This document shows positions 1 to 64,000 of a stretch of DNA of 64,000 nucleotides, piece by piece. The stretch spans positions 154,123 through 218,122 of the forward strand of contig CAWBBS010000011.1 of the NCBI GenBank assembly GCA_963787115.1, written 5' to 3'. The translations under genes and the position numbers were made by a program. How positions within the stretch are numbered: the stretch's first letter is position 1; each line of letters opens with the position of its first letter. The notes under the pieces are model-generated. The model ran no database searches and was not told the origin of the DNA. It saw only the letters and a list, made by a program, of their open reading frames with translations. Origin of the DNA: an uncultured Solirubrobacteraceae bacterium. Its GTDB lineage: Bacteria > Actinomycetota > Thermoleophilia > Solirubrobacterales > Solirubrobacteraceae.

Positions 1-852
1 CTGGTGATGTGGGAGTGGCACGCGCTCGGGCACATCCCGGTAACCGAATCGCACAACCCCCCGCCGAAGTCGCGCTACCCGTGGGACTACGTGCACGTGA
101 ACTCCGTGAGCGTCGGAAGCGCGGGCGACGTGCTGCTGTCCTCCCGCAACACCTGGACGGTGTATGACGTCGACATCCGCACCGGCGCCATCCGCTGGCG
201 CCTGGGGGGTAACCGCTCGAGCTTCAAGCCCGGGCCCGGCGTCAGCTACTACTGGCAGCACGACGTGGCCTGGCAGCCGGGCGGCCTGATCTCGATGTTC
301 GACAACGGCTCGGACCCGCCGAAGGAAAAGCAGTCGCGGGGCCTGTTGCTCGCGCCCGACCCGGCGGCGCACACCGTCAAGCTCGTCAAAGCGCTCGTCA
401 ATCCGAGCAAAATCCTCCTGGCGGAAAGCCAGGGCAGCATGACAGCCCTCCCCGGCGGCAAATGGCTGCTCGGGTACGGCGGGCTCCCGAACTTCACGGA
501 GTTCGACCCCTCCGGCAAGGTCATCTTCGACGCGACGCTCGGGCGCAGCGTGCAGAGCTTCAAGACGTTCCTCTCGCCATGGGAAGGGCACGCTCCCGGT
601 GCTCCGTCGGTGATCGCGACACCCTCCGGAGCAGGCCTTTCGGTCGCGGTCAGCTGGAACGGCGCCACCAACGTGGCGTCCTGGCGCGTCCTGGCGGGGC
701 CGTCTGCCGCCTCGCTCGTGCAGGTCGCGCAGGCCCCGCGGGTGGGCTTCCAGAGCACCATCCCCGTCGCCGGGACCGCTCAATACGTCCTCGTGCAGGC
801 GCTGGACTCCAGCGGCGCTGTCATCGGCGCCTCCGCGCCGGTCAAGGCCTAG
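1..852 (+). CDS. Arylsulfotransferase (ASST)-family protein, 5'-truncated by window edge
   Basis: Motifs WDYVHVNS, WQHD and MFDNG typical of aryl-sulfate sulfotransferase beta-propellers; C-terminal SWNGAT..SWRVLAG Ig-like tail. The frame is open from the window start. Confidence 0.8.
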   Translation: MVMWEWHALGHIPVTESHNPPPKSRYPWDYVHVNSVSVGSAGDVLLSSRNTWTVYDVDIRTGAIRWRLGGNRSSFKPGPGVSYYWQHDVAWQPGGLISMFDNGSDPPKEKQSRGLLLAPDPAAHTVKLVKALVNPSKILLAESQGSMTALPGGKWLLGYGGLPNFTEFDPSGKVIFDATLGRSVQSFKTFLSPWEGHAPGAPSVIATPSGAGLSVAVSWNGATNVASWRVLAGPSAASLVQVAQAPRVGFQSTIPVAGTAQYVLVQALDSSGAVIGASAPVKA

Positions 853-2641
853 GCGCGCCAGTTCCAGCCGGCTTGACCGGCTTCGGCTGGAGTGTCTCCA
901 CGAGGCCGATGTCCCGTTCTGAGCGCGCGCGACGGGAGATGGTCGCCGACTCGGCCGCGCCCCGGGCGGTCGAGAAGTAGTCGGCCAGCCCGCGCTGGTG
1001 GGCTTCGCTGAGCCGGCTCGGCAGCGGCTCGCGCAGCTCGTCGCTCACGGCGCGTTCGAGGGCCTCGCGCATCGGTGCCTCGACCGGGCTGGAGCCGGCG
1101 GTGTTGTGCACCTCCAGCCTTCCGCCCTGGGTGCTGTAGTCATACAGCTCGGCTTCGCGGCCTTCCTCGATCGGCGCGATGCCTTCCGCGGGCCAGTGCG
1201 AGTAGGTCACGTACTTGGCGCCCGGGGTCCGCAGCGCGACCACGTGCAGGGGCGCATCGGCGGCGTAGGTTTCGATCGCGAACTCGGTCACGACCTCATC
1301 GGTCGCGTGAAGCACGTGGCTTCTTCCGGGCGCCTGCGGGTCGTCGAGTATCCGCGCCAGGTCCAGACGGCCGGCGATGTGGGCGTAGTGGGGGTCCGAG
1401 CGCCATGCCGAGGAGCCCGTCCCGATCGTCAGGAGCAGCGGGGCGACGTCGACGCTGGAGCTGAGCTGTGTGCGCGTTATTTCCGGTGAGCGGGTCATCA
1501 CGCCCCGCGGGTCCCTCACGATCAGCGGAACCCTGATTCCCTCCTCGTAGGCGGCCGCGCCCTTCCCGCGCAGCCCGTGAGAGGCGCCGTACTCGCCGTG
1601 GTCGGAGGTGAAGATGATCACGGTGTTGGCGGCCACTTCAGGCTGGCTTTCGAGCGTCTGGATCACCCTCCCGACGTGTCGGTCCACCTCGAGCTGCAGC
1701 TCGTTGTAGAGGTCGAGCAGGCCGAGCCAGCGGGCCTCGTACTCCGGCCCGGAGAACGGGACGGGGCCGAACGACGCGGCCGCCGTGTCCTGCAGCGAGA
1801 ACTGCAGCGCCGGCTTTGACTGATCATGCATCTGCTGGGGCGTCTCGAAGTTCGGCGGCAGCCGGCGCGCCGTCCGCGGAGGATTCCTCTCGGGCCGCAC
1901 ACGGTCGCTCCACGCATACCACCAGGCGACGTCGTGCGGGTTCACGAACGAGACGGTCGTGCACCACGGGCCGCCGGCCCCCTCGGACCTGAACCAGCTG
2001 TCGAACTCGTCCGCGATCCGGCCGTCCTTCCTCCAGCCCTGCCCGGGCGCGCCGTCCGGCGACGGATACACGCCGCCTTCGAATCCGTATCGCTCAAGTG
2101 CCCGTTCCCCGGTCGCCGCCGTCCAGTGGTTGTCGTGGTGGGTCAGATGCCACTTCCCCAGCCAGCGGGTGCTGTAGCCATGCTCGCGGAGCATCGTCCC
2201 CCAGGTCGGGAAGCCCGGGTCAAGGGTGCTCGCGCCCGTGATCATGCAGCCGGTCTGGTGGGTGTGGAGCCCGGTCACGAGAGCCGCGCGGGAGGGGGTG
2301 CAGTCGTTGGAGGCGGTGTAGTGGCCGGCGAAGGAGACGGCGCCGGCCCTGAGGGCCTGGATGTTCGGCGGCAGCTGCGCGGCGGGTGAGGGGTAGAGCC
2401 ACTGCGGATAGCGCATCTGGTCGACCATGATCACCAGGATGTTCGGCTTCTCCCGGCGGTCGCGGGGGATGGAGCGGGCGGTGATCGGGCTGGCCGCCTG
2501 TTCCTGCTTTGCTTCATCGGCCAGGGCCTTGATCGCAAGGCCGCCCGCCAGCAGGCCGCCGGCTGCGATCCCCCCCTTGAGGAAGGTGCGCCGGTCCAGT
2601 GCTCCGCGCCGGTGCTGGTGCTCAGGATCCACGGGCACCAA
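842..2641 (-). CDS. Tat-exported sulfatase-like hydrolase
   Basis: Twin-arginine signal RRTFLKGG; ILVIMVDQMR; formylglycine motif CTPSR; GKWH; FTSDHGE. Confidence 0.9.
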   Translation of the reverse strand: MVPVDPEHQHRRGALDRRTFLKGGIAAGGLLAGGLAIKALADEAKQEQAASPITARSIPRDRREKPNILVIMVDQMRYPQWLYPSPAAQLPPNIQALRAGAVSFAGHYTASNDCTPSRAALVTGLHTHQTGCMITGASTLDPGFPTWGTMLREHGYSTRWLGKWHLTHHDNHWTAATGERALERYGFEGGVYPSPDGAPGQGWRKDGRIADEFDSWFRSEGAGGPWCTTVSFVNPHDVAWWYAWSDRVRPERNPPRTARRLPPNFETPQQMHDQSKPALQFSLQDTAAASFGPVPFSGPEYEARWLGLLDLYNELQLEVDRHVGRVIQTLESQPEVAANTVIIFTSDHGEYGASHGLRGKGAAAYEEGIRVPLIVRDPRGVMTRSPEITRTQLSSSVDVAPLLLTIGTGSSAWRSDPHYAHIAGRLDLARILDDPQAPGRSHVLHATDEVVTEFAIETYAADAPLHVVALRTPGAKYVTYSHWPAEGIAPIEEGREAELYDYSTQGGRLEVHNTAGSSPVEAPMREALERAVSDELREPLPSRLSEAHQRGLADYFSTARGAAESATISRRARSERDIGLVETLQPKPVKPAGTGAPRP

Positions 2642-2723
2642 TCCTAAGGCCGGGATGCGGCGGGATTCCAGCCTCGCCCGGGTTGCCCCGCCGGCCCCGG
2701 CCGCGCTGGAGATCCTCGCCGAA

Positions 2724-2752
2724 TTGACGACAGGTCGAGGGCGAGCTACAAT
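2724..2752 (+). promoter_or_regulatory. Sigma70/SigA-type promoter for a leaderless gene at 2761
   Basis: TTGACG (2724-2729), 17-nt spacer, TACAAT (2747-2752); ATG follows 8 nt later with no Shine-Dalgarno. Confidence 0.7.
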
Positions 2753-2760
2753 TCCCAGTA

Positions 2761-3021
2761 ATGTCGATGGAAATACTTAACAATTATCTATCGGCCGGTC
2801 ATGCCGAGCGGCTCGAGCTCGCCGGTGGGCATCCGCTCACCGACCAGCAGGTCCAGTGCCTGAACGCGCTTCCCGAGGGCCATACGGTCATCGGACCCCG
2901 CGGCGACAGGCTGATCGTGCGCTGCCCCGACGGGCAGCTGGCGCGAGTGCGGCCGAGCGGACGGCTGGTGGCAGAGGCGCTCGTCGAGAGCGTGCAGTCC
3001 TACCTTCACGTCTGCGGCTAG
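2761..3021 (+). CDS. Hypothetical protein (86 aa)
   Basis: ORF lies directly behind a near-consensus promoter and fills the gap between two minus-strand genes. Confidence 0.6.
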   Translation: MSMEILNNYLSAGHAERLELAGGHPLTDQQVQCLNALPEGHTVIGPRGDRLIVRCPDGQLARVRPSGRLVAEALVESVQSYLHVCG

Positions 3022-3045
3022 CAGGCGCATCCGCGCGGCGGTGCC

Positions 3046-3753
3046 TCAGGGAGCTCCGGTGCCCTGCGGCGATCCGGGGAAGGCGGGGCCGGGTCCCGCG
3101 AAGCCGTGGCCGGCCTGCAGTCGTCCCTGCCACACCGCTTTCGCTCCGAGGTCTCCCGTCCTGAAGACCATCGCGGCGGAGCCGATCGAGAGCACCACCA
3201 GCGCGACGCGAAGCGCGGCGAACACCGGCGCGGGGGAGAGCAGACGATCCACGATTCCAAAGCCGGTCGGCATGCCGCCCGAGATGCGCTGGGATGCGAA
3301 CGTCACGATCACGGTCGCGGTGAACAGCACGTAGAGGATCGCGAGAATGTGGGCGGCCTGCGAATGCTGGTCGATCAGGTTTGCAGCCGGGCCCTGGAGA
3401 TTCAGCGCCCCGCGCAGCGCGGCGCCGGACTGCAGGGTGAGGAACAGCGAGCTCATGGCGATGATCGACACCACGGACAGGGCTATCGCGTAACGCGAGA
3501 ACCAATCCGCCCTGGCCATGAACACGATCGCCGCGATCACGGTGCACGGCACGAGGATCACGGGCACGTGCACGAACAGGGGGTGCGCCGGCAGCCCGCC
3601 GTAGACGGTCGTGAGGCGGATCGGCAGCGCGAGGAATCCGAGGAACGCCAGTCCGGTCAGGATGAACTCGGCGCGGCCCCAGTCGACCCCGGGCCGGCCT
3701 TCGGCTCCAATGCTCTCGGTGCTCATGCGCCGCCGACGGTAAGCGGCGCTCAT
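3046..3753 (-). CDS. Membrane protein, DUF2231-like
   Basis: HPLFVHVP motif, several TM helices, conserved His in DQHSQAAH and a C-terminal GDLGAKAVW segment. Confidence 0.7.
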   Translation of the reverse strand: MSAAYRRRRMSTESIGAEGRPGVDWGRAEFILTGLAFLGFLALPIRLTTVYGGLPAHPLFVHVPVILVPCTVIAAIVFMARADWFSRYAIALSVVSIIAMSSLFLTLQSGAALRGALNLQGPAANLIDQHSQAAHILAILYVLFTATVIVTFASQRISGGMPTGFGIVDRLLSPAPVFAALRVALVVLSIGSAAMVFRTGDLGAKAVWQGRLQAGHGFAGPGPAFPGSPQGTGAP

Positions 3754-3910
3754 AAGCCATCCCTAAACCCCAGCGTGAGGGTTTTCTCATGGTTCCCCGG
3801 CCCGTCCCGCCGGACTGCGCGCCGCCGCCGCCGGGACCTCGCTCTCCGGCCCGCCGCTCAGGGTAGGGTGTCGGCGGTACAGCACAGAGCGTCGAGTTAG
3901 GAGTCCTGCT

Positions 3911-4309
3911 GTGGACAAGGTCGAGCTGGAACGATTTGAACAGGAGCCGGTCGTGCTGCTCGACCCGGGCGTCTACACGCTGCGGATCGAGGTGGTCGAC
4001 GTCGCGGAGAACGGTCTTTCGATCTGGCCGCTATGCGTCGTGGTCGGCGGTGAGGACGACGGCAAGAAGGTGTGCCCCGAGGCCTATGACTTCAGTGAGG
4101 GCGGTGAGAATCGCGACGCGATCCTCAACCTCTACGGGTGGGGCGTCACCGAGGCGGAACTGACCGAGACGGGGCTGGATCTCAAGTCGATAGGAGGCCT
4201 GCTCGTCGGCCGCGTCGGCAGGGTGGAGTTGAGCCAGCGCGAAAACGAGGACTCGGTCATCGTCAACACCCACACGCCCGGCGCGATAGAGCCGCTCGCG
4301 CAGGCGTGA
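3911..4309 (+). CDS. Hypothetical acidic protein, possibly DUF669/OB-fold-like
   Basis: GGAG RBS upstream of GTG; acidic, beta-rich sequence. Family assignment is by recalled resemblance only. Confidence 0.55.
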   Translation: MDKVELERFEQEPVVLLDPGVYTLRIEVVDVAENGLSIWPLCVVVGGEDDGKKVCPEAYDFSEGGENRDAILNLYGWGVTEAELTETGLDLKSIGGLLVGRVGRVELSQRENEDSVIVNTHTPGAIEPLAQA

Positions 4310-4315
4310 GCCCGC

Positions 4316-4338
4316 CGCCGGGGCGCTGAGCCCCGGCG
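4316..4338. terminator. GC-rich hairpin between convergent genes
   Basis: Perfect 9-bp inverted repeat CGCCGGGGC-gctga-GCCCCGGCG between the stops at 4309 and 4348. Confidence 0.5.
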
Positions 4339-4347
4339 CGCAGCTCG

Positions 4348-4776
4348 CTACCGGCGGTCCGCGGGGGTGAGGATGATCACGGGGATGACGCGTCCGCCGG
4401 CTGACTTCTCATAGTCCGCGAACTGAGGAACCTGCTCGGCCTGAGCGTTGTAGAGGCGGTCTCGCTCCTCGCCGCTCGCCTCGCTTGCGACGACGTCGAT
4501 CGTGTCCGTGCCGACCTCGATCGTGACGTTCGGGTGCGCCTTGAGGTTGTGGTACCAGTCGGGGTTGCTCGGGGCGCCCGCCTTGGAGGCGAAGATGACA
4601 TACCGGTCGCCGTCGGCGCGGTAGGCCAGCGGGTTGATGCGGGCCGCTCCGGACTTCGCGCCGGTGTGGTGAAGCAGCAGAAGCGGCATTCCCTCGAACG
4701 GGCCGCCGACGCGTCCTTCGTTGGCGTGGAACTCGTCGATGACTTTGGCGTTGAAATCTGCGTGGGACGTGGACAT
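4348..4776 (-). CDS. F420-dependent nitroreductase-family (Ddn-like) oxidoreductase
   Basis: FNAKVIDEFHANEG, LLLHHTGAKSG, ASKAGAPSNPDWYHNLKAHP, RVIPVIIL; GAGGAG RBS before ATG at 4776. Confidence 0.92.
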   Translation of the reverse strand: MSTSHADFNAKVIDEFHANEGRVGGPFEGMPLLLLHHTGAKSGAARINPLAYRADGDRYVIFASKAGAPSNPDWYHNLKAHPNVTIEVGTDTIDVVASEASGEERDRLYNAQAEQVPQFADYEKSAGGRVIPVIILTPADRR

Positions 4777-4906
4777 CGGTCTCCTCAGGCGTGTCGATGA
4801 ACCTTCTCTGAACGAGGTCACTGTAGTCGCGCCGGCGGGGCGTGCGGGCGCCGGGAAACCTCTGCGGGCTCCTGCGGGGGCACGCCGATGTTGCCGAGCG
4901 AGCGGC

Positions 4907-5533
4907 ATGACTGACCGCTGGGGCACGAGTCGTCTGGAGGCCTTCAGCGACGGGGTCTTCGCGATAGCCATCACGCTGCTCATCCTCGAGATCAACGTCC
5001 CGTCGAGCGAGTTCGACAACCTCTGGAAGGGCATCGCCGAACAGTGGCCCTCCTACCTCGCCTACGCCACCAGCTTCCTGACGATCGGCGGCCTGTGGAT
5101 GGCGCACCACGGAATCTTTCGGCGCCTGCGCAGCGTGGACGGCTGGGTGATGCGCCTGAACATCCTGCTGCTGATGCTCGTCTCCTTCCTCCCGTTCCCG
5201 ACCAAGCTCGTCGCTGAGGCGCTGACCAGCACGACCTCGGCCGAGCGTGCAGCCGTGATCTTCTACGGCGTCGCCCTCCTGTCGATCTCGGTGGTCATGA
5301 GCGTGCTCTGGCGCTACGTGGCGGCGCACCGCGATCTGCTCGAGCCGGACGTCACCGACGAGACGATCGATCTCATCATCTCGCTGACGACGCCCAACAT
5401 GGCGTTCTACGCAGGGGTGGTGGTCCTCGCGTTCGTCGCCCCCGAGGTGGCCGCGTTCGGCTACCTCGTGATCGCCGTGGCCGCGGTGTTCCGTCAGCAC
5501 GGGGACCGGAACGCGGCGCAGGAAACCGGGTGA
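4907..5533 (+). CDS. TMEM175-family (DUF1211) membrane protein
   Basis: RLEAFSDGVFAIAITLL and W..HH..F motifs. Confidence 0.9.
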   Translation: MTDRWGTSRLEAFSDGVFAIAITLLILEINVPSSEFDNLWKGIAEQWPSYLAYATSFLTIGGLWMAHHGIFRRLRSVDGWVMRLNILLLMLVSFLPFPTKLVAEALTSTTSAERAAVIFYGVALLSISVVMSVLWRYVAAHRDLLEPDVTDETIDLIISLTTPNMAFYAGVVVLAFVAPEVAAFGYLVIAVAAVFRQHGDRNAAQETG

Positions 5534-5660
5534 GGGATGGCCCGCAGCAGGGGCGGCCTCCTATCGGTACTGGATGCGCATTTACCGGCGTTCCCGCACG
5601 TGTTACGTTCGCGCTCCAAGGCTCGGTTCCGAGCCGGGCCGTGAGGAATAGGGGTCCGGA

Positions 5661-6023
5661 ATGTCCGACCGCATGCTGTTCATCGGCTGGGGCGACACCG
5701 TGCGTGGTCGCGAGGAGCGCTCGCTGGAGGTGTTCAATGAGGCGATTGGCCTCTACGGGCGCATGCAGCAGGAGGGCCGCATCGAGAGCTTCGACGTGGT
5801 CCTTCTCGGCCCCAACGGCGGCCTTGGCGGCTACATCGAGCTGCACGGCTCCGCCGAGCAGCTCTCGACGGCCCAGGAGAGCGACGACTTCCGTCGCGCG
5901 CTCGTGGACGCGAGCCTCATCGTCGACGGCCTGCGCATCATCGACGGGGTGACGAATGAGGGCATCGCTCGCGACATGGCTCTCTACCAGGAGGCCATCT
6001 CGCAGGTCGCGCAGACGACCTAG
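5661..6023 (+). CDS. Conserved hypothetical protein
   Basis: Clean ORF with host-like codon usage (MSDRMLFIGWGDTVRGREERSLEVF). Confidence 0.75.
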   Translation: MSDRMLFIGWGDTVRGREERSLEVFNEAIGLYGRMQQEGRIESFDVVLLGPNGGLGGYIELHGSAEQLSTAQESDDFRRALVDASLIVDGLRIIDGVTNEGIARDMALYQEAISQVAQTT

Positions 6024-6038
6024 CATCGCCGGACCCGC

Positions 6039-6359
6039 ATGGCGCCTCGCGCAGCGGGGCGGGGCGCCGGGCGGCACCGGAAGATCATGCCGGGGCGCAT
6101 GCGAGCCGATAACCATCGTATGGACCCCGACGCGCGTGCAACGGCCGTGGCGGCTCTGATCGAGTCCGTCTCCGTCCGTGCCGACCCCGAGACGGATCGG
6201 CTCCTCGCGCAGATGCTCGGGCGTTCCTGGCCGGCAGGCATCGGTGACAGCAGCGAGACGGCCGCACTGGAGTGGGTGCGCAGGTGGGGCCCCAGGAGCG
6301 CTGGCCTGATGCCGCCGCTCTGCGCCTGTGCGCACGGCCACTGCACACTCTGCAACTGA
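6039..6359 (+). CDS. Small hypothetical protein with C-terminal Cys/His cluster (true start probably ATG 6119)
   Basis: Ends in CACAHGHCTLCN, a possible metal-binding motif; start codon uncertain. Confidence 0.6.
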   Translation: MAPRAAGRGAGRHRKIMPGRMRADNHRMDPDARATAVAALIESVSVRADPETDRLLAQMLGRSWPAGIGDSSETAALEWVRRWGPRSAGLMPPLCACAHGHCTLCN

Positions 6360-6530
6360 CCGCCGCTGAGCGATCGCGGCGCCTGGCGCCCGCGTGCCGC
6401 GCGGCACACGACGTTCGTCCGGTCGGTCAGCCCGCCTGCTCGACACGTTCTAGCCTTGATGAGGCCCCATCTCACCCGCGCACGCGGCTACGCGTCCGCA
6501 GGCGCCGCGCACTCTCGCCGAGGGTTACTA

Positions 6531-6589
6531 CGGGAGCGAGGAGGGGACTCGAACACCCGCTCCCGGGGGTGCCCACCTAGCCGTTTTCA
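6531..6589 (-). pseudogene. Degenerate 3' half of tRNA-Ser(TGA), att-like remnant
   Basis: 6545-6589 aligns without gaps to 10377-10421 of the intact tRNA-Ser at 35/45 nt, in the same orientation. It covers anticodon loop, variable arm and T-arm; no D-arm or 5' acceptor strand is recognisable. Confidence 0.7.
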
Positions 6590-6825
6590 GCGCTGTGCCG
6601 CGCGTCGGGCACAGCGGGGGATCAGGTGTCTAGTTCTGCGGGTCGTCGCTCGCCCACGCCCCCCGGATCGCCGAACCAAAGCTTGAGGCACGGGGCTTCC
6701 AACCCGCCCCTCGCAGCGAACGGAACTCGGCCATCCGGGCCGGTTCACACCGATCGAGTCACGGGCCGGCCAGCCGCGCCCACGCCCGTCTGGATCGCCG
6801 CTGCCAAGAACTGGAGGACGCCAGT

Positions 6826-9342
6826 ATGGCCGCCACCGACTCAGCTCGACGCCTCACAAACGACGAGTCGGGCGTGCCTGCACATGGGCCCCGGCCCCGG
6901 CTCGCCGCCTTTCTGCTGGCCGCGCTCGCTGCAACATTCGCGTGCGCAGGGTCCGCCGCTGCGCAGGTGTCCCCTCGAATCGCGGCACCTCCGCTTGTGA
7001 AGATCGGCTCGGGCGGCGCTCCCGCACCGGCTCCTGAAGTCCAGGCCGCCGTCTCCTCCGGCGGTGCCGCTCTGACGTGGGGTGAAAACTATTACGGCGG
7101 CCTCGGCCAGTTCTACAGGGACACCCGGGAAGAATGGCCGCTCACCGTCGAAGGCCTCAGCAACGTCACCGCCGTCGCCGACGGCGGAAGCGTCACGCTC
7201 GCGGAGCTCGCCAACGGCGAAGTTGACTCGTGGGGCGCAAACCTCCACGGACAGCTCGGCAACAACGGCTTCAAAGCAAACTGGGAACTCGGCCTGAGTC
7301 ACGTGAACGTCCACATAGCCGGTGCCACGGCGGTCGCCGCCGCCAACGAGCACGCGCTGGCCATCGTCGGGAGCGGCCCCGGTTCGACCGTGGACGCGTG
7401 GGGCTCCAACGCATATGGAACGCTCGGCAACGGCAGAGCAGGATTCGCGGTCGCGCACACTCCGACCCCCGTGCCCGGTCTGACCGGAGTCAAGGCGATC
7501 GCCGCCGGGGGCGGCAGCGACTACGCGCTGATGATCAACGGCACGGTGCAGGCCTGGGGCGATAACCAGAGCGGACAGCTGAGCGCCGAACGCTGGCCCG
7601 TCGAATGCAACCGTGCGGGCAGGTGCAAGAGGGTCGAATACCTGTGCGGGACCGAAGTCGGCGCGGAACTCTGCAGCAAGGTGCCGCGGTATGTGGTGAC
7701 GGCGACCGGCAAGAAGCTCGAACACGTCAGGCGCATCGTCGCGGGAGCGGGCTCCGCCTACGCGCTCCTCGAAAACGGCGAGGTCATGTCCTGGGGGCAG
7801 GATCGCGCGGGACAGCTCGGTCAGAGTCCCGGCGTCGAACCGGGGGCGGGGAGCAACTTCCACGGCCCCGGCCTCGTGATGATGAGCGCAGCCAAGGGCG
7901 CTGAAGTCATGCGGGGAGTGACAGAACTCTCGGCCGGCCCGAACCACGTGCTCGCGCGGCTCGAAGACGGCGAAGTGCTCGGATGGGGCGACAACGCCAA
8001 AGGCGAGCTCGGCACCGCGGCCCACCCGGAAACCTGCCTGAAGGGCGCAGAAACCCCGTGCTTCAAGAACGCGCGCCCGGTCCAGGGCCTGGCGAAGGCG
8101 ATCGCCGAATCCAAGCACCACGCCGCCGAAGCGCTGGCGGCCGGCGGCCAGTACAGCCTCGCTCTGATCGAACACCGCGTCTACGCCTGGGGCAAAAACG
8201 GAGACGGCGAGCTCGGCGACGGCTCATGGCAGGGCCCCGAAAGCTGCAACACCGCCAGCGAACGCGCGAAGAACGCCGCCAAGGCAGCTCAGAAGGAAGC
8301 CGAAGCAGGGGAAGCGCAGCAGCGCGAACGCCAGCGGGAAGCCCGCGGCGAACAGGTCCTGAAGACCCCCCAGCAGATCGAAAACCAGCTCGCCGCCCAG
8401 CTTCTCGTGCTCCAGAAGGAACTTGAAAAAGCTGGAGCGTGCAGCCGTGTCCCGACCCTCATCCACATGCGCGGCGCCGAAACGGCGCCCGGCGAAAGCG
8501 CACCCGGAGCGCCACTGGAACACGTGAACACGATCGCCGCCGCCCCCACGCACGCGCTGGCGCTCCTCGAAGCGGGGGTTGCCCCGCCGGCGCCGGCGAT
8601 AGCGGTGCAGCAGGGCATGCTCGGTGCCCGCTCGGGCGAACCGGCGAAGCCCACGCTGACCTTCTCATGGGCACGGGATGTCGAACGGATGCTCTTCAGG
8701 ACGTTCGAACGCCCCGGGCTCGAAGAAGCGGAAGAAGAAGCCGGCGAAGGCGAAGGCGGTCGCTGTCTCGCAGCCGAAGAATGCGTCGAAGTGAAAGAAG
8801 GCGACGAAGGCGGATCAGGGCCACCGGTGAGCGTCGCTCTCCCGAGGGTCAAGCACCAGGGTCTTGAAGAAGGCGAACTCGTCAGCGAATTCCGCGAAGG
8901 GCAGATCCTGTTCGCCGCGGAGGGAAAATGGAGCGGCGCAGAACCACTCGACTTCTCCTACCAGTGGCAGCGCTGCTCGCTGCAGGGCGTGTGCGCGAAC
9001 GTGGGCCAGCCGACCACCAACGACACGTACGTGGTGGGCCCCGCAGACACGGGCTCCACGCTGCGGGTGAGCGTCACAGCCGCCAACGGCCTCGAACCCG
9101 CCCTGTCCGCGACCTCGGCGCCGACGCCGCTCGTCAAATCCAAGGAAGAAGGCCGGGTGTCCAAAGGCGACAGCATCAAATTCAAGGACCCCGCGCCCGG
9201 AGGCCTGATGGTCGATGAGATCGAAGAAGGCGGAGGCGCCCCCGTGTCGCTGCAGGAAGGGGTCGCATACGAATTCAAACTGTCGGTCGGCGAAAAACGC
9301 CTCACCACCGTCGTGACGCCAACGCAGGGACCGGCCCACTAG
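6826..9342 (+). CDS. Secreted RCC1/BLIP-II-like repeat protein with C-terminal Ig-like module
   Basis: Signal-like LAAFLLAALAATFACAGSAAA; repeated xWGxNxxGQLG units; C-terminal GKWSGAEPLDFSYQWQRC module. Confidence 0.85.
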   Translation: MAATDSARRLTNDESGVPAHGPRPRLAAFLLAALAATFACAGSAAAQVSPRIAAPPLVKIGSGGAPAPAPEVQAAVSSGGAALTWGENYYGGLGQFYRDTREEWPLTVEGLSNVTAVADGGSVTLAELANGEVDSWGANLHGQLGNNGFKANWELGLSHVNVHIAGATAVAAANEHALAIVGSGPGSTVDAWGSNAYGTLGNGRAGFAVAHTPTPVPGLTGVKAIAAGGGSDYALMINGTVQAWGDNQSGQLSAERWPVECNRAGRCKRVEYLCGTEVGAELCSKVPRYVVTATGKKLEHVRRIVAGAGSAYALLENGEVMSWGQDRAGQLGQSPGVEPGAGSNFHGPGLVMMSAAKGAEVMRGVTELSAGPNHVLARLEDGEVLGWGDNAKGELGTAAHPETCLKGAETPCFKNARPVQGLAKAIAESKHHAAEALAAGGQYSLALIEHRVYAWGKNGDGELGDGSWQGPESCNTASERAKNAAKAAQKEAEAGEAQQRERQREARGEQVLKTPQQIENQLAAQLLVLQKELEKAGACSRVPTLIHMRGAETAPGESAPGAPLEHVNTIAAAPTHALALLEAGVAPPAPAIAVQQGMLGARSGEPAKPTLTFSWARDVERMLFRTFERPGLEEAEEEAGEGEGGRCLAAEECVEVKEGDEGGSGPPVSVALPRVKHQGLEEGELVSEFREGQILFAAEGKWSGAEPLDFSYQWQRCSLQGVCANVGQPTTNDTYVVGPADTGSTLRVSVTAANGLEPALSATSAPTPLVKSKEEGRVSKGDSIKFKDPAPGGLMVDEIEEGGGAPVSLQEGVAYEFKLSVGEKRLTTVVTPTQGPAH

Positions 9343-9417
9343 AGCACTCAGCCGAGCGGCGGGCGAGGCTCCGCCCAGCCCCGCCCGCCCTCGACGTTCA
9401 GTAGTAGCCTCCCAGGG

Positions 9418-9795
9418 GTGCTGGAGGGCGCGCATCTCGTGGGGTTCGTGGCTGCGAGCGACCTTGCTGTGGCGGCCGGGTTCTATGGCGACCGGCTGGG
9501 GCTGACTCAGATCGCATCCACGCCGCTTGCGGACGTGTACGACGTGAGCGGCGCGAGACTCTGCGTGGTGCGAGCCGACCGCGTCGAGCCGGCCGGGCAG
9601 ACCATTTTTGCGTGGAGCGTCGAGGATCTCAGCGCGACGGTCGCCCGGATGCGCGACGCCGGTATCGAGCTGATCACCTACGCGGGGCTCGAGCAGGACG
9701 ATGACGACGCCTGGACCTCACCCGGCGGCGCGCGGGTCGTGTGGTTCAAGGATCCGGATGGCCACATTCTCTCGGTGATGCAGCTGCCGGGCTAG
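9418..9795 (+). CDS. VOC/glyoxalase family protein
   Basis: FYGDRLGL and WFKDPDGHILS motifs; TAGCCT -10 box 7 nt before GTG. Confidence 0.88.
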   Translation: MLEGAHLVGFVAASDLAVAAGFYGDRLGLTQIASTPLADVYDVSGARLCVVRADRVEPAGQTIFAWSVEDLSATVARMRDAGIELITYAGLEQDDDDAWTSPGGARVVWFKDPDGHILSVMQLPG

Positions 9796-9883
9796 AGGCC
9801 CGGATCGCGCCCATGTCGCCCGCTCGTGGCCGAACCTCCGGGGCGCTGTTGCCGGGCGCCGCCCTCGCGCTGGAGGCCGGCTG

Positions 9884-10303
9884 ATGTCATCGGCGAACGT
9901 GGACCTCGTGCGCTCGATCTACGCAGCGTGGGAACACGGCGACTTCAGCGTCGACGAGTGGGCCCACCCGGAGATCGAATATGTGGTCGTGGACGGTCCC
10001 GAACCGGGACGCTGGGCCGGGCGCAAGGGGATGGCGGATGGCTGGCGAAGCTGGCTGCGAGGGTGGACGGACTTCCGCGCCGAGCCGGAGGGCTACCTCG
10101 TGCTCGACGACGAGCGCATACTCGCGCTCGTCCACAACAGCGCGGTCGGCCGCACGAGTGGATTGCAGCTCGATCAGCGTTCGGTCGCGAACCTGTTCGA
10201 GATCCAGGACGGCCTCGTGGTCCGCCTGGTCATCTATCTCGAACGCGATCATGCCTTCGCCGAGCTCGGTCTCGACCCGGAGCAGCCGCATGACGCAAGC
10301 TGA
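9884..10303 (+). CDS. SnoaL-like / NTF2-family protein
   Basis: MSSANVDLVRSIYAAWEHGD, HPEIEY, FEIQDGLVVR pattern. Confidence 0.85.
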   Translation: MSSANVDLVRSIYAAWEHGDFSVDEWAHPEIEYVVVDGPEPGRWAGRKGMADGWRSWLRGWTDFRAEPEGYLVLDDERILALVHNSAVGRTSGLQLDQRSVANLFEIQDGLVVRLVIYLERDHAFAELGLDPEQPHDAS

Positions 10304-10365
10304 GAGGTCGGCGTTCACCTACGGACGCGCCTGGGGGGATGGCGCCTCAATCTGGCTCTGGTGAA

Positions 10366-10455
10366 CGGAAGGGGGGGGATTCGAACCCCCGAGACGGGGG
10401 TTGCCCGCCTAACGGTTTTCAAGACCGCCGCATTCAACCGCTCTGCCACCCTTCC
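10366..10455 (-). tRNA. tRNA-Ser(TGA)
   Basis: GGAAGGG/CCCTTCC acceptor stem, anticodon loop CT-TGA-AA, long variable arm, GGTTCGAATCC T-arm; CCA not encoded. Confidence 0.96.
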
Positions 10456-10562
10456 GCGGTCCAACCATGCTACGGACTCGCCCGGCACGGCTCCTTCGAG
10501 AACGGCTCGCCTGGGGACCTGCGTTCGCGGCGACCGGCGCTCACGGCGCGCGTCCGCCCTGA

Positions 10563-11018
10563 TCACGGCCGGCCGTCCGCCAGGGCGGCGAGGGCGCGGG
10601 TGAAGCCCGCGACGCCGGCGCCGAGGGGCTCAAAGAAATCCCTGTCGCAACGCTCCACCTCGACGACGGCGCGATTGGCGAGCGCCGCGCCTGCGGGGGT
10701 GGGGGCGAGCATCCGCGCTCTCCCGTCCCGGGGGTGCGGTGTCCTGGTTATCAGGCCCCGCTCCTCGAGCGCACGGAGCACCTGGGAGGTCATCATCGGA
10801 TCGGTTGCCGCATGATCTGCGAGCCGGCGCTGGGTGATCGGCCCCTCCGCCTCCAGCCACGTCAGTGAGGCGAGCAGGACGAACTGGACGTGCGTCAGGC
10901 CGAGCGGCCTGAGCGCGGCGCGCTGTGCCGCCTGCCAGCGGTTGGTCGCCCGCCAGAGCAGGAAGCCGGGGCTGTCGTGTGCAGCCTGGTGTTCGCTATC
11001 GAGCCTGCGCTCCGGCAT
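10563..11018 (-). CDS. MarR-family transcriptional regulator
   Basis: SPGFLLWRATNRWQ, GLTHVQFVLLASL, DPMMTSQVLRALEERGLITR..HPRDGRA winged helix. Confidence 0.92.
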   Translation of the reverse strand: MPERRLDSEHQAAHDSPGFLLWRATNRWQAAQRAALRPLGLTHVQFVLLASLTWLEAEGPITQRRLADHAATDPMMTSQVLRALEERGLITRTPHPRDGRARMLAPTPAGAALANRAVVEVERCDRDFFEPLGAGVAGFTRALAALADGRP

Positions 11019-11430
11019 CGAGCCCCCTCATGGCGGCGCCGATGGCCCGGAAGTCGTGCTCGCTGAGCTCGATCAGCCCGCGGCGCAGCTTGTAGCCCCA
11101 GTTCGGCGTGGCCGTCAGCTCGAGCGAGCTTGAGAGCTCACCCAGGGGCGCCTCGCGGGCTGTGGCCTCGTAGGAGATGCGCCGGCGCCAGGGTTTGAAG
11201 GAGCCCTCGTCCGCCTGCCAGAGCTCCTCGTCCGTGACCTGCCCGATGGCGGTGAAGGCCCGCAGCGGCTCACGGCCCTGAAGGCTGATGCGAGGTGAGT
11301 AGTAGATCAGCCAGTCCCCCGGCTCCATCCGGGCCAGGCCGGCACGCTTGCCGTGGCCGATTTGCGCAATCCCGAGCTCCACGCCCCGCTTGACGTGATC
11401 CTGCGAGACGACCCCGAGCCAGTACTTCAC
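10996..11430 (-). CDS. EVE domain-containing protein
   Basis: KYWLGVVSQDHV..G, GDWLIYYSP, FTAIG, WGYKLRRGLIELSEHDF; GTG at 11430 with GGAGG RBS; 3' end overlaps marR start. Confidence 0.9.
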   Translation of the reverse strand: MKYWLGVVSQDHVKRGVELGIAQIGHGKRAGLARMEPGDWLIYYSPRISLQGREPLRAFTAIGQVTDEELWQADEGSFKPWRRRISYEATAREAPLGELSSSLELTATPNWGYKLRRGLIELSEHDFRAIGAAMRGLDAGAQAR

Positions 11431-11543
11431 GACCGGGCCTCCGCGGCGATCACGAGCCGGTTGAGTTCTTGTCGGCGGGTAGAGAAGGCCTCGGAGGATT
11501 CCTTGGAGCTCGCGTGGGATGTGGTGATCGTGGTTGCGTGCAT
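11427..11543 (-). CDS. Putative 38-aa leaderless peptide upstream of EVE gene (not in ORF track)
   Basis: MHATTITTSHASSKESSEAFSTRRQELNRLVIAAEARS*. Its TGA overlaps the EVE GTG (GTGA), and its ATG lies 7 nt after the -10 box. Confidence 0.5.
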   Translation of the reverse strand: MHATTITTSHASSKESSEAFSTRRQELNRLVIAAEARS

Positions 11544-11548
11544 GAAAG

Positions 11549-11579
11549 ATAGTATGCGCGCATATTAGATTGCTGTCAA
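11549..11579 (-). promoter_or_regulatory. Promoter with overlapping palindromic (probable MarR) operator
   Basis: TTGACA (11579-11574), 17 nt, CATACT (11556-11551). The perfect palindrome TATGCGCGCATA at 11553-11564 overlaps the -10 box and spacer. Confidence 0.7.
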
Positions 11580-11686
11580 GGTGGAGCGTCCGGCGGCGTC
11601 CAGTCACTGTTCGACACCGACGCGAAGGGCAGCTAGCATCGTTTGGGTCTTGAGGGGTTCTGAATGAGGGATTGGGGTTGAGGTTC

Positions 11687-13835
11687 ATGGATCGAACGAG
11701 GAATCAGCGGGGCCGGCAGGCCTCGCGCATCGCACGGATCGCGTTGACGCTCACGGCGGCACTGGCGCTTCTCGCCGCCGCAGCCCCGGCGACGTTCGCC
11801 GCCCACTCAGGCGCCCAGCACCGGCGCTCGCACCGCATCAAGCGCGTCTGCAAAACGTCAAGGCCCCGCGCGGCCTCCTGCCTGGCGCTCAGGCTGCTGC
11901 CGGCCACCTCCTCGCCCGCCGCCACGCCGGCGACCGCGGCCGTGGCCGCCCGGGCGAACACGCGCAGGCTGGTGACGTACAAGGAACCGGAACCCGATTT
12001 TCTCACCCCGCAACTGCTGCACAACGCCTACAACCTGCCGACGGAAACAGCCGCCGACTCGCTGCAGACGATCGCTCTGGTGGACGCGTACAACGATCCC
12101 ACCGTCGAAGCAGACCTCGCCGTGTACGACAGCGAGTTCCACCTGCCCGCCTGCACCACCGCCAACGGCTGCTTCCGCAAGGTCAACCAGGAAGGTAACG
12201 CCAGCCCGCTGCCCGCGAACAACGGCGGCTGGGCGGTCGAGATATCGATCGACGTGCAGATGGCCCACGCGATCTGCAACACCTGCAAAATCCTGCTCGT
12301 CGAGGCGGAAGGCGAAAGCTTCTCCCAGCTCGGCGCCGGCGTGAACGCTGCCGTCAAGGACGGCGCGACCGAGGTCAGCAACTCCTACGGGGCCTCTGAG
12401 ACCTCGGAACTCGAAAGCTACGGCGCCAAGTACTTCAACCATCCGGGCGTCGTCGTGACCGCCGCCTCGGGCGACTGCGGGTACATCGACTATCTCTGCG
12501 CCACCAAACTGGAACCCGCGGCCGCGAGCTTCCCGGCCGACTCACCCGACGTTGTTGCTGTGGGAGGGACGAGCCTCCGCGAAGCCGGGGGAGGATGGAC
12601 CAGTACCGCCTGGAGCGAAGGCGGCAGCGGGTGCAGCCACATCTTCTCGGCGCAGCTGTGGCAACTGCATCTCGCGGAATTCCCGGCAACCGGCTGCGTG
12701 GGCGCCCGCTCGGTCGCCGACGTGTCCGCGATCGGCGACCCCGAAACAGGTGTGGACATGTACGACAGCACCCCTGAAGAACCGCGCGCCCCGACGGGCT
12801 GGGGGGTCTGGGGCGGCACCTCAGTGGCCTCCCCGATCGTCGCCGCCGAGTTCGCGCTCGCCGGCGGCGCGCACGGCGTCGCCTACCCGGCGCAGACCGT
12901 CTACGGGTACCTGGGCGACTCGAGCGCCCTCTACGACGTGACGTCCGGCGAAAACGGCACCTGCGCCGGCGCCACCGCCTGCAAGGCCGTGGTCGGCTAC
13001 GACGGCCCGACCGGTCTCGGCAGCCCGCTCGGCATCTCCGCCTTCGCCACACCCGGCGCGCCGGTCGGCCAGGGTGCGCCCGTCATTGCGGGTATCTCCG
13101 AAGTCGGCTCGACTCTGACCTTCACCCCCGGCTCCTGGGCTGGCTCCCCGACCTCCATCGCAGACCAGTGGGAGCTGTGCAACGGCCTCGGCGGAGGCTG
13201 CTCGGCGATAGCGGGCGCCACCGGCTCGAGCCTGCTGCTCACCTCGGCGGACGCCGGCGGGACCATACGCATCCAGGAAACCGCCGCGAACTCATCCGGC
13301 GGCGGCGTCGAGCAGAGCTCGGCGGCAAGCGACGCCATACCGTCCAGCGTGGTGTCGATGAGCGGCTTCACCCCGTCATCGGGCATCACCGGTAGCGCGG
13401 TGATCATCAGCGGCAGCGCCCTGGGGCAGGTCACCTCGGTCTCGTTCGGCACGCTCTCCGCGAAGCTTCAAGGCTCTCTCCTCCACCACGCTGGAAGCGA
13501 TCGTCCCCAACGGTGCCAAGAAGGGCAAGGTCACGATCACGGGTCCCGAAGGCAGCATCTCGACCAAGGCGAAGTTCACGCCCACGCTCTCGGTGACCGG
13601 GATCTCGCCCGCCAGCGGGACTGTGGGCAAGCAGATCTCGATCAAGGGCGTCGGGTTCGCCGCGGGGGTGACCGTCAGCTTCGGCGGCGTGCAGGCGACG
13701 AGCGTCGGGCTCTCGTCCTCCAAGAAACTGAAGGTCGTGGTCCCCGCCGGAGCGCTCAGCGGACCGGTGACGGTGACCAACACGCAGGCCCCCGCGGGCT
13801 CGGTGCAGAGCGCCTCGAGCTTCGCGGTCAACTGA
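11687..13835 (+). CDS. Secreted S53 (sedolisin)-family peptidase with Ig-like and two IPT/TIG domains; one frameshift near 13466
   Basis: EISIDVQ, ASGD and GGTSVASP catalytic motifs. Removing one C in GCGAAG-C-TTCAAG restores the frame into the 13593-13835 IPT ORF. Confidence 0.88.
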
Positions 13836-13932
13836 TCCGCCCACCCCGGCTTAGTCGCCGAGGCCGGGGCGCGGCGGGCAGCGATGGCACGCGCTCTCCC
13901 CGCACGCCCTAAACTGGCCCTTCCTAGCGCTG

Positions 13933-14021
13933 GGAGAGGTGGCCGAGAGGCTGAAGGCACTCGCCTGCTAAGCGAGTATGGGGGTCAAACTCCATCGCGG
14001 GTTCGAATCCCGCCCTCTCCG
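13933..14021 (+). tRNA. tRNA-Ser(GCT)
   Basis: GGAGAGG/CCTCTCC acceptor stem, loop CT-GCT-AA, long variable arm, GGTTCGAATCC. Confidence 0.96.
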
Positions 14022-14091
14022 CTCAGAGTGCTCCGGACCACGCTCCTCCGCCCGGAGCGTGGTCCGGGCCGTGTGCAAAGGGCCGTGGCCG

Positions 14092-14385
14092 CTATTCGGT
14101 GGATTCGTCCGCGGCGACCGCGAAGACGATGTGCCGGCGGGCGAGGCTCAGGTAGGCGTGCAGCTCGATGGGGCCGCCCTCCAGAGGGGCGACCGTCACG
14201 TCGGTGAGGGTTATGAAGTCGCGCTCGGAGGCGTTCAGTACGTCCGAGACGCGGCTGCGGTAGCCGTCGCGCGCGAGCGTCATGACGCCCTCGATGCGGT
14301 GGCGCTCGGTCTCGACCCTGATCCGCTCGTGGCGGTGGTCGATGCCGGGCTTGCCCTCGTCCGGAACTGGCTCCTCGTCGCTCAT
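14092..14385 (-). CDS. Conserved hypothetical protein (DUF6812-like)
   Basis: RIEG..TL..DGYRSRVSDVLN..ERDFI.LTDV pattern; GATAAT 6 nt before ATG. Confidence 0.7.
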   Translation of the reverse strand: MSDEEPVPDEGKPGIDHRHERIRVETERHRIEGVMTLARDGYRSRVSDVLNASERDFITLTDVTVAPLEGGPIELHAYLSLARRHIVFAVAADESTE

Positions 14386-14419
14386 GCGCCCATTATCGGG
14401 CTTCCGCGCGCCGGGCGCG

Positions 14420-15442
14420 CTAGAGGATGCCCTCAGGGGTGCGCGCCGGCAGGCCCGCTCGCGCCGGTGGGGCCTCGGGGAGGCGTCCTGTGTCGGTCGG
14501 CCGGTTGAGCTCCTCGCGGACTATGTAGAGCGGCCGGTGCTTGACCTCGTCGTAGATGCGCCCGACGTACTCGCCGATCACGCCGAGGGCGATCAGCTGG
14601 ATGCCGCCGAGCAGCAGGATCGCGATCGTGATCGAGCTGAAGCCCGGCAGGTAGGAGTCGGCGATGCGCAGTGCGATGACCACGGGGATAGCTATGAAGG
14701 CGAGCCCGGCGGAGAGGATCCCGGCGTATGTCGCGAGCTGCAGAGGCAGGTGGGAGAAGGACGCGATCGCGTCAAGTGAGAAGCGCAGCATCTTGCGCAG
14801 CGTGTACTTGGTCTCGCCGGCCTGCCGGGCGTCGCGCTGGTATGAGATCGCGGTCTGGGTGAAGCCCACCCACACGGTCATGCCGCGAAGGAAGCGCGAG
14901 CGCTCGGTCATCGCGAGCAGCGCGTTCAGGGCCCTGCGGTCGAGCAGCCGGAAGTCGCCCGAGTTCGGCTCGAGGTCGACCTGGGCGAGCTTGTCGAACA
15001 GCTTGTAGAACCACGACGCGGTCGCGAGCTTGAAGGCGGTCTCTCCCTCCCGCTGCTTGCGGACCGCATAGACCACGTCCGATCCCTGGCTCCACTGGGC
15101 GACCATGTCGGGGATCAGCTCGGGCGGGTCCTGCAGGTCGGCGTCGATCATCGCCACGACGTCTCCGACCGCGTGCTCCAGGCCGGCCGTGAGGGCCGCC
15201 TGGTGACCGAAGTTGCGGGACAGGTGCACGACGCGGACACGCGGGTTGGCTGCCGCGAGCCGGTCGAGGATCGCCGCCGTGCCGTCGGAGCTGCCGTCGT
15301 TCACCAGCACGAGCTCGAACTCGAAGTCCGCGACCGCCGCGCTCGTGCGCGTGACGAACTCCTCGATCAGCTCCTCCTCGTCGTAGACCGGGGCGACCAC
15401 GCTGAGGAGAACGGGTGTGCGAAGTGGTGTGTCCGGCATCAT
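14420..15442 (-). CDS. GT2 polyisoprenyl-phosphate glycosyltransferase (GtrB/ArnC-like)
   Basis: VNDGSSD, LSRNFGHQAAL, DADLQDPP, GDFRLLDR, two C-terminal TM helices, GEYVGRIY.EVK.RP. Confidence 0.93.
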   Translation of the reverse strand: MMPDTPLRTPVLLSVVAPVYDEEELIEEFVTRTSAAVADFEFELVLVNDGSSDGTAAILDRLAAANPRVRVVHLSRNFGHQAALTAGLEHAVGDVVAMIDADLQDPPELIPDMVAQWSQGSDVVYAVRKQREGETAFKLATASWFYKLFDKLAQVDLEPNSGDFRLLDRRALNALLAMTERSRFLRGMTVWVGFTQTAISYQRDARQAGETKYTLRKMLRFSLDAIASFSHLPLQLATYAGILSAGLAFIAIPVVIALRIADSYLPGFSSITIAILLLGGIQLIALGVIGEYVGRIYDEVKHRPLYIVREELNRPTDTGRLPEAPPARAGLPARTPEGIL

Positions 15443-15539
15443 TTTCCTTCGGCGCGCGAGGCTGTCGGTTCGCGCCGGGCCTCCATGATCGGGCCGGGCC
15501 CTAAGCCGCTGCTCAATTTATCGTTCATCCTGTCTACGG

Positions 15540-16016
15540 ATGCCCTCTCGAGACGAGCCGCCGCAGATGAGCACAAGCCTAGCGCCCGCACCCCGGCACC
15601 CGCGGGTGACGGTTCTCATCCAGTTCGTCAAGTTCGGGATCGTCGGCATCTCGAACACGCTGATCACCTTCATCGTCTACACGCTGCTGCTGAAGGTATT
15701 CGGCGTCAACTACCTGCTGGCGTCAGCGATCGGCTTCATCGCAGGGGCCACCAACGGCTTCCTGATCAACCGCCGCTGGACCTTCCGCGAGCACGTCGGC
15801 GATGCCCTGACCCCCGTGCGCTGGGGAGTCGTGCAGACGGGAGGCCTCGCGATCGACGAGGTGCTGCTCTACCTGCTCGTCCACGACGCGCATCTCGACA
15901 AGCTGCTCGCCCAGGCCCTCGCGACCGTCGTTGTGACGGTCACGACATTCTTCGCCAACCGGGCGTGGACGTTCCGAGTCCCTGCGCCGGTCGCCGTCGC
16001 CGACGGGGACCGCTGA
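15540..16016 (+). CDS. GtrA-family flippase
   Basis: QFVKFGIVG..NT, NRRWTF, four TM segments. Confidence 0.9.
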   Translation: MPSRDEPPQMSTSLAPAPRHPRVTVLIQFVKFGIVGISNTLITFIVYTLLLKVFGVNYLLASAIGFIAGATNGFLINRRWTFREHVGDALTPVRWGVVQTGGLAIDEVLLYLLVHDAHLDKLLAQALATVVVTVTTFFANRAWTFRVPAPVAVADGDR

Positions 16017-16019
16017 GGA

Positions 16020-16748
16020 TCAGCGGAAGACCGCGAGCAGCGAGAGCCCGGCGGGGATCCTGCCGCCGCGGGCGATCAGGGACCCCTCGAGCACGAGCGG
16101 CCGTTCGAACAGCCAGTTCAGCGGTTCCGGCGGAACCCACAGGTCCAGGCTCGACTCCGTCGTCTTGGTGCTCATGCGGTCCAGCACGCGCAGGATGATC
16201 GCGGCGGGCAGGAGCAGCGAGTTGAAGTAGGTGGTGCGCACCTGGCGCCAGCCGGCCTGCTCGGCGGCGGCCTGAAGGGTGCGCTTGGTGTAGCGGCGGT
16301 GGTGGTGGTTGATCTCGTCGTGCCCGCTCCACAGCCACTGGTAGGCGGGGACGGTCACCAGCAGCGCGCCGCCGGGCGCGACGGTGCGGCGCAGCTCGCG
16401 CAGGGCGCTGACGTCGTCCTGCAGGTGCTCGATCACGTCCAGGCTGACGGCCAGGTCGAACGCGCCGTCCTCGAACGGCATCTCCAGCACCGAGCCTTCG
16501 ATCACCTCGCCCGAGTTGCGCTCCCTTGCCGCGGCGACGCTCGTGTCCGAGAGCTCGACGCCCGTGACGGTCCCGTGCCTTGCCAGCTCGATCATGTTCC
16601 GGCCGCTGCCGCAGCCGGCGTCCAGGATGCGTGCCTGGGGCGGAAGGCCCAGCCCGTTGATGACTCCCTCGAGGACGATCCGGCGCCCGCGGTACCACCA
16701 GTGGCGGTCCTCGACCTGCAGGGTCTGGAGCTCGTAATCCCTATCCAT
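16020..16748 (-). CDS. Class I SAM-dependent methyltransferase
   Basis: HWWYRGRR, ILDAGCGSG, DVIEH, VPAYQWLWSGHD..NHHHRRY. Confidence 0.92.
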   Translation of the reverse strand: MDRDYELQTLQVEDRHWWYRGRRIVLEGVINGLGLPPQARILDAGCGSGRNMIELARHGTVTGVELSDTSVAAARERNSGEVIEGSVLEMPFEDGAFDLAVSLDVIEHLQDDVSALRELRRTVAPGGALLVTVPAYQWLWSGHDEINHHHRRYTKRTLQAAAEQAGWRQVRTTYFNSLLLPAAIILRVLDRMSTKTTESSLDLWVPPEPLNWLFERPLVLEGSLIARGGRIPAGLSLLAVFR

Positions 16749-16754
16749 TGGACC

Positions 16755-18141
16755 TCATCCTTCCCTATCGGCACCCTGCAACGCGCTGCGCCCGCTCGCG
16801 GCGGACGCCGGCGCGGCCCCGCCGGCGCTCCTAATCGAGTACTCGATCGACCCGTGCGCGCCGCGCCAGACGGCCACCGCATCGTCGCCGGTGGGGTCGA
16901 CCGCGACCGTCGCCTGGCTGTTGGTTGCGGGTCCCTCGACCAGCTCGGGGGTCCCGAACGCAACCCGCCGGGGCGCCTGAAAGCCGCGCGCCGCGTAGAT
17001 CGCGCCCGGGGATGCGGGGCCCTCGCTCTGATCCCAGAGCATCAGGGCCTCGCCGTCGGGGCCGGCCGCCAGCGACTGGAGCATCGCGTCCTGCCCGTTC
17101 GGCGCATACGTGTCGATCTTGCCGAGGCCGCTGAGCTGGACCGGTGCGCTGCGCAGCACCCAGTGGCCGGCGCTGGCGCCCGTCCAGGCGATCATCACGG
17201 CCTCCGAGCGCAGCCTCAGCAGCAGCGGCGGTGTCGCGGGGCGTCTCGTGTCGGGTGCGGTGAAGCTCTCCAGGACCCTCTTGGCGCCAAAGCCGACGCC
17301 CGCGCCGGAGATGTCCAGGTGCACGCTGAGGTGCGCGCCGCGCGTTTCGGTCCACGCGACGATGGCGTGTCCGTCGTCGCTGAGCATGGAACTGACCTGG
17401 GTTCCGGGTGCAACCGTCGCCAGACGCTGGATCGCGCGCGGGTAGCCCCTGGTCGGGCAGGTAGCGCGCATACAGGCTGGAACCCTGGATCCAGGTCGCG
17501 AGTGTGTCGGTGCGGAAGTCGAGGGCCACCGTGGCGGCCGAGGGCGTCCCTCCGGGCGCAGCCGTCACCGGCGCGGCGAAGCTCTGGGTGAAGAAGCGCT
17601 CGCGCTGCACGCGCAGCCCGCCCGTCCCGCCCGCCGGCGTGCTCGCCAGTGCCACGTCGCCCAGGTAGGCGCGTGCAAGCGACGCCGGCGCCGATGCCGC
17701 GCCGACCTCGGGCAGCACCGAGAACGGCCCTGTGGCTGTGCCCTGGATCACGAGCAGTTCAGACGGGTCGATGGGCCTTGAGCCCGCGATCACGATCTGC
17801 CCCCGCGGCGCCGCGCTGGCCTCGAGCACACCATGCGGGGCGATCACCGCCCCCGATGTGCTGAGGGGCAGGGTGGACCTGCCCGGGCGCTCGCCCCGGC
17901 CGAGCACCGCCACGCGCGCACCCGCGCCGCCGGGGCAGTGCGTCCCGGCGCTCCACACGATCGCCCCGGGACCGGTGCCGGCGGTCGGGCTCGCGCTCGG
18001 GAAGAGCACCTGCGCGCCGCCGCTGGCGGCGCAGGCTGACAGGACCGCGGGCGGCGACCACGGACCCGGCGGGGGCGCGACGCCTTTGCGCGGCGGGCTG
18101 TCGGCGCATGCGGGCACGCTCACCAGCACTCCCGCGGCCAC
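16755..18141 (-). CDS. Putative secreted/lipoprotein of unknown function, frameshift near 17455
   Basis: The N-terminal frame (16831..18141) reads protein-like to ..YARYLP and continues in the 16755..17471 frame (TRGYPRAIQRL..AIVAW). Hydrophobic leader ends VPAC; start uncertain. Confidence 0.6.
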
Positions 18142-18209
18142 GGCGGCGGCCAGCCGCCACCGGCGCAGGCGCCAGCGGCCGCGTGTGTGCTCGTCGATCG
18201 GGCTGATGC

Positions 18210-18887
18210 TCAGGACAGTGCGGACCGCAGGAAGCTGACGGTCCGATCCCAGGAGCGCTTGGCGTCGCTCTCGCTGTACGTGCCGAGGCGATCGGTGTCG
18301 TTGAAGAAGGCGTGCCCGGCGCCCTCATAGAAGTCGAACTCGACCTCGACGCCGGCGCCGCGGATCTCCTCTTCGAGCGCCTTGGCGTCCTCCACCGGGA
18401 CGAACGCGTCGGCCGTGCCGAAGTGCCCGAGCACCGGACCTTTGATCCCCTTGAAGTCCGGCTTGCCGTGGGGCATCACGTAGTAGTAGCTCACGACCGC
18501 CTCGATGTTCGGGCAGTACGCGGCCGCCCACACCGATAGCCCTCCGCCGAGGCAGAACCCGACCGACCCGACGCCCTTGCCCTCGACGCCCGGCTGGGAG
18601 GCGAGGAAGTCGGCTGCGCCGCACATGTCCTTCTCGGCCTGATCCATCGACAGCGCCATCATCTTCTGTTCGGCCTCGCTCGGCTGGGCTGCCGTCTCGC
18701 CCCTGTAGAGGTCGGGCGCGAGGGCGAAGAAGCCCTCGGCCGCGAAGCGGTCGCAGATCGAGCGGATGTGCTCGTCAAGGCCCCACCACTCCTGCAGCAC
18801 GATCGTCGCCGGTCCCTTCTCGCCCGCTGGAACGGCGAGGTATCCGGGCGCCACGCCGGCGCTGGTGGGGAACTCGATGTCGGGCAT
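18210..18887 (-). CDS. Dienelactone hydrolase family protein
   Basis: QEWWGL, APDLYRG, nucleophile GFCLGG, HAFFN. Confidence 0.93.
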   Translation of the reverse strand: MPDIEFPTSAGVAPGYLAVPAGEKGPATIVLQEWWGLDEHIRSICDRFAAEGFFALAPDLYRGETAAQPSEAEQKMMALSMDQAEKDMCGAADFLASQPGVEGKGVGSVGFCLGGGLSVWAAAYCPNIEAVVSYYYVMPHGKPDFKGIKGPVLGHFGTADAFVPVEDAKALEEEIRGAGVEVEFDFYEGAGHAFFNDTDRLGTYSESDAKRSWDRTVSFLRSALS

Positions 18888-19057
18888 GGGTGACTCCTTC
18901 GCTTGGGTGGCTGAGTTTCCTGATGCGCGCACAACCGCGGCGGGGGAATGTTCGCATGGCGAGGGCGCGTCGTGCCGAGCCCGCGGGCCCGCGGCCCGGC
19001 GCCGGTATGGTTCGCGCCGCACCCACTCGCCCCAGTCGTTCGATCAGGAGGCAAAGC

Positions 19058-20068
19058 ATGGCCGCCACAAACCATCAGTTCCGTCTGGCCGCCCGTCCCG
19101 TCGGCATGCCGAAGCAGAGCGACTGGCAGTACACGGAGGAGCCCGTGGGCGAGCCCGGCGACGGCGAGGTGCTGATCCGTGTCATCTACGCGTCGATAGA
19201 CCCCGCGATGCGCGGCTGGATCAACGAGGGGCGCTCCTACATCCCGCCCGTCGGGATCGGCGAGGTCATGCGTGCGCTCGGCGCCGGCGAAGTGATCGCG
19301 TCACGGCACCCCGACCTGGCGGTCGGCGACCACGTCACGGGCCTGCTCGGGATCCAGGAGTACGCGCTGCTGCCGGCTGCGGGGCTGATCAAGGTCGACA
19401 CCTCGCTCGCGCCGCTGCCCGTGTATCTCGGCGCGCTCGGCATGCCAGGGATGACCGCGTACTTCGGGCTGATCGACATCGGGCATCCGCAGGAGGGCGA
19501 GACGGTGCTCGTCTCCGGCGCCGCGGGCGCGGTGGGCGGGCTCGTCGGGCAGATCGCCCGGATCAAGGGAGCTCGCGCGGTCGGGATCGCCGGCGGACAG
19601 GAGAAGTGCGCGCACATCGAACGCGACCTGCACTTCGACGCGGCCATCGACTACAAGTCTCAGGACGTGGCCGCGGCGATCGCACAGGAGTGCCCGAACG
19701 GCGTCGACGTGTACTTCGACAACGTCGGCGGGGACATCCTGGACGCTGCGCTGCTGCACATCAATCGCAACGCCCGCATCGTGATCTGCGGGGCGATCTC
19801 CCAGTACAACGCGATGGATGCGATGGAGGGACCGCGCAACTACATGTCGCTGCTCGTGAACCACGCCACCATGACCGGGTTCGTCGTCTCCGACTACTGG
19901 GACCGCTACTCGGAGGGCGCCGCCGCAATGGCGGGCTGGCTCGCGGCCGGGGACATCACCGCGCGCGATGACATCGCCGAGGGCATCGAGAACTTCCCCG
20001 ACACGCTGCTGCGACTGTTCCGCGGCGAGAACCTGGGCAAGCTGTCGCTGAAGATCGCGCCCGAGTGA
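19058..20068 (+). CDS. NADP-dependent oxidoreductase (PTGR/CurA-like, MDR family), paralog 1
   Basis: SIDPAMRGW, GMPGMTAYFGL, SGAAGAVG, YFDNVGG, CGAISQYN; AGGAGG RBS. Confidence 0.93.
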   Translation: MAATNHQFRLAARPVGMPKQSDWQYTEEPVGEPGDGEVLIRVIYASIDPAMRGWINEGRSYIPPVGIGEVMRALGAGEVIASRHPDLAVGDHVTGLLGIQEYALLPAAGLIKVDTSLAPLPVYLGALGMPGMTAYFGLIDIGHPQEGETVLVSGAAGAVGGLVGQIARIKGARAVGIAGGQEKCAHIERDLHFDAAIDYKSQDVAAAIAQECPNGVDVYFDNVGGDILDAALLHINRNARIVICGAISQYNAMDAMEGPRNYMSLLVNHATMTGFVVSDYWDRYSEGAAAMAGWLAAGDITARDDIAEGIENFPDTLLRLFRGENLGKLSLKIAPE

Positions 20069-20083
20069 CGCTGCGCCGCCCGG

Positions 20084-21373
20084 CTAATAGCGCCTGACGA
20101 CCATCGTGTCCTCCGGCACAGGGGCAGCCTCCTCGGTGTCCAGGCGTTCGAGCATGCGTGTTTCGCGGGGTAGCAGTCCGAGCGCGAAGGCCACGATCGC
20201 CAGTGCCGAGCCGATGATCAGCACGTCGACAGCCCCGCCTTTCGCCGCGATCGGGCCCGCCAGCAGGTAGCCGAGCGGCATCAGCCCGCCCGAGATCATC
20301 CAGTCATAGGCGGTGACGCGCGAGAGCCTGTCGGGCGGAATCCGCTCGGCCAGCGCGGTCAGCCACCAGACGTCGAACAGCGCGATCCCCACGCCCGAGA
20401 GCGCGGTTGCGGGCACGACGATCGCCAGCGCCATGCCGGTCGCGTACATGATCGAGACGACAGGCCAGAGCAGGATCCCGAGCATCGCCATGCGCATCGG
20501 ATACCGGGGCCTCCACCCGAGACCGATCAGTGAGCCGGCGATCGTGCCGACACCCAGCGCAGCCTCGACGATGCCGTACACGCTGACGTGGCCGTACTGG
20601 CTCTTGGCGACCACCGGGCCGAGCACATACCAGGGCGAGAGCCCGAAGAAGAGGGCGGCGCAGAAGGACGCCAGCGTCGCCCACACCCAGGTGCGCGAGC
20701 GCACCTCCGCGGAGCCCTCGCGCACCGACTCCCACAGGCCCGGATGCTCCTCGCCCGCCTCCACGGGCGCGGGGCCGCTGCGCCGGCGGGGAGAGATGCG
20801 CGAGAGCAGCGCGGCGCTCACAAGGAAGGTCGCGGCGTCCAGGCCGAACGCCCACCCGGCCCCCGCGCCCAGCACCAGCACGGACGCGAGCGCTGGCCCG
20901 GCGAATTCAGCGACGTTGTTCGACATGCCCGTCAGAGCCGTGGCCTGCTGGATGTCAGCCTCAGGGACCGTCTGAGGCAACAGGCCGCTCGCGGCCGGCC
21001 GCGAGAAGGCCTCGGCGGCGCCGAACAGGACCTCGATCACGACGACCTGCCATACGCGCACCTCGCCGGAGAAGATCAGGAAGCACAGCAGCGCGTGCAG
21101 GCCGAAGCGGGTCAGGTCCGTGACGACCATGACCCGGTGGCGCGGCAGGCGGTCGGCCCACACGCCCCCGATCAGAAGGAAGATCACCAGCGAGAGGCCA
21201 TGGGCCGCCAGCACCAGGCCCAGGTCGGTCGCGCTCCCCGTCTTGTCGATGATGAACAGCGCGAGGGCGACCAGCACGATGTTGTCGCCGATGACGCTCA
21301 GCGACTGCGAGAGCCACAGCAGCCGGAACTCCCGGAACGCCAGCACCCTGCGCATGTCCTTCAGCCCGCTCAC
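20084..21373 (-). CDS. MFS transporter (DHA3/H+ antiporter-like)
   Basis: FRLLWLSQSLS..GD, GGVWADRLPR, about 12 TM helices. Confidence 0.88.
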   Translation of the reverse strand: MSGLKDMRRVLAFREFRLLWLSQSLSVIGDNIVLVALALFIIDKTGSATDLGLVLAAHGLSLVIFLLIGGVWADRLPRHRVMVVTDLTRFGLHALLCFLIFSGEVRVWQVVVIEVLFGAAEAFSRPAASGLLPQTVPEADIQQATALTGMSNNVAEFAGPALASVLVLGAGAGWAFGLDAATFLVSAALLSRISPRRRSGPAPVEAGEEHPGLWESVREGSAEVRSRTWVWATLASFCAALFFGLSPWYVLGPVVAKSQYGHVSVYGIVEAALGVGTIAGSLIGLGWRPRYPMRMAMLGILLWPVVSIMYATGMALAIVVPATALSGVGIALFDVWWLTALAERIPPDRLSRVTAYDWMISGGLMPLGYLLAGPIAAKGGAVDVLIIGSALAIVAFALGLLPRETRMLERLDTEEAAPVPEDTMVVRRY

Positions 21374-21473
21374 AGGATCAGCTTGACGAGCCAGCCGGGC
21401 GGCCGGGGGATCGCTGGCTCTATCATCGCCACGCCCGCGGTCTCTGGGCGCATTCGGTCGCAGGGGAGGAGAG

Positions 21474-23288
21474 ATGGAAGTCACAGCTGCAGGACCGGCG
21501 ACTCGCGAGGGTCTGGCGCTGGACGCGCGCACCTTCTGCGAGGCCTTTCAGAGCACGCTTGCGCTCCACTCGGGCTCGGAGGCCCTGCGCACGCTCGGCG
21601 GCGGGCGGGGCATGACGTGGGCGCAGTACGGGCAGCGTGTTCGCTCGCTCGCCGCCGGGCTGGCCGGGATCGGCGTGCGGCCGGGCGACACGGTGGCGCT
21701 GATGCTCACCAATCGCCCCGAGACGGTGCTCGTCGACAGCGCGGCGATGCACATCGGCGCGATCCCGTTCTCGATCTACAACACCTCCTCACCCGAGCAG
21801 GTCGAATATCTCCTCTCCCATGCGGGCTGCCGGGTGGTGGTGAGCGAGAGCCGCTTCGCCGGGACCGTGCTGGAGGTGGCCGGCCGGCTGGGTTCGATCG
21901 AGCATGTCTTCCTCGTCGATGGCGAGGCCATCGGGGCCGCGCCGCTGGCCCAGCTCGAGCACGCGGGGCACGAGGGCTTTGACTTCGATGCGGCCTGGCG
22001 CGCCGTCGGCCCCGGTGACGTCGCGACGCTCATCTACACCTCCGGCACGACCGGCCCTCCGAAGGCCGTGGAACTGACGCACGAGAGCCTGTTGTGGGAG
22101 CTGCGGCTGCTCGACCGCGTGTTCCCGATGCGCCCCTGCGGCCGCTCGACGTCCTACCTGCCGATGGCCCATCTCGCGGACCGCACGATCTCGCACTACC
22201 AGGCGATCGTCTCCGGCGCGTGCGTGACCTTCGTCCCCGACGTCACCCAGGTGATAGGAGCGCTCGTGGAGGTTCGCCCGACGTTCTGGGGAGCCGTGCC
22301 CAGAGTCTGGGAGAAGCTCAAGGCCGCGCTCGAGGCGGGCTTCGCGGCCGAGCAGGACCAGGCGCTGCGCACGGCGCGCGCGAACGCGCTCGCCGAGGCG
22401 ATCGAGATAGTCCGCGCGGAGCAGGCGGGGGAGAGCGTGCCCGTCGAGCGCCTGCGCGGCCGCGACGCGGCCGACGCCGAGTTCTTCGCCCCGCTGCGCA
22501 CCATGCTCGGCCTCGACGAGGCCGAGTTCCTGATCTCCGGCGCGGCGCCGATCGCCGAGGAGGTGCTCGAGTTCTTCTTCGCGCTGGGGCTCCCCATCTG
22601 CGAGATCTGGGGGATGACGGAGACATCGCTGATCGCCACCAGCAATCCGCCGCAGCGGATCAGGATCGGCACCGTGGGGCCGGCGCTGCCGGGGGTCGAG
22701 GTCTCGCTGGCGCAGGACGGGGAGCTGCTGGTCAGGGGACCGATCGTGATGCGCGGATACCGCGGCGAGCAGGAGCTCACCGAGCAGACGATCGACGCCG
22801 ACGGCTGGCTGCACACCGGCGACGTCGCCGAGATCGACCCCGACGGCTATGTCCGCATCGTCGACCGCAAGAAGGAGCTCATCATCAACGCGGCCGGCAA
22901 GAACATGTCGCCGGCGAACATCGAGAACCGGATCAAGGCGGCCTGCCCGCTCGTCGGGAGCGTCGTTGCGATCGGCGACCGCCGGCCCTTCAACACCGCG
23001 CTCGTCGTGCTCGATCCCGTGGCCGTCGGGGCCTTCGCCGCCGCCCACGACCTCAGCGGCACATCGCCCGCTGAGCTCTCGCGCGATCCGGCCGTTCAGG
23101 GCGCCGTCCTCGCGGGCATCGAGCGCGCCAACGCCGCGCTCAGCCGCGTAGAGCAGATCAAGCGCCACACGATCCTGCCCGAGGAGTGGCAGCCCGGGGG
23201 CGATGAGCTGACGCCGACGATGAAGCTCAGGCGCCGTCCGATCGCCGAGAAGTACAGCGCCGAGATCGAGGCCATGTACGCCGGCTAG
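21474..23288 (+). CDS. Long-chain fatty acid-CoA ligase (AMP-dependent synthetase)
   Basis: YTSGTTGPPK, WGMTE, WLHTGD, DRKKELII, ELTPTMKLRR. Confidence 0.93.
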   Translation: MEVTAAGPATREGLALDARTFCEAFQSTLALHSGSEALRTLGGGRGMTWAQYGQRVRSLAAGLAGIGVRPGDTVALMLTNRPETVLVDSAAMHIGAIPFSIYNTSSPEQVEYLLSHAGCRVVVSESRFAGTVLEVAGRLGSIEHVFLVDGEAIGAAPLAQLEHAGHEGFDFDAAWRAVGPGDVATLIYTSGTTGPPKAVELTHESLLWELRLLDRVFPMRPCGRSTSYLPMAHLADRTISHYQAIVSGACVTFVPDVTQVIGALVEVRPTFWGAVPRVWEKLKAALEAGFAAEQDQALRTARANALAEAIEIVRAEQAGESVPVERLRGRDAADAEFFAPLRTMLGLDEAEFLISGAAPIAEEVLEFFFALGLPICEIWGMTETSLIATSNPPQRIRIGTVGPALPGVEVSLAQDGELLVRGPIVMRGYRGEQELTEQTIDADGWLHTGDVAEIDPDGYVRIVDRKKELIINAAGKNMSPANIENRIKAACPLVGSVVAIGDRRPFNTALVVLDPVAVGAFAAAHDLSGTSPAELSRDPAVQGAVLAGIERANAALSRVEQIKRHTILPEEWQPGGDELTPTMKLRRRPIAEKYSAEIEAMYAG

Positions 23289-23327
23289 CGCCGCGTGAGC
23301 CTCCGGTCGGCCGGGTATCGTGACCGC

Positions 23328-23807
23328 ATGGACAGAACCCTGATCGTGAACCTCGCCGACGCGCCCGCTCGCAGCCATCCCCGCCGGGCCACACAGATCG
23401 ACTGGGAGCCCGAGGACGCGCCTTGGCCGGACACGGGCGTGAACGTCCAGGTGATGCAGCCCGGACAGCCGAACTGCCGCTATCACTCGGAGGCCGTCCA
23501 GGAGGACTTCCTGGTCCTGCAGGGCGAGTGCATCGCGATCATCGAAGGCGAGGAGCGCACCCTCAGGCAATGGGACTTCTTCCACTGCCCGGCCGGAGTG
23601 ACCCACGTGTTCGTCGGCTCAGGCGACGGGCCGTGCGCGGTCCTGATGATCGGCTCGCGGCGGGTGGATGAGTGCCATTACCCCGTCAACGAGGTGGCCG
23701 GGAAGTACGACGCCTCTGTCGCCGAGGCGACAGACGAGCCGGACGAGGCATATGCAGACTGGCGCTCGGAGCCGTGGCAGCCGGTTCCCAGCCCCTGGCC
23801 CCTGTAG
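23328..23807 (+). CDS. Cupin domain protein
   Basis: YHSE..QEDFLVLQGE and HCPAGVTH cupin motifs; TATCGT -10 box 6 nt before ATG. Confidence 0.88.
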   Translation: MDRTLIVNLADAPARSHPRRATQIDWEPEDAPWPDTGVNVQVMQPGQPNCRYHSEAVQEDFLVLQGECIAIIEGEERTLRQWDFFHCPAGVTHVFVGSGDGPCAVLMIGSRRVDECHYPVNEVAGKYDASVAEATDEPDEAYADWRSEPWQPVPSPWPL

Positions 23808-23850
23808 TACTCCGCTCGCCTGCTTCTCGTCGGCCGTCCGGCCAACGGTT

Positions 23851-24690
23851 CTACAGCTCGAAGATCGTGCCCTCGGCCCCCACGAGAACGGGCGGCGTGT
23901 GGCCGGTGAAGCGGGCGGCCAGCTGATCGAGCTCGTCGTCCGTGCGGTCCGAGCGGTGGTGAAAGAGCACGACCGTCCCCGCGCCCGCGCGCGTCCCGAG
24001 CCCCACGCCGTAGTCGGCGACCGCGTGCCCGTACACCGCCATCTCCTCCTCGTCGGGCAGCAGCTGCGCATCGTGCAGCAGCAGGTCGGCGCCGGCGGCG
24101 AGCTCGAGGGCCGCAGGGTGGTACTCACCGAACCCGTCCTCGCCGGGGCCGAGGACCGTGGGGCAGTGATCCGGCATGTAACACAGCGTCGAGCGCCCAT
24201 CGCTGATGCGGTAGCCGAACGTGCGCCCGCCCTTGTGCGGCACCTCGCATGCGAGGACCGTGAAGCCCTGGAGCTCGTGCTCGCCCGGGGCGAGCGTGTC
24301 GAAGCGCCAGTCGCCCCGCAGCGCCGTCGGGCCGACGGGGAAGTAGGGGGGGCGCATGATCCCCGAGAGCACTTCGACCGCGTCTCTGCCGTCGGCCTGC
24401 TCGGGGAGCAGAAGGTGAACCGCCGCGGTGTCATCGTCGCCCCTCGGGAAGAACGGCAGCCCCGTGGAGTGGTCCCAGTGCAGGTGCGAGAGCAGGATCG
24501 TGCCCCGGAAGGGCGATCCGTTCAGCAGCTTGTGCACCTGCTGCAGGCCGATGCCGGCATCGAGGACCAGGCTCGGAGCGGCGGCGCCGTCATGCGCGAT
24601 GGCGACGCACGCGGTGTGCCCGCCGTAGCGAATGAACTCGAATCCGGGCGCGGGCGTGGAGCCGCGCACTCCGCAGAGATGGACCCGCAA
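23851..24690 (-). CDS. MBL-fold metallo-hydrolase (RNase Z/cyclic-nucleotide PDE-like subfamily)
   Basis: GVRGSTP, YGGHTACV, LDAGIG, SHLHWDH (HxHxDH), YMPDH, HDAQ, LFHH. Confidence 0.9.
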   Translation of the reverse strand: MRVHLCGVRGSTPAPGFEFIRYGGHTACVAIAHDGAAAPSLVLDAGIGLQQVHKLLNGSPFRGTILLSHLHWDHSTGLPFFPRGDDDTAAVHLLLPEQADGRDAVEVLSGIMRPPYFPVGPTALRGDWRFDTLAPGEHELQGFTVLACEVPHKGGRTFGYRISDGRSTLCYMPDHCPTVLGPGEDGFGEYHPAALELAAGADLLLHDAQLLPDEEEMAVYGHAVADYGVGLGTRAGAGTVVLFHHRSDRTDDELDQLAARFTGHTPPVLVGAEGTIFEL

Positions 24691-24915
24691 GGCTGCTCAG
24701 TCCCGGTCAGGCCTCGTGCGGCGGCGCGAGAGGGGCCGCGCACGAACGCGGCGATCGTGGTTTGCAGGCCCGTCGAGCTGAACCGTGTACGCGCGACCGG
24801 TGACCGCCACCGGTGGGGCCGCGGACCGCAGGCTCGATAGACCGTTCCGGCGCACGCGCGCATTATGTCATCAGAACGTGAACGCGGCACGAGCCCGTGT
24901 ACTTTGCGCGTCCGT

Positions 24916-26691
24916 TCAGCTCGGGTCCGGGATCGTCCAGACGGGAAGCTTCTCGGTGCGTCCGCGGATGTCCAGCTCGCCATACAGTTCGAGCTGCTGC
25001 GGCGGGTGCTCCAGCCGGTCGCGCGTGGACTGCGCCACGAAGAGCATGTGGCCGGTCCCCTTGGTCATGCCCTCCAGGCGCGAGGCCGTGTTGGTCGTGT
25101 CGCCGAGTGCCGTGTATTCGACGCGCCGCTCGGAGCCGATGTTCCCGGCCATCACCGGGCCGCTGTTCAGCCCCACACCCATGCGGAAGCGGTGCTCGTG
25201 CCCCTCCTGGCCGAGCCAGTCGTTGAAGCCGTCCAGCCGCGGCCCGATCATCTCGATCGCGGCGGTGAGCGCCCGATCGGCGTGGTCGGTCTGCTCGAGC
25301 GGCGCGCCGAACACGGCCATGATCCCGTCGCCCATGTAGGAGATCAGCGTGCCGCCGGCATCCTGGATCGCTTCGGTCATTTCGTTCAGGTAGGTGTTGA
25401 CGACGTCGATCACGCGCGAGGCCGGCTGCGTCTCGGAGAAGCTCGTGAACCCGCGCAGGTCGGAGAACAGCACCGTGCAGTCGCGTTCGACTGCGCCGAG
25501 GCGCAGGTTGTCGTCGGTTCGCGCGACCACCTGGGCGATCACGTCGGGAGGCACGAACCGCGCGAACAGGTCGTGCACCCGCTCGCGCTCGATCGCCTCG
25601 CTGAGGTAGACGACCGCGAGCGTGCCGAGCGAGGCAATCGCGAGCGCCAGCAGCGGATAGACCACGGAGACGATGCGCCCGTTGTTGAACGCGAACTGGG
25701 CCGCGACCGTGAAGATGATCGCGCCGGCGAGCGCGGCCAACAGCGAGCGAAGCGGCGGAAGCCGCAGGCTCGCGAGCGGGGCTATCGCTCCGATCGCGAT
25801 GATCAGCAGGACGTCGACCCAGGCCGGGACGCCGCGGAGCGGCACCCCCCGCTGCAGTGTCGAGACGGCGTTGGCCCAGAGTTCGGGCCCGGACATGACC
25901 AGGCCGTTGGTGGTAGCGGTCGAGTGCACGTCCTGCAGCACCGGCGCCGTCGCTCCGAGGATCACGGTCTTGCCACGGAAGGCGTTCGCCGGATAGTTCC
26001 CGGTCAGGACCTTCGAGTAGGAGATCGACCTGAAGGTTTCCGGCGGCCCCACGAAGTCGATCGGAAGGGTCCCGTCTTCGAACAGCGAGGCGTGCACCAG
26101 CTTCCCGGTCTCGACTTCGTTCGTCACGACCCCGAAGCTCTTGAGGTGGTGGTCCTGGAAGGGGAAGCGCCTGACGGTGCCGTCGCTGTCGACGGTGAGC
26201 CTCGCACTGGCGGGGCGCGCGCCGATTTCGGCGAGCAGCCCGTTGCCGCCGAGTATCTGTGTTTCCCCGTTGGTGCCGACCGAGGTCGTCGTCAGGACGG
26301 TGCGTCCGTGCGCGCGCCCGATCGCTTCGATCAGTTCGTTGTCTTCGGTTTCATTGGTCTGCTGGGTGAACTGAAGGTCGATGGCGATCACCCGTGCTCC
26401 GCCCTCGCGCAGGCGGTCGATGACCTTGGCGTCGTACTTGCGGGGGAAGGGGAACTCCGAGGCCAGTTTCCTTTCGTTCATTTCCTGCAGGGAGGCGTTG
26501 TCGATCGCCACGATGACGATGTTCGCGGGGGGCGTCTCGGGCCCGCGCACCGAGAAACGGGCATCGATGGTCTGCTCTTCACTGCGCCGGAGCAGGTTGG
26601 TCGCGTAGGCGACCACGCCGACACCGCATGCCACAAAGGCCACCACCAGGAGCAGCGCAGCCTTGCGGCGGCGCCAGGCTGCGCGGCCCAC
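24916..26691 (-). CDS. CHASE2-domain class III nucleotidyl cyclase
   Basis: N-terminal TM; CHASE2 (IVIVAID, FPRKYDAKVI, MSGPELWANA); three TMs; cyclase motifs LFSDLRGFT, GDGIMAVFG, GDTTNTASRLE. Confidence 0.93.
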   Translation of the reverse strand: MGRAAWRRRKAALLLVVAFVACGVGVVAYATNLLRRSEEQTIDARFSVRGPETPPANIVIVAIDNASLQEMNERKLASEFPFPRKYDAKVIDRLREGGARVIAIDLQFTQQTNETEDNELIEAIGRAHGRTVLTTTSVGTNGETQILGGNGLLAEIGARPASARLTVDSDGTVRRFPFQDHHLKSFGVVTNEVETGKLVHASLFEDGTLPIDFVGPPETFRSISYSKVLTGNYPANAFRGKTVILGATAPVLQDVHSTATTNGLVMSGPELWANAVSTLQRGVPLRGVPAWVDVLLIIAIGAIAPLASLRLPPLRSLLAALAGAIIFTVAAQFAFNNGRIVSVVYPLLALAIASLGTLAVVYLSEAIERERVHDLFARFVPPDVIAQVVARTDDNLRLGAVERDCTVLFSDLRGFTSFSETQPASRVIDVVNTYLNEMTEAIQDAGGTLISYMGDGIMAVFGAPLEQTDHADRALTAAIEMIGPRLDGFNDWLGQEGHEHRFRMGVGLNSGPVMAGNIGSERRVEYTALGDTTNTASRLEGMTKGTGHMLFVAQSTRDRLEHPPQQLELYGELDIRGRTEKLPVWTIPDPS

Positions 26692-26778
26692 CTAGCGTTC
26701 GCCCGCCGTGCTGAGGGCGAGGTGAAACCGGCGATTGCGGTTGCCTTGCGTCAGGCTTGATAGGTGCTCGCTCATAAA

Positions 26779-26807
26779 TTGACTTCTGATCAGCCCATGA
26801 TTATCGT
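26779..26807 (+). promoter_or_regulatory. Putative promoter in AT-rich divergent intergenic region
   Basis: TTGACT (26779-26784), 17 nt, TATCGT (26802-26807), upstream of the FG-GAP/IPT gene. Confidence 0.45.
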
Positions 26808-26929
26808 TTAGATTCGAGAGCGTCGCTAAAGGTCGCATGGGCGTGGCTCGCAGTCCGCGGGCATTATTTAGCCATATAGAGCTTCGGAGGAGTGAGACGC
26901 CCGGTACCCCGGGCTCTTTTTGTATAGGC

Positions 26930-29900
26930 ATGGATCGCTCGACAACTATCCCGAAGACGGACACCACGCAGCGCATGCCGCGTCTGCTGATCGCTGCGGC
27001 GGTGCTCTCGGTGCTGCTAGGCACCTGGCTCGCGGGCGTCATCGCGGGCGCCAGCCAGGGCGGCCGCACTCCGGCCGCGGCCTCGCATGCCGCGTCGCTG
27101 GAGTCACTCGGACCCGCCTCCGCCCTGCCGATCTCTCAGGCCGTCGGCCGCGCCGACCCCGCCTACCACGCCACCGCCTCGGCTGCAGGTGCGAGCTTCT
27201 CGACACCGGCCCAGGCAATGAGCGAGAACTTCTCGAGCGCCGGTGTGACGGTGCACGCCGGTGCCCTCGCGCTCGGACTCGACCTCACCGGAGTGGGCAC
27301 GAGCACGGCCCTCGCCCCCGTCGCGCAGACCGCGCCGACAGCGACAGGCAACCGGGTGCTCTATTCGCGCGGCGCCGTCAGCGAGTGGTATGTGAACGGT
27401 CCCGCCGGCCTGGAGCAGGGATTCACCGTCGCGAGCGCTCCGGCGGGCTCGGGTCCGCTGACGCTGGGGCTCACGATCTCGGGCAACGCGAGCGCGCACG
27501 CGGGCACCACACCGCAGAGCATCGACTTCAAGGGTCCCGCCGGCAAGCTTCTGCGCTACGGCGACCTCAGGGCCGTCGACGCGGCCGGGCACCCGCTCAG
27601 CGCTCGTCTGGCGATTCACGGGCGGACGCTGCAGATAGAGGTCAACACCAGCGGAGCGCGCTTCCCGGTGCGGATCGACCCGCTCGTCCAGCAGGGTGGC
27701 AGGCTCTCGGAAGGCAACGAAGGGCTGTTCGGGTTCAGTGTCTCCCTGTCCGCAGACGGCAACACGGCGCTCGTGGGAGCGCCCCGCACACCCCTGAACA
27801 GGTTCGCCGGCACCGCGTGGGTCTTCACGATGACCTACACGGGGTGGGCCGAGCAGGCCGAATTCGGCACCAGCGAACCCGGCGGTTCATTGTCACCGGA
27901 ATGCGCGGCCGCGCCTGAACACTGCAGCATCGGGACCAGCGTCTCGCTTTCGGCCGATGGCAACACCGCGCTGGTGGGGGCGCCCTCGCCGCGCAAGAAC
28001 GGCTATCACGGCCAGGTGTTCGTCTACACGCGCGAAGGGACCGTTTGGACCCGTACCGCCACCCTCCTCGCCGGCAGCGAACAGGCCGGCGGCGGTGGCT
28101 TCGGACAGGGCGTGGCGGTGTCGGCGGACGGCACGGAGGCGATCGTCGGGGCTCCCCAGGACCTCTCCAACCGCGGCTCCGTCTGGATCTTCCAGCGCAG
28201 CGGCTCCACCTGGTCCCACGACGGGGGCCTGCTGAACGGCGGGAAGGCCGAGGTCGGGCCCGGTCACCTCGGCTACAGCGTGGCCATCGACGGGAACACG
28301 GCGATCGCCGGGGCGCCCGATGACGGCAGCGCACAATCCGGAGCGGTATGGGACTTCACTCGAACCAGTTCAGGCTGGACGCTGCCCGGCAACAAGATCG
28401 TCGCCCCCGGAGCAGGCTCCGGTGCGCACTTCGGCTACAGCGTCGCGCTCGCGGGTGAAAGGGCGATCGTCGGCGCCCCCGGTGCCGCCGCGGGGGCCGG
28501 TGTGGCGTGGGGCTTCACCCAGGCCACCGCCGCCCTCGACGAACCCTTCGAAATCACGGGCTCAGGTGAGGTCGGCGCGGGAGCATTCGGATCGTCGGTC
28601 GCGCTCTCCGGTGACGGCCACACCGCGCTCATCGGCGCCCCTGGCGACAGCTCGGGCGCCGGCGCGGCCTGGCTGTTTGGGAGCTCGGGAGGCGCCTGGA
28701 CGACGCTCCAGCAACTCGGGAGCGGTGAAGCTGAACAGCTCAAATTCGGTACCAGCGTCGCACTGTCAGGCGACGGGACGAGTGCCCTGGTCGGAGGCGC
28801 GCCGGAAGAATCCCGCATGGGCGCGGTGTGGTCCTTCGGCCACGCGGTGGCTCCCGTCGTGGGCGCCGTGCACCCGGAATCGGGTCCGGTCGCCGGTGGC
28901 ACGACCGTCGTGATCGAAGGCAGCGGCTTCAAAGCCGGTGCGACCGTCACGATCGGCACGGCAGCGACCTCGGTGAAGGTGATCTCCACCAGCAAGATTC
29001 TCGCCACGACGCAGGCGAACCCGGCAGGCTCCGATGAGGTCATCGTCAGCGACTCGGGAGGGACCTCGACGGGTGGTCCGCTGTTCACCTTCACCCCGCC
29101 CAAGCCGCCCGCGCCGACCGTCACCTCCGTGGAACCGTCGTCCGGGCCCGCAGCCGGCGGCAGCGAAGTGACGATCACGGGCACGGGCTTCGTCTCCGGC
29201 GCGGCCGTGGTGATCGGCAGCCCCGCCGAATCGGTGAACGTCATCTCCTCGACTGAAATCCGCGCCGTCACAGCGGCCACGCCCGCAGGCTCGGACGAAG
29301 TCGTGGTGAGCGACGCCAACGGAACCTCCGAAAACGGCCCGTCCTTCACCTACACCAGTCCTCCCCCCGCCCAGGAAAAGACCACCACCACTTCCACCAC
29401 CACGACGACGACCACCACGACGACGACTCCGACGCCTCACATCGCGGCCTCCGGCGTCCTGGGCTCCAGCGAACAGGAACTCCCCGCTCCGGTGCTCGCG
29501 ACCAGCGGCAACATCAAGCGGGTGACGGGCACCATCTACATCAAGCTCCCGGGCAGCAGCGGCTTCACCGTCCTCAGCCCGCAGGCGCATGTCCCGTTCG
29601 GGACGGTCATCGACGCCACCAGCGGTCACGTCCAGGTCATCACCGCGGGACCCAGCGGGCCGGAGACCATCACCTACTACGGCGGCGTCTTCAAGCTGAC
29701 CCAGAGCAGGAAGGGCTCGGTCATCGCGACCCTCACCGGCGGCAGCCGCGTCGGCTGCCCGGTCGCGAAAAGGAACACCCGCCACCTCGACAGCGACGGC
29801 GACTTCGACAACGACTCATACGCCCGGGCTGCGCGCTCCACCAAACGCGTGGTGCGCAAACTGTGGTCCGAAGGCCACGGGCACTACACGACGAAGGGCA

Positions 29901-30064
29901 GCTACGCCACGGGAGCCGTCCTCGGGACCCGCTGGCTCACCGAGGATCTCTGCGACGGCACCCTGATCCACGTCTCGACCGACATGGTCCTGGTTACGAA
30001 CCTGCGCACCCACCGCAAGGTGATCGTCAGGGCCGGGCACAGCATCTTCGTCAAAGCCCCCTGA
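26930..30064 (+). CDS. Large secreted protein: N-terminal beta domain, FG-GAP repeats, two IPT/TIG domains, Thr-rich linker, FecR-like C-terminal domain
   Basis: Signal-like LLIAAAVLSVLLG; repeated FGxSVxLSxDGxTALVGAP; two PxVxxVxPxSGPxAGGxxVxIxGxGF units; C-terminal GTRWLTEDLCDGT..V..V..RAG. Confidence 0.85.
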   Translation: MDRSTTIPKTDTTQRMPRLLIAAAVLSVLLGTWLAGVIAGASQGGRTPAAASHAASLESLGPASALPISQAVGRADPAYHATASAAGASFSTPAQAMSENFSSAGVTVHAGALALGLDLTGVGTSTALAPVAQTAPTATGNRVLYSRGAVSEWYVNGPAGLEQGFTVASAPAGSGPLTLGLTISGNASAHAGTTPQSIDFKGPAGKLLRYGDLRAVDAAGHPLSARLAIHGRTLQIEVNTSGARFPVRIDPLVQQGGRLSEGNEGLFGFSVSLSADGNTALVGAPRTPLNRFAGTAWVFTMTYTGWAEQAEFGTSEPGGSLSPECAAAPEHCSIGTSVSLSADGNTALVGAPSPRKNGYHGQVFVYTREGTVWTRTATLLAGSEQAGGGGFGQGVAVSADGTEAIVGAPQDLSNRGSVWIFQRSGSTWSHDGGLLNGGKAEVGPGHLGYSVAIDGNTAIAGAPDDGSAQSGAVWDFTRTSSGWTLPGNKIVAPGAGSGAHFGYSVALAGERAIVGAPGAAAGAGVAWGFTQATAALDEPFEITGSGEVGAGAFGSSVALSGDGHTALIGAPGDSSGAGAAWLFGSSGGAWTTLQQLGSGEAEQLKFGTSVALSGDGTSALVGGAPEESRMGAVWSFGHAVAPVVGAVHPESGPVAGGTTVVIEGSGFKAGATVTIGTAATSVKVISTSKILATTQANPAGSDEVIVSDSGGTSTGGPLFTFTPPKPPAPTVTSVEPSSGPAAGGSEVTITGTGFVSGAAVVIGSPAESVNVISSTEIRAVTAATPAGSDEVVVSDANGTSENGPSFTYTSPPPAQEKTTTTSTTTTTTTTTTTPTPHIAASGVLGSSEQELPAPVLATSGNIKRVTGTIYIKLPGSSGFTVLSPQAHVPFGTVIDATSGHVQVITAGPSGPETITYYGGVFKLTQSRKGSVIATLTGGSRVGCPVAKRNTRHLDSDGDFDNDSYARAARSTKRVVRKLWSEGHGHYTTKGSYATGAVLGTRWLTEDLCDGTLIHVSTDMVLVTNLRTHRKVIVRAGHSIFVKAP
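29386..29433 (+). repeat. ACC/ACG low-complexity repeat encoding a poly-Thr linker
   Basis: Translates as TTTTSTTTTTTTTTTP between the second IPT domain and the C-terminal domain. Confidence 0.8.
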
Positions 30065-30076
30065 GGGCCGTCCACC

Positions 30077-33000
30077 TCAGACCCGCACGACCGTCCGGCG
30101 CCCGGCGAGGTCGGCTGAACCTCCGCCGGCGGCGGTGAGCCAGGAGGGCGCCTGTTCCAGCGCTGCAACCGCGGCACGCCGCCCGGCCTCGCGGGCGTGG
30201 TCGATCTGGTGGAACTCGAGCAGTCCGACACCCGACACGCGCACCGCGATCGTCAGGTCGGCGAGGCGCTGGGCGGCATCATCGGTGTTCGCGCTGCTCA
30301 GCAGGGCGATCCGCCCGAGCGTCTCCGGCAGCGAGGGCAGGCGCCGGCGGGGCTCGCCCCCGTCGCGGCCCTCGCGGGGACCTGTCCGCTCCTCGCCGCC
30401 CTTGATGTCGATCGCGAGCACCGGCCCCTCGCCGGCCTGGCTCATCGGCTCGAGCGGCAGGTTGTCCAGCAGTGATCCATCGATCAGCAGTTCATCGTCG
30501 TTGCGGATCGGCGGCGCGATCAGGGGAAGGGACATGCTCGCTCCCACCGCCTCGAACAGCGGGCCGCTGCGGCTGATCACCAGGCCGCTGCGGCGCAGGT
30601 TCACGCTCGCGCAGTAGAAGGGCCGGGAGAGATCCTCCACGTAGGACTCCCCGAAGACCCGTTCGAGCATCGCCCGCGCCTTGTTGCCCCTGATCAGGCC
30701 TGCGCGCGGCAGCGTGTAGTCGTTGATCGGATTGCGCCTGACCCACTCCTCATAGCAGCAGGCATCGATCGCGGGGACGTCCCGGCCCATCGCAAGCTGG
30801 CCGCCGATGAAGGCGCCCATCGAGACGCCGCCCACGCGGTCGACGGGCATGCCGGCTTCCACCAGGACCTCAAGGACGCCGAGGTGCGCGAATGCCCTTC
30901 CGCCTCCCCCGCTCAGCACGACGCCGAGTGCGCGGCCGGACAGGCGCCTGGCCATACGCTCGACGTCCGCGCGCAGCCCGGGACCGGCGGAGATGGCATG
31001 CACGCCCGCAGGAGCGAGCTCGGTCAGCCAGCCCGCGAGCTCGCCCGAGCCCTCACGGATGCCGTAGCCGACGAGGTCCGCACCGCGCAGGCCGCTCGCC
31101 CACGAGCGCGGGCTGTCCTGCGCGCCGACGGGGGCAGGTCCCGCGACAACCGCCAGAACGCGGTCGGCGCGCGAGACACAGAACTCATCCCACGCGCTCG
31201 GCTCCACGCCCTGCCCGCAGACCATGATGACCTGGTCGTGCTCGAGCTCGCAGCTCTCAACGAGCGGTCCGTAACGGGCGGCCGCCTCGGCGCGGGAGGC
31301 GGGCGCCAGCGCGCCGTCCCCGTCCTCTCGCGGATAGAGGACCGCGACCCGGCCGTGGTGGCACAGCGCCCGGCTGAGCTCATCGGCGAGCTCGAGCAGC
31401 GGGACCCCGGGCCCCGCAGCCCGCATGGCGATCGTGACGGGCCTTGCCCGCTTGACAGCCGGTATCGCGCGGCTCGCCTGGAGCTGTGTGCTGAGAACCC
31501 TGGTCAGGCTGAGCGCGAGCTCGGGCTCGGAGCGCAGCAGGGCGTCGAAGTGCGGCCTGTCGATTCGCAGCAGCTCGGTGTCGCGCAGGGCCCTGACGGC
31601 GGCGCTGCGCGCAGAGCCGCTGAGCAGCGCGAGCTCGCCGAGCACCGCACCGCGCGTGAGCGTGTTGATCGTCTGCTCGCTCTGCTCGCCGTTGTCTGAG
31701 AGGACCTCCCGCACGACCTCAAGGTGCCCGACCCGCACCAGGTACACCGCGTCGGCCGGGTCGCCCTCGCGGAACAGCCACTCGCCCCTCGGGAGCGTGA
31801 CGTCGGCGGTGATGTCGGCCACGCGCTCGAGCATCGCGGGCGACAGGTCCGCGAACACCGGGGCGTTGCGCAGGAACTCGGCCACGGGCTGGGGGGCGGC
31901 GGCCGCATGGACGCCGTCGGACTCCGCGAGGCTCGGCAGCTCGGCCGCGGTCGCCGGCCCGGTGGAGAGGCCGTCCGCGAGGCCGCCGGCGAGTCTCTCC
32001 CCGGCGGGGCGCTCGTCCTCCTCGGCCGGCTTGGCGACCACGAGCCCCAGGCAGGCGATGGCCCCGAACAGGAAGCAGCCGCACGCATACAGCCAGCCGT
32101 TCTGGAACGTGTGCAGTGCTTTGGTGAGCGCGGTGCTCTCGAGCGCCGCCAGCAGCGGAGCGGGCAGGCCGCGGGGGAGGGACGGAGCCGATCCGTTGCC
32201 GACGATCGCGATCAGGACCGCGACCCCTAGGGCCGCGCCGATCTGGCGGGCGACGGCGTTCAGGGATGTCGCCAGGGCGAAGCGCGGCCCGGGCACCGAT
32301 TCGACGGCGGCGCCGCTGAGGGTCGGGAAGGAGAGCCCTGCGCCTATGCCGAGGATGACCATGCCGGGGAGCCACTGCCCGAGGAAGTCGGGCCTCACGC
32401 CTAGCTGCGTTGCGAAGAACGCCGCGCCGGCAGCCCAGATCAGCGCGCCCGGGACCGCGACCGCCCGGTGGCCGAGCCTGGAGACCGCCCGGCTTGCGGG
32501 CGCCGCCACGGCGATCGCCACGAGCGGGCCGGGGGTCAGCGACAGGCCGGCCTTCAGGATCGAGTACTGCCACACGCTCGTCAGGAACAGGACGTTGCAG
32601 AGCGTGTAGCCGAAGAAGCCGCTCGCCATCACGACGGTGACGCCGTTGGAGAGTGCGAACGAGCGTATGCGCAGCAGCGTGAGGTCCACGACCGGCGTGC
32701 GCTGGCGGGCCGTGCGCAGCACGAAGTAGACCCCGAGCGCGAGCGTCAGGGCGAAGGCGCCGATGATGCGGGGGCTCGTCCAGCCCCATTCCTGGCCCTT
32801 GACGATCGCGAGCACGAGCGTCGCGATCGCCAGGGCGAGCACGACGCCGCCGACGAGGTCCGGCACGCGCCTGCGGCCGGGTGCACGGCTCTCGATGAGG
32901 ACGCGGCTCGCCAGCACGTAGGCGGTGATCCCGATGGGGATGTTCACCAGGAACACCAGCCGCCAGTTGGAGGCGGTGATCAGGATGCCTCCGAGAGCGG

Positions 33001-33541
33001 GCCCGGTGCCGGCGGCGAGCGCAGCGATGGCCGCCCACAGCGAGACGGCGTGGGTGCGCCTCGTGCCCGGGTAGGCCTCCAGGACGATCGCCAGCGAGCT
33101 CGGCACGAGGGCTGCGGCCCCGGCCGCCTGCAGCACGCGCGCTGCCACGAGCAGGCCGAGGGTGGGCGCGACCGCGCATGCTGCGGACGCGAGCGTGAAG
33201 AGGATCAGCGCGGCGCAGAAGATGCGCCTGCGGCCCAGCAGGTCGGCGAGCTGGCCTCCGCCCACCAGGAACGCGGCGAACACGATGTTGTAGGCGTTCA
33301 GCACCCACGAGACGCTCTCCAGCGAGGACCCCGCGAAGTCCTGGTGGATGTTGGGGATCGCGATGTTGACGATCGTCGCGTCGACGAACGCCATGAACGT
33401 GCCGAGGGCCGCGACGGCCAGCACCCTTCCCGGCGAGGAGATCCGTCGTGTGCGCGGCTCCGGCGCGATCGACGCAGGTTCCGCGAGCACGCTCACCGAT
33501 CGCCCCCGCGACGGCTCGCATCCCGCACCCATCCCTGACAT
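30077..33541 (-). CDS. DHA2 MFS transporter - cyclic-nucleotide-binding domain - patatin-like phospholipase fusion (start uncertain)
   Basis: 14-TM MFS (DATIVNIAIP, WVLNAYNI); CNBD (LFREGDPAD, GELALL...RSAAVRA); patatin (LSGGGGRAFAH, GVSMG, DGSL). Confidence 0.92.
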   Translation of the reverse strand: MSGMGAGCEPSRGRSVSVLAEPASIAPEPRTRRISSPGRVLAVAALGTFMAFVDATIVNIAIPNIHQDFAGSSLESVSWVLNAYNIVFAAFLVGGGQLADLLGRRRIFCAALILFTLASAACAVAPTLGLLVAARVLQAAGAAALVPSSLAIVLEAYPGTRRTHAVSLWAAIAALAAGTGPALGGILITASNWRLVFLVNIPIGITAYVLASRVLIESRAPGRRRVPDLVGGVVLALAIATLVLAIVKGQEWGWTSPRIIGAFALTLALGVYFVLRTARQRTPVVDLTLLRIRSFALSNGVTVVMASGFFGYTLCNVLFLTSVWQYSILKAGLSLTPGPLVAIAVAAPASRAVSRLGHRAVAVPGALIWAAGAAFFATQLGVRPDFLGQWLPGMVILGIGAGLSFPTLSGAAVESVPGPRFALATSLNAVARQIGAALGVAVLIAIVGNGSAPSLPRGLPAPLLAALESTALTKALHTFQNGWLYACGCFLFGAIACLGLVVAKPAEEDERPAGERLAGGLADGLSTGPATAAELPSLAESDGVHAAAAPQPVAEFLRNAPVFADLSPAMLERVADITADVTLPRGEWLFREGDPADAVYLVRVGHLEVVREVLSDNGEQSEQTINTLTRGAVLGELALLSGSARSAAVRALRDTELLRIDRPHFDALLRSEPELALSLTRVLSTQLQASRAIPAVKRARPVTIAMRAAGPGVPLLELADELSRALCHHGRVAVLYPREDGDGALAPASRAEAAARYGPLVESCELEHDQVIMVCGQGVEPSAWDEFCVSRADRVLAVVAGPAPVGAQDSPRSWASGLRGADLVGYGIREGSGELAGWLTELAPAGVHAISAGPGLRADVERMARRLSGRALGVVLSGGGGRAFAHLGVLEVLVEAGMPVDRVGGVSMGAFIGGQLAMGRDVPAIDACCYEEWVRRNPINDYTLPRAGLIRGNKARAMLERVFGESYVEDLSRPFYCASVNLRRSGLVISRSGPLFEAVGASMSLPLIAPPIRNDDELLIDGSLLDNLPLEPMSQAGEGPVLAIDIKGGEERTGPREGRDGGEPRRRLPSLPETLGRIALLSSANTDDAAQRLADLTIAVRVSGVGLLEFHQIDHAREAGRRAAVAALEQAPSWLTAAGGGSADLAGRRTVVRV

Positions 33542-33675
33542 CCAGAACCTGCACGCTTATCCGCTAAGCGCATGATCGGCGAGTATAGGTCCGCCGCACT
33601 CATGCCGCGTCGTGCGCCTCGCGAATATTCCGGGCTCAGCACCGTCCGGCGGGCTCGGGCGCTCGGCGAGGGGAA

Positions 33676-34542
33676 GTGTGTGAGACTGCGCTCGTGGCTG
33701 GTCGAGCACCAAGGGTCGCCGTCGTCGGCCATGTGGAGTGGGTGCAGTTCGTGCGCCTGGACCGCGTGCCCCTCGCAGGTGAGATCGCACACGGCCGTGA
33801 GCCCTTCGAGGAGCCCTGCGGCGGAGGTGCCGTGGCCGCGGTGCAGCTGGCCCGTCTGGCGGGCGGTGCGATCTTCGTGACCGCCGTCGGGGACGACGAG
33901 ATCGGGCGGAAAGCTGTCGCGCGGCTCGGCGACCTCGGAGTCGACGTGCGCGCCGCGACGCTCGACGCGCCCACGCGCCGGGCGGTGACGTTCCTGGACG
34001 ATCACGGCGAGCGCACCATCACCACGCTCGGTGCCCGCATCGAGCCGATGGGCGCCGTCCACTCGCAGCAGTTCGCCGCCCTGAAGGACATGGATGCGGT
34101 CTACGTCACCGCCGGTGATGAGGCAGCGATGCGCGCCACGCGCAGCGCCTCCCGCGTCGTCGTCGCCAACCCCCGCGCCCGCCACGGACTGGGACACGGA
34201 ATACCGCTGGACGCGCTCATCTACAGCGCGTCCGATCGCGTCGAGCTCGACGCGGCCGCGGACGCCCCATCGGAGGCCGAGCTCGTGGCGGTGACCGAAG
34301 GCGGCCGCGGCGGCAGCTGGCGCCTGGCTGACGGCGAGTCCGGGCGCTGGGACACGGTGGAGCCTCCCGGCGCGAGGGTCGACGTGTTCGGCTGCGGCGA
34401 CTCCTTCGCCGCCGGCGTCACGTACGGGCTCGGGGCCGGCATGAGCCGCGCGGACGCGCTGGAGCTCGGAGCCCGCTGCGGAGCGATGTGCATGACGGGC
34501 CGCGGCCCCTACGAGCGACAGCTCAGCGCCCGCGACCTCTAG
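33676..34542 (+). CDS. PfkB-family carbohydrate kinase
   Basis: GGGAVAAVQLARL, VGDDEIG, C-terminal D..GCGDSFAAG. Confidence 0.87.
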   Translation: MCETALVAGRAPRVAVVGHVEWVQFVRLDRVPLAGEIAHGREPFEEPCGGGAVAAVQLARLAGGAIFVTAVGDDEIGRKAVARLGDLGVDVRAATLDAPTRRAVTFLDDHGERTITTLGARIEPMGAVHSQQFAALKDMDAVYVTAGDEAAMRATRSASRVVVANPRARHGLGHGIPLDALIYSASDRVELDAAADAPSEAELVAVTEGGRGGSWRLADGESGRWDTVEPPGARVDVFGCGDSFAAGVTYGLGAGMSRADALELGARCGAMCMTGRGPYERQLSARDL

Positions 34543-34545
34543 GCT

Positions 34546-35409
34546 ATGGCGCCAATGGACTACGAGCAGATAATCACCGACGTCTCCGATCACGTGATGA
34601 CGATCACGCTGAACCGCCCCGATCGCCTGAACGCGTGGACCGCCGAGATGTGCGCCGAGCTCAAAGACGCCTTCGACCGCTCCGATGCGGACGACGACGT
34701 TCGCGCGGTCATCGTCACCGGCGCCGGCCGCGGCTTCTGCGCGGGCGCCGACCTCGGCTCCGGCGGCGAGACCTTCGACTACCGCGCCCGCGGCGCCACC
34801 GACCCGATACCGCGCGACAACGGCGGTGAGTTCACGCTGCGGATCTTCGCCTCCAAGAAGCCCGTGATCGGCGCGATCAACGGCCCCGCGGTCGGGATCG
34901 GCGCCACGATGACCCTGCCGATGGACGTCCGCCTCGCCAGCGAGGAGGCCCGCATCGGCTTCGTGTTCGCGCGCCGCGGGATCATCCCGGAGGCATGCTC
35001 GAGCTGGTTCCTGCCGCGCGTCGTGGGCATCAGCCGCGCGATGGAGTGGGTTTCCACCGGCCGCGTGTTCACCGCGCAGGAGGCGCTCGAGGGCGGGCTG
35101 GTGCGCAGCGTGCACCCAGCCGGCGAGCTGCTCGATGCGGCGCGGGCGCTCGCGGCCGAGATAGCCGAGAACACAGCGCCCGTCTCGGTCGCGCTCGCAA
35201 GAGAGCTGATGTGGAGGATGCTCGGGGCCGAGCATCCGATGCAGGCCCACCGCGCGGACTCGCGCGGAATGTTCATTCGCGGCCAGTCGGCCGACGCGGT
35301 CGAGGGCATCACGGCGTTCCTCGAGAAGCGCCCGGCAAGCTTCCCCGACCTGGTTAGCGACGGCCTGCCGCAGGTCATGCCCGGGTGGGTCGAGCCGGAG
35401 TTCGAGTAG
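34546..35409 (+). CDS. Crotonase/enoyl-CoA hydratase family protein
   Basis: TLNRPDRLNA, FCAGADL, AINGPAVGIG, RRGIIPE. Confidence 0.93.
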   Translation: MAPMDYEQIITDVSDHVMTITLNRPDRLNAWTAEMCAELKDAFDRSDADDDVRAVIVTGAGRGFCAGADLGSGGETFDYRARGATDPIPRDNGGEFTLRIFASKKPVIGAINGPAVGIGATMTLPMDVRLASEEARIGFVFARRGIIPEACSSWFLPRVVGISRAMEWVSTGRVFTAQEALEGGLVRSVHPAGELLDAARALAAEIAENTAPVSVALARELMWRMLGAEHPMQAHRADSRGMFIRGQSADAVEGITAFLEKRPASFPDLVSDGLPQVMPGWVEPEFE

Positions 35410-35416
35410 GACCCCG

Positions 35417-36751
35417 GTGGACGCGCCCGGCGCCCGCACCGACGGCCATGAGCTGGCCGGGCGCCCCGCGGAGCTCCTGCAGCACCTGATCCGCTTCGAC
35501 ACGAGCAACCCGCCGGGCGGTGAGCGCGAGTGCATCGCCTGGGTCTCCTCGCTGCTCGACGGGCTCGGCTGCGAGGTCAGGATCCTCGCCCGCGACCCCG
35601 AGCGGCCCAGCCTGATCGCCCGCCTGCGCGGCCGGGGGCAGGCGCCGGCCCTGCTGCTGCAGGGTCACGTGGATGTCGTCCCAGCCCGCGGCGAGTGGTC
35701 ACACGAGCCGTTCTCGGGCGAGGAGGACGCGGGCTTCATCTGGGGGCGCGGCGCACTGGACATGAAGGGAGGAGTGGCGATGATGATCGCCGCCTTCCTG
35801 CGCGCGGCCACCGCCGCCGAGCCGCCGCCGGGCGACGTGATCCTGTGTGTGCTCGCCGACGAGGAGGCCGGCAGTGCGCTCGGAGCCGAGTTCCTGGTCA
35901 CCGAGCATCCCGAGCTGTTCGACGGCGTCCGTCACTGCCTCGGGGAGTTCGGCGGCTTCATGATGGAGCTCGGCGGGGTGCGCTTCTACCCGATCATGGT
36001 CGCCGAGAAGCAGGTCTGCTGGACGCGGGCCACGCTCCGCGGGCCTGCAGGCCACGCCTCGATGCCGATTCGCGGAGGCGCAATGGGGCGCCTGGGTGCG
36101 CTGCTGCGCGCGCTGGACCGCGGGCGCCTTCCCGTGCATGTGACGCCGGTGGCGAAGGCGATGATCGAGGCGATGGCGGCCGAGCTGCCCCGGGCGATGG
36201 CGACGCCGCTGAAGGCACTGCTCGTCCCGCGCCTCACGGACGCCGTGCTCGCCCTCGGCGGTGAGCAGCTGGCCCTGTTCGACCCGCTCCTTCACAACAC
36301 CGCGAGCGCGACGATGCTCTCCGGCGGGGAGAAGATCAACGTGATCCCCGGCGAGCTGAGCGTCGCACTGGACTGCCGCCTGCTCCCGGGCCAGAGCCCG
36401 CAGGACGTCTTCGCCGAGCTGCGAGCGCTCGCGGACGTCGACGTCGAATTCGAGCTGGTGCAGCACGACCACGTCGCGGCCGAGCCGGATCTCGCGTTGT
36501 TCGGCGCGCTCGAGGGCGTGCTGCGGGAACTCGACCCGCTGGCCAAGCCGATCCCGATGCTGCTGCCCGGGGTCACGGACGGGCGCTTCTTCTCCCGCCT
36601 GGGGATCCAGACCTACGGGTTCCTGCCGATGCAGCTGCCGGCGGACATGAACTTCATGCGCCTGATCCACGCCGAGAACGAGCGGATCCCCGTCGCCTCG
36701 CTGGAGTTCGGCACGCAGGCGATCGAGCGGGTCCTGGCGCGCCCACGCTGA
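35417..36751 (+). CDS. M20/M25/M40 metallopeptidase/deacylase
   Basis: GHVDVVP, GRGALDMKGG, ADEE, GVTDGR, IHAENE. Confidence 0.92.
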   Translation: MDAPGARTDGHELAGRPAELLQHLIRFDTSNPPGGERECIAWVSSLLDGLGCEVRILARDPERPSLIARLRGRGQAPALLLQGHVDVVPARGEWSHEPFSGEEDAGFIWGRGALDMKGGVAMMIAAFLRAATAAEPPPGDVILCVLADEEAGSALGAEFLVTEHPELFDGVRHCLGEFGGFMMELGGVRFYPIMVAEKQVCWTRATLRGPAGHASMPIRGGAMGRLGALLRALDRGRLPVHVTPVAKAMIEAMAAELPRAMATPLKALLVPRLTDAVLALGGEQLALFDPLLHNTASATMLSGGEKINVIPGELSVALDCRLLPGQSPQDVFAELRALADVDVEFELVQHDHVAAEPDLALFGALEGVLRELDPLAKPIPMLLPGVTDGRFFSRLGIQTYGFLPMQLPADMNFMRLIHAENERIPVASLEFGTQAIERVLARPR

Positions 36752-36778
36752 GCGCGCCAGGGGCCGGGTGGTGAGCCC

Positions 36779-38143
36779 TCAGGCGATCGCCGGTGTCTGC
36801 GGCAGCCGCGCGAGCGCGTCGTCCATTTCCTGCTCGGAGAACTCCGGGTCCTCGAGTTCGCCCGCGAGGAACGCGTCGTAGGCGGCGAGGTCGAAGTTGC
36901 CGTGACCGCACAGGCCGAACAGGATCACCCTCGGCTCACCCGCCTCACGGGCGGCCTCGGCCTCCTCGATGACCGCGCGGATCGCGTGCGCGGGCTCGGG
37001 CGCCGGGATGATGCCCTCGGTGCGGGCGAACTGAACGGCGGCCGCGAAGGTCTCGTTCTGACGGTATGCGCGGGCCTCGACCATGCCCGCGTGCACCAGC
37101 CCGCACACCATCGGGGCGTCCCCGTGGTAGCGCAGGCCGCCGGCGTGGACGGGGGCCGGGACGAAGTCGTGCCCGAGCGTGAACATCGGCATCAGCGGGG
37201 TGAAGCCCGCCGTGTCGCCGAAGTCGTAGCGGTAGACGCCGCGCGTCAGCGTCGGGCAGGCGGTCGGCTCGGCGGCGATGAAGCGGACCTGCGCTTCGCC
37301 TTTGAGGACCTGGCGTACGAACGGGAAGGTCAGGCCGCCGAAGTTCGATCCGCCGCCGACGCAGCCGATCACGACGTCGGGCTGCTCGCCCGCCATCTGC
37401 ATCTGCGCGATCGCCTCCTGTCCGATCACCGTCTGGTGCAGCAGCACGTGGTTCAGGACCGAGCCGAGCGCGTAGTTGGTGTCCTCCCGCGCGGCGGCGA
37501 TCTCGACGGCCTCTGAGATCGCGATCCCCAGCGATCCCGTGGGGTGCTGCTGCTGCGCGCGGCCGGACTCGGTGAGGGTGCTGGGCGAGCGGTGAACGGT
37601 GGCGCCCCAGGTCTTCATCATCGAGCGCCGGTAGGGCTTCTGGTCGTAGGAGGACCCGACCATGAAGACCTCGCACTCGAGCCCGAACAGCGAGCACGCG
37701 AACGCGAGCGAGGAGCCCCACTGGCCCGCTCCCGTCTCGGTCGTCAGGCGCTTGATCCCTGCCTGCGCGTTCTCATAGGCCTGCGGGACAGCGGTGTTCG
37801 GCTTGTGTGAGCCGGCGGGGGAGACCCCCTCGTACTTGTAGTAGATGTGCGCGGGGGTTTTCAGCTCCCGCTCCAGCCTGCGCGCGCGGTAGAGCGGTGT
37901 CGGCCTCCACAGCCTGTAGGCGGCGAGCACCGGCTCGGGGATCGGGATGAAGGGCTCGGGAGAGACCTCCTGTTCGATCAGCGCCATCGGGAACAGGGGC
38001 GCGAGGTCCGGGGGTCCGGCGGGCTCCATCGTGCCGGGGTGAAGAGGTGGAAGCGGCTCTCCGGGAAGCTCTCCGAGGATGTTCACCCACTGCTTGGGGA
38101 TCTCGCTCTCGGGCAGAAGGTACTTCACGGTCTCGTCGGTCAT
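36779..38143 (-). CDS. trpB2: TrpB2-type (stand-alone) tryptophan synthase beta-like PLP enzyme
   Basis: [43 protein letters not shown]; no trpA adjacent. Confidence 0.9.
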
Positions 38144-38239
38144 GGCCCCTCCCAATTAGTGCGTTAGCCGCTCTTGCGCGGCGAAGCCTACCGCTGGGCG
38201 GCGGGGTGCGTGTGCGCGCAAGGGAGGGCGCGGGGGCCG

Positions 38240-38482
38240 CTAGACGGTGCTCGTCGGCCGCGTGGCCGCCGTGCGCCCGGGCGCCGCGCCGGCGGAGCCG
38301 GAACCGCCGTCTTTGGGGCCGCGGTTGCGTGAGAGCTTCTTGGAGCTCCACCATCCCCAGCCGCCCACGGCGAGCACGGGAACCACGTAGAGCATCGAGA
38401 TGTACCAGTGCGTCAGGCAGCCAAGGACGTTCATGGTCACCACGAACGCTACCACTTGCGCCCCGCGCCGGGGGGACCGCAC
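38240..38482 (-). CDS. Small single-TM hypothetical protein (start probably 38434-38440)
   Basis: THWYISMLYVVPVLAVGGWGWW followed by a basic tail; divergent from the next membrane gene. Confidence 0.5.
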   Translation of the reverse strand: MRSPRRGAQVVAFVVTMNVLGCLTHWYISMLYVVPVLAVGGWGWWSSKKLSRNRGPKDGGSGSAGAAPGRTAATRPTSTV

Positions 38483-38500
38483 TCCGTAAGCTACGGCGCC

Positions 38501-39931
38501 ATGCGCACGCGAGACATCAGGCGCCGCGCGGTGCTTCTCGCGGCAGCGGCGCTAGCCCTCTCGCTGCTCCTGCCGGCTTCGGCCCTCGCACACGGGATCG
38601 CCGGCAAAACGGACCTCCCGCTCCCCCGCTGGCTGTTCGCGTGGTCCGCGGCGGTGGTACTGATCGTGAGCTTCGTGGCGCTGGCGACGCTGTGGCCGAC
38701 GCCGCGGCTGGCTCTCGCGCGCAGCCGTGTGCTCACCCGGCTGCCGCGGGTGCTGCGGCCCGCCTGCTCGGCGGTGGGGCTGGCCCTGTTCGTGTTCGTC
38801 TGTTACGCCGGGCTCGCAGGCGAGCAGCTGCTGCCGACCGCGAACCTCGCACCGACCTTCATCTTCGTGATCTTCTGGGTGGGCTTCCCGTTCGCGAGCC
38901 TGCTCGGAGACGTGTTCCGGGCCTTCAACCCGTGGCTGGGGGCGGGCCTTGCGATCCGGTGGGCGGCGTGCCGTCTGCTAGGGCCCGGCCGCCTGCGCCG
39001 GCCGCTGCCCTACCCGTCATGGCTGGGCCGCTGGCTGGCCGTCCCGTGCGTCCTGGGCTTCGCCTGGCTGGAGCTGATCTACGTCGAACGGGACAACCCG
39101 AAAACGCTCGCCCTGATCTCGATCGGCTACGCCGCCGCGCAGCTCGTCGGCATGGCCCTGTTCGGGATCGAGACCTGGGAGGCCCGGGGCGACGGCTTCT
39201 CGGTCTACATGAACCTGTACTCCCGGATCTCGCCGCTGCGCTGGAGGCGCGACCGCCTTGAAGCCCACAAACCCCTCAGCGGCCTGGTGGCGCTGGACCC
39301 GGTCCCCGGGACCGTCGCGCTGCTGGCGGCGATGATCGGCTCGACGAGCTTTGACGGGCTGCAGCAGGGGCCGCTGTGGATGAACACGCTCGAGCCGGAA
39401 CTGCAGGGCATCTTCACCTCGCTCGGCTTCGGGATCGTCCCCGCGGTCGAGCTGGGCTCCACACTCGGCCTGCTCGGGATGATGGCGCTGGTGCTGATCG
39501 TCTACCGGCTCGGCGTCCTGGGTGTCCACACCGTCGACCGCATCACCCCGACCGGGGTGATCTCGGGCCGCTTCATCCACACGCTCGTGCCGATCGCGCT
39601 GGCGTATGTGGCGGCCCACTACTGGTCGCTGCTGGTCTACCAGAGCCAGGGGGCGGTGGCGCTGATCTCAGACCCGCTCGGGAACGGCGCGAACTTGTTC
39701 GGGACCGCCGGCGTGCAGATCAACTACCGGGTGATCTCCCCGAACTCGATCTGGTACTTCCAGGTGGTGGTGCTGCTGGCGGGTCACGTGTGCGGTCTGG
39801 CGCTCGCACACGACCGCGCCCTGGAGCTCTACAGCGATCCTCGCACGGCGATCCGCTCGCAGTACTGGATGCTGGTGGTGATGGTGTTCTTCACCTGCCT
39901 GGGCCTGTGGCTGCTCTCGGCGGTGGGCTGA
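38501..39931 (+). CDS. Polytopic membrane protein (family often labelled 'fenitrothion hydrolase' FedB-like)
   Basis: Leader ending ALAHG, DLPLP, RAFNPW, FDG, LVPIALAY..AHY, DPLG.G.NLFGT, GHV.GL.LAHDRAL, SQYWML. Confidence 0.75.
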   Translation: MRTRDIRRRAVLLAAAALALSLLLPASALAHGIAGKTDLPLPRWLFAWSAAVVLIVSFVALATLWPTPRLALARSRVLTRLPRVLRPACSAVGLALFVFVCYAGLAGEQLLPTANLAPTFIFVIFWVGFPFASLLGDVFRAFNPWLGAGLAIRWAACRLLGPGRLRRPLPYPSWLGRWLAVPCVLGFAWLELIYVERDNPKTLALISIGYAAAQLVGMALFGIETWEARGDGFSVYMNLYSRISPLRWRRDRLEAHKPLSGLVALDPVPGTVALLAAMIGSTSFDGLQQGPLWMNTLEPELQGIFTSLGFGIVPAVELGSTLGLLGMMALVLIVYRLGVLGVHTVDRITPTGVISGRFIHTLVPIALAYVAAHYWSLLVYQSQGAVALISDPLGNGANLFGTAGVQINYRVISPNSIWYFQVVVLLAGHVCGLALAHDRALELYSDPRTAIRSQYWMLVVMVFFTCLGLWLLSAVG

Positions 39932-39935
39932 GAGC

Positions 39936-40346
39936 TCAGGCGGAGGGCGTCTGGGGCGAGGCGCAGAACGCGCACTTGCGCGCCTCACGGGGAATCTCGC
40001 TCAGGCACTCGGTGCACGGACGGCTGTCGGCGTCGTCGTCCTGGCCGTGACGCCGGCGCTCCATCATCACGTTCATCGGCTTCACGACGAAGAAGAAGAC
40101 GGCGGCCGCGATCGAGACGAACGCGATCAGCGCGTTCAGGAAGGAGCCGTAGCGGAACACGCTGCCGTTGATCGTGAACGTCAGCCCGGAGAAGTCAGGC
40201 TTGCCGATGATCGCGGCGATGATGGGAGTGATCAGATCCGCGACCAGCGCCGTCACGACGGCACCGAAGGCGGCGCCGATGACGATGCCGACCGCCAGGT
40301 CGACGACGTTCCCGCGAAGCAGGAAGTCCTTGAAGTCGCGCATCAC
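39936..40346 (-). CDS. mscL: Large-conductance mechanosensitive channel
   Basis: FKDFLLRGNVVDLAVGIVIGAAFG; C-terminal CTEC...KCAFC. Confidence 0.95.
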   Translation of the reverse strand: MMRDFKDFLLRGNVVDLAVGIVIGAAFGAVVTALVADLITPIIAAIIGKPDFSGLTFTINGSVFRYGSFLNALIAFVSIAAAVFFFVVKPMNVMMERRRHGQDDDADSRPCTECLSEIPREARKCAFCASPQTPSA

Positions 40347-40381
40347 CCGAGGGAAGCTAGAGCACCCCCCGGCGGGAAAAC

Positions 40382-41647
40382 TCAGGACGGGGCCGCGGCA
40401 CCCGCGTGCGCGCGGTGCCCGCCCGAGTGGCCGCTCTCGTGGCCACCGTGCTCGTAGCTGTGCGCGCAGTGCTCCGAGCAGAAGTACATCGTGCCCTGCG
40501 GGGTCTTCAGGCGGATGGACTTCGAGCGGTCAACGCGCATGCCGCACACCGGGTCGGTGGCGCCGCGGCGCATCGTGAGCCCCATCAGCGTCGCGAACAC
40601 GAGCAGGCCGAACGCGTTGGTGAACAGCCGGTAGTCCACCTTCACCGCGCTGAAGATGTCAGAGCGGGTGGGCCGCACCTGCGGTATCAGCCCCGCCCAG
40701 CCGAAGATCAGGTCGACGATCAGCGCGGAGATGACGATGGTCACGAACATCAGCGCGACCATCCGGGTCGCATACACGCGCCCGTAGTACTTGCGGTAGA
40801 TCGCGATGATCGGGAGCACCAGCAGGTCGGCGAAGATGAACGCGATCACGCCCGCGAAGCTGATGCCGCCTGACCACAGCACCGCCGCCAGGGGCACGTT
40901 CCCGACCGAGCAGACGAAGCTCATGATCGCGATCAGCGGGCCCACGACCGCGTTCTCGATCAGGCGCAGCGGGGCGGGCGCTTCGGTGATGAAGAGAGCG
41001 TTGAAGAAGCTGTTGGGAAGCTGGCCGATGAACCCCGCCAGCAGGAACCCGATCGTGATCTCCTTCCACAGCATCGACCAGTCGTTGCGGAAGTTGTGGG
41101 CAACGTCGGACCAGGCCTCCATGCTCGTCAGCCGCCGGCCGATGCTCATGGCGTCACCTGCGCTGTGGTGCTGGTGCCCACTGTCGGCGGCGATGGCGTG
41201 CTCGCGCGCCCGAGCTTCGAGGCGCTGCGAGATGAAGGCGCGCAGCAGCACCGTCATGATCGCGATCATGATCAGCCCCCCGACGAACTCGGCCAGCGTG
41301 AACTGCCACCCCATCAGGACCCAGATCACGGCCCCGAGCTCGATCACCAGGTTCGTGGAGCTGAACTGGAAGGCCAGCGCCGAGGCGGCGCTCGAGCCCT
41401 TCTGGAACAGGCTCTTGGCGATCGCGACTGCGGCGTAGCTGCAGGACGAGGAGGCGGCGCCCAGCCCCGTCGCCAGCATCACCGGGCGGGCGCCGGATCC
41501 GCCGAGCGCGCTCTGGATCCGCTCGCGCGGAACCCATGCCTGCACGATCGCGGAGATCGCGAATCCGAGCACCAGCGCCCACCACATCGACCAGGCCATC
41601 AGGAAGGCGTCGCGCAGCGCGTGCGCGATCGTCGTCAACACGTCCAT
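40382..41647 (-). CDS. ArsP/DUF318-family permease with C-terminal YHS domain
   Basis: SSSCSYAA, FVCSVGNVPLA; C-terminal TDPVCGMRVD...YFCSEHC; His-rich tail. Confidence 0.88.
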   Translation of the reverse strand: MDVLTTIAHALRDAFLMAWSMWWALVLGFAISAIVQAWVPRERIQSALGGSGARPVMLATGLGAASSSCSYAAVAIAKSLFQKGSSAASALAFQFSSTNLVIELGAVIWVLMGWQFTLAEFVGGLIMIAIMTVLLRAFISQRLEARAREHAIAADSGHQHHSAGDAMSIGRRLTSMEAWSDVAHNFRNDWSMLWKEITIGFLLAGFIGQLPNSFFNALFITEAPAPLRLIENAVVGPLIAIMSFVCSVGNVPLAAVLWSGGISFAGVIAFIFADLLVLPIIAIYRKYYGRVYATRMVALMFVTIVISALIVDLIFGWAGLIPQVRPTRSDIFSAVKVDYRLFTNAFGLLVFATLMGLTMRRGATDPVCGMRVDRSKSIRLKTPQGTMYFCSEHCAHSYEHGGHESGHSGGHRAHAGAAAPS

Positions 41648-41736
41648 GAACCCAGTGTGGTGGGTCGTGCGCGTGTATGCCTGCGGACTCTCCGCGCATT
41701 TAGACTGGCGGGCAACCGAGGAGAGGGGTCGTGGGG

Positions 41737-41952
41737 ATGGGAGCGCTCCAGATGGGTGAGATGACCTGGCGGGAGATCCGTGCTGAGCAGGAGCGCGGGC
41801 GCGGCACGGTCGTACCGGCCTTCGGTGCCACCGAGCGGCGCGGCCCGCGCATGCCGCTGGCGACCGACGCTCTTGCGGGCGAGCACCTCGCTCCGGCCGT
41901 GAGGTTCGGGTTCGGGCGCTCCGAGCGCCATCTCGAGAAGGTGGCCTCATGA
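41737..41952 (+). pseudogene. Truncated, degenerate creatininase/MftE-family gene fragment
   Basis: EMTWREI...TVVPAFGATERRGPRMPLATDA resembles the family N-terminus (EMTW.E...P.GATEQHGPHLPL.TD) but lacks the His ligands and stops after about 70 codons. Confidence 0.6.
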
Positions 41953-42770
41953 GCGGCGTGAGCGGCCGGGCCGCCGGGCTGGCATATCGCGAAGCGGGGG
42001 ATGTGGACGCCCCCGCCGTGCTGCTTGTCCACGGCTACCCGGAGTCCTCCTACATGTGGCGGGAGGCGATGAGCGCCGTCGCCGCCGCGGGCTGGCGCGC
42101 GATCGCCCCGGACCTGGCCGGCTTCGGCGACTCGCCGCTCGATCGGCCCGGCACCTGGGAGCGCCACGTGGAGAGCATCGAGCGGTTCGTGGCCGAGCTC
42201 GAGCTCGGCCCGGTGGTGCTCGTAACCCACGACTGGGGCGTCATGATCGGGCTGCGCTGGGCGTGCGACCACCCGGAGCGGGTGCGCGCCCTGGTCATCT
42301 CCGACGGCGGCTTCTGGGCGGACCGGCGCTGGCACGACATGGCGAACACGATGCGCACGCCGCAGGAGGGCGAGCAGCTGGTCGCGGCGATGACGCGCGA
42401 GGGCCTCGGCGCCGTGCTTCAGGGTTTGTGCCCGGGGATCGGCGAGGACGCCCTGGATGAGTACTGGAAGGCGTTCGCGGACGAGCAGCACCGGCTCGCG
42501 CACCTCGACCTCTACCGCTCGGGGGACTTCGAGAAGCTCGCCCCCTATGAGGGGCGTCTGGGCGCGCTCGGCCTGCCCGCGCTGGTGCTGTGGGGCGATG
42601 AGGACCCCTTCGCCGGCGCCGTGATGGCGGAGCGCTTCCACGGCGACATCCCGGGCTCGGAGCTGTTGGTCCTGCCGGGCGCTGGCCACTTCATCTGGGA
42701 TGAGCGCGGGCAGCAGTGCGCGGATGCGCTGGTGGACTTCCTGCGCCGTCGGGTGAGCGGCGCCGGCTGA
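41949..42770 (+). CDS. Alpha/beta hydrolase (haloalkane dehalogenase/epoxide hydrolase-like)
   Basis: HGYP, APDLAGFG, nucleophile HDWG, WGDED, AGHF. Confidence 0.9.
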   Translation: MSGVSGRAAGLAYREAGDVDAPAVLLVHGYPESSYMWREAMSAVAAAGWRAIAPDLAGFGDSPLDRPGTWERHVESIERFVAELELGPVVLVTHDWGVMIGLRWACDHPERVRALVISDGGFWADRRWHDMANTMRTPQEGEQLVAAMTREGLGAVLQGLCPGIGEDALDEYWKAFADEQHRLAHLDLYRSGDFEKLAPYEGRLGALGLPALVLWGDEDPFAGAVMAERFHGDIPGSELLVLPGAGHFIWDERGQQCADALVDFLRRRVSGAG

Positions 42771-42784
42771 GCGGGCCCGGGCTC

Positions 42785-45133
42785 TCAGCCCAGCAGGGGG
42801 CCGGCGGCCCCCAGGGAGGCGAGGTCGGCTTCGCTCAGGCCCTGCGCCCCGGCGACAAAGGTGAACCTGCTTGCGGCCGACGACGCGTTGCTCCCGTTGG
42901 GCGTCGTGATCGTGATGTGCACTGCCCCGGGCGGCTCGGCGGGAGAGGTCGCGAGGATCGTGGTGGCGGAGCTGACCGTGTAGGCACTGGCCGGCGTGCC
43001 GCCGAACAGGACCGACGTGACCCCGACGAAGTCTTTGCCGGTGATCGTCACGGGGGTGCCGCCCGCCGAGGGCCCTTCGACCGGCGCGAGCTTCTTCAGG
43101 TTCGGGCCGCTCCCGGATTTGACATAGGTGAAGTGGTCCGCGGCGCCCGTGGCGCTGGTGGCGACCGGGCTCGTGACGGTCACGTCGACGACGCCGCTCC
43201 CCGCCGGAGAGGTGGCGGTGATCGAGTTGGAGGAGTTGACCGTGAAGCTGCTCGCGGCGCTCGAGCCGAACCTGACCGCCGATACGTTCGCGAAGCCGGC
43301 GCCGGTGATCCTCACCGAGGTCCCCCCGGTCGTGAGGCCCGCGTCGGGTTCGACGGCGGCGACGGACGGCGGGGTGGCGGGCGTCGTGAAATGCTGCGCC
43401 TGACCCACGGTGGTGCCGGCCTTGTTCGTGGCCACGATCCGGAAGTCGTAGGTTGTGCTCGAGGCCAGCGAGGACGAGCTCGCCGACACCGGCACCGGTT
43501 TTGACTTCGCGCCCGGGAGCGATTCACACGGCATGCTCGAGCCGAAGCCGGGCGAGGGGCCGTATTCGAAGCGACATTCCGTGACGTTGCTGCCGTTGGG
43601 GTTCACGCTCGCGTTCAGCGTCGCCGAGCTCGGGCCCACCGCTGTGGCGGCTTCAGTCTCCACCGACGGCGGCGTCTGTGTACCGGGCGGTTCAGAGGGC
43701 GGACCCGGTTCGGGGTGCGGGGAGAGCAGCACCGGCGCCTGCGGGGACTGTTCGAAGTTGAAGTCGCTGGCGAGGTCGCCGAGCCCGGCGGCTTCTTCGC
43801 GCACCGCAGTGCGCGGGTCGGGGCGGCCGTCGGTCTTCGGGTTCAGCCGGGCGCCGGAGAGGAAGTCGTCCTCGATGAACCTCAGGTAGGAGTCGTGGCT
43901 CAGCTGCTGGTGGTCGATGTAGCCCGCCCGCGCGTAGGGGCTGATGACCAGGCCGGGAACGCGCAGGCCGTAGCCGCCCGCGTCGATTGCCGGCGGCACG
44001 ACGTGGTCGTAGAAGCCGCCCCAGTCATCCCATGAGAGGAAGATCGCGGTCGAGCCCCAGCACGGGCTCTGCATGATCGAGTTGATCAGGGTCGTGACGT
44101 AGGCCTGGCCCTTTTCGATCGTGCTCGGCGGGTGTTCGCTCACTTCCGCGCTCGGGATCGCCCACGACACGTTCGGCAGGCCGCAGGAGGACTGGTTGTG
44201 GACCGCTTCGTAGAAGCTCGTGAGCGGCTGGATGTTGCCGAGCTGACTGTCTTCCTTGACGTCGGTGAAGTCGGGCAGCGGGTTCCAGATCCCGGGCGTC
44301 TTGGCGCTCTGCTTGACCTTCGAGCAGCTGATCGATTCGTCGTCCTCGCAGTCGGGCTCGGCGCCTTCGTGGATGTAGTAGCGCCAGGACACGCCTTCTT
44401 TGTGCAGCAGCCAGGTCAGGTCCGTCCACGCATAGCTCGCGCGGCCCGGTTCCAGGGGTGAGCTCCAGCCCCCCGCCGGTTTGACCGGGCTCAGCGATTC
44501 GGCGCACGAGAGCGGGTTCGTCGCCCCTTTGGGGCACACCGCGCTCCACCCGGACACCATGTACAGGTGCTCGGGAAGGCTCCACGAGGCCGAGGACGCG
44601 AACATGTCGTCCTGCAGGACGAAGTCTTTCGCGTAGGTCCAGTAGTTGGGGATCTCGCGCGCGTCGTGGTAGCCCATGACGTCGTTGCACTTGGTGCCTT
44701 CTTCCTGGCAAGTCGCGCATTCCGGGTCGGTGCTCGCGCAGTTCTGCGCCGCCTCCTGCTGGGCGACGAAACCGTCCATCTTGCCGCCGTCGATGTCTTC
44801 GATCGAGGCCGTGGTCCCGTGGGGGCCGCCGGAGTTCTTTCCGGTCGCGTCGTGGAATGGCGCCACGCACCCGCCGTGAAGAGGGTCGGGAACGCATACG
44901 TTGGCGGGGATGCCGTCGGCGCCCGGATAGGTGCCGAAGTAGCTGTCAAAGCTCCGGTTCTCCTGCATGATCATCACCACATGCTGGATCTTGTGGATGC
45001 CTTCCGGGCCCGCCGCGGAGGCGACCGCGGGCGTCACGGCGAATGCGAGCATGGCCGCGAGGAGTCCCAGCGGCCATCTTCCATGACGGGCCCCCCGGGG
45101 CCGAACAACACGACGCACGCCGCAGATCATCAC
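42785..45133 (-). CDS. Secreted phospholipase C/acid phosphoesterase with FN3-like and two IPT/TIG domains (start uncertain)
   Basis: [45 protein letters not shown]; C-terminal IPT repeats. Confidence 0.9.
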
Positions 45134-45190
45134 ACAATCCGATGCCGGATTGTGTGAACTAGGTGCGTCCCTTGAGAGGGCGGCCGCTGC

Positions 45191-46192
45191 TCAGACCTTC
45201 ACGATCACCTTGCCGGTGTTGCCGCCGGTGAAGAGGAGGTTCAGGGCGTCGGGGGCGTGCTCGAGCCCCTCCACGATGTGCTCGGCAGCCTTGATCCGGC
45301 CTTCCGCGAGCCAGCCGCCGATCTGGGCCTGAGCCTCCGCGTAGCGATCCACGTAGTCGAGGATGATGAAGCCCTCCATCCGCCCGCGCCGGACGATCAG
45401 CATCGTGTAGTTGGAGGGTCCGGGGGCGTTGCGCTCGTTGTAGCCGGAGATCGCCCCGCACAGGACGACGCGCCCGCGCATCGCGATGTTCGCCAGCGCC
45501 GCGTTCAGGATCTCGCCGCCGACGTTGTCGAAGTACACGTCGATTTCGGGCGCCTCCGCTTTCAGGCGCCTGCGCACATCCTCGGACTTGTAGTCGATGG
45601 CGACGTCGAAGCCCAGCTCGTCCACGATCCACGCGCACTTCTCCGGCCCGCCGGCGATCCCGACCACCTTCGACGCGCCCTTGATCTTTGCGATCTGCCC
45701 GACCGTCGAGCCGGTCGCCCCGGCCGCGCCGGAGACCACCACCACATCGCCCTCGGCGACCTTGCCGACGTCGATGAGGCCGAAGTAGGCCGTCATGCCC
45801 GTCATCCCGAAGACGCTCAGCGCGGACGTCGGGGCTACGCCGGCGGGGAGACGCTGCATCCTGCTGGCGCCCTCGTCCGCGATCGCGTAGTCCTGCCAGC
45901 CGGTCATCCCGAACAGCAGGTCCCCGGGGGAGTACCTGTCGGAGTTGCTCTCGAGCACCTCGGCGACTCCTCCCGCGCGGACGACCTCGCCGATGCCGAT
46001 CGGAGGCAGATACCCGGGCGCGTCGTTCATCCAGGTGCGGATCGTCGGGTCGATCGAGATGTAGCGCACGCGCGTGAGCGCCTCGCCCTTCCCGGGCACC
46101 GGGATCTCGCCCTCCTCGATTCGAACGGTGCTCTCGTCGACCATCGCGGTGGGTCGCTCGGCTAGGACAAGGCGGCGGTTGCGCTCGCTCAC
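45191..46192 (-). CDS. NADP-dependent oxidoreductase (PTGR/CurA-like), paralog 2
   Basis: SIDPTIRTW, GMTGMTAYFGL, SGAAGATG, YFDNVGG, CGAISGYN. Confidence 0.92.
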   Translation of the reverse strand: MSERNRRLVLAERPTAMVDESTVRIEEGEIPVPGKGEALTRVRYISIDPTIRTWMNDAPGYLPPIGIGEVVRAGGVAEVLESNSDRYSPGDLLFGMTGWQDYAIADEGASRMQRLPAGVAPTSALSVFGMTGMTAYFGLIDVGKVAEGDVVVVSGAAGATGSTVGQIAKIKGASKVVGIAGGPEKCAWIVDELGFDVAIDYKSEDVRRRLKAEAPEIDVYFDNVGGEILNAALANIAMRGRVVLCGAISGYNERNAPGPSNYTMLIVRRGRMEGFIILDYVDRYAEAQAQIGGWLAEGRIKAAEHIVEGLEHAPDALNLLFTGGNTGKVIVKV

Positions 46193-46339
46193 GGTCTCTC
46201 CCCCTCCTGGCCGGGCCGCGGGGCCCGGCGTCGATTTCTCGCGCCGGCGGCGCCGCGTCGATGTTATCCGCCGGGCGCCGGCGCTCAGATCGCTGGGGTC
46301 AACCGGTTGCCCCGAGACACTCATCGCGCGGCTGCGATC

Positions 46340-48007
46340 ATGCGGCACGTGAGCGACACCCAGAGCGCACCGGAAGGGAAGGGCGGGCACCGGCGGCGCT
46401 GGGTGGCGATGCCGTTCATCGCGCTCGGCGTCGCGATGATCATCGTCGACGCGACGATCGTCAACGTCGCGATCCCGACGATCATCCGGGACCTCAACAC
46501 GACCGCCTCCAGCGCCGAGTGGGTCAACTCCATCTACTCGCTGGTGTTCGCCGCGCTGCTGATCACGCTGGGGCGGGTCGGCGACATGTACGGGCGCCGG
46601 CGCCTGTTCATGACGGGCACGATCTGGTTCGTGGTGGCGAGCCTCGTCGCCGCCACGGCCTCGAGCAGCGGGATGCTGATCTTCGGCAGGTTCCTGCAGG
46701 GCATCGGCGGGGCGATGATCCTGCCCGCGACGCTGTCGACCGTCAACAGCCTCTTCAGGGGCCGGGAGAGGGCGATCGCCTTCGCGATCTGGGGGTCGAC
46801 GATCGGCGGGATGGCGGCCGTCGGACCCTTCCTCGGCGGCGTCCTTACCACGGACCTCTCGTGGCGGTGGGCGTTCCTGATCAACGTCCCGCTCGGCATC
46901 GCGATCCTCCTCGGGCTCATCTTCGTCGTGCCGGAGACCTCCGATCCGGACACGCCGCGCGGCTTTGATCTCCCCGGCCAGCTCACGCTGGTGCTCGGCC
47001 TCAGCGCGCTCGTGTTCGGGCTGATCGAGGGCGAGACCTACGGCTGGTGGATCTCCGTCCAGCGCCTTGACCTGCTCGGCTGGCCCACCGGGGTCATCTC
47101 GCCGGTACCGGTCGCCTTCGCGCTGTCGGTCGTGTCGATGGCGGCCTTCCTGCTGATCGAGCGCTCGCGGCTGCGAAGGGGAAAGCTGGCCGTGGTCGAT
47201 CTGCGGCTGTTCTCGATCTCGAGCTTCAGCATCGGCAACGTCGCGGCGCTGATCGTCGCGCTCGGCGAGTTCGGGATCCTATTCGTGCTGCCGCTGTATC
47301 TGCAGGGCGCGCTGGGACTCAGCGCACTCGACACCGGCGCGGCGCTGATCCCGCTCGCCGCAGGGACCCTCGTCGCGGGTGGCGCCACCGCGGCGCTGGC
47401 CCCGCGGATCGGCCCACGGGGGGTGGTGCAGCTGGGGCTGGCGCTCGAGGTGCTCGGCATCGGCTCGCTCGGCTTCGTGCTCGGGCCCGGCACCTCGGTC
47501 TGGTCGATCCTGCCGTTCCTGTTCGTCTACGGGATCGGCGTCGGGTTCGCCACCGCCCAGCTGACCGGCGTGATCCTCACGGACGTCCCGGTGGAGGCGA
47601 GCGGACAGGGGTCGGGGATCCAGAGCACCTTCCGCCAGGTCGGCTCGGCGCTCGGCATCGCGATCCTCGGCACGATCCTCATCAGCACGCTCGGGTCCGG
47701 CGTCAGCAGCCGCCTGAGGTCCGTGCCGGGGCTGGCGCCGGCGCAGCAGGCGGAGATCTCAAAGGCGGTGCGCCTCAGCGGCGGCAGCGCGATCGTGGCG
47801 CTGCGCGAACGTCCCGGCAGCGAGGCGATAGTTCAGGCCTCCTCCGAGGCGCTGGCGTCCTCGGCGGCGACGGTCGCCTTCACGGCGGCGGGCTTCGTGC
47901 TTCTGGGGCTGCTGGTGACCCCGGGCCTGCCGAACCCGCGCGGAGGCGCGGCCCACGGAGAGCCCGATGAGGATCGAAGTCCCGTCGCGGCGGGCGGGGC
48001 AGCATGA
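46340..48007 (+). CDS. DHA2-family MFS efflux transporter
   Basis: DATIVNVAIP, WVNSIY, GRVGDMYGRRR, WRWAFLINVP; 14 TM. Confidence 0.92.
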   Translation: MRHVSDTQSAPEGKGGHRRRWVAMPFIALGVAMIIVDATIVNVAIPTIIRDLNTTASSAEWVNSIYSLVFAALLITLGRVGDMYGRRRLFMTGTIWFVVASLVAATASSSGMLIFGRFLQGIGGAMILPATLSTVNSLFRGRERAIAFAIWGSTIGGMAAVGPFLGGVLTTDLSWRWAFLINVPLGIAILLGLIFVVPETSDPDTPRGFDLPGQLTLVLGLSALVFGLIEGETYGWWISVQRLDLLGWPTGVISPVPVAFALSVVSMAAFLLIERSRLRRGKLAVVDLRLFSISSFSIGNVAALIVALGEFGILFVLPLYLQGALGLSALDTGAALIPLAAGTLVAGGATAALAPRIGPRGVVQLGLALEVLGIGSLGFVLGPGTSVWSILPFLFVYGIGVGFATAQLTGVILTDVPVEASGQGSGIQSTFRQVGSALGIAILGTILISTLGSGVSSRLRSVPGLAPAQQAEISKAVRLSGGSAIVALRERPGSEAIVQASSEALASSAATVAFTAAGFVLLGLLVTPGLPNPRGGAAHGEPDEDRSPVAAGGAA

Positions 48008-48477
48008 CGCCGGGGCCGGCGGAGCGGCTTCCGCGGCTCAGCGGGCGCGACCTCGACGGCGAGCGCTATGAGCTGCCCGAGGACCTCAGCAGGCGCGCGA
48101 GCTTCATCGTGGCCGCGTTCCGCCGCGAGCAGCAGGACGTAGTGGATGAGTGGCTGCCGTGGCTGCTCGGCCTGCAGGAGGGCGACCCGCGCGTCGGCGT
48201 CTATGAGCTGCCGGTGCTGCCCGGCGCGCTGCGCCCCGTGCGGTCGTTCATCGACGGGGGCATGGCCCGCGGCGTCGGGACGGCCGCCGCCCGGGCGCGC
48301 ACTATCACCGTCTACACGAACGTCGGCCGTGTCGTGCGTGAGCTCGGCCTGGACGGGACGGGGACGATCGCGGTGCTGCTCGTGGACCGCTCGGGCGCGA
48401 TCCTCGCGCGCGAGCTCGGAGGGTATGACGAGCAGAAGGCCCGGCGGCTGCAGAGCGCCCTGGAGGACATCTCCTAG
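48004..48477 (+). CDS. Hypothetical protein (possible thioredoxin-like/ATP10-like fold)
   Basis: ATGA overlap with the MFS stop; AFRREQQDVVDEW and VLLVDRSG segments. Fold assignment is tentative. Confidence 0.6.
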   Translation: MTPGPAERLPRLSGRDLDGERYELPEDLSRRASFIVAAFRREQQDVVDEWLPWLLGLQEGDPRVGVYELPVLPGALRPVRSFIDGGMARGVGTAAARARTITVYTNVGRVVRELGLDGTGTIAVLLVDRSGAILARELGGYDEQKARRLQSALEDIS

Positions 48478-48604
48478 CGGGGGCGCTGCGGGGCCGCGAG
48501 ACGGCGAGCGCCCACGCGCTCAGGGCCGGCGCGCGATTGCCGCACGCCGGCCTGCTCATGCTCCCGTCGCGGGCGGGCCGCGAGGGATGAGCGCTAGAAC
48601 CTGA

Positions 48605-49186
48605 TCACGGGTCTTTTGCGGTGAAGCCCCCGGCCATGGTGTCTTTTCCTGACACTTCCAGTTTTTCTTTGAGCACGTTTTCCAGGGTGCTGCTCGGCCC
48701 CCCGAAGAGGAGTTTCGTTTTTTCGACCGTCGGCGAGAGCGACCCTTCGAATTCCTGCGGGACCGCGCCCGCGAGGCAGCCGACGATCAGCCTGACCTTC
48801 AGGATTTCGTCGACGATCGGGGTACCCGCCTGCAGGAATGACGGCCACGTCAGGCCGTTCGCGAGCACCGTGGGCGTCGACCCTTTTTTGGGACAGGCCG
48901 CAGTGGCTTTCGTCACTTTGCATTTGCTCGTCGTGAACCCGAGCATCAGGTCCATGCCCGCGCCTCCGCCGACGGGGTTCCAGACTTCCTCGCTGTCGGC
49001 GACGGTGCATTTCACGACCTCCGACGGCGAGCTGAACGTGAGCGACCCCGCCGTCGAGACCGTGGCGGGCGAGGTCAGCAGCACTTTGCCCTGATACCAA
49101 TGCGGCAACGCCTGTGCGGCGGCCGGGATGACCAGCGCCGAGACGACGAGCAGCGGGGCCAGCCCCGCCAAGAACTTCTTTCTCAT
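48605..49186 (-). CDS. Secreted hypothetical protein
   Basis: Signal peptide MRKKFLAGLAPLLVVSALVIPAAAQA; Cys pairs; GGAAGAGG RBS. Confidence 0.75.
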   Translation of the reverse strand: MRKKFLAGLAPLLVVSALVIPAAAQALPHWYQGKVLLTSPATVSTAGSLTFSSPSEVVKCTVADSEEVWNPVGGGAGMDLMLGFTTSKCKVTKATAACPKKGSTPTVLANGLTWPSFLQAGTPIVDEILKVRLIVGCLAGAVPQEFEGSLSPTVEKTKLLFGGPSSTLENVLKEKLEVSGKDTMAGGFTAKDP

Positions 49187-49366
49187 GGTTCCCTCTTCCT
49201 CCATTGAGTGGAGGGCCGCAGACTTCTCAGTGCACGCCGGACGGCCCCCCGAGCCCGCCGTGCCCGTCGCACTGCGAGCAAGCTATCCGGGGCGGCCCCC
49301 GCACGTCAACGTCTTGTGAAGCAACGACCGAGGCGCCGCGGCACCCACCGGGCGCGGGGACAGGCT

Positions 49367-50143
49367 TCAGTGCGGGCCGACGTCGACGACCACAGGGGCG
49401 TGGTCGGAGGGCTTGGTGCCCTTGCGGGCGTCGCGGTCTATGTACGCGTCGCTCACGGCGCCGGCCAGCGAAGCGCTGGCGAGCACGAGGTCGATGCGCA
49501 TGCCCATGCCTTTGTGGAACATGCCGGCGCGATAGTCCCAGTAGGTGAACGGCTCCCCCTTCAGCGCGCGGGGATGCACGTCGGTGAGTCCGAGCTCGAT
49601 GAGGTCATCGATGGCCTTGCGCTCGGGTGCGCTCACGTGGGTGGAGCCGGCGAAGGCAGCCGGGTCCCACACGTCCTCGTCGGTCGGCGCGACGTTGAAG
49701 TCGCCGCACAGCGCGAGATCACGTCCGTCGGCGAGTTCGCCGCGGGCCACCTCCCGCAGCGCCGCGAGCCACTGCAGCTTGTAGGCCAGATGCGGGCTGT
49801 CGAGCTCGCGGCCGTTCGGCACATACAGCGAGAACACGCGCACGCCGTCACAGGTGGCGGCGATCGCTCGCCGCTCGGGGTCGGGGAACCCCGGCTCGCC
49901 GGTGAAGCCCAGGGCGACCTCCTCGAGTCCCACGCGGGAGAGGATCGCGACCCCGTTGTAGCCGCCGTCCCCGGAGAAGGCCGACTCATAGCCGAGGGCG
50001 GTGAGCTCCTCGTGCGGGAAGGCGGCGTCGGTCACCTTCGTCTCCTGCAGGCACAGCACGTCCGGTGCGGTGCTGCCGAGCCATTCCACGACGCGGGGCA
50101 TGCGCGCCGGCAGCGAGTTGACGTTCCAGGTGGCCAGGCGCAT
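49367..50143 (-). CDS. xth: Exodeoxyribonuclease III
   Basis: ATWNVNS, CLQETK, YVPNG, GDFNVAP, RIDLVL, SDHAPV. Confidence 0.95.
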   Translation of the reverse strand: MRLATWNVNSLPARMPRVVEWLGSTAPDVLCLQETKVTDAAFPHEELTALGYESAFSGDGGYNGVAILSRVGLEEVALGFTGEPGFPDPERRAIAATCDGVRVFSLYVPNGRELDSPHLAYKLQWLAALREVARGELADGRDLALCGDFNVAPTDEDVWDPAAFAGSTHVSAPERKAIDDLIELGLTDVHPRALKGEPFTYWDYRAGMFHKGMGMRIDLVLASASLAGAVSDAYIDRDARKGTKPSDHAPVVVDVGPH

Positions 50144-50327
50144 CCCGGCCCTCAGGACGCCGTCGCGGCGACGCCCACGGCCGGCCGGGCGAAGGGCGCC
50201 GGCAGCGGCGCCCTAGGCGGAGCACCTGGGAGGCAGGGGATACCGGGAAGGTTGCTCACGCCTTTCCCTCGCGCTGTGCCATGCGGAGGATCTTAGAGCG
50301 CGCATCCGGCCGCACCCGCCTGCGCCC

Positions 50328-51476
50328 CTATTTCAGGACGAGCGTCTTATGGGTCGCCGGTCCAGTGTTCGGCGTGATCTGGAGGGTGACGATCAGGTGG
50401 CGGTGGTGCTTCTTGATCAGCGACCTCCCGCGCGCGGTCAGGCGCAGCTTGATCGTCGCCTTGCCGTGGGCCGCAATCGAGTAGCTGCCGGAGGCCACGA
50501 TCGCCGACCCCGCCGCTCCCGCGTGTACCGCCGAGGCCTGTGCGCCGCTGGCGGCGAGCTGGGCTGTCCCCGTGCAAACCGTCTGGGCGGGGCACGTCAT
50601 CTTCAGGGGCACGCTCGAGCCGGACTGCTGAGCGCTGGCCTGGGGAATCTGGGGCAGTGCAGCGCTCGGCTGTGCGCTGCTCGGGGCGAATGTGCTGTCG
50701 CCGAGGTAGCTGCCGGTGATGGGCGGCTGAGCCCCGATCGGTATGCCTTCCGCGGGCGGCCAGTAACTGACCGAGCAGAAGGCGGAGTTGCCGCCGAGTT
50801 CGGAGGGTTTCAGGCTGCAGGTGTCAAAGCCGCGGAAGCCGCCGCCTCCACCGGGGTTGACGGTGAAGGAGACGATCCCGGAGGGCTTGGGCAGCGGTTC
50901 GGTCAGGCTCGCGTTCGAGACTTCGGCGGTGCATTCGAAGTACGCGAGCGGGGTATCAGGCTGGTACTGGTCGCAGCGGAGGGTCGTAGAGGTTGCGAGC
51001 TTGGCCTTCTTCTTCTTGGCCTTGGCTTCTTCCTTGGCCTTCTTTTCTTCTTCTTCCTGCTTGTTGCTGGGCTGGATCGTCGGGCTGCCCGCCGTACGCG
51101 TCGCTGTCCAGGTCCCGCTCTGGTTCGCGTTGCTCTTCCACGTTCCCGACATGGTGCTTCCGTCGGCTGAGAGCCTGCCGGTGAACGTGGCGCTGTAGCC
51201 CGGGTCGGTGATGTACGGGCCGGTCACGATCGTCACGGACGTCCCGCTCACCGAGCCGCTGATCGGAGAGAACTCACTGGAGCCGTCGTAGCCGCCTCCG
51301 GACAGCCTGCTCCCCGACGATTTGATGACCCATGTCTGCAGTCCGGCGCCGCCCGCCCCGCAGCAGCTCCAGGTCCCCGCCGCCGTCGGCGTACCTGCTG
51401 CGCTCGCGGACCCCGAACTCAGCATCAGCCCCAACACCAGTGCACAGCAGGCGAGCAGCGCTCCAGGACGCTTCAT
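50328..51476 (-). CDS. Secreted hypothetical protein with charged linker and Ig-like domains
   Basis: Signal peptide MKRPGALLACCALVLGLMLSS..ASA; KQEEEEKKAKEEAKAKKKKAK linker; C-terminal LKMTC..VCTG..IKLRLTARGRSL module. Confidence 0.75.
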   Translation of the reverse strand: MKRPGALLACCALVLGLMLSSGSASAAGTPTAAGTWSCCGAGGAGLQTWVIKSSGSRLSGGGYDGSSEFSPISGSVSGTSVTIVTGPYITDPGYSATFTGRLSADGSTMSGTWKSNANQSGTWTATRTAGSPTIQPSNKQEEEEKKAKEEAKAKKKKAKLATSTTLRCDQYQPDTPLAYFECTAEVSNASLTEPLPKPSGIVSFTVNPGGGGGFRGFDTCSLKPSELGGNSAFCSVSYWPPAEGIPIGAQPPITGSYLGDSTFAPSSAQPSAALPQIPQASAQQSGSSVPLKMTCPAQTVCTGTAQLAASGAQASAVHAGAAGSAIVASGSYSIAAHGKATIKLRLTARGRSLIKKHHRHLIVTLQITPNTGPATHKTLVLK

Positions 51477-51587
51477 GTGATCCCCCCGTCGGACGGTTCT
51501 GGCCGTTATCGCGCGCACCTTATGGCAAGCGCGGACCCTCGTCAACGGCGCCGGGCGGCGGGTTCAGTGCATTTCCGAAGCGCCCGC

Positions 51588-52085
51588 TCAGGCTGCGAAC
51601 TCGCGCAGGTAGCCCTCGAACGTGCGCAGGTGGCTCTGCTCGTCGGCGAGGATCGTCGTCACCATGTCCTGGGTCACCGGGTCCACGCCGTCGGTCGCCT
51701 CGATGATGTGGTTGTAGTGCTCGATGGCGCCGCGCTCGGCGTCGATGACGCCGCGGATCACGTGCTCGAGGTCGAGCGAGTCGGCGGGGGGCTGAAGCGC
51801 CGTCTGGCTGGCGCTGAACGCGAGCGAGCCCGGCACCGTTCCGTACAGCTCCTTGATGCGGCGAGCGAAGCCCTGGGCGTGGCCGAGCTCCTCCTGCACG
51901 TCGACGGCGAGCGACTGGACGATCTCCTGTGCACGGGACCCATCCGGGTTGATGGAGTTGGCGATGTAGCTCATCACCGTCTCAATCTCCATCCAGTAGG
52001 CGCGGGTGAGCATGTCGACGATCTCGTTGCGCTTCTCGGACTGGGCGGAGGAAAGGATGTCTTTGGACGAGGCGGAAACTGGCAT
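51588..52085 (-). CDS. Ferritin-like domain protein
   Basis: YWMEIET, DVQEELGH, AERGAI, ADEQSH di-iron ligand pattern. Confidence 0.88.
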   Translation of the reverse strand: MPVSASSKDILSSAQSEKRNEIVDMLTRAYWMEIETVMSYIANSINPDGSRAQEIVQSLAVDVQEELGHAQGFARRIKELYGTVPGSLAFSASQTALQPPADSLDLEHVIRGVIDAERGAIEHYNHIIEATDGVDPVTQDMVTTILADEQSHLRTFEGYLREFAA

Positions 52086-52297
52086 GGCTGGCGTGCTCCT
52101 CGCTGTGCGGGACCCGCAGCGGCCGGCGGGTCCGGTTGTGGGTTTTGCGAGCCCGGCCGGCGCTCTGGGGTACCGGCCTGTCGCTGCGCCCATGATCACA
52201 CACGCCGCTTGCCCGATCTCCTCGGGATTGCCGAATCCGTTGCGCGGCTGGCAGCGGATTCACGCACGCCTCACGCCGGGGTTATGTTGAGCGCAGG

Positions 52298-53054
52298 ATG
52301 TTCAGGGATCGACGGCACGGCGGTCGTGAGCTTGCGAAGCTGCTCGAGCCGCTGGGACTGAGGGAGCCTGTGATCCTGGCGCTGCCGCGAGGCGGCGTTC
52401 CCGTCGCCGTCGAGATCGCGGGGGCGCTCGGAGCCCGGATGGACATCCTGGCGGTCCGCAAGCTGGGGGCGCCGCAGAACCCGGAGTTCGCGGTCGGCGC
52501 CGTCGCCGAAGGCGGTGCGGCCGTGCTCGAGAGGGACATCTGCGAGCGGCTGCGGCTCACGCAGGAGCAGATCGACGCCGTCGTGCACCGCGAGGTCCGA
52601 GAGCTCGACCGCAGGGTGGAGCTCTACCGGGACGACTGGGAGCCGGCCGACGTGCGCGGGCGGACCGTGGTGATCGTCGACGACGGCCTGGCGACGGGCC
52701 TGTCGGATCTCGCGGCCGTGCGTGCCGTGCGCGGCCGCGGCGCGGCGCGGGTGATCGTGGTGGCGCCCGTGGGTTCGCGCCAGGCCGTGGCGATGCTCGG
52801 CGAGGAAGCAGATGAGGTCGTGTGCGCGGACATCCCGCGTGATTTCGGGGGCGTCGGGCTGTGGTATGAGGACTTCGCCCCCGTCTCGGACGAGGAGGTC
52901 CTGGCGCTGATGACCGGTGCCGGGATCCGGTGCCCGCACCTGCCCCGTCCCTCGCGAGCTGCTGCTCGATCTCGGGGTCCTCAGCCTGCGCGGGGACCTC
53001 GCGGTTCCAAGCGGCGCACGAGGCCTTGTGATCTTCGCCCACGGCAGCGGCTCA
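52298..53054 (+). pseudogene. Phosphoribosyltransferase-hydrolase fusion, frameshifted (~52930) and cut at the chimeric junction
   Basis: LPRGGVPVA, VRKLGAP.NPE, VIVDDGLATG. In the next frame it reads LRGDLAVPSGARGLVIFAHGSGS, then similarity stops abruptly. Confidence 0.85.
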
Positions 53055-53077
53055 GGCGGGGCCCGGTGCATCGGTGC

Positions 53078-53161
53078 GCGGGCGTGGTGAAATGGTAGAC
53101 ACGTCAGATTTAGGTTCTGGTGGCGAAAGCCGTGGGGGTTCAAGTCCCTTCGCCCGCACCA
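53078..53161 (+). tRNA. tRNA-Leu(TAG)
   Basis: GCGGGCG/CGCCCGC acceptor, loop TT-TAG-GT, variable arm, GGTTCAAGTCC, encoded CCA; directly upstream of tig. Confidence 0.95.
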
Positions 53162-53229
53162 AGCCGCGTATCACCAGGTTTCGCGCCGCGGTTTGGTTTG
53201 AACAGGATTTTTGGCAGGATTGGCTGAAA

Positions 53230-54587
53230 ATGCAGGTTACCGAGACGCTCTCCGACGGTCTGAAGCGCGGCTACACGTGTCGTTCTGCCCGTCGCTGACC
53301 TGGAATTGCGCCGCACCGAGCGTCTGACCACCCTGGGGAAGACCCTGCGTATCCCCGGCTTCCGTCCGGGCAAGGTGCCCATGCCGATCGTCAGGCAGCG
53401 CTATGGCACCGCGGTGTCGGCCGAGATCCTGGAGGAGTCCGTTAACCAGGCGACGCAGAAGGTGCTCAGCCGAACGTGGACTGCGCCCGGCGCAGCAGCC
53501 CAAGGTCGACATGGTGACGGAAAACCCCACGGCGCTGACCGGCGACCTCGAATTCAAGCTCGAGCTGGAACTGATGCCGGACATCGTCCTGCCGGATTTC
53601 AGCCCATCGAGCTGACCCGCGTCAAGGCCGAGGTCGCCGCCCGAGGCAATCGACAAGGCGCTGGAACAGATCGCCAGGTCGCACCGCACGCTCGAGCCGA
53701 TCGCGGCGGAAACGATCGAGCGCGCGGCTACGGCGCGGCGGCCGGCGAGGCCTCACCATCGATTACGTGGGCAAGATCGACGGCGTCCCATTCGAGGGCG
53801 GCACCGCCAACGACACGCCGGTCGAGATCGGCGGGACGGGGTTCATCCCGGGGTTCGCCGAACAGCTTGAGGGCGCCCGGCCGGGCGAGACCCGGACGAT
53901 CAACGTCACCTTCCCCGAAAACTATGGCAAGGCTGACCTGGCCGGCAAAGCCGGCGACGTTCGAGATCACGGTCAAACAGGTCAGCACCCAGATCATCCC
54001 CGCCATCGACGACGAACTGGCCAAGAGGTCGGCGCCGACGACATCGCGGCGGTGCGCAAGATCGTCGTCTCCCGCCAGCAGCAGGAATTCGACGCAGTCA
54101 CGCCGCATGCGGCTGAAGAAGGATCTGCTCGACGCGTTGACCGGGCTGGCCGACTTTCCCGGTGCCGGCGTCCATCGCCGATCAGGAATTCGATCAGATC
54201 TGGCAGCAGTTCGAGCAGCCCGCAAGGCCGGCACGCAGGACGAAGAGGACAAGGGCAAGGACGAGGACACCCTGAGGGCCGGACTACAGCGGGATCGCCG
54301 ACGGCGCGTCCGGCTCGGGCTGTTGCTGGCGGAAATCGGCCGGGTCAACAACATCAGCGTCTCCGAGCAGGAGTTGGACCGCGCGCTGTATCAGCGGGCG
54401 ATGCAGTATCAGGGGCAGGAGCAGCAGATGTATGAGTTCTTCCGGAAATACCCGCAGGCTGACCAACAGCGTGCGCGGCCCGCTGCTCGAGGACAAAGTC
54501 GTGGACTTTGTGCTTGAACTGGCCAAGGTTACCGATACCATCGTCACGCCGGAGGAACTGCTGAAGGAACCGGCGCGGCCGCGCTGA
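53230..54587 (+). CDS. tig: Trigger factor (multiple apparent frameshifts)
   Basis: MQVTETLSDGLKR, PGFRPGKVP, FEGGTA, FIPGFAEQL, RVRLGLLLAEIG, spread over several frames. Confidence 0.9.
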
Positions 54588-54701
54588 ACACGCCGCCGCC
54601 TGTCTCCGGCTGTTCGGCCGGGTAGCTGGACATCCCCGGGCGCTGCACTTACTTATGAGTGGCTTCCTAGTTCGACCCTTACAACCTTTAGGTGATCACA
54701 C

Positions 54702-55348
54702 ATGCGGGACCGCGACCCTGTCGAGGTATATGGCAACTCCCTGGTGCCGATGGTGGTCGAACAGACCGCCCGCGGCGAACGGGCGTTCGATATCTATTCG
54801 CGCCTGCTCAAGGAGCGCATCATTTTCCTCACCGGGGCGGTCTACGATCAGGTCAGCGCGCTGATCTGCGCCCAGTTGCTGTTCCTGGAGTCGGAAAACC
54901 CGTCAAAGGATATTTCGTTCTATATCAACAGCCCGGGCGGCGTGGTGTCGGCCGGCCTCGCGATCTACGACACGATGCAGTACATCCGCAGCCCGGTCAG
55001 CACGGTATGCATCGGCCAGGCCGCCTCGATGGGCAGCCTGCTGCTGACCGCCGGCGCCAAGGGCAAGCGCTACGCCCTGCCGAACGCCCGCGTCATGGTG
55101 CACCAGCCCTCCGGCGGCGCCCAGGGCCAGGCCACCGACATCGAGATCCAGGCGCGCGAAATCCTGACGCTGCGCAAGCGGCTGAACGAGATCTATGTCC
55201 GGCACACCGGCCAGCCGATCGAGGCGATCGAGCGCAAGCTGGAGCGCGATACCTATATGTCCGCCGAGGAAAGCCGCGATTTCGGCCTGGTGGACGAGGT
55301 CGTGGACCGCCGCCCGGAGACCGAGCGAGCCAATCGTCCAAGGGCTGA
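54702..55348 (+). CDS. clpP: ATP-dependent Clp protease proteolytic subunit (frameshift near 3' end)
   Basis: [46 protein letters not shown]. Confidence 0.95.
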
Positions 55349-55558
55349 CCGCGGCATCCGCGATTTCACCGCCGGGGCGGCCTGTGATGCCGTCCCGGTA
55401 ATTTGCTTTTTCAGTCGAGTTCATTGTGGTTTATACGGCACGGTTCGCCGTATGATTCGCTGTGTTCAAGGGGACTGGCTGACCGCGGTTCTTGTCCCTG
55501 CCGCGTATAGGGAGTTATTATTCCCCATTGTGCCCCTGTGTCCGGGGGAGGAGTGCGC

Positions 55559-56815
55559 ATGAGCAAGTCCGGCAATTCGAAAAATACCCTCTACTGCTCG
55601 TTCTGCGGCAAGTCCCAGCACGAAGTCCGTAAGCTCATCGCCGGCCCGACCGTCTTCATCTGCGACGAGTGCGTCGAGCTTTGCATGGATATCATCCGTG
55701 AGGAGCACAAGACGCACCTGGTGAAGTCGCGCGACGGCGTGCCGACCCCGAGGGAGATCTGCAAGGTGCTGGACGACTACGTCATCGGCCAGGACCACGC
55801 CAAGCGGGTCCTGTCGGTCGCGGTGCACAACCACTACAAGCGCCTGGCGCACGGCCAGAAAAACAACGACGTCGAGATCGCGAAATCCAACATCCTGCTG
55901 GTCGGCCCGACCGGCTCGGGCAAGACCCTGCTGGCCCAGACCCTGGCGCGCATCCTGGACGTGCCGTTCACCATGGCCGACGCCACCACGCTGACCGAAG
56001 CCGGCTACGTGGGCGAGGATGTCGAAAACATCATCCTCAAGCTGCTGCAGTCGGCCGACTACAACGTCGAGCGGGCGCAGCGCGGCATCGTCTACATCGA
56101 CGAGGTCGATAAGATTTCACCGCAAGTCGGACAACCCGTCGATCACCCGCGACGTGTCGCGGCGAAGGCGTGCAGCAGGCGCTGCTGAAGATCATGGAAG
56201 GCACGGTTGCCTCGGTGCCGCCGCAGGGCGGGCGCAAGCATCCGCAGCAGGAATTCCTGCAGGTCGACACCACCAACATCCTGTTCATCTGCGGCGGCGC
56301 GTTTCCGGGCCTGGAGCGCATCATCGGCGCCCGCGGCAAGGGATCGGGAATCGGCTACGGCGCCGAGGTGCGCTCGCCCGGACGAACGCCGGATGGGCGC
56401 GATCCTGCGCGAGGTCGAGCCGGAGGATCTGCTGAAGTTCGGCCTGATCCCCGAGTTCATCGGCCGTCTGCCGGTGGTGGCGACGTTGGAAGACCTCGAC
56501 GAAGGCGCGCTGATGGAGATCCTCACCAAGCCGAAGAACGCGCTGGTCAAGCAGTACGGCCGGCTGTTCGAGATGGAGGGCGTCAAGCTGTCCTTCACCG
56601 ACGACGCGCTGAAGTCGGTCGCGACCCGGGCGATCGCCCGCAAGACCGGCGCGCGCGGCCTGCGGTCGATCATGGAACAGATCTCTGCTGTCCACCATGT
56701 TCGAACTGCCGGGCCTGGACGGGGTCGAGGAGGTCGTTATCAACCGGGAGGTCGCGGAATCCGCGCCAATCCGCTGTATCTGTACGGCAAGGAGCGGGCG
56801 GAAAACACCGCCTGA
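55559..56815 (+). CDS. clpX: Clp protease ATP-binding subunit (several apparent frameshifts)
   Basis: CSFCGK zinc finger, [34 protein letters not shown]. Confidence 0.93.
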
Positions 56816-56994
56816 TTAGTGCGCGCGACCCGGAGTCCGGCTCGCGGTGGCGTGATCGTGGATTTCAAGGGCTTGCGGCGAACCGTTCGGCTGCCATATC
56901 TGGCGTCGAACGGGTCTTGACAGACCCGAGTGAAAGCGTTTTCCGTGCCGCTGCTCGGGCGGAAGGCGCTGACTGTCCTTTAGGAGGTCAATAC

Positions 56995-59447
56995 ATGACG
57001 GAACAGAGATCGGCCCGCTCCCGAGCGGCCTGCCGGCAAAGCCAGTCCGCGCCACCGCAGCGACGTGATGGCGGTGCTGCCGCTGCGCGATATCGTGGTG
57101 TTCCCGCACATGATCGTCCCGCTGTTCGTCGGCCGCGAAAAATCGGTTCGCGCGCTCGAAGCGGTGATGAAGGAGGACAAGCAGATCCTGCTGGTCGCCC
57201 AGAAAAATGCCTCCCAGGACGACCCGTCGGTCGAGGACATCTATCCGGATCGGCACCGTCTCCACGATCCTGCAGCTTCTGAAGCTGCCGGACGGCACCG
57301 TAAAGGTGCTGGTCGAAGGCGGCCGCCGCGCGAAGATCACCGGCTTCAAGGAAACCGAAGCCTATTTCGAGGCGCAGACCGAAGCGATGCCCGACGTCAG
57401 TCGGCGAGAAGAAGGACCTCGAGGCGCTCGGCCGCACCGTCGTCTCGCAGTTCGAGCAGTACATCAAGCTGAACAAGAAGATCGCGCCCGAGGTGCTGGT
57501 TTCGCTGAACCAGATCGAGGAGCCGTCGAAGCTGGCCGACACGGTCGCCAGCCATCTGAACCTGAAGATCCCCGAAAAGCAGGACCTGCTGGAGATCGCC
57601 AAGATCAGCGAGCGGCTGGAACGCGTGTTCGGCCACATGGAGTCGGAAATCGGCGTCCTGCAGGTGGAAAAGCGCATCCGCAACCGCGTCAAGCGGCAGA
57701 TGGAGAAGACCCAGCGCGAGTACTACCTGAACGAGCAGCTCAAGGCGATCCAGAAGGAACTGGGCGAGGGCGAGGACGGCAAGGACGAGAACGCCGAACT
57801 CGAAGCCAAAATCAAGAAGACCCGATTCACCAAGGAAGCCCGCGAGAAGGCCGATGGCGGAGCTGAAGAAGCTGCGCACCATGAGCCCCATGAGCGCGGA
57901 AGCCACGGTGGTGCGCAACTACCTCGACTGGATGCTGTCGATTCCCTGGAAGAAGCGCAGCAAGATCAACAACGACGTCGTCGCGGCCGAGAAGGTGCTC
58001 GAACCGATCACTACGGCCTGGAGAAGGTCAAGGAACGCATCATCGAGTACCTGGCCGTTCAGGCGCGCAGCCCGAAGGTGCGCGGGCCGATCCTGTGCCT
58101 GGTCGGCCCGCCGGGTGTCGGCAAGACCTCGCTGGGCAAGTCGATCGCCAAGGCGACGGGGCGCAATTTCGTCCGCATGTCGCTGGGCGGCGTGCGGGAC
58201 GAGGCCGAGGTGCGTGGCCACCGGCGGACCTATATCGGCTCGATGCCCGGCAAGGTCATCCAGGGCATGAAGAAGGCCAAGACCTCCAACCCGCTGTTCC
58301 TGCTGGACGAAGTGGACAAGCTGGGGCCGACTGGCGCGGCGATCCGTCGTCCGCGCTGCTGGAGGTGCTGGACCCCGAGCAGAACTCGACGTTCGCCGAC
58401 CACTACCTGGAGGTCGACTACGACCTGTCCGACGTGATGTTCGTCACCACGGCCAACAGCCTGCGCATGCCGCAGCCGCTGCTGGACCGCATGGAGATCA
58501 TCCGCATCCCCGGCTACACCGAGGATGAGAAGGTCGAGATCGCCAAGCGCCACCTGATCAACAAGCAGGGCGAGGCGCACGGCCTGAAGAAGGAAGAGTG
58601 GAGCATCAGCGAAGATGCCCTGCGCGACCTGATCCGGTACTACTCGCGCGAGGCCGGCGTTCGCAACCTGGAGCGCGAAATCGCCAACCTGGCCCGCAAA
58701 GTCGGTCAAGGAGATCGTGACCAAAAAGACGCCAAAGGTCGCGATCACCCGCAAGAACCTGGAAAAGTTCGCCGGGGTCAAGAAGTTCCGCTTCGGCGAG
58801 ACGGAAGCCGAGGACATGGTCGGCGTCGTCACCGGTCTGGCCTGGACCGAAGTGGGTGGCGAGATCCTGACCATCGAGTCGGTGCTGTTGCCCGGCAAGG
58901 GCAACGTCAAGCAGACCGGCAAGCTGGGTGACGTGATGCAGGAAAGCGTCTCCGCGGCCCTGAGCTACGTCCGCAGCCGCTCGCTGCAGGTTCGGGATCA
59001 AGCCGACGCTGTTCGAGAAGCGCGACATCCACGTCCACGTCCCGGAAGGGGCGACACCCAAGGACGGTCCCTCGGCTGGCGTCGCCATGGCCACATCCAT
59101 CGTGTCGATCCTGACCGGCATCCCGGTGCGGCGCGATGTGGCGATGACCGGCGAGATCACCCTGCGCGGCCGTATCCTGCCGATCGGCGGCCTGAAGGAA
59201 AAGCTGCTGGCGGCGCTGCGGGCGGGCATCACGACGGTGTTCATCCCGAAGGAGAACGAAAAGGACCTGGCCGAAATCCCGGACAACGTGAAAAAGCACC
59301 TGAAGCTCGATTCCCGTAGCCGATGTGGACGAGGTCATTGCCCAGGCGCTGGCGCGTCGTCCGGTCGCCATCGAGTGGGAGGAACCACCCGAGACACCCG
59401 TGCCGGTGGCAACGCCGCAGCCGGCACAAGCGTCGCTGCCACACTAA
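56995..59447 (+). CDS. lon: Lon protease (several apparent frameshifts)
   Basis: [51 protein letters not shown]; AGGAGG RBS. Confidence 0.93.
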
Positions 59448-59656
59448 TCAATGGCCGTTCGCAAGGAGCGTCGCTCCTTGATGCGGCGTGCGGGGCAGAG
59501 CTCCCGCACTTCCGCCGCGGCAATTTCCCACAGAAATCCGCGCTCGCGTTTCAGCATTGACGGAGCCGAAAACCCGCCATTAGTGTCCGCCCGCTCTTCC
59601 GGGCGCCCCGTCCAGGGATCCCGATTCGTGATTTTCCACATTGAGAGGGAAACGCC

Positions 59657-59927
59657 GTGAATAAAATGGACCTCGTCGCAGCGGTGGCTGACGGAACTGA
59701 CCTCTCGCGTGCCAAGGCGGGTGAAGTTGTCGATGCCGTATTCGGCGCCATCACGGAGCCTGAAAAACAAGGAGGAGGTCCGCCTGGTCGGCTTCGGCAC
59801 GTTCGTCGCCGCCGTTCGCAAAGCCAGTACGGGCCGCAATCCGCGCACCGGTGAAGAGATGGCGATCCCTGAATCGACCACCGTGCGTTTCAAGGCCGGC
59901 AAGGGCCTCAAGGACTCGGTGGGCTGA
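59657..59927 (+). CDS. hupB: DNA-binding protein HU (one frameshift ~59762)
   Basis: MNKMDLVAAVA, then EVRLVGFGTF..RKASTGRNPRTGEEM.IP...FKAGKGLKD. Confidence 0.9.
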
Positions 59928-59981
59928 AAGCCGTCCAAATGGCACCGGCTCGGCCCCGCCGTCACTGCACCTGGCTCTAAA

Positions 59982-60056
59982 GGGCGGTTAGCTCAGCGGT
60001 AGAGCGTCTCGTTTACACCGAGAGGGCCGGCGGTTCGAATCCGTCACCGCCCACCA
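59982..60056 (+). tRNA. tRNA-Val(TAC)
   Basis: GGGCGGT acceptor, loop TT-TAC-AC, GGTTCGAATCC, encoded CCA. Confidence 0.95.
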
Positions 60057-60189
60057 GTCACCCCACCCGGCGACCGCAGCCCCGAAAGCACCAACCTCTT
60101 TCTCATCGCGCCAACTCTTCGCCTCGGGATAGCAATCGAGCGCCCTTGACGCCGGGTAGCGCCCAGCCTAAACGCTCCCCCCTGCCGCT

Positions 60190-60266
<77 letters not shown>

Positions 60267-60454
60267 GCAGCGGATCCGCTTCTCGCACCGTCTTTCACAG
60301 CGGGCCTGTACATATTTGTGTCGAACTCCTCTATGGCGGACGCGGCGGTATGGGTCTAATGATGCTGCATTGCGGGAGGAGGCAGTCGGGCGCCACCGGC
60401 GTTTGGCTCGTCTCGTGCTGCGATAGCGGCCACTCCAGCTAGCGCGGACCTGTC

Positions 60455-60819
60455 ATGCAGCCAGTTCTCTTTGGATACCTGCCGATCCTGGTGTTCCTCA
60501 TCATCGCCGGCGGAATAGCCATCGCCATGGTCGGCGCATCATTGCTTTCGCCCGTCAGAAACCATATCCGGAAAAGCTATCCGCATATGAATGCGGCTTC
60601 GAGGCGTTCGACGATGCACGCAGACGGTTCGACGTCCGATACTACCTGGTCGCGATCCTGTTCATCATCTTCGATCTCGAGATCGCGTTCCTGTTCCCGT
60701 GGGCCGTGGCTTTGAAGGGTATCGGCGCTTTCGGCTTCTGGTCGATGATCGCGTTCCTTGGCGTTCTCACCGTCGGCTTCGTCTACGAGTGGTGCAAAGG
60801 CGCGCTTGAGTGGGAGTAG
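60455..60819 (+). CDS. nuoA: NADH-quinone oxidoreductase subunit A (frameshifted)
   Basis: [10 protein letters not shown], then [37 protein letters not shown], ending KGALEWE. Confidence 0.9.
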
Positions 60820-60823
60820 CAGC

Positions 60824-61378
60824 ATGAGCGATGCGACCATGTTGGCGTGGAACCGGGATCATCTGCCGCCGGGTCCGGAACAGGAGGCGGTGATCAAGGG
60901 CATCACCGGGGAAATCGCCGACAAGGGTTTCCTCGTCGCCAATCTCGACAAGGTGGTGAACTGGGCGCGAACCGGCAGCCTGTGGCCGATGACCTTCGGA
61001 CTTGCCTGCTGCGCCATCGAGATGATCCACGCCTACATGCCCCGCTATGACCTCGACCGCCTGGGCATCATCCCGCGCGCCTCGCCCCGGCAAAGCGACG
61101 TGATGATCGTCGCCGGCACGCTGACCAACAAGATGGCGCCCGCACTGCGCAAGGTTTACGACCAGATGCCGGAGCCGCGGTGGGTGATCAGCATGGGCAG
61201 CTGTGCCAACGGCGGCGGCTACTACCATTATTCCTATTCGGTGGTGCGTGGCTGCGACCGGGTCGTGCCGGTGGACATCTATGTGCCGGGCTGCCCGCCC
61301 ACAGCCGAGGCGCTGGTCTACGGGATCATGCAGTTGCAGAAGAAGATCCGCCGCACCGGGACCATCCTCCGTGGCTGA
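60824..61378 (+). CDS. nuoB: NADH-quinone oxidoreductase subunit B
   Basis: [27 protein letters not shown]. Confidence 0.96.
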
Positions 61379-62030
61379 CACGGCTGCAACCGCCGAAGCC
61401 CCGGCACCGGCGCCGTCAGCGACGGAACTTCTGGGGCAAGCCATCGCATCGATCCCCGGCATCTCCGGTTTCCGCATCGAGGGCGGCGAACTGGTCGCTC
61501 ACGCGGCGCGTGATCAACTGCTAGCGGTCATGACAGCGTTGCGCGACGACCCGCGCTGCGCCTTCGAGCAGATGATGGATCTGTGCGGCGTCGACTGGCC
61601 GGAGCGCCCCGAACGCTTCGATGTCGTCTACAATCTGCTCTCGGTCTCGCTGAACCAGCGCGTGCGCGTCATCATCACAGCCGACGCGACCACCCCCGTG
61701 CCGTCGGTCCACTCGGTCTGGCCGGTGGCGACGTGGTGGGAACGCGAAGCATGGGACTTGTTCGGCATCGTATTCTCTGGCCAGCCTGACCTACGCCGCA
61801 TCCTGACCGACTACGGCTTCGAAGGACATCCGCTGCGCAAGGATTTTCCCCTCACCGGCTATGTCGAGGTCCGGTATGACGAGGACCGCAAGCAGGTGGT
61901 CAACGAACCGGTGCGCCTCACCCAGGATTTTCGCACGTTCGATTTCCTGTCCCCGTGGGAGGCAATGACAACGCTGCCGGGCGACGAGAAGGTATTCACC
62001 GAACGCGCTGCCCCGCAGGAGAAAGGCTAG
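61371..62030 (+). CDS. nuoC: NADH-quinone oxidoreductase subunit C
   Basis: [46 protein letters not shown]. Confidence 0.95.
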
Positions 62031-62033
62031 CCC

Positions 62034-63243
62034 ATGGGAGACACGACAGGTATCGCGCCGTCCGCCAGGACCGTCGAGATCGACAGCCACTCGATCAATT
62101 TCGGTCCGCAGCATCCGGCCGCGCATGGTGTCCTGCGCCTGATCCTGGAACTGGACGGGGAGGTCGTCGAACGCGCCGATCCGCATATCGGCCTGCTGCA
62201 TCGCGGCACCGAGAAACTGATCGAATACAAGACCTACATGCAGGCGGTGCCGTATTTCGACCGGCTCGATTACGTCTCCCCGATGTGCGAGGAGCATACG
62301 TTCGCCCTGGCGGTCGAAAAGCTGCTCGGCATCACCGCGCCGGACCGCGCGCAGTGGATCCGGGTGCTGTTCGCCGAGATCACCCGCATGCTGAACCATC
62401 TGCTGAACCTCACCACCTACGCGCTCGACGTCGGCGCGATCACCCCCAGCCTCTGGGGGTTCGAGGAGCGCGAAAAGCTGATGGAGTTCCATGAGGCCGC
62501 GTCCGGCGCGCGGTTTCACGCCAACTATTTCCGCCCGGGCGGCGTCTCGAAGGATCTACCGGCCGGCCTGACCGACAGGATCGCGCGCGTGGGCCGAGAC
62601 ATTCCCGAAATTCATCGACGAACTCGAAGAGCTGCTGACCACCAACCGGATCTGGAAGCAGCGCACAGTCGATATCGGCGTGTTCTCGGCCGAACAGGCG
62701 CTGGCCTGGGGCTTCAGCGGGCCGCCGCTGCGCGCATCCGGCGTGCCGTGGGATTTGCGCCGCGCCCAGCCGTATGACAAATACGCCGAGGTCGATTTCG
62801 AGATTGCCGTCGGCCGCAACGGTGACTGTTACGACCGCTACCTGATGCGCATCTACGAGATGCGGGAAAGCCTGAAAATCATCAAACAATGCCTGGCCAA
62901 GATGAAGCCAGGCCCGATCAAGGTGCAGGACCGCAAGTTCACTCCGCCGACACGCCACGAGATGAAGCGCTCGATGGAAGCGCTGATCCATCATTTCAAG
63001 CTTTACACCGAAGGCTATCACGTGCCGGCCGGCGCAACTTACACGGTGGTGGAAAGTCCGAAGGGCGAGTTCGGCGTCTATCTTGTGGCGGACGGCTCCA
63101 ACAGGCCGTATCGCTGCAAGATACGCGCAACCGGCTTCGCCTTCCTCCAGGCAACCGATGTGCTCACCAGACGGCACATGCTGGCGGATGTCTGCGCGAT
63201 CGTCGGATCGCTCGACGTGGTGTTCGGCGAGATCGACAGGTAG
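62034..63243 (+). CDS. nuoD: NADH-quinone oxidoreductase subunit D (frameshift ~62590)
   Basis: [39 protein letters not shown]. Confidence 0.94.
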
Positions 63244-63247
63244 ACCC

Positions 63248-63765
63248 ATGAGCCAGACAAATGGGACAGCCGCCAACGGATCGGCGTTCGAACAGCCACC
63301 CAGCTTCGCATTCGATGAACAGAGCGAGGCCGAGATCGCGCACGCGGTCGCGAAGTATCCCCCCGGCCGGCAGGCAAGTGCCGTTCTGCCGGCGTTGTAT
63401 GTCGCGCAGAATCAGATGAAGCGGCAAACCGGCAGCGCCTGGGTGCCGGTGAAGGCGATGGACGCGGTGGCGGCCCGTTTGGGCATGGCGCCGATCCGGG
63501 TATACGAAATCGCCACTTTCTATTTCATGTTCAACACCAAACCGATCGGGAAATATCACCTGCAGATCTGCACCACCACGCCCTGCTGGCTGCGCGGGTC
63601 CGATGCGGTGACCGATGCCTGCCGAACAGCGACCGGCATCCGAGGATGGGGTGAAACCAGTGCGGACGGCCTGTTCACCATGACCGAGGTCGAATGTCTC
63701 GGTGCGTGCGTCAATGCGCCGATCCTCCAGGTCGACGATGACTTTCTACGAAGACATGGATGGCT
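63248..63765 (+). CDS. nuoE: NADH-quinone oxidoreductase subunit E, 3'-truncated at second junction
   Basis: [35 protein letters not shown]; similarity ends after ..YEDMDG. Confidence 0.92.
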
Positions 63766-64000
63766 CCAGATTTCCGGGCCGGTCGTGCGGTAATGCGCGA
63801 GCCGGTTGGCGGTGTTGTCGAACTGGTTGGCCCAGAACCAGCCATTTTCTTCCGCAAGCCGCTGGGCAACGCGGTTGTAATTGCCGGGATTCCGCTGTAG
63901 GGTTTTTCCGGCACGGTGATCACTTCCGCGCCGAGCGTGCGCAGCAATGCGATTTTTTCCGGCGACTGGGTTTCGTTGATTACTATAGCCGTGTGATAGC
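63765..64000 (-). pseudogene. cysK: Internal fragment of a cysteine synthase (PLP beta-substituting) gene
   Basis: Reverse strand reads [25 protein letters not shown], then after one indel [39 protein letters not shown], ending at the junction. Confidence 0.8.

Follow-up and report, generated by a model that had tools for sequence, protein, structure and literature searches.

A putative cyclic-nucleotide signalling locus of Solirubrobacterales with a conserved CHASE2 cyclase core and exchangeable readers

Introduction

The ligands and the sensing mode of CHASE2 domains have so far largely been a puzzle. In Campylobacterota, a CHASE2 adenylate cyclase, a cAMP phosphodiesterase (PDE), a FecR-domain protein of the outer membrane and a TPR protein are encoded in one cluster, for which a single pathway was proposed from gene clustering alone, as is done here (PMC9239204). 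In Sinorhizobium meliloti, the FecR-domain protein SMc02177 is encoded next to cyaD1 (PMC5498481). The CHASE2 cyclases of the CyaD1/CyaD2/CyaK and Clr regulon system sense an extracellular (protein) signal via accessory envelope proteins, the signal passing via the outer-membrane protein NsrA and being read by a Crp-family transcription factor (PMC5498481, PMC13001267). The BiofilmReg operon of Burkholderia pairs a periplasmic protein with LysM and FecR domains with a CHASE2 histidine kinase (PMC5192318).

The locus analyzed here shares with the Campylobacterota cluster a CHASE2 class III cyclase encoded with a phosphodiesterase gene, here a candidate, and with a protein outside the cytoplasm that has a FecR or, here, a weakly FecR-like domain (PMC9239204). 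It differs in its host, a monoderm actinobacterium, in its partner protein, which is a large FG-GAP/IPT surface protein with a C-terminal domain that falls short of Pfam FecR, and in its cyclase, which is missing the adenine-selecting Lys. The PDE candidate here has an MBL fold, and cyclic-nucleotide-binding domain (CNBD) readers are encoded within the cluster. A Pfam scan of the four genes and of ten ORFs in the flank regions found no TPR protein; of the Campylobacterota set, the locus thus has a CHASE2 cyclase, a candidate PDE and a weak FecR match, but no TPR protein. With S. meliloti it has in common a CHASE2 cyclase that would sense an outside signal with the help of an envelope protein, a protein with a FecR or FecR-like domain encoded nearby, and a CNBD-type reader (PMC5498481, PMC13001267), but signal reading would here fall to an MFS-lipase fusion in the membrane or to a small CNBD protein without HTH, in a cell that should have no outer membrane. 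The BiofilmReg operon likewise joins a secreted binding module to a FecR-type domain and pairs it with a CHASE2 sensor, but its partner has a genuine Pfam FecR domain and its output consists of a histidine kinase and a response regulator (PMC5192318). This pairing matches the logic of a variable module on a constant docking domain that is seen here.

An earlier note on this DNA knew of no description of the complete arrangement in monoderm Thermoleophilia. This has to be narrowed, as a comparable CHASE2/PDE/FecR cluster is on record for Campylobacterota (PMC9239204), and CHASE2/FecR adjacency for Sinorhizobium and Burkholderia (PMC5498481, PMC5192318). The locus is therefore the Gram-positive version of a type of gene cluster known from Gram-negative bacteria, and no new kind of system. 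Its pathway, as presented below, is a comparative-genomics hypothesis from uncultured soil bacteria.

Organization of the locus

The four genes of the locus lie in a window of 64 kb, by which the whole stretch of DNA analyzed is meant, and all four ORFs display a strong third-position GC bias (GC3 0.85–0.92). The membrane CHASE2 class III nucleotidyl cyclase, the presumed writer of the signal (24916..26691, minus strand; 591 aa, GTG start), is followed on the same strand, after a gap of 225 bp, by the MBL-fold hydrolase, a putative cNMP phosphodiesterase or eraser (23851..24690, minus strand; 279 aa, TTG start). The gene of the surface or secreted multidomain protein is divergent from the cyclase gene (26837..30064, plus strand; 1075 aa in the longest ORF, with a probable start at 26930). 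Convergent with it, with the stop codons 12 bp apart, is the gene of an MFS(DHA2)-CNBD-NTE/patatin fusion, the candidate reader and effector (30077..33541, minus strand; 1154 aa). The earlier note had described these genes, from reading the sequence, with the same coordinates and orientations: a hydrolase with an HLHWDH motif downstream of and co-oriented with the cyclase, a divergent secreted FG-GAP/IPT protein and a convergent MFS-CNBD-patatin fusion. Its description is borne out by Pfam for all domains named, including Lactamase_B_2, CHASE2 and Guanylate_cyc, FecR excepted.

The spacer between the cyclase and MBL genes (24691..24915, minus strand) is the spot at which most relatives carry a CNBD gene of ~340 aa. 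No terminator-like or promoter-like site was found on its minus strand, and tblastn detected no decayed copy of the small CNBD gene in it (best E 0.42). The closest relatives, L004 and L005, likewise lack this gene and have gaps of 250 and 358 bp.

Conservation of the gene neighbourhood

We surveyed 80 species-level loci around cyclase orthologues in Solirubrobacterales, and the 68 with complete flanks were used for the counts. The C-terminal domain of the surface protein is encoded divergently upstream of the cyclase in 66 of these loci, and the MBL gene is found downstream of the cyclase in 62 (91%), on the same strand every time and in some loci at a distance of just 33–144 bp. At least one CNBD gene is located within 10 kb in 57/68 loci. 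The commonest reader is a small non-HTH CNBD protein of ~340 aa, absent from the window, whose gene stands directly before that of the MBL hydrolase in 45 of the 68 loci and was in no case found without it. The fusion gene adjoins the cluster in 18 loci and is missing from the other 50 neighbourhoods, and the complete set of four genes is present in 15/68. Cyclase, partner and MBL hydrolase constitute a conserved core, the CNBD reader is interchangeable, and there is no fixed four-gene unit. The co-occurrence expected for the four genes among cyclase homologues thus holds for the partner and the hydrolase and only in part for the fusion; likewise, the writer-eraser-reader circuit proposed in the earlier note is backed in part, by its core and by the frequent CNBD genes, since the readers vary and the commonest one is not encoded here.

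Cyclases and CNBD proteins are abundant in Actinomycetota, and signalling-type genes without functional relation could come to lie side by side by chance. This is very improbable for the present locus, given that both partners of the cyclase recur with their orientation kept (66/68 and 62/68), although the cyclases share only 62–70% identity and the flanking genes differ. The arrangement is far beyond chance, being found again in many species of the order, and chance adjacency is contradicted by the 68-locus survey. Since a single order supplied all surveyed loci, inherited synteny accounts for part of the co-occurrence. In many loci the cyclase and the CNBD-MBL pair are 1–8 kb apart, with unrelated genes in between, and co-transcription is, therefore, not general.

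The same counts bear on the place of the fusion. The functional unit could be limited to the CHASE2 cyclase, the surface protein and perhaps the MBL enzyme, and the fusion could be a general NTE-like housekeeping protein that stands beside them by inherited gene order and reads a global cNMP pool or the product of another cyclase. This would agree with the adjacency of the fusion in just 18/68 loci, with the origin of every locus from a single order, with a different protein being the commonest CNBD gene of the cluster, and with the convergent orientation of the fusion and surface-protein genes, which means that the fusion shares no operon with the cluster genes in the window. We nonetheless consider this reading rather unlikely. 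The loci with an adjacent fusion are spread over the whole cyclase tree and form no single clade, and the adjacency is kept in three gene orders. L061 and L062, for instance, have the fusion gene on the strand of the cyclase, 63–83 bp upstream of it; in L014 the fusion gene is located downstream, accompanied by an additional CNBD-patatin gene. In addition, CNBD genes are otherwise scarce in the sampled DNA; the fusion is the sole one detected in the window, and none was found in three unrelated loci.

The CHASE2 cyclase

As read off the translation, one hydrophobic helix precedes the CHASE2 domain (PF05226; aa 26–303, 25783..26616, minus strand; E 4e-39, 135 bits) and about three follow it. 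This is the setting of CHASE2 sensor proteins, in which an N-terminal helix comes before the domain and a three-helix membrane segment connects it to an output domain. The catalytic domain matches Guanylate_cyc (PF00211; E 8e-24, 84.6 bits) and was placed at aa 404–580 (24952..25482, minus strand) by alignment to Cya2 (2W01/6FHT) and OaPAC. Orthologues with 62–92% identity were collected across Solirubrobacterales, and in 74 of them the metal-binding Asp residues D411 and D455, as well as the transition-state residues N534 and R538, are invariant; the two Asp, the Asn and the Arg of class III nucleotidyl cyclases are all in place.

The position of the purine-selecting Lys or Glu is occupied by Ser451, and by Ala in 47, Ser in 25, Thr in one and Cys in one of the orthologues. 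The second specificity position is an invariant, class IIIb-like Thr527. The canonical adenylate cyclase pair (Lys with Asp or Thr) is absent, with Ser451 in the Lys position, and so is the canonical guanylate cyclase pair (Glu with Cys, Ser or Gly), in place of which Ser/Ala and Thr are found. Because of this replacement, the product of the cyclase is not readable from its sequence, and the one nucleotide that cyclase, hydrolase and CNBD were proposed to share cannot be named.

Non-canonical base-specifying residues would suit a Pycsar-type anti-phage defence, in which a pyrimidine cNMP cyclase and a CNBD-membrane or CNBD-lipase effector kill the infected cell. The PycC models of PADLOC match the cyclase domain (86 bits), its Pycsar effector models match the CNBD, and patatins are a known effector type in abortive infection. 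The PADLOC scores are, however, those of generic Pfam class III and CNBD matches and indicate domain-level homology only, on which ground the defence reading was dropped. It is extremely improbable also because, instead of a stand-alone pyrimidine cyclase in a variable defence context, the locus has a cyclase with an extracytoplasmic CHASE2 sensor and housekeeping flanks, and is kept at 62–92% identity throughout the order, amid metabolic genes and outside variable islands. A phosphodiesterase inside the cluster would, moreover, undo such a defence.

The MBL hydrolase

The hydrolase contains a Lactamase_B_2 domain (PF12706; E 6.8e-13, 49 bits), and its motif SHLHWDH agrees with the [T/S]HxHxDH signature of the atypical class-II cNMP phosphodiesterases, which include Rv1339 of Mycobacterium tuberculosis, CpdA of Corynebacterium glutamicum and YhfI of Bacillus subtilis (PMC9293780). 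In 27 orthologues, no substitution occurs at H68, H70, D72, H73, H151, H174, D206 or H243. The source names of the orthologues ('ribonuclease BN', 'phosphoribosyl 1,2-cyclic phosphodiesterase') are automatic and mutually contradictory.

A search with the AlphaFold (AF2) model of the protein (pLDDT 88.5) revealed B. subtilis YhfI as the best Foldseek match (6KNS; E 4e-13, TM 0.67/0.76), with RNase Z, PhnP, Apyc1 and yeast PDE1 next in rank. The MBL fold, PF12706, the [T/S]HxHxDH motif and a length of about 250–280 aa are features that the protein shares with Rv1339, CpdA and YhfI, and the modelled similarity to YhfI supports its earlier nomination as a candidate cNMP phosphodiesterase (PMC9293780). 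In sequence it is too distant for phmmer to find YhfI or for the NCBIfam equivalog cut-off: a phmmer search of the PDB matched only RNase Z, the best sequence matches being C-terminal regions of RNase Z, and the cNMP-PDE model NF041851 scored 26.9 bits, confined to aa 33–79, against a cut-off of 400. This putative phosphodiesterase probably belongs to a separate subfamily beside Rv1339, CpdA and YhfI.

Alternatively, the protein could be an RNase Z/PhnP-like phosphodiesterase or some other hydrolase with an unrelated substrate, which would leave the cluster without a dedicated eraser. The annotations of its orthologues, RNase Z as the best sequence match, the wide miss of the NCBIfam model and the close second places of RNase Z and PhnP in Foldseek all point in this direction. 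Against these stand the co-occurrence with the cyclase (91% of loci, same strand), a CNBD gene that abuts the MBL gene in 45/68 loci, being absent wherever the latter is lacking, the grouping of the best structural match, YhfI, with the cAMP phosphodiesterases Rv1339 and CpdA (PMC9293780), and the absence, at a cursory look, of an RNase Z-type tRNA-binding exosite insertion. An unrelated substrate is, on balance, unlikely.

The surface protein and its C-terminal domain

The surface protein consists of a signal or anchor, seen as a hydrophobic N-terminus in the translation, followed by FG-GAP repeats (FG-GAP_2, four stretches, 106 bits), two IPT/TIG domains (TIG, 93 bits), a Thr-rich linker and a conserved C-terminal domain. 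Its gene is preceded by an AT-richer divergent control region that includes the 5' leader (26692..26929, plus strand). A promoter-like TTGACT-17-TATCGT occurs at 26779–26807, and the leader contains a hairpin (GCCCGG-TACC-CCGGGC) at 26899–26914 followed by a T-run. L004–L006 share the promoter boxes, the ATG at 26930 and, with compensatory changes, the hairpin, and this conserved ATG is more likely the true start than 26837. Rfam gave no family match in the control region, and only tRNAs in the whole window.

The C-terminal ~190 aa constitute an all-beta domain (29450..30061, plus strand), for which docking to CHASE2 is proposed. The FecR-like character first ascribed to it is not apparent in sequence comparisons. 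At E ≤ 10, Pfam has no match for the C-terminal 204 aa or for the N-terminal 244 aa of the protein; the domain of the window is accordingly outside PF04773 (FecR) by sequence, and 1/32 members of its family match PF04773, with E 0.057. A profile of the family found no PDB sequence at E ≤ 10, and hhalign against E. coli FecR aligned a GT-aromatic strand motif with a non-significant probability of 0.25%. In Foldseek, the AF2 model of the domain (pLDDT 86.6) has periplasmic domains of FecR-family anti-sigma proteins as its top three matches (4M0H, 4M0N) and at rank 10 (PupR, 6OVK), all of them weak (E 0.014–0.1, TM 0.33–0.39, probability 1.0). The model thus weakly suggests a FecR-like fold.

The domain family comprises 6366 representative clusters, and the domain is C-terminal in all 150 matches listed. 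The modules N-terminal to it differ and include TIG, FG-GAP, lactonase propeller, Ig and PKD domains. Two Cys are conserved, C168 being invariant and C103 present in at least 90% of the sequences. Relatives of the domain occur beside a CHASE2 gene pair (L085) and ~4 kb from a CHASE2-Ser/Thr kinase (L090), and in L089, which was retrieved via this domain and not via the cyclase, CHASE2, partner and a CNBD-patatin protein are again found together. For three of six paralogues sampled, no CHASE2 gene was found nearby.

The MFS-CNBD-patatin fusion

The fusion matches MFS_1 (147 bits), cNMP_binding (PF00027; 73 bits, aa 582–671, 31529..31798, minus strand) and Patatin (PF01734; 96 bits, aa 874–1032, 30446..30922, minus strand), as well as, weakly, NTE_Ploop. 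Its MFS part belongs to the DHA2/EmrB subfamily (TIGR00711, 256 bits against an NCBIfam cut-off of 230). The phosphate-binding cassette of the CNBD, GELALLSGSARSAAVRA, retains the Glu and the Arg (motif GELAL..RSA), and the patatin part has a Gly-rich loop (SGGGGRA), a nucleophile motif (GVSMG) and an Asp motif (DGS). DHA2 MFS, CNBD cassette and patatin motifs are thus all present, as in NTE-type MFS-CNBD-patatin proteins. Mycobacterial MFS-CNBD-esterase fusions, Rv3728 and Rv3239c, were reportedly noted by McCue et al. in Genome Res in 2000; we know of no report that links such mycobacterial genes to a CHASE2 cyclase locus. In domain order (MFS, cyclic-nucleotide-binding domain, NTE-like patatin), the fusion resembles Rv3728/Rv3239c and NTE/PNPLA6-type esterases. 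The two mycobacterial proteins are also listed merely as MFS pumps (PMC6300501).

Discussion

The cluster probably turns an extracellular cue into a cyclic-nucleotide signal, and it recurs across Solirubrobacterales. With modest confidence, and arguing from sequence comparisons, we take it to be a chromosomal cyclic-nucleotide signalling locus of this order (class Thermoleophilia), with a conserved core and an exchangeable reader. The observed gene content, domains, catalytic motifs and conserved linkage are the features from which we infer the interactions and activities of the following four steps. The surface protein would be kept outside the cell by its N-terminal signal or anchor, bind an external ligand or surface through its variable FG-GAP/IPT modules, and touch the CHASE2 ectodomain of the cyclase encoded divergently beside it with its C-terminal beta-domain of putative FecR-like fold. 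CHASE2 would then signal via the three-helix membrane segment to a dimeric class III catalytic domain, which, judging from domain architecture and intact catalytic residues, would yield a 3',5'-cyclic nucleotide. The YhfI/Rv1339-type MBL enzyme encoded downstream would cleave the nucleotide and reset the signal. In the source genome, the CNBD of the neighbouring fusion would read the nucleotide, with NTE-type (lyso)phospholipase action, DHA2-type transport or both as the output, so that the signal would end in a remodelling of membrane lipids or in export; the small CNBD protein would, in most relatives, read it in addition or instead.

A bolder and quite improbable extension would be that the cyclase family, in which Ala or Ser has taken the place of the purine-selecting Lys/Glu throughout the order, makes a non-canonical cNMP (a pyrimidine one, for example) that serves as a housekeeping messenger in the perception of the outside. 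Its dedicated phosphodiesterase would then be the YhfI/Apyc1-like MBL enzyme, its receptors would be the small CNBD protein and the MFS-NTE fusion, and the family of 6366 clusters would dock exchangeable surface modules to CHASE2 receptors whose output is a cyclase or a kinase.

For the biology of CHASE2 receptors, the constant partner of the cyclase is an unannotated C-terminal domain of surface proteins whose outer modules vary by species, which suggests a modular co-receptor and offers the CHASE2 ectodomain and the ~190-aa domain as a concrete pair of proteins. A candidate subfamily of MBL-fold phosphodiesterases also emerges from the cluster, as do two candidate types of receptor for an actinobacterial cNMP whose base is not revealed by the cyclase, which carries no canonical base-selecting residue. 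Finally, the cluster gives the enigmatic MFS-CNBD-NTE fusions of bacteria, which occur in mycobacteria too, a genomic tie to a defined cyclase that could aid the assignment of their function.

Organization of the gene cluster

The DNA of the window is GC-rich (about 70%), and spurious long open reading frames are therefore common; ranking by third-position GC left a single clear gene in each stretch. The gene of an MBL hydrolase (23851–24690, minus strand; Pfam Lactamase_B_2) lies 225 bp downstream of that of a CHASE2 class III cyclase on the same strand (24916–26691, minus strand; CHASE2 and Guanylate_cyc). Divergent from the cyclase gene is that of an FG-GAP/IPT surface protein (26837–30064, plus strand; FG-GAP_2 and TIG), on which the gene of an MFS-CNBD-patatin fusion converges (30077–33541, minus strand; MFS_1, cNMP_binding, Patatin and a weak match to NTE_Ploop), with the two stop codons 12 bp apart. 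The third-position GC ranking and the Pfam domains support all four genes of an earlier note based on the sequence alone, which also had their orientations and the lineage right: Solirubrobacterales belong to the class Thermoleophilia of the phylum Actinomycetota. All relatives of the cyclase come from Solirubrobacteraceae or Solirubrobacterales MAGs. The cluster is flanked by ordinary metabolic genes (cupin, acyl-CoA synthetase, MFS, PfkB kinase, enoyl-CoA hydratase and M20 peptidase).

The region between the cyclase and surface-protein genes (26692–26929) is AT-richer than the genome, and contains a promoter-like TTGACT-17-TATCGT element (26779–26807) and a GC hairpin followed by a T-run (26899–26914). 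Three close relatives (loci L004–L006) retain the promoter boxes and an ATG at 26930, and also the hairpin, in which base changes are compensatory. On this evidence the region appears to include a structured 5' leader of the surface-protein gene, and the true start of that gene is suggested to be 26930 instead of 26837. The region matches no Rfam family.

Elsewhere in the window, five tRNA genes were found: Ser-TGA (10365–10456), Ser-GCT (13933–14022), Leu-TAG (53078–53161), Val-TAC (59982–60056) and Asp-GTC (60190–60266). Past tRNA-Leu, the GC content drops from about 0.70 to 0.62–0.645, and the segment 53000–64000 encodes trigger factor, ClpP, ClpX, Lon and NADH dehydrogenase subunits. The division of clpX between two overlapping reading frames in different frames (55538–56188 and 56170–57282), together with the partial matches of trigger factor and Lon, points to a mis-join or to frameshift errors of the kind typical of long-read MAG assemblies.

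Conservation of the gene neighborhood

The earlier note had proposed a neighborhood survey of cyclase homologues. We compared 80 loci with cyclase orthologues (62–82% identity; one genome per species; flanks of at most 10 kb on either side) by tblastn; the queries were the individual window genes or domains and a small CNBD protein of the relatives. Counts refer to the 68 loci with full flanks, with presence or absence scored within 10 kb only. A single order supplied all of the loci, many of which stem from error-prone long-read MAG assemblies in which gene calls are fragmented (L089, for example). The C-terminal ~190 residues of the surface protein, hereafter the partner domain, are encoded divergently upstream of the cyclase in 66 of the 68, and are kept even where lectin/fn3 or lactonase-propeller modules replace the FG-GAP/IPT part. 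In 62 (91%), an MBL orthologue is encoded downstream of the cyclase and on its strand, at a distance of only 33–144 bp in some loci. The survey excludes pure chance adjacency.

The fusion gene is found in 18 of the 68 neighborhoods, and partner, MBL and fusion genes occur together in 15. The unit of four genes put forward in the earlier note thus stands for the partner and MBL genes, but not for the fusion as a constant member. The adjacency of the fusion gene may be inherited synteny without dedicated coupling, a reading favored by its absence from the other 50 neighborhoods. The 18 fusion-positive loci are spread across the entire cyclase tree, and the linkage between fusion and cluster withstands rearrangement. 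The partner and cyclase genes of L061 and L062 have the fusion gene between them, 63–83 bp upstream of the cyclase and on its strand; in L014 (10930–16221) the genes downstream of the cyclase, on its strand, include a CNBD-patatin gene without the MFS part and, directly after it, a full MFS-CNBD-patatin gene; and in L089, which was found by way of the partner domain instead of the cyclase, CHASE2, partner and CNBD-patatin again occur together.

Directly before the MBL gene, 45 of the 68 loci carry the gene of the small CNBD protein (340–376 residues, with a C-terminal CNBD), which was never found among these loci without the MBL gene. It is absent from the window, where the cyclase–MBL spacer holds no remnant of it, and from the closest relatives (L001 and L004–L006). 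A local profile search detected at least one CNBD gene in 57 of the 68 loci, encoding the small protein, the fusion or a third type just past the surface-protein gene, and none in the remainder of the 64-kb window or in three unrelated loci. The small protein, exemplified by L003:11856–12875 and L002:13383–14513, has a ~230-residue N-terminal region without a Pfam match ahead of the CNBD; it is uncharacterized and highly conserved, with 73–90% identity between species.

The surface protein and its C-terminal domain

The C-terminus of the surface protein has no Pfam match even at E ≤ 10. The partner domain constitutes a large family without annotation, comprising 6366 representative clusters at 50% identity. 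It occupies the C-terminal end in the 150 matches listed, in proteins ranging from 145 to over 2000 residues with varied extracellular modules in their N-terminal parts (TIG, FG-GAP, beta-propellers, Ig-like and PKD). The family alignment displays two conserved cysteines, C168 being invariant and C103 present in at least 90% of the sequences, and a conserved stretch, GTRWLTEDLC.

The AlphaFold model of the domain is confident (pLDDT 86.6) and shows two beta-rich lobes. A Foldseek search of the PDB returned FecR-type anti-sigma periplasmic domains as the best matches, namely BDI_1681 (4M0H/4M0N) and PupR (6OVK), with weak scores (E 0.014–0.1; TM 0.33–0.39). Pfam FecR was reached by one of 32 family members (E 0.057), and a profile comparison with E. 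coli FecR aligned the 'GT-aromatic' strand motif without significance. On these grounds a FecR-like fold is plausible, but the domain falls outside PF04773 as judged by its profile matches. Among the domains that the earlier note described, the FecR-like C-terminus is the only one that Pfam does not confirm.

Among six independently sampled members of the family, that of L085 adjoins a CHASE2 gene pair and that of L090 lies ~4 kb away from the gene of a CHASE2-Ser/Thr protein kinase; no CHASE2 gene was found near three of the six. The proximity to the kinase in L090 implies that the domain may work with CHASE2 receptors whose output is not a cyclase. Paralogues in L090 (1–2041 and 6001–6528) and L086 (6321–8906) are divergently arranged beside a Wzy_C (O-antigen ligase-like) gene, and in L025 two separate genes ending in the domain (1167–1733 and 6920–7465) lie upstream of one cyclase gene. 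In the window protein, a run of ~17 Thr/Ser residues (residues ~848–866; 29380–29440) joins the second IPT/TIG module to the C-terminal domain and could form an extended, possibly glycosylated stalk.

Cyclase, MBL hydrolase and fusion protein

The translated cyclase presents the usual CHASE2 pattern of one hydrophobic helix before the domain and three after it. Its catalytic domain can be aligned with those of Cya2 and OaPAC, and the two metal-binding aspartates, the Asn and the Arg show no variation across 74 orthologues. The first specificity position, occupied by Lys in adenylate and by Glu in guanylate cyclases, is Ser451 in the window cyclase and Ala (47), Ser (25), Thr (1) or Cys (1) among the orthologues; the second is an invariant Thr. 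Given the invariant catalytic residues and this combination of specificity residues, the enzyme is probably active, but its sequence points to no particular product.

The metal ligands of the MBL protein are invariant among orthologues, and its SHLHWDH motif conforms to [T/S]HxHxDH, the signature by which Thomson et al. define the 'atypical class-II' cNMP phosphodiesterases Rv1339, CpdA and YhfI (PMC9293780). The structure nearest to its AlphaFold model (pLDDT 88.5) is Bacillus subtilis YhfI (E 4e-13; TM 0.67/0.76), followed by RNase Z, PhnP, the anti-Pycsar cNMP phosphodiesterase Apyc1 and yeast PDE1. At the sequence level similarity is confined to RNase Z-like C-terminal regions, and the protein misses the NCBIfam cNMP phosphodiesterase equivalog by a wide margin; its substrate may be another phosphodiester. 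What speaks most strongly for a cNMP as the putative substrate is context, namely the position after the cyclase and the usually abutting CNBD gene. A Pycsar-like defense role of the cluster is very unlikely, since PADLOC matches are only at the domain level, and the locus is conserved across the order amid housekeeping genes and encodes an extracytoplasmic sensor.

The MFS part of the fusion belongs to the DHA2/EmrB subfamily, above the NCBIfam cut-off. The CNBD retains the Glu and Arg of the phosphate-binding cassette, and the patatin domain retains the Gly-rich loop, the GxSxG nucleophile and the DG[A/S] aspartate. The weak NTE P-loop-like match and the domain order place the protein with NTE/PNPLA6-type esterases. 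Mycobacterial Rv3728 and Rv3239c share its MFS-CNBD-esterase architecture. These two proteins are listed merely as MFS pumps in PMC6300501.

Relation to known systems and proposed pathway

The logic of the cluster is not new. In Campylobacterota, a reported cluster that was proposed to form a single pathway combines the gene of a CHASE2 adenylate cyclase with those of a cAMP phosphodiesterase, a FecR-domain protein and a TPR protein (PMC9239204); in Sinorhizobium meliloti, cyaD1 adjoins the FecR-domain gene smc02177 (PMC5498481); and in Burkholderia, a CHASE2 kinase is paired with a LysM-FecR protein (PMC5192318). These precedents temper the novelty suggested in the earlier note. Several features differ from the three precedents. 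The host is monoderm, the partner domain lies outside Pfam FecR and is carried on swappable surface modules, the phosphodiesterase candidate is MBL-fold, putative CNBD readers, including an NTE-type fusion, are encoded inside the cluster, and the cyclase specificity residue is non-canonical.

The genes present, their intact motifs and their conserved linkage lead us to infer a signaling pathway in which the variable modules of the surface protein would capture an external cue, and its constant C-terminal domain would relay this cue to CHASE2. The cyclase would then produce a cNMP, which the MBL enzyme would degrade. In this genome, the MFS-NTE fusion would, through its CNBD, turn the signal into altered membrane-lipid hydrolysis and/or transport.

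Follow-up and report, generated by a model that had tools for sequence, protein, structure and literature searches.

The CHASE2 receptor class III nucleotide cyclase encoded in the window (the whole stretch of DNA that was analysed, 64,000 nucleotides from an uncultured Solirubrobacteraceae bacterium) has a serine, Ser451, in the column where class III cyclases carry an adenine-specifying Lys or a guanine-specifying Glu. Loss of this Lys, with a small residue in its place, is a trait of the family to which the protein belongs, and this orthologous family is large and near-universal in Solirubrobacterales. With slightly better than even confidence, we infer that the enzyme acts on a purine nucleotide, most probably converting ATP to cAMP, with a weaker reading of the base. 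The rule that Lys means ATP and Glu means GTP is in routine use for class III cyclase annotation and for optogenetic engineering. In the order-wide family of receptor cyclases described here, every catalytic residue is kept while any small residue is tolerated at that column; if the product is cAMP, the family is a useful warning against substrate inference from this single column. The family also bears on base selection in the absence of Lys, on the role of Glu525 and on the second messenger with which abundant soil bacteria answer a CHASE2 signal.

Serine at the specificity position of an intact cyclase

The protein has the layout of a CHASE2 receptor cyclase, with an N-terminal transmembrane helix and the CHASE2 domain followed by three clustered transmembrane helices and an output domain (Table 1), and is collinear over its full length with CyaK of Sinorhizobium meliloti (E 1e-52, 30% identity across 580 residues), a CHASE2 receptor adenylate cyclase that takes part with CyaD1 and CyaD2 in cAMP-Clr signalling. 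A FecR-domain gene precedes CyaK, whereas the neighbourhood of the window cyclase differs. The catalytic domain reaches 84.6 bits against the class III profile PF00211 (cut-off 21.9) and a phmmer search of the PDB matched it to 60 solved class III structures, the best being those of Cya2 (2w01, 7e-31; 6fht, the E488K variant, 2e-33), followed by OaPAC (1e-23), CyaB, CyaC (4e-21) and bPAC (2e-18). Cya2, a guanylate cyclase of Synechocystis, also has a CHASE2, transmembrane and cyclase layout. GC3 of the cyclase gene is 0.90. An AlphaFold2 model of the full-length protein, built with a 17-sequence alignment, was too poor for pocket analysis or a fold search (mean pLDDT 46, pTM 0.31).

Table 1. 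Features of the cyclase and its neighbours, in window coordinates
Feature	Position	Strand	Details
CHASE2 receptor class III nucleotide cyclase gene	24916..26691	-	591 aa; ORF
N-terminal transmembrane helix, aa 11-29	26605..26661	-	Kyte-Doolittle 19-residue window, score 2.57
Extracytoplasmic CHASE2 sensor domain, aa 26-303	25783..26616	-	Pfam PF05226, 4e-39, 135 bits, cut-off 26.3
Three transmembrane helices, aa 291-309, 317-335, 343-361	25609..25821	-	Hydropathy peaks 2.19, 2.16, 2.25
Class III cyclase catalytic domain, aa 404-580	24952..25482	-	Pfam PF00211 (Guanylate_cyc), 8e-24
LFSDLRGF motif, aa 408-415	25447-25470	-	Contains metal Asp D411
Metal-binding Asp411	25459..25461	-	Asp in 248/249 family sequences
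GGTLISYMGDG motif, aa 446-456	25324-25356	-	Contains metal Asp D455
Ser451 (codon TCC), column of adenine-specifying Lys / guanine-specifying Glu	25339..25341	-	Aligns with Cya2 488, OaPAC Lys, CyaK Lys
Metal-binding Asp455 (GDG)	25327..25329	-	Asp in 247/249
Glu525, two residues ahead of second specificity residue	25117..25119	-	Glu 221, Asp 13 of 249; equivalent to bPAC D265
Thr527, second specificity position, seven residues ahead of Asn534	25111..25113	-	Thr 212, Ala 32, Ser 4 of 249
TTNTASR motif, aa 532-538	25078-25098	-	Contains N534 and R538
Transition-state Asn534 + Arg538 (NTASR)	25078..25092	-	Asn 247/249, Arg 245/249
Metallo-beta-lactamase-fold gene, 279 aa	23851..24690	-	Pfam Lactamase_B_2; 225 bp downstream of cyclase, same strand
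FG-GAP/TIG repeat protein, 1075 aa, divergent	26837..30064	+	Pfam FG-GAP_2, TIG
MFS transporter + cNMP-binding domain + patatin-like lipase fusion, 1154 aa	30077..33541	-	Pfam MFS_1, cNMP_binding 2e-20, Patatin
CNB domain of MFS/patatin fusion, aa 582-671	31529-31798	-	Pfam cNMP_binding

The original prediction had claimed an intact catalytic core, and our results bear this out, with both metal-binding Asp residues and the transition-state Asn and Arg present in the motifs where it had placed them, and each kept in at least 245 of 249 family sequences. Its assignment of Ser to the specificity position is equally supported. The plus-strand triplet GGA at this position corresponds to the minus-strand codon TCC, and the phmmer alignments set the segment ggtlisymgdg opposite ggtidKfmgdg in the E488K variant of Cya2 and ggtidEfmgdg in the wild type without gaps, and opposite ggevtKfigd in OaPAC. 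The alignment to Cya2 runs without a gap across the two metal Asp motifs, with GDG in both proteins, and residue 488 of Cya2 is its base-specificity residue (PMC5995499). BLASTP against CyaK, also ungapped here, pairs GGTLISYMGD with RGTIDKYIGD, so that CyaK keeps the canonical Lys where the window protein has Ser. A register shift is impossible, because Ser451 stands four residues ahead of the invariant metal Asp. At its first specificity position, then, the enzyme has neither the Lys of a canonical adenylate cyclase nor the Glu of a canonical guanylate cyclase. A Lys elsewhere in the pocket, which the original prediction had named as evidence that would speak against it, was not found either: the adenine-cleft residues F455/V496/I499/L504/L567/V568/V572 of ATP-analogue-bound CaAC (PMC5967339) map to F409/I450/M453/M458/A528/L529/T533, with no Lys or Arg among them.

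Small residues at position 451 across the family

In the family alignment of 249 catalytic domains, position 451 is Ala in 111 sequences, Ser in 97, Thr in 16, Asp in 10, Lys in 6, Gly in 5, Asn in 3 and Cys in 1. Lys is absent from 243 of them, Ala, Ser and Thr together account for 224, and none has Glu. The six sequences with Lys form one exclusive and distant clade, at 41.5% identity or less. Orthologues were found in 241 species-level genomes, and the 80 loci retained are all from Solirubrobacterales; at 78 species-level loci of this order, Ala was found 47 times, Ser 29 times, Thr and Cys once each and Lys never. The original prediction had left conservation of Ser within the clade as a point to check, and Ser is not conserved. 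The constraint is on a small residue (Ala more often than Ser, and Ser more often than Thr) with frequent switching between Ala and Ser, and at least 25 changes among Ala, Ser and Thr fall within the close clade (at least 65% identity). The four closest distinct homologues, which are 81-92% identical to the window protein along its full length and 87-93% within the catalytic domain, do have Ser451. P0001 is a recorded protein of identical sequence, and in the block 446-460 of the 17-sequence alignment, positions 451 and 460 are the sole non-conserved ones.

The probability that Ser451 is a sequencing or assembly artefact at a single codon is negligible. Fragmented housekeeping genes at 54-64 kb of the window suggest indel errors, but the reading frame of the cyclase is unbroken across 591 codons, and Ser or Ala is common to every close homologue, from independent assemblies, which refutes this explanation.

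Base recognition and the probable product

At the second specificity position the window cyclase has Thr, not Asp, as class IIIb enzymes do, and this Thr527 corresponds to D566 of CaAC. The class IIIb enzymes bPAC and OaPAC, Spirulina CyaC and Slr1991 share with it the Thr, the acidic residue two positions before and the catalytic residues, but all of them retain the Lys that the window protein has lost. CyaK is alike in type at the other two specificity positions (Asp and Ser, against Glu and Thr), whereas the triad of Cya2 is Glu488/Lys/Gly against Ser451/Glu525/Thr527. Judged from these alignments, Glu525 and Thr527 are adenylate-cyclase-like and of class IIIb type, with Glu525 standing here without a Lys partner. 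Positions 451 and 525 covary, since in 9 of the 10 sequences with Asp451, position 525 is Ala, Gly, Lys or Arg. CyaK and Cya2, both characterised CHASE2 cyclases, tell little about the Lys-less pocket, because each keeps its specificity residue (Lys and Glu, respectively).

In the reading that we favour, cAMP from ATP, the protein would be a working membrane receptor cyclase whose cytoplasmic catalytic domain should form a head-to-tail homodimer. The family would descend from class IIIb-type adenylate cyclases with a Lys/Asp-or-Glu/Thr triad, and in this family the Lys that reads adenine N1 has given way to any small residue, be it Ala, Ser or Thr. Hydrogen bonds from the adenine N6 amino group could still be accepted by Thr527 and by the Ala528 backbone carbonyl, as in CaAC, where these bonds go to residue 566 (D566) and the backbone O of residue 567 (PMC5967339), and the hydrophobic cleft formed by F409, I450, M453, M458 and L529 would be unchanged. 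Loss of Lys would remove the N1 donor only, so that a higher Km and looser discrimination between ATP and GTP would be expected, not a new product. Conversion of bPAC to a guanylate cyclase used K197E/D265K/T267G (PMC4569695), and at the positions mutated in D265K and T267G the window protein, with Glu525 and Thr527, holds the adenylate cyclase state. Lys-to-Ala mutants of Rv1625c and of the class IIIb enzyme Slr1991 are still assayable adenylate cyclases (PMC2613629), and the characterised S. meliloti CHASE2 cyclases signal through cAMP (PMC13001267). Our literature search found no characterised member of the Lys-less clade and no report of a CHASE2 cyclase without Lys.

The mycobacterial enzymes Rv1900c (Asn-Asp) and Rv0386 (Gln-Asn) are natural Lys-less class III cyclases that act mainly as adenylate cyclases with some GTP turnover, and this precedent is a reason to prefer cAMP with weaker base reading as the explanation. 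They differ from the window family in having other domain architectures and polar, medium-sized replacements and in being single genes, whereas the Solirubrobacterales family is order-wide and toggles between Ala and Ser. The side activities reported for both enzymes count against a plain cAMP reading, and guanine could be favoured by Glu525, whose unneutralised carboxylate would lie next to the Watson-Crick edge.

A guanylate or dual-specificity purine cyclase is a less likely alternative. Glu525, on the neighbouring strand, would take the N1-H/N2-H2 bonds of guanine and the Thr527 hydroxyl would donate to O6, the two residues mimicking from another position the Glu and Cys/Ser/Thr pair of guanylate cyclases. 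Glu or Asp is kept at position 525 in 234 of 249 sequences although the Lys partner is lost, and the charge covariation described above shows that the side chains at 451 and 525 are pocket neighbours. The triads of some branches, Asp/Lys/Thr or Asp/Arg/Thr, resemble the Glu/Lys/Gly of Cya2, the nearest solved structure is that of this same guanylate cyclase, and guanylate cyclases accept Cys, Ser, Thr, His, Ala or Gly at the second position (PMC4215837). However, Glu never occurs in the canonical column of the family, and Glu or Asp at 525 is also found in the Lys-bearing outgroup and in the canonical class IIIb enzymes OaPAC and CyaK, so it is ancestral and no new adaptation. Furthermore, GTP use by bPAC required a change from the acidic residue to Lys at the equivalent of position 525 (PMC4569695). 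A broader proposal seems to us less likely still, namely that CHASE2 cyclases of the Solirubrobacterales make up a natural guanylate or dual purine family in which guanine is read by Glu525 on beta5, together with Thr527, and not by the canonical Glu on beta2. If this is true, the specificity determinant would have been relocated, and cGMP signalling would be widespread in an actinobacterial order that is dominant in soil.

It is also conceivable, if improbable, that the protein is a catalytically weak or silent subunit, which either functions only when paired with a Lys-bearing paralogue in a heterodimer or serves as a pseudo-enzyme sensor. In other cyclases, mutation of the Lys costs much of the activity, and some genomes have two copies of the gene, with loci L002 and L003 coming from the same metagenome-assembled genome. 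Yet all four catalytic residues are strongly conserved, which is unexpected for a dead domain, no Lys was found at any locus read among the 80, including all those at 79-82% identity (a range that covers L002 and L003), and no Lys-bearing partner is encoded nearby. A Pycsar-like pyrimidine cyclase making cCMP or cUMP is more doubtful even than this. The canonical purine-reading Lys is missing, PycC shares the fold and the catalytic Asp pair with the window cyclase, and the catalytic domain is matched by PycC models of PADLOC (best PDLC00734, 6.5e-25, 86 bits), but this score is no better than that of the generic PF00211 profile and the match would therefore reflect the shared fold only. PycC pockets are narrowed by bulky, purine-excluding residues (Y50/D94/R97, F100/R142/Q144 and F60/K104/F109; PMC11224242; bioRxiv 2026.08.12.744502), whereas the pocket here is enlarged by Ser or Ala at 451, with ordinary hydrophobics at the other cleft positions. 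PycC is paired in a two-gene defence operon with an adjacent cNMP-activated effector, TIR or TM, while the genes adjacent to the window cyclase encode metallo-beta-lactamase-fold and FG-GAP/TIG proteins and the window holds no defence genes; the CHASE2 membrane receptor architecture and the conservation of a chromosomal gene across an order likewise argue against a Pycsar function. The original suggestion of cGMP, a pyrimidine cNMP or a mixture is thus narrowed to the guanylate or dual purine alternative discussed above, since the enlarged pocket and the missing defence context speak against a pyrimidine product and the absence of Glu against a canonical guanylate cyclase.

Neighbouring genes

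The original prediction also suggested that the neighbouring cNMP-binding domain could read the product, a link that our results show to be weak. The gene for the MFS/cNMP-binding/patatin fusion lies 3.4 kb from the cyclase, beyond a divergent gene; of 80 related loci, only 20 have it within 8 kb of the cyclase. The phosphate-binding cassette of its binding domain (GELALL...ARSAAV) is intact and reads R-S-A, PKG and PKA regulators match the domain about equally, and the cassette does not discriminate between cAMP and cGMP. The fusion is encoded by a conserved chromosomal gene and its product is a candidate cNMP reader, only weakly linked to the cyclase. At 78 of the 80 loci the cyclase has upstream of it, on the other strand, a gene similar to the one for the FG-GAP/TIG protein, a count that repeat similarity may inflate. 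As a cognate phosphodiesterase, the metallo-beta-lactamase-fold protein has sub-threshold matches only, to RNase Z (35 bits, cut-off 293) and to NF041851, a model of cyclic-nucleotide-degrading phosphodiesterases (27 bits, cut-off 400). Its gene is a conserved neighbour of the cyclase: at 65 of the 80 loci it lies on the cyclase strand, no more than 8 kb downstream.

The specificity position of the window cyclase

The window cyclase belongs to the class III cyclases and to the CHASE2 receptor cyclases, and its second specificity position resembles class IIIb. It carries neither the lysine that defines canonical adenylate cyclases nor the glutamate that defines guanylate cyclases. By hydropathy a single transmembrane helix spans aa 11-29 and three more lie within aa 291-361, and the predicted topology is the usual one for CHASE2 receptors, with a cytoplasmic output domain. 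Its nearest relatives all come from metagenome-assembled genomes of Solirubrobacterales (Actinomycetota), and the G+C content of the window is 69%.

The motifs quoted in the original prediction were all located: LFSDLRGF holds the metal-binding D411, GGTLISYMGDG holds S451 and the second metal aspartate, D455, and TTNTASR holds the transition-state residues N534 and R538. The triplet at 25339-25341, GGA on the plus strand, reads TCC on the minus strand and encodes Ser451, as had been claimed. A phmmer search against all PDB sequences returned the CHASE2-regulated cyclase Cya2 as top match, and GGTLISYMGDG paired without gaps with GGTIDEFMGDG of the wild-type guanylate cyclase (2w01) and with GGTIDKFMGDG of its E488K adenylate cyclase variant (6fht), residue 488 being the base-specificity residue of Cya2 (PMC5995499). 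The OaPAC segment opposite GGTLISYMGD, GGEVTKFIGD, also aligned without gaps (phmmer), and full-length BLASTP set the lysine of S. meliloti CyaK (RGTIDKYIGD) opposite Ser451. The register is thus secure, with Ser451 in the lysine column of Cya2 E488K, OaPAC and CyaK. CyaK, one of the CHASE2 cyclases driving cAMP-Clr signaling (PMC13001267), has Lys in this column and Cya2, likewise a characterized CHASE2 cyclase, has Glu; the window cyclase has Ser.

Features of the window discussed in the text
Feature	Position	Strand or orientation	Size	Remarks
CHASE2 receptor class III cyclase	24916-26691	-	591 aa	ORF encloses the interval of the original prediction
CHASE2 sensor	aa 26-303 of the cyclase			Pfam, 4e-39
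Class III cyclase catalytic domain	aa 404-580 of the cyclase			Pfam, 8e-24
Metallo-beta-lactamase (MBL)-fold gene	23851-24690	-	279 aa	225 bp downstream of the cyclase, same strand
FG-GAP/TIG repeat protein	26837-30064	+	1075 aa	Thr-rich linker; divergent from the cyclase
CNBD protein	30077-33541	-	1154 aa	MFS transporter, cNMP-binding domain and patatin-like lipase (Pfam)
Oxidoreductase/MFS pair 1	18890-20068, 20084-21532	convergent
Oxidoreductase/MFS pair 2	45191-46390, 46307-48007	divergent

Loss of lysine across the family

Among the 120 closest scorable database proteins (65-100% identity), position 451 is Ala in 74, Ser in 42 and Thr in 2. After addition of 150 representatives of 50%-identity clusters, drawn from a 1.8-billion-protein library, the family alignment comprised 249 complete catalytic domains, with Ala in 111, Ser in 97, Thr in 16, Asp in 10, Lys in 6, Gly in 5, Asn in 3 and Cys in 1. 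Lys occurs only in the six most distant of the 249 sequences (at most 41.5% identity), which form one exclusive clade in a neighbor-joining tree computed without column 451. Lys was found in none of 78 species-representative genome loci, whose specificity triads are Ala/Glu/Thr (47), Ser/Glu/Thr (29), Thr/Glu/Thr (1) and Cys/Glu/Thr (1). The absence of Lys is a trait of the family and not a one-off. Serine itself is not conserved in the clade, as Ala is commoner and parsimony requires at least 25 Ala/Ser/Thr changes at this position within the close clade; because these residues dominate and interchange, the constraint is for a small residue rather than for Ser. Positions 451 and 460 are the sole ones below 90% conservation in block 446-460 of a 17-sequence alignment. 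The core reported as intact in the original prediction was confirmed, and retention of D411, D455, N534 and R538, each in 245-248 of the 249 domains, shows clearly that catalysis is under selection in this Lys-less family. Individual bacterial cyclases with non-canonical specificity residues are known, such as Rv1900c and Rv0386, and literature searches found no report of a Lys-less CHASE2 cyclase family.

Nucleotide pocket and probable product

The structure of CaAC with a bound ATP analogue was used as key for the pocket; there, adenine N1 receives its hydrogen bond from K497, N6 is the donor to D566 and to the L567 backbone O, and F455, V496, I499, L504, L567, V568 and V572 form a hydrophobic cleft (PMC5967339). 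Positions were transferred through invariant anchors (D1-2, D2-4, D2-5, D2-2, D2+3 and Asn-7 to Asn-1), that is, by motif offsets and without superposition; the predicted structure model had a mean pLDDT of 46 and was unusable. On this mapping S451 stands at the Lys position, T527 and A528 face N6, and the cleft is made up of F409, I450, M453, M458, A528, L529 and T533. At the sequence level none of the mapped adenine-pocket positions holds Lys or Arg, in keeping with the claim of a pocket devoid of the adenine-specifying lysine.

We lean slightly towards cAMP as the product, made with weakened base reading, because Glu525 and Thr527 are in the adenylate cyclase state, the N6 acceptors and the cleft appear intact by motif offsets, and Lys-to-Ala mutants of two other cyclases retain some activity. 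To make bPAC a guanylate cyclase, three substitutions were needed, K197E, D265K and T267G (PMC4569695), and at the latter two sites the window cyclase retains the adenylate cyclase state; adenylate cyclase activity was still measurable in Lys-to-Ala mutants of Rv1625c and class IIIb Slr1991 (PMC2613629). The cGMP suggested by the original prediction fails in its canonical form, since a canonical guanylate cyclase needs Glu at the Lys column and this was found in 0 of 249 sequences, but survives as the main rival, improbable though credible, in which the family is guanylate or dual-specificity, the unneutralized Glu525 carboxylate and the Thr hydroxyl reading guanine at its Watson-Crick edge. 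Glu525 is conserved (Glu in 221 and Asp in 13 of 249) even though its usual salt-bridge partner is lost, and position 525 covaries by charge with 451: of the 10 sequences with Asp451, 9 have Ala, Gly, Lys or Arg there. Both side chains are therefore neighbors in the pocket. However, an acidic residue at 525 is ancestral, occurring also in the Lys-bearing outgroup, OaPAC and CyaK. A pyrimidine product, also proposed originally, is unlikely. Characterized Pycsar cyclases pick UTP or CTP via bulky residues that narrow the pocket, including one at the Lys column (R142 of EaPycC, four residues before D146; PMC11224242; bioRxiv 2026.08.12.744502), whereas Ser or Ala at 451 enlarges it, and the cyclase gene has no effector partner; the window holds no defense genes, its remaining genes being ordinary metabolic and housekeeping ones.

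In the branches with Asp at 451 (P0142, P0158, P0179, P0198, P0222, P0268 and others), Glu at 525 is thus replaced in 9 of the 10 sequences. Their Asp/Lys/Thr and Asp/Arg/Thr triads recall guanylate cyclase signatures, and natural guanylate cyclases may exist within the family. The product of a Lys-less CHASE2 cyclase is a clean, cheap biochemical question, and an unusual answer is a genuine prospect, though less likely than not.

Neighboring genes

The proposal that the product is read by the neighboring CNBD protein is weak. The CNBD gene lies 3.4 kb upstream of the cyclase, with the divergent FG-GAP/TIG gene between them, and occurs within 8 kb in at least 20 of 80 related loci, a lower bound set by the 8 kb flanks examined. 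Its phosphate-binding cassette is intact (GELALL...ARSAAV), but PKG and PKA regulatory domains match the CNBD about equally, so that it identifies no particular nucleotide. The gene is not firmly tied to the cyclase. The MBL gene is the better conserved neighbor, as 65 of the 80 loci have a homologue no more than 8 kb downstream; the MBL protein of the window matches RNase Z and NF041851, 'cyclic nucleotide-degrading phosphodiesterase' (27 bits, cut-off 400), only below threshold, and could be a cognate phosphodiesterase or reflect merely conserved gene order. Of the 80 loci, 78 have an FG-GAP/TIG-like gene upstream of the cyclase on the other strand, a count that repeat similarity may inflate; its product may act as a partner of the CHASE2 sensor or present a ligand to it. 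In the proteobacterial CHASE2 cyclase loci of S. meliloti cyaK (L081, 1-1042) and a Methylocystis plasmid gene (L082, 1-351), a large FecR-domain gene directly precedes the cyclase; the window cyclase is flanked by none.

Metagenome-assembled genome CAWGWU01 holds two cyclase copies on different contigs (loci L002 and L003, respectively 81% and 79% identical to the window cyclase) in the same neighborhood of CNBD, FG-GAP, cyclase, MBL and cupin genes, the result of segmental duplication or of a bin that mixes strains. The window also contains two alike pairs of an ADH_N_2/ADH_zinc_N oxidoreductase adjoining an MFS transporter, which appear to be a duplicated two-gene module. Past tRNA-Leu (53078-53161), G+C falls from about 70% to 62-64.5% over 54000-64000, and the housekeeping genes of this stretch (tig, clpP, clpX, lon, nuoB-E) look split over several ORFs and frames, with clpX broken at about 56170, lon at about 58100 and the nuoD match ending at position 69 of a 271-position profile that it follows from the start, which suggests assembly indel errors, a chimeric join or pseudogenes.
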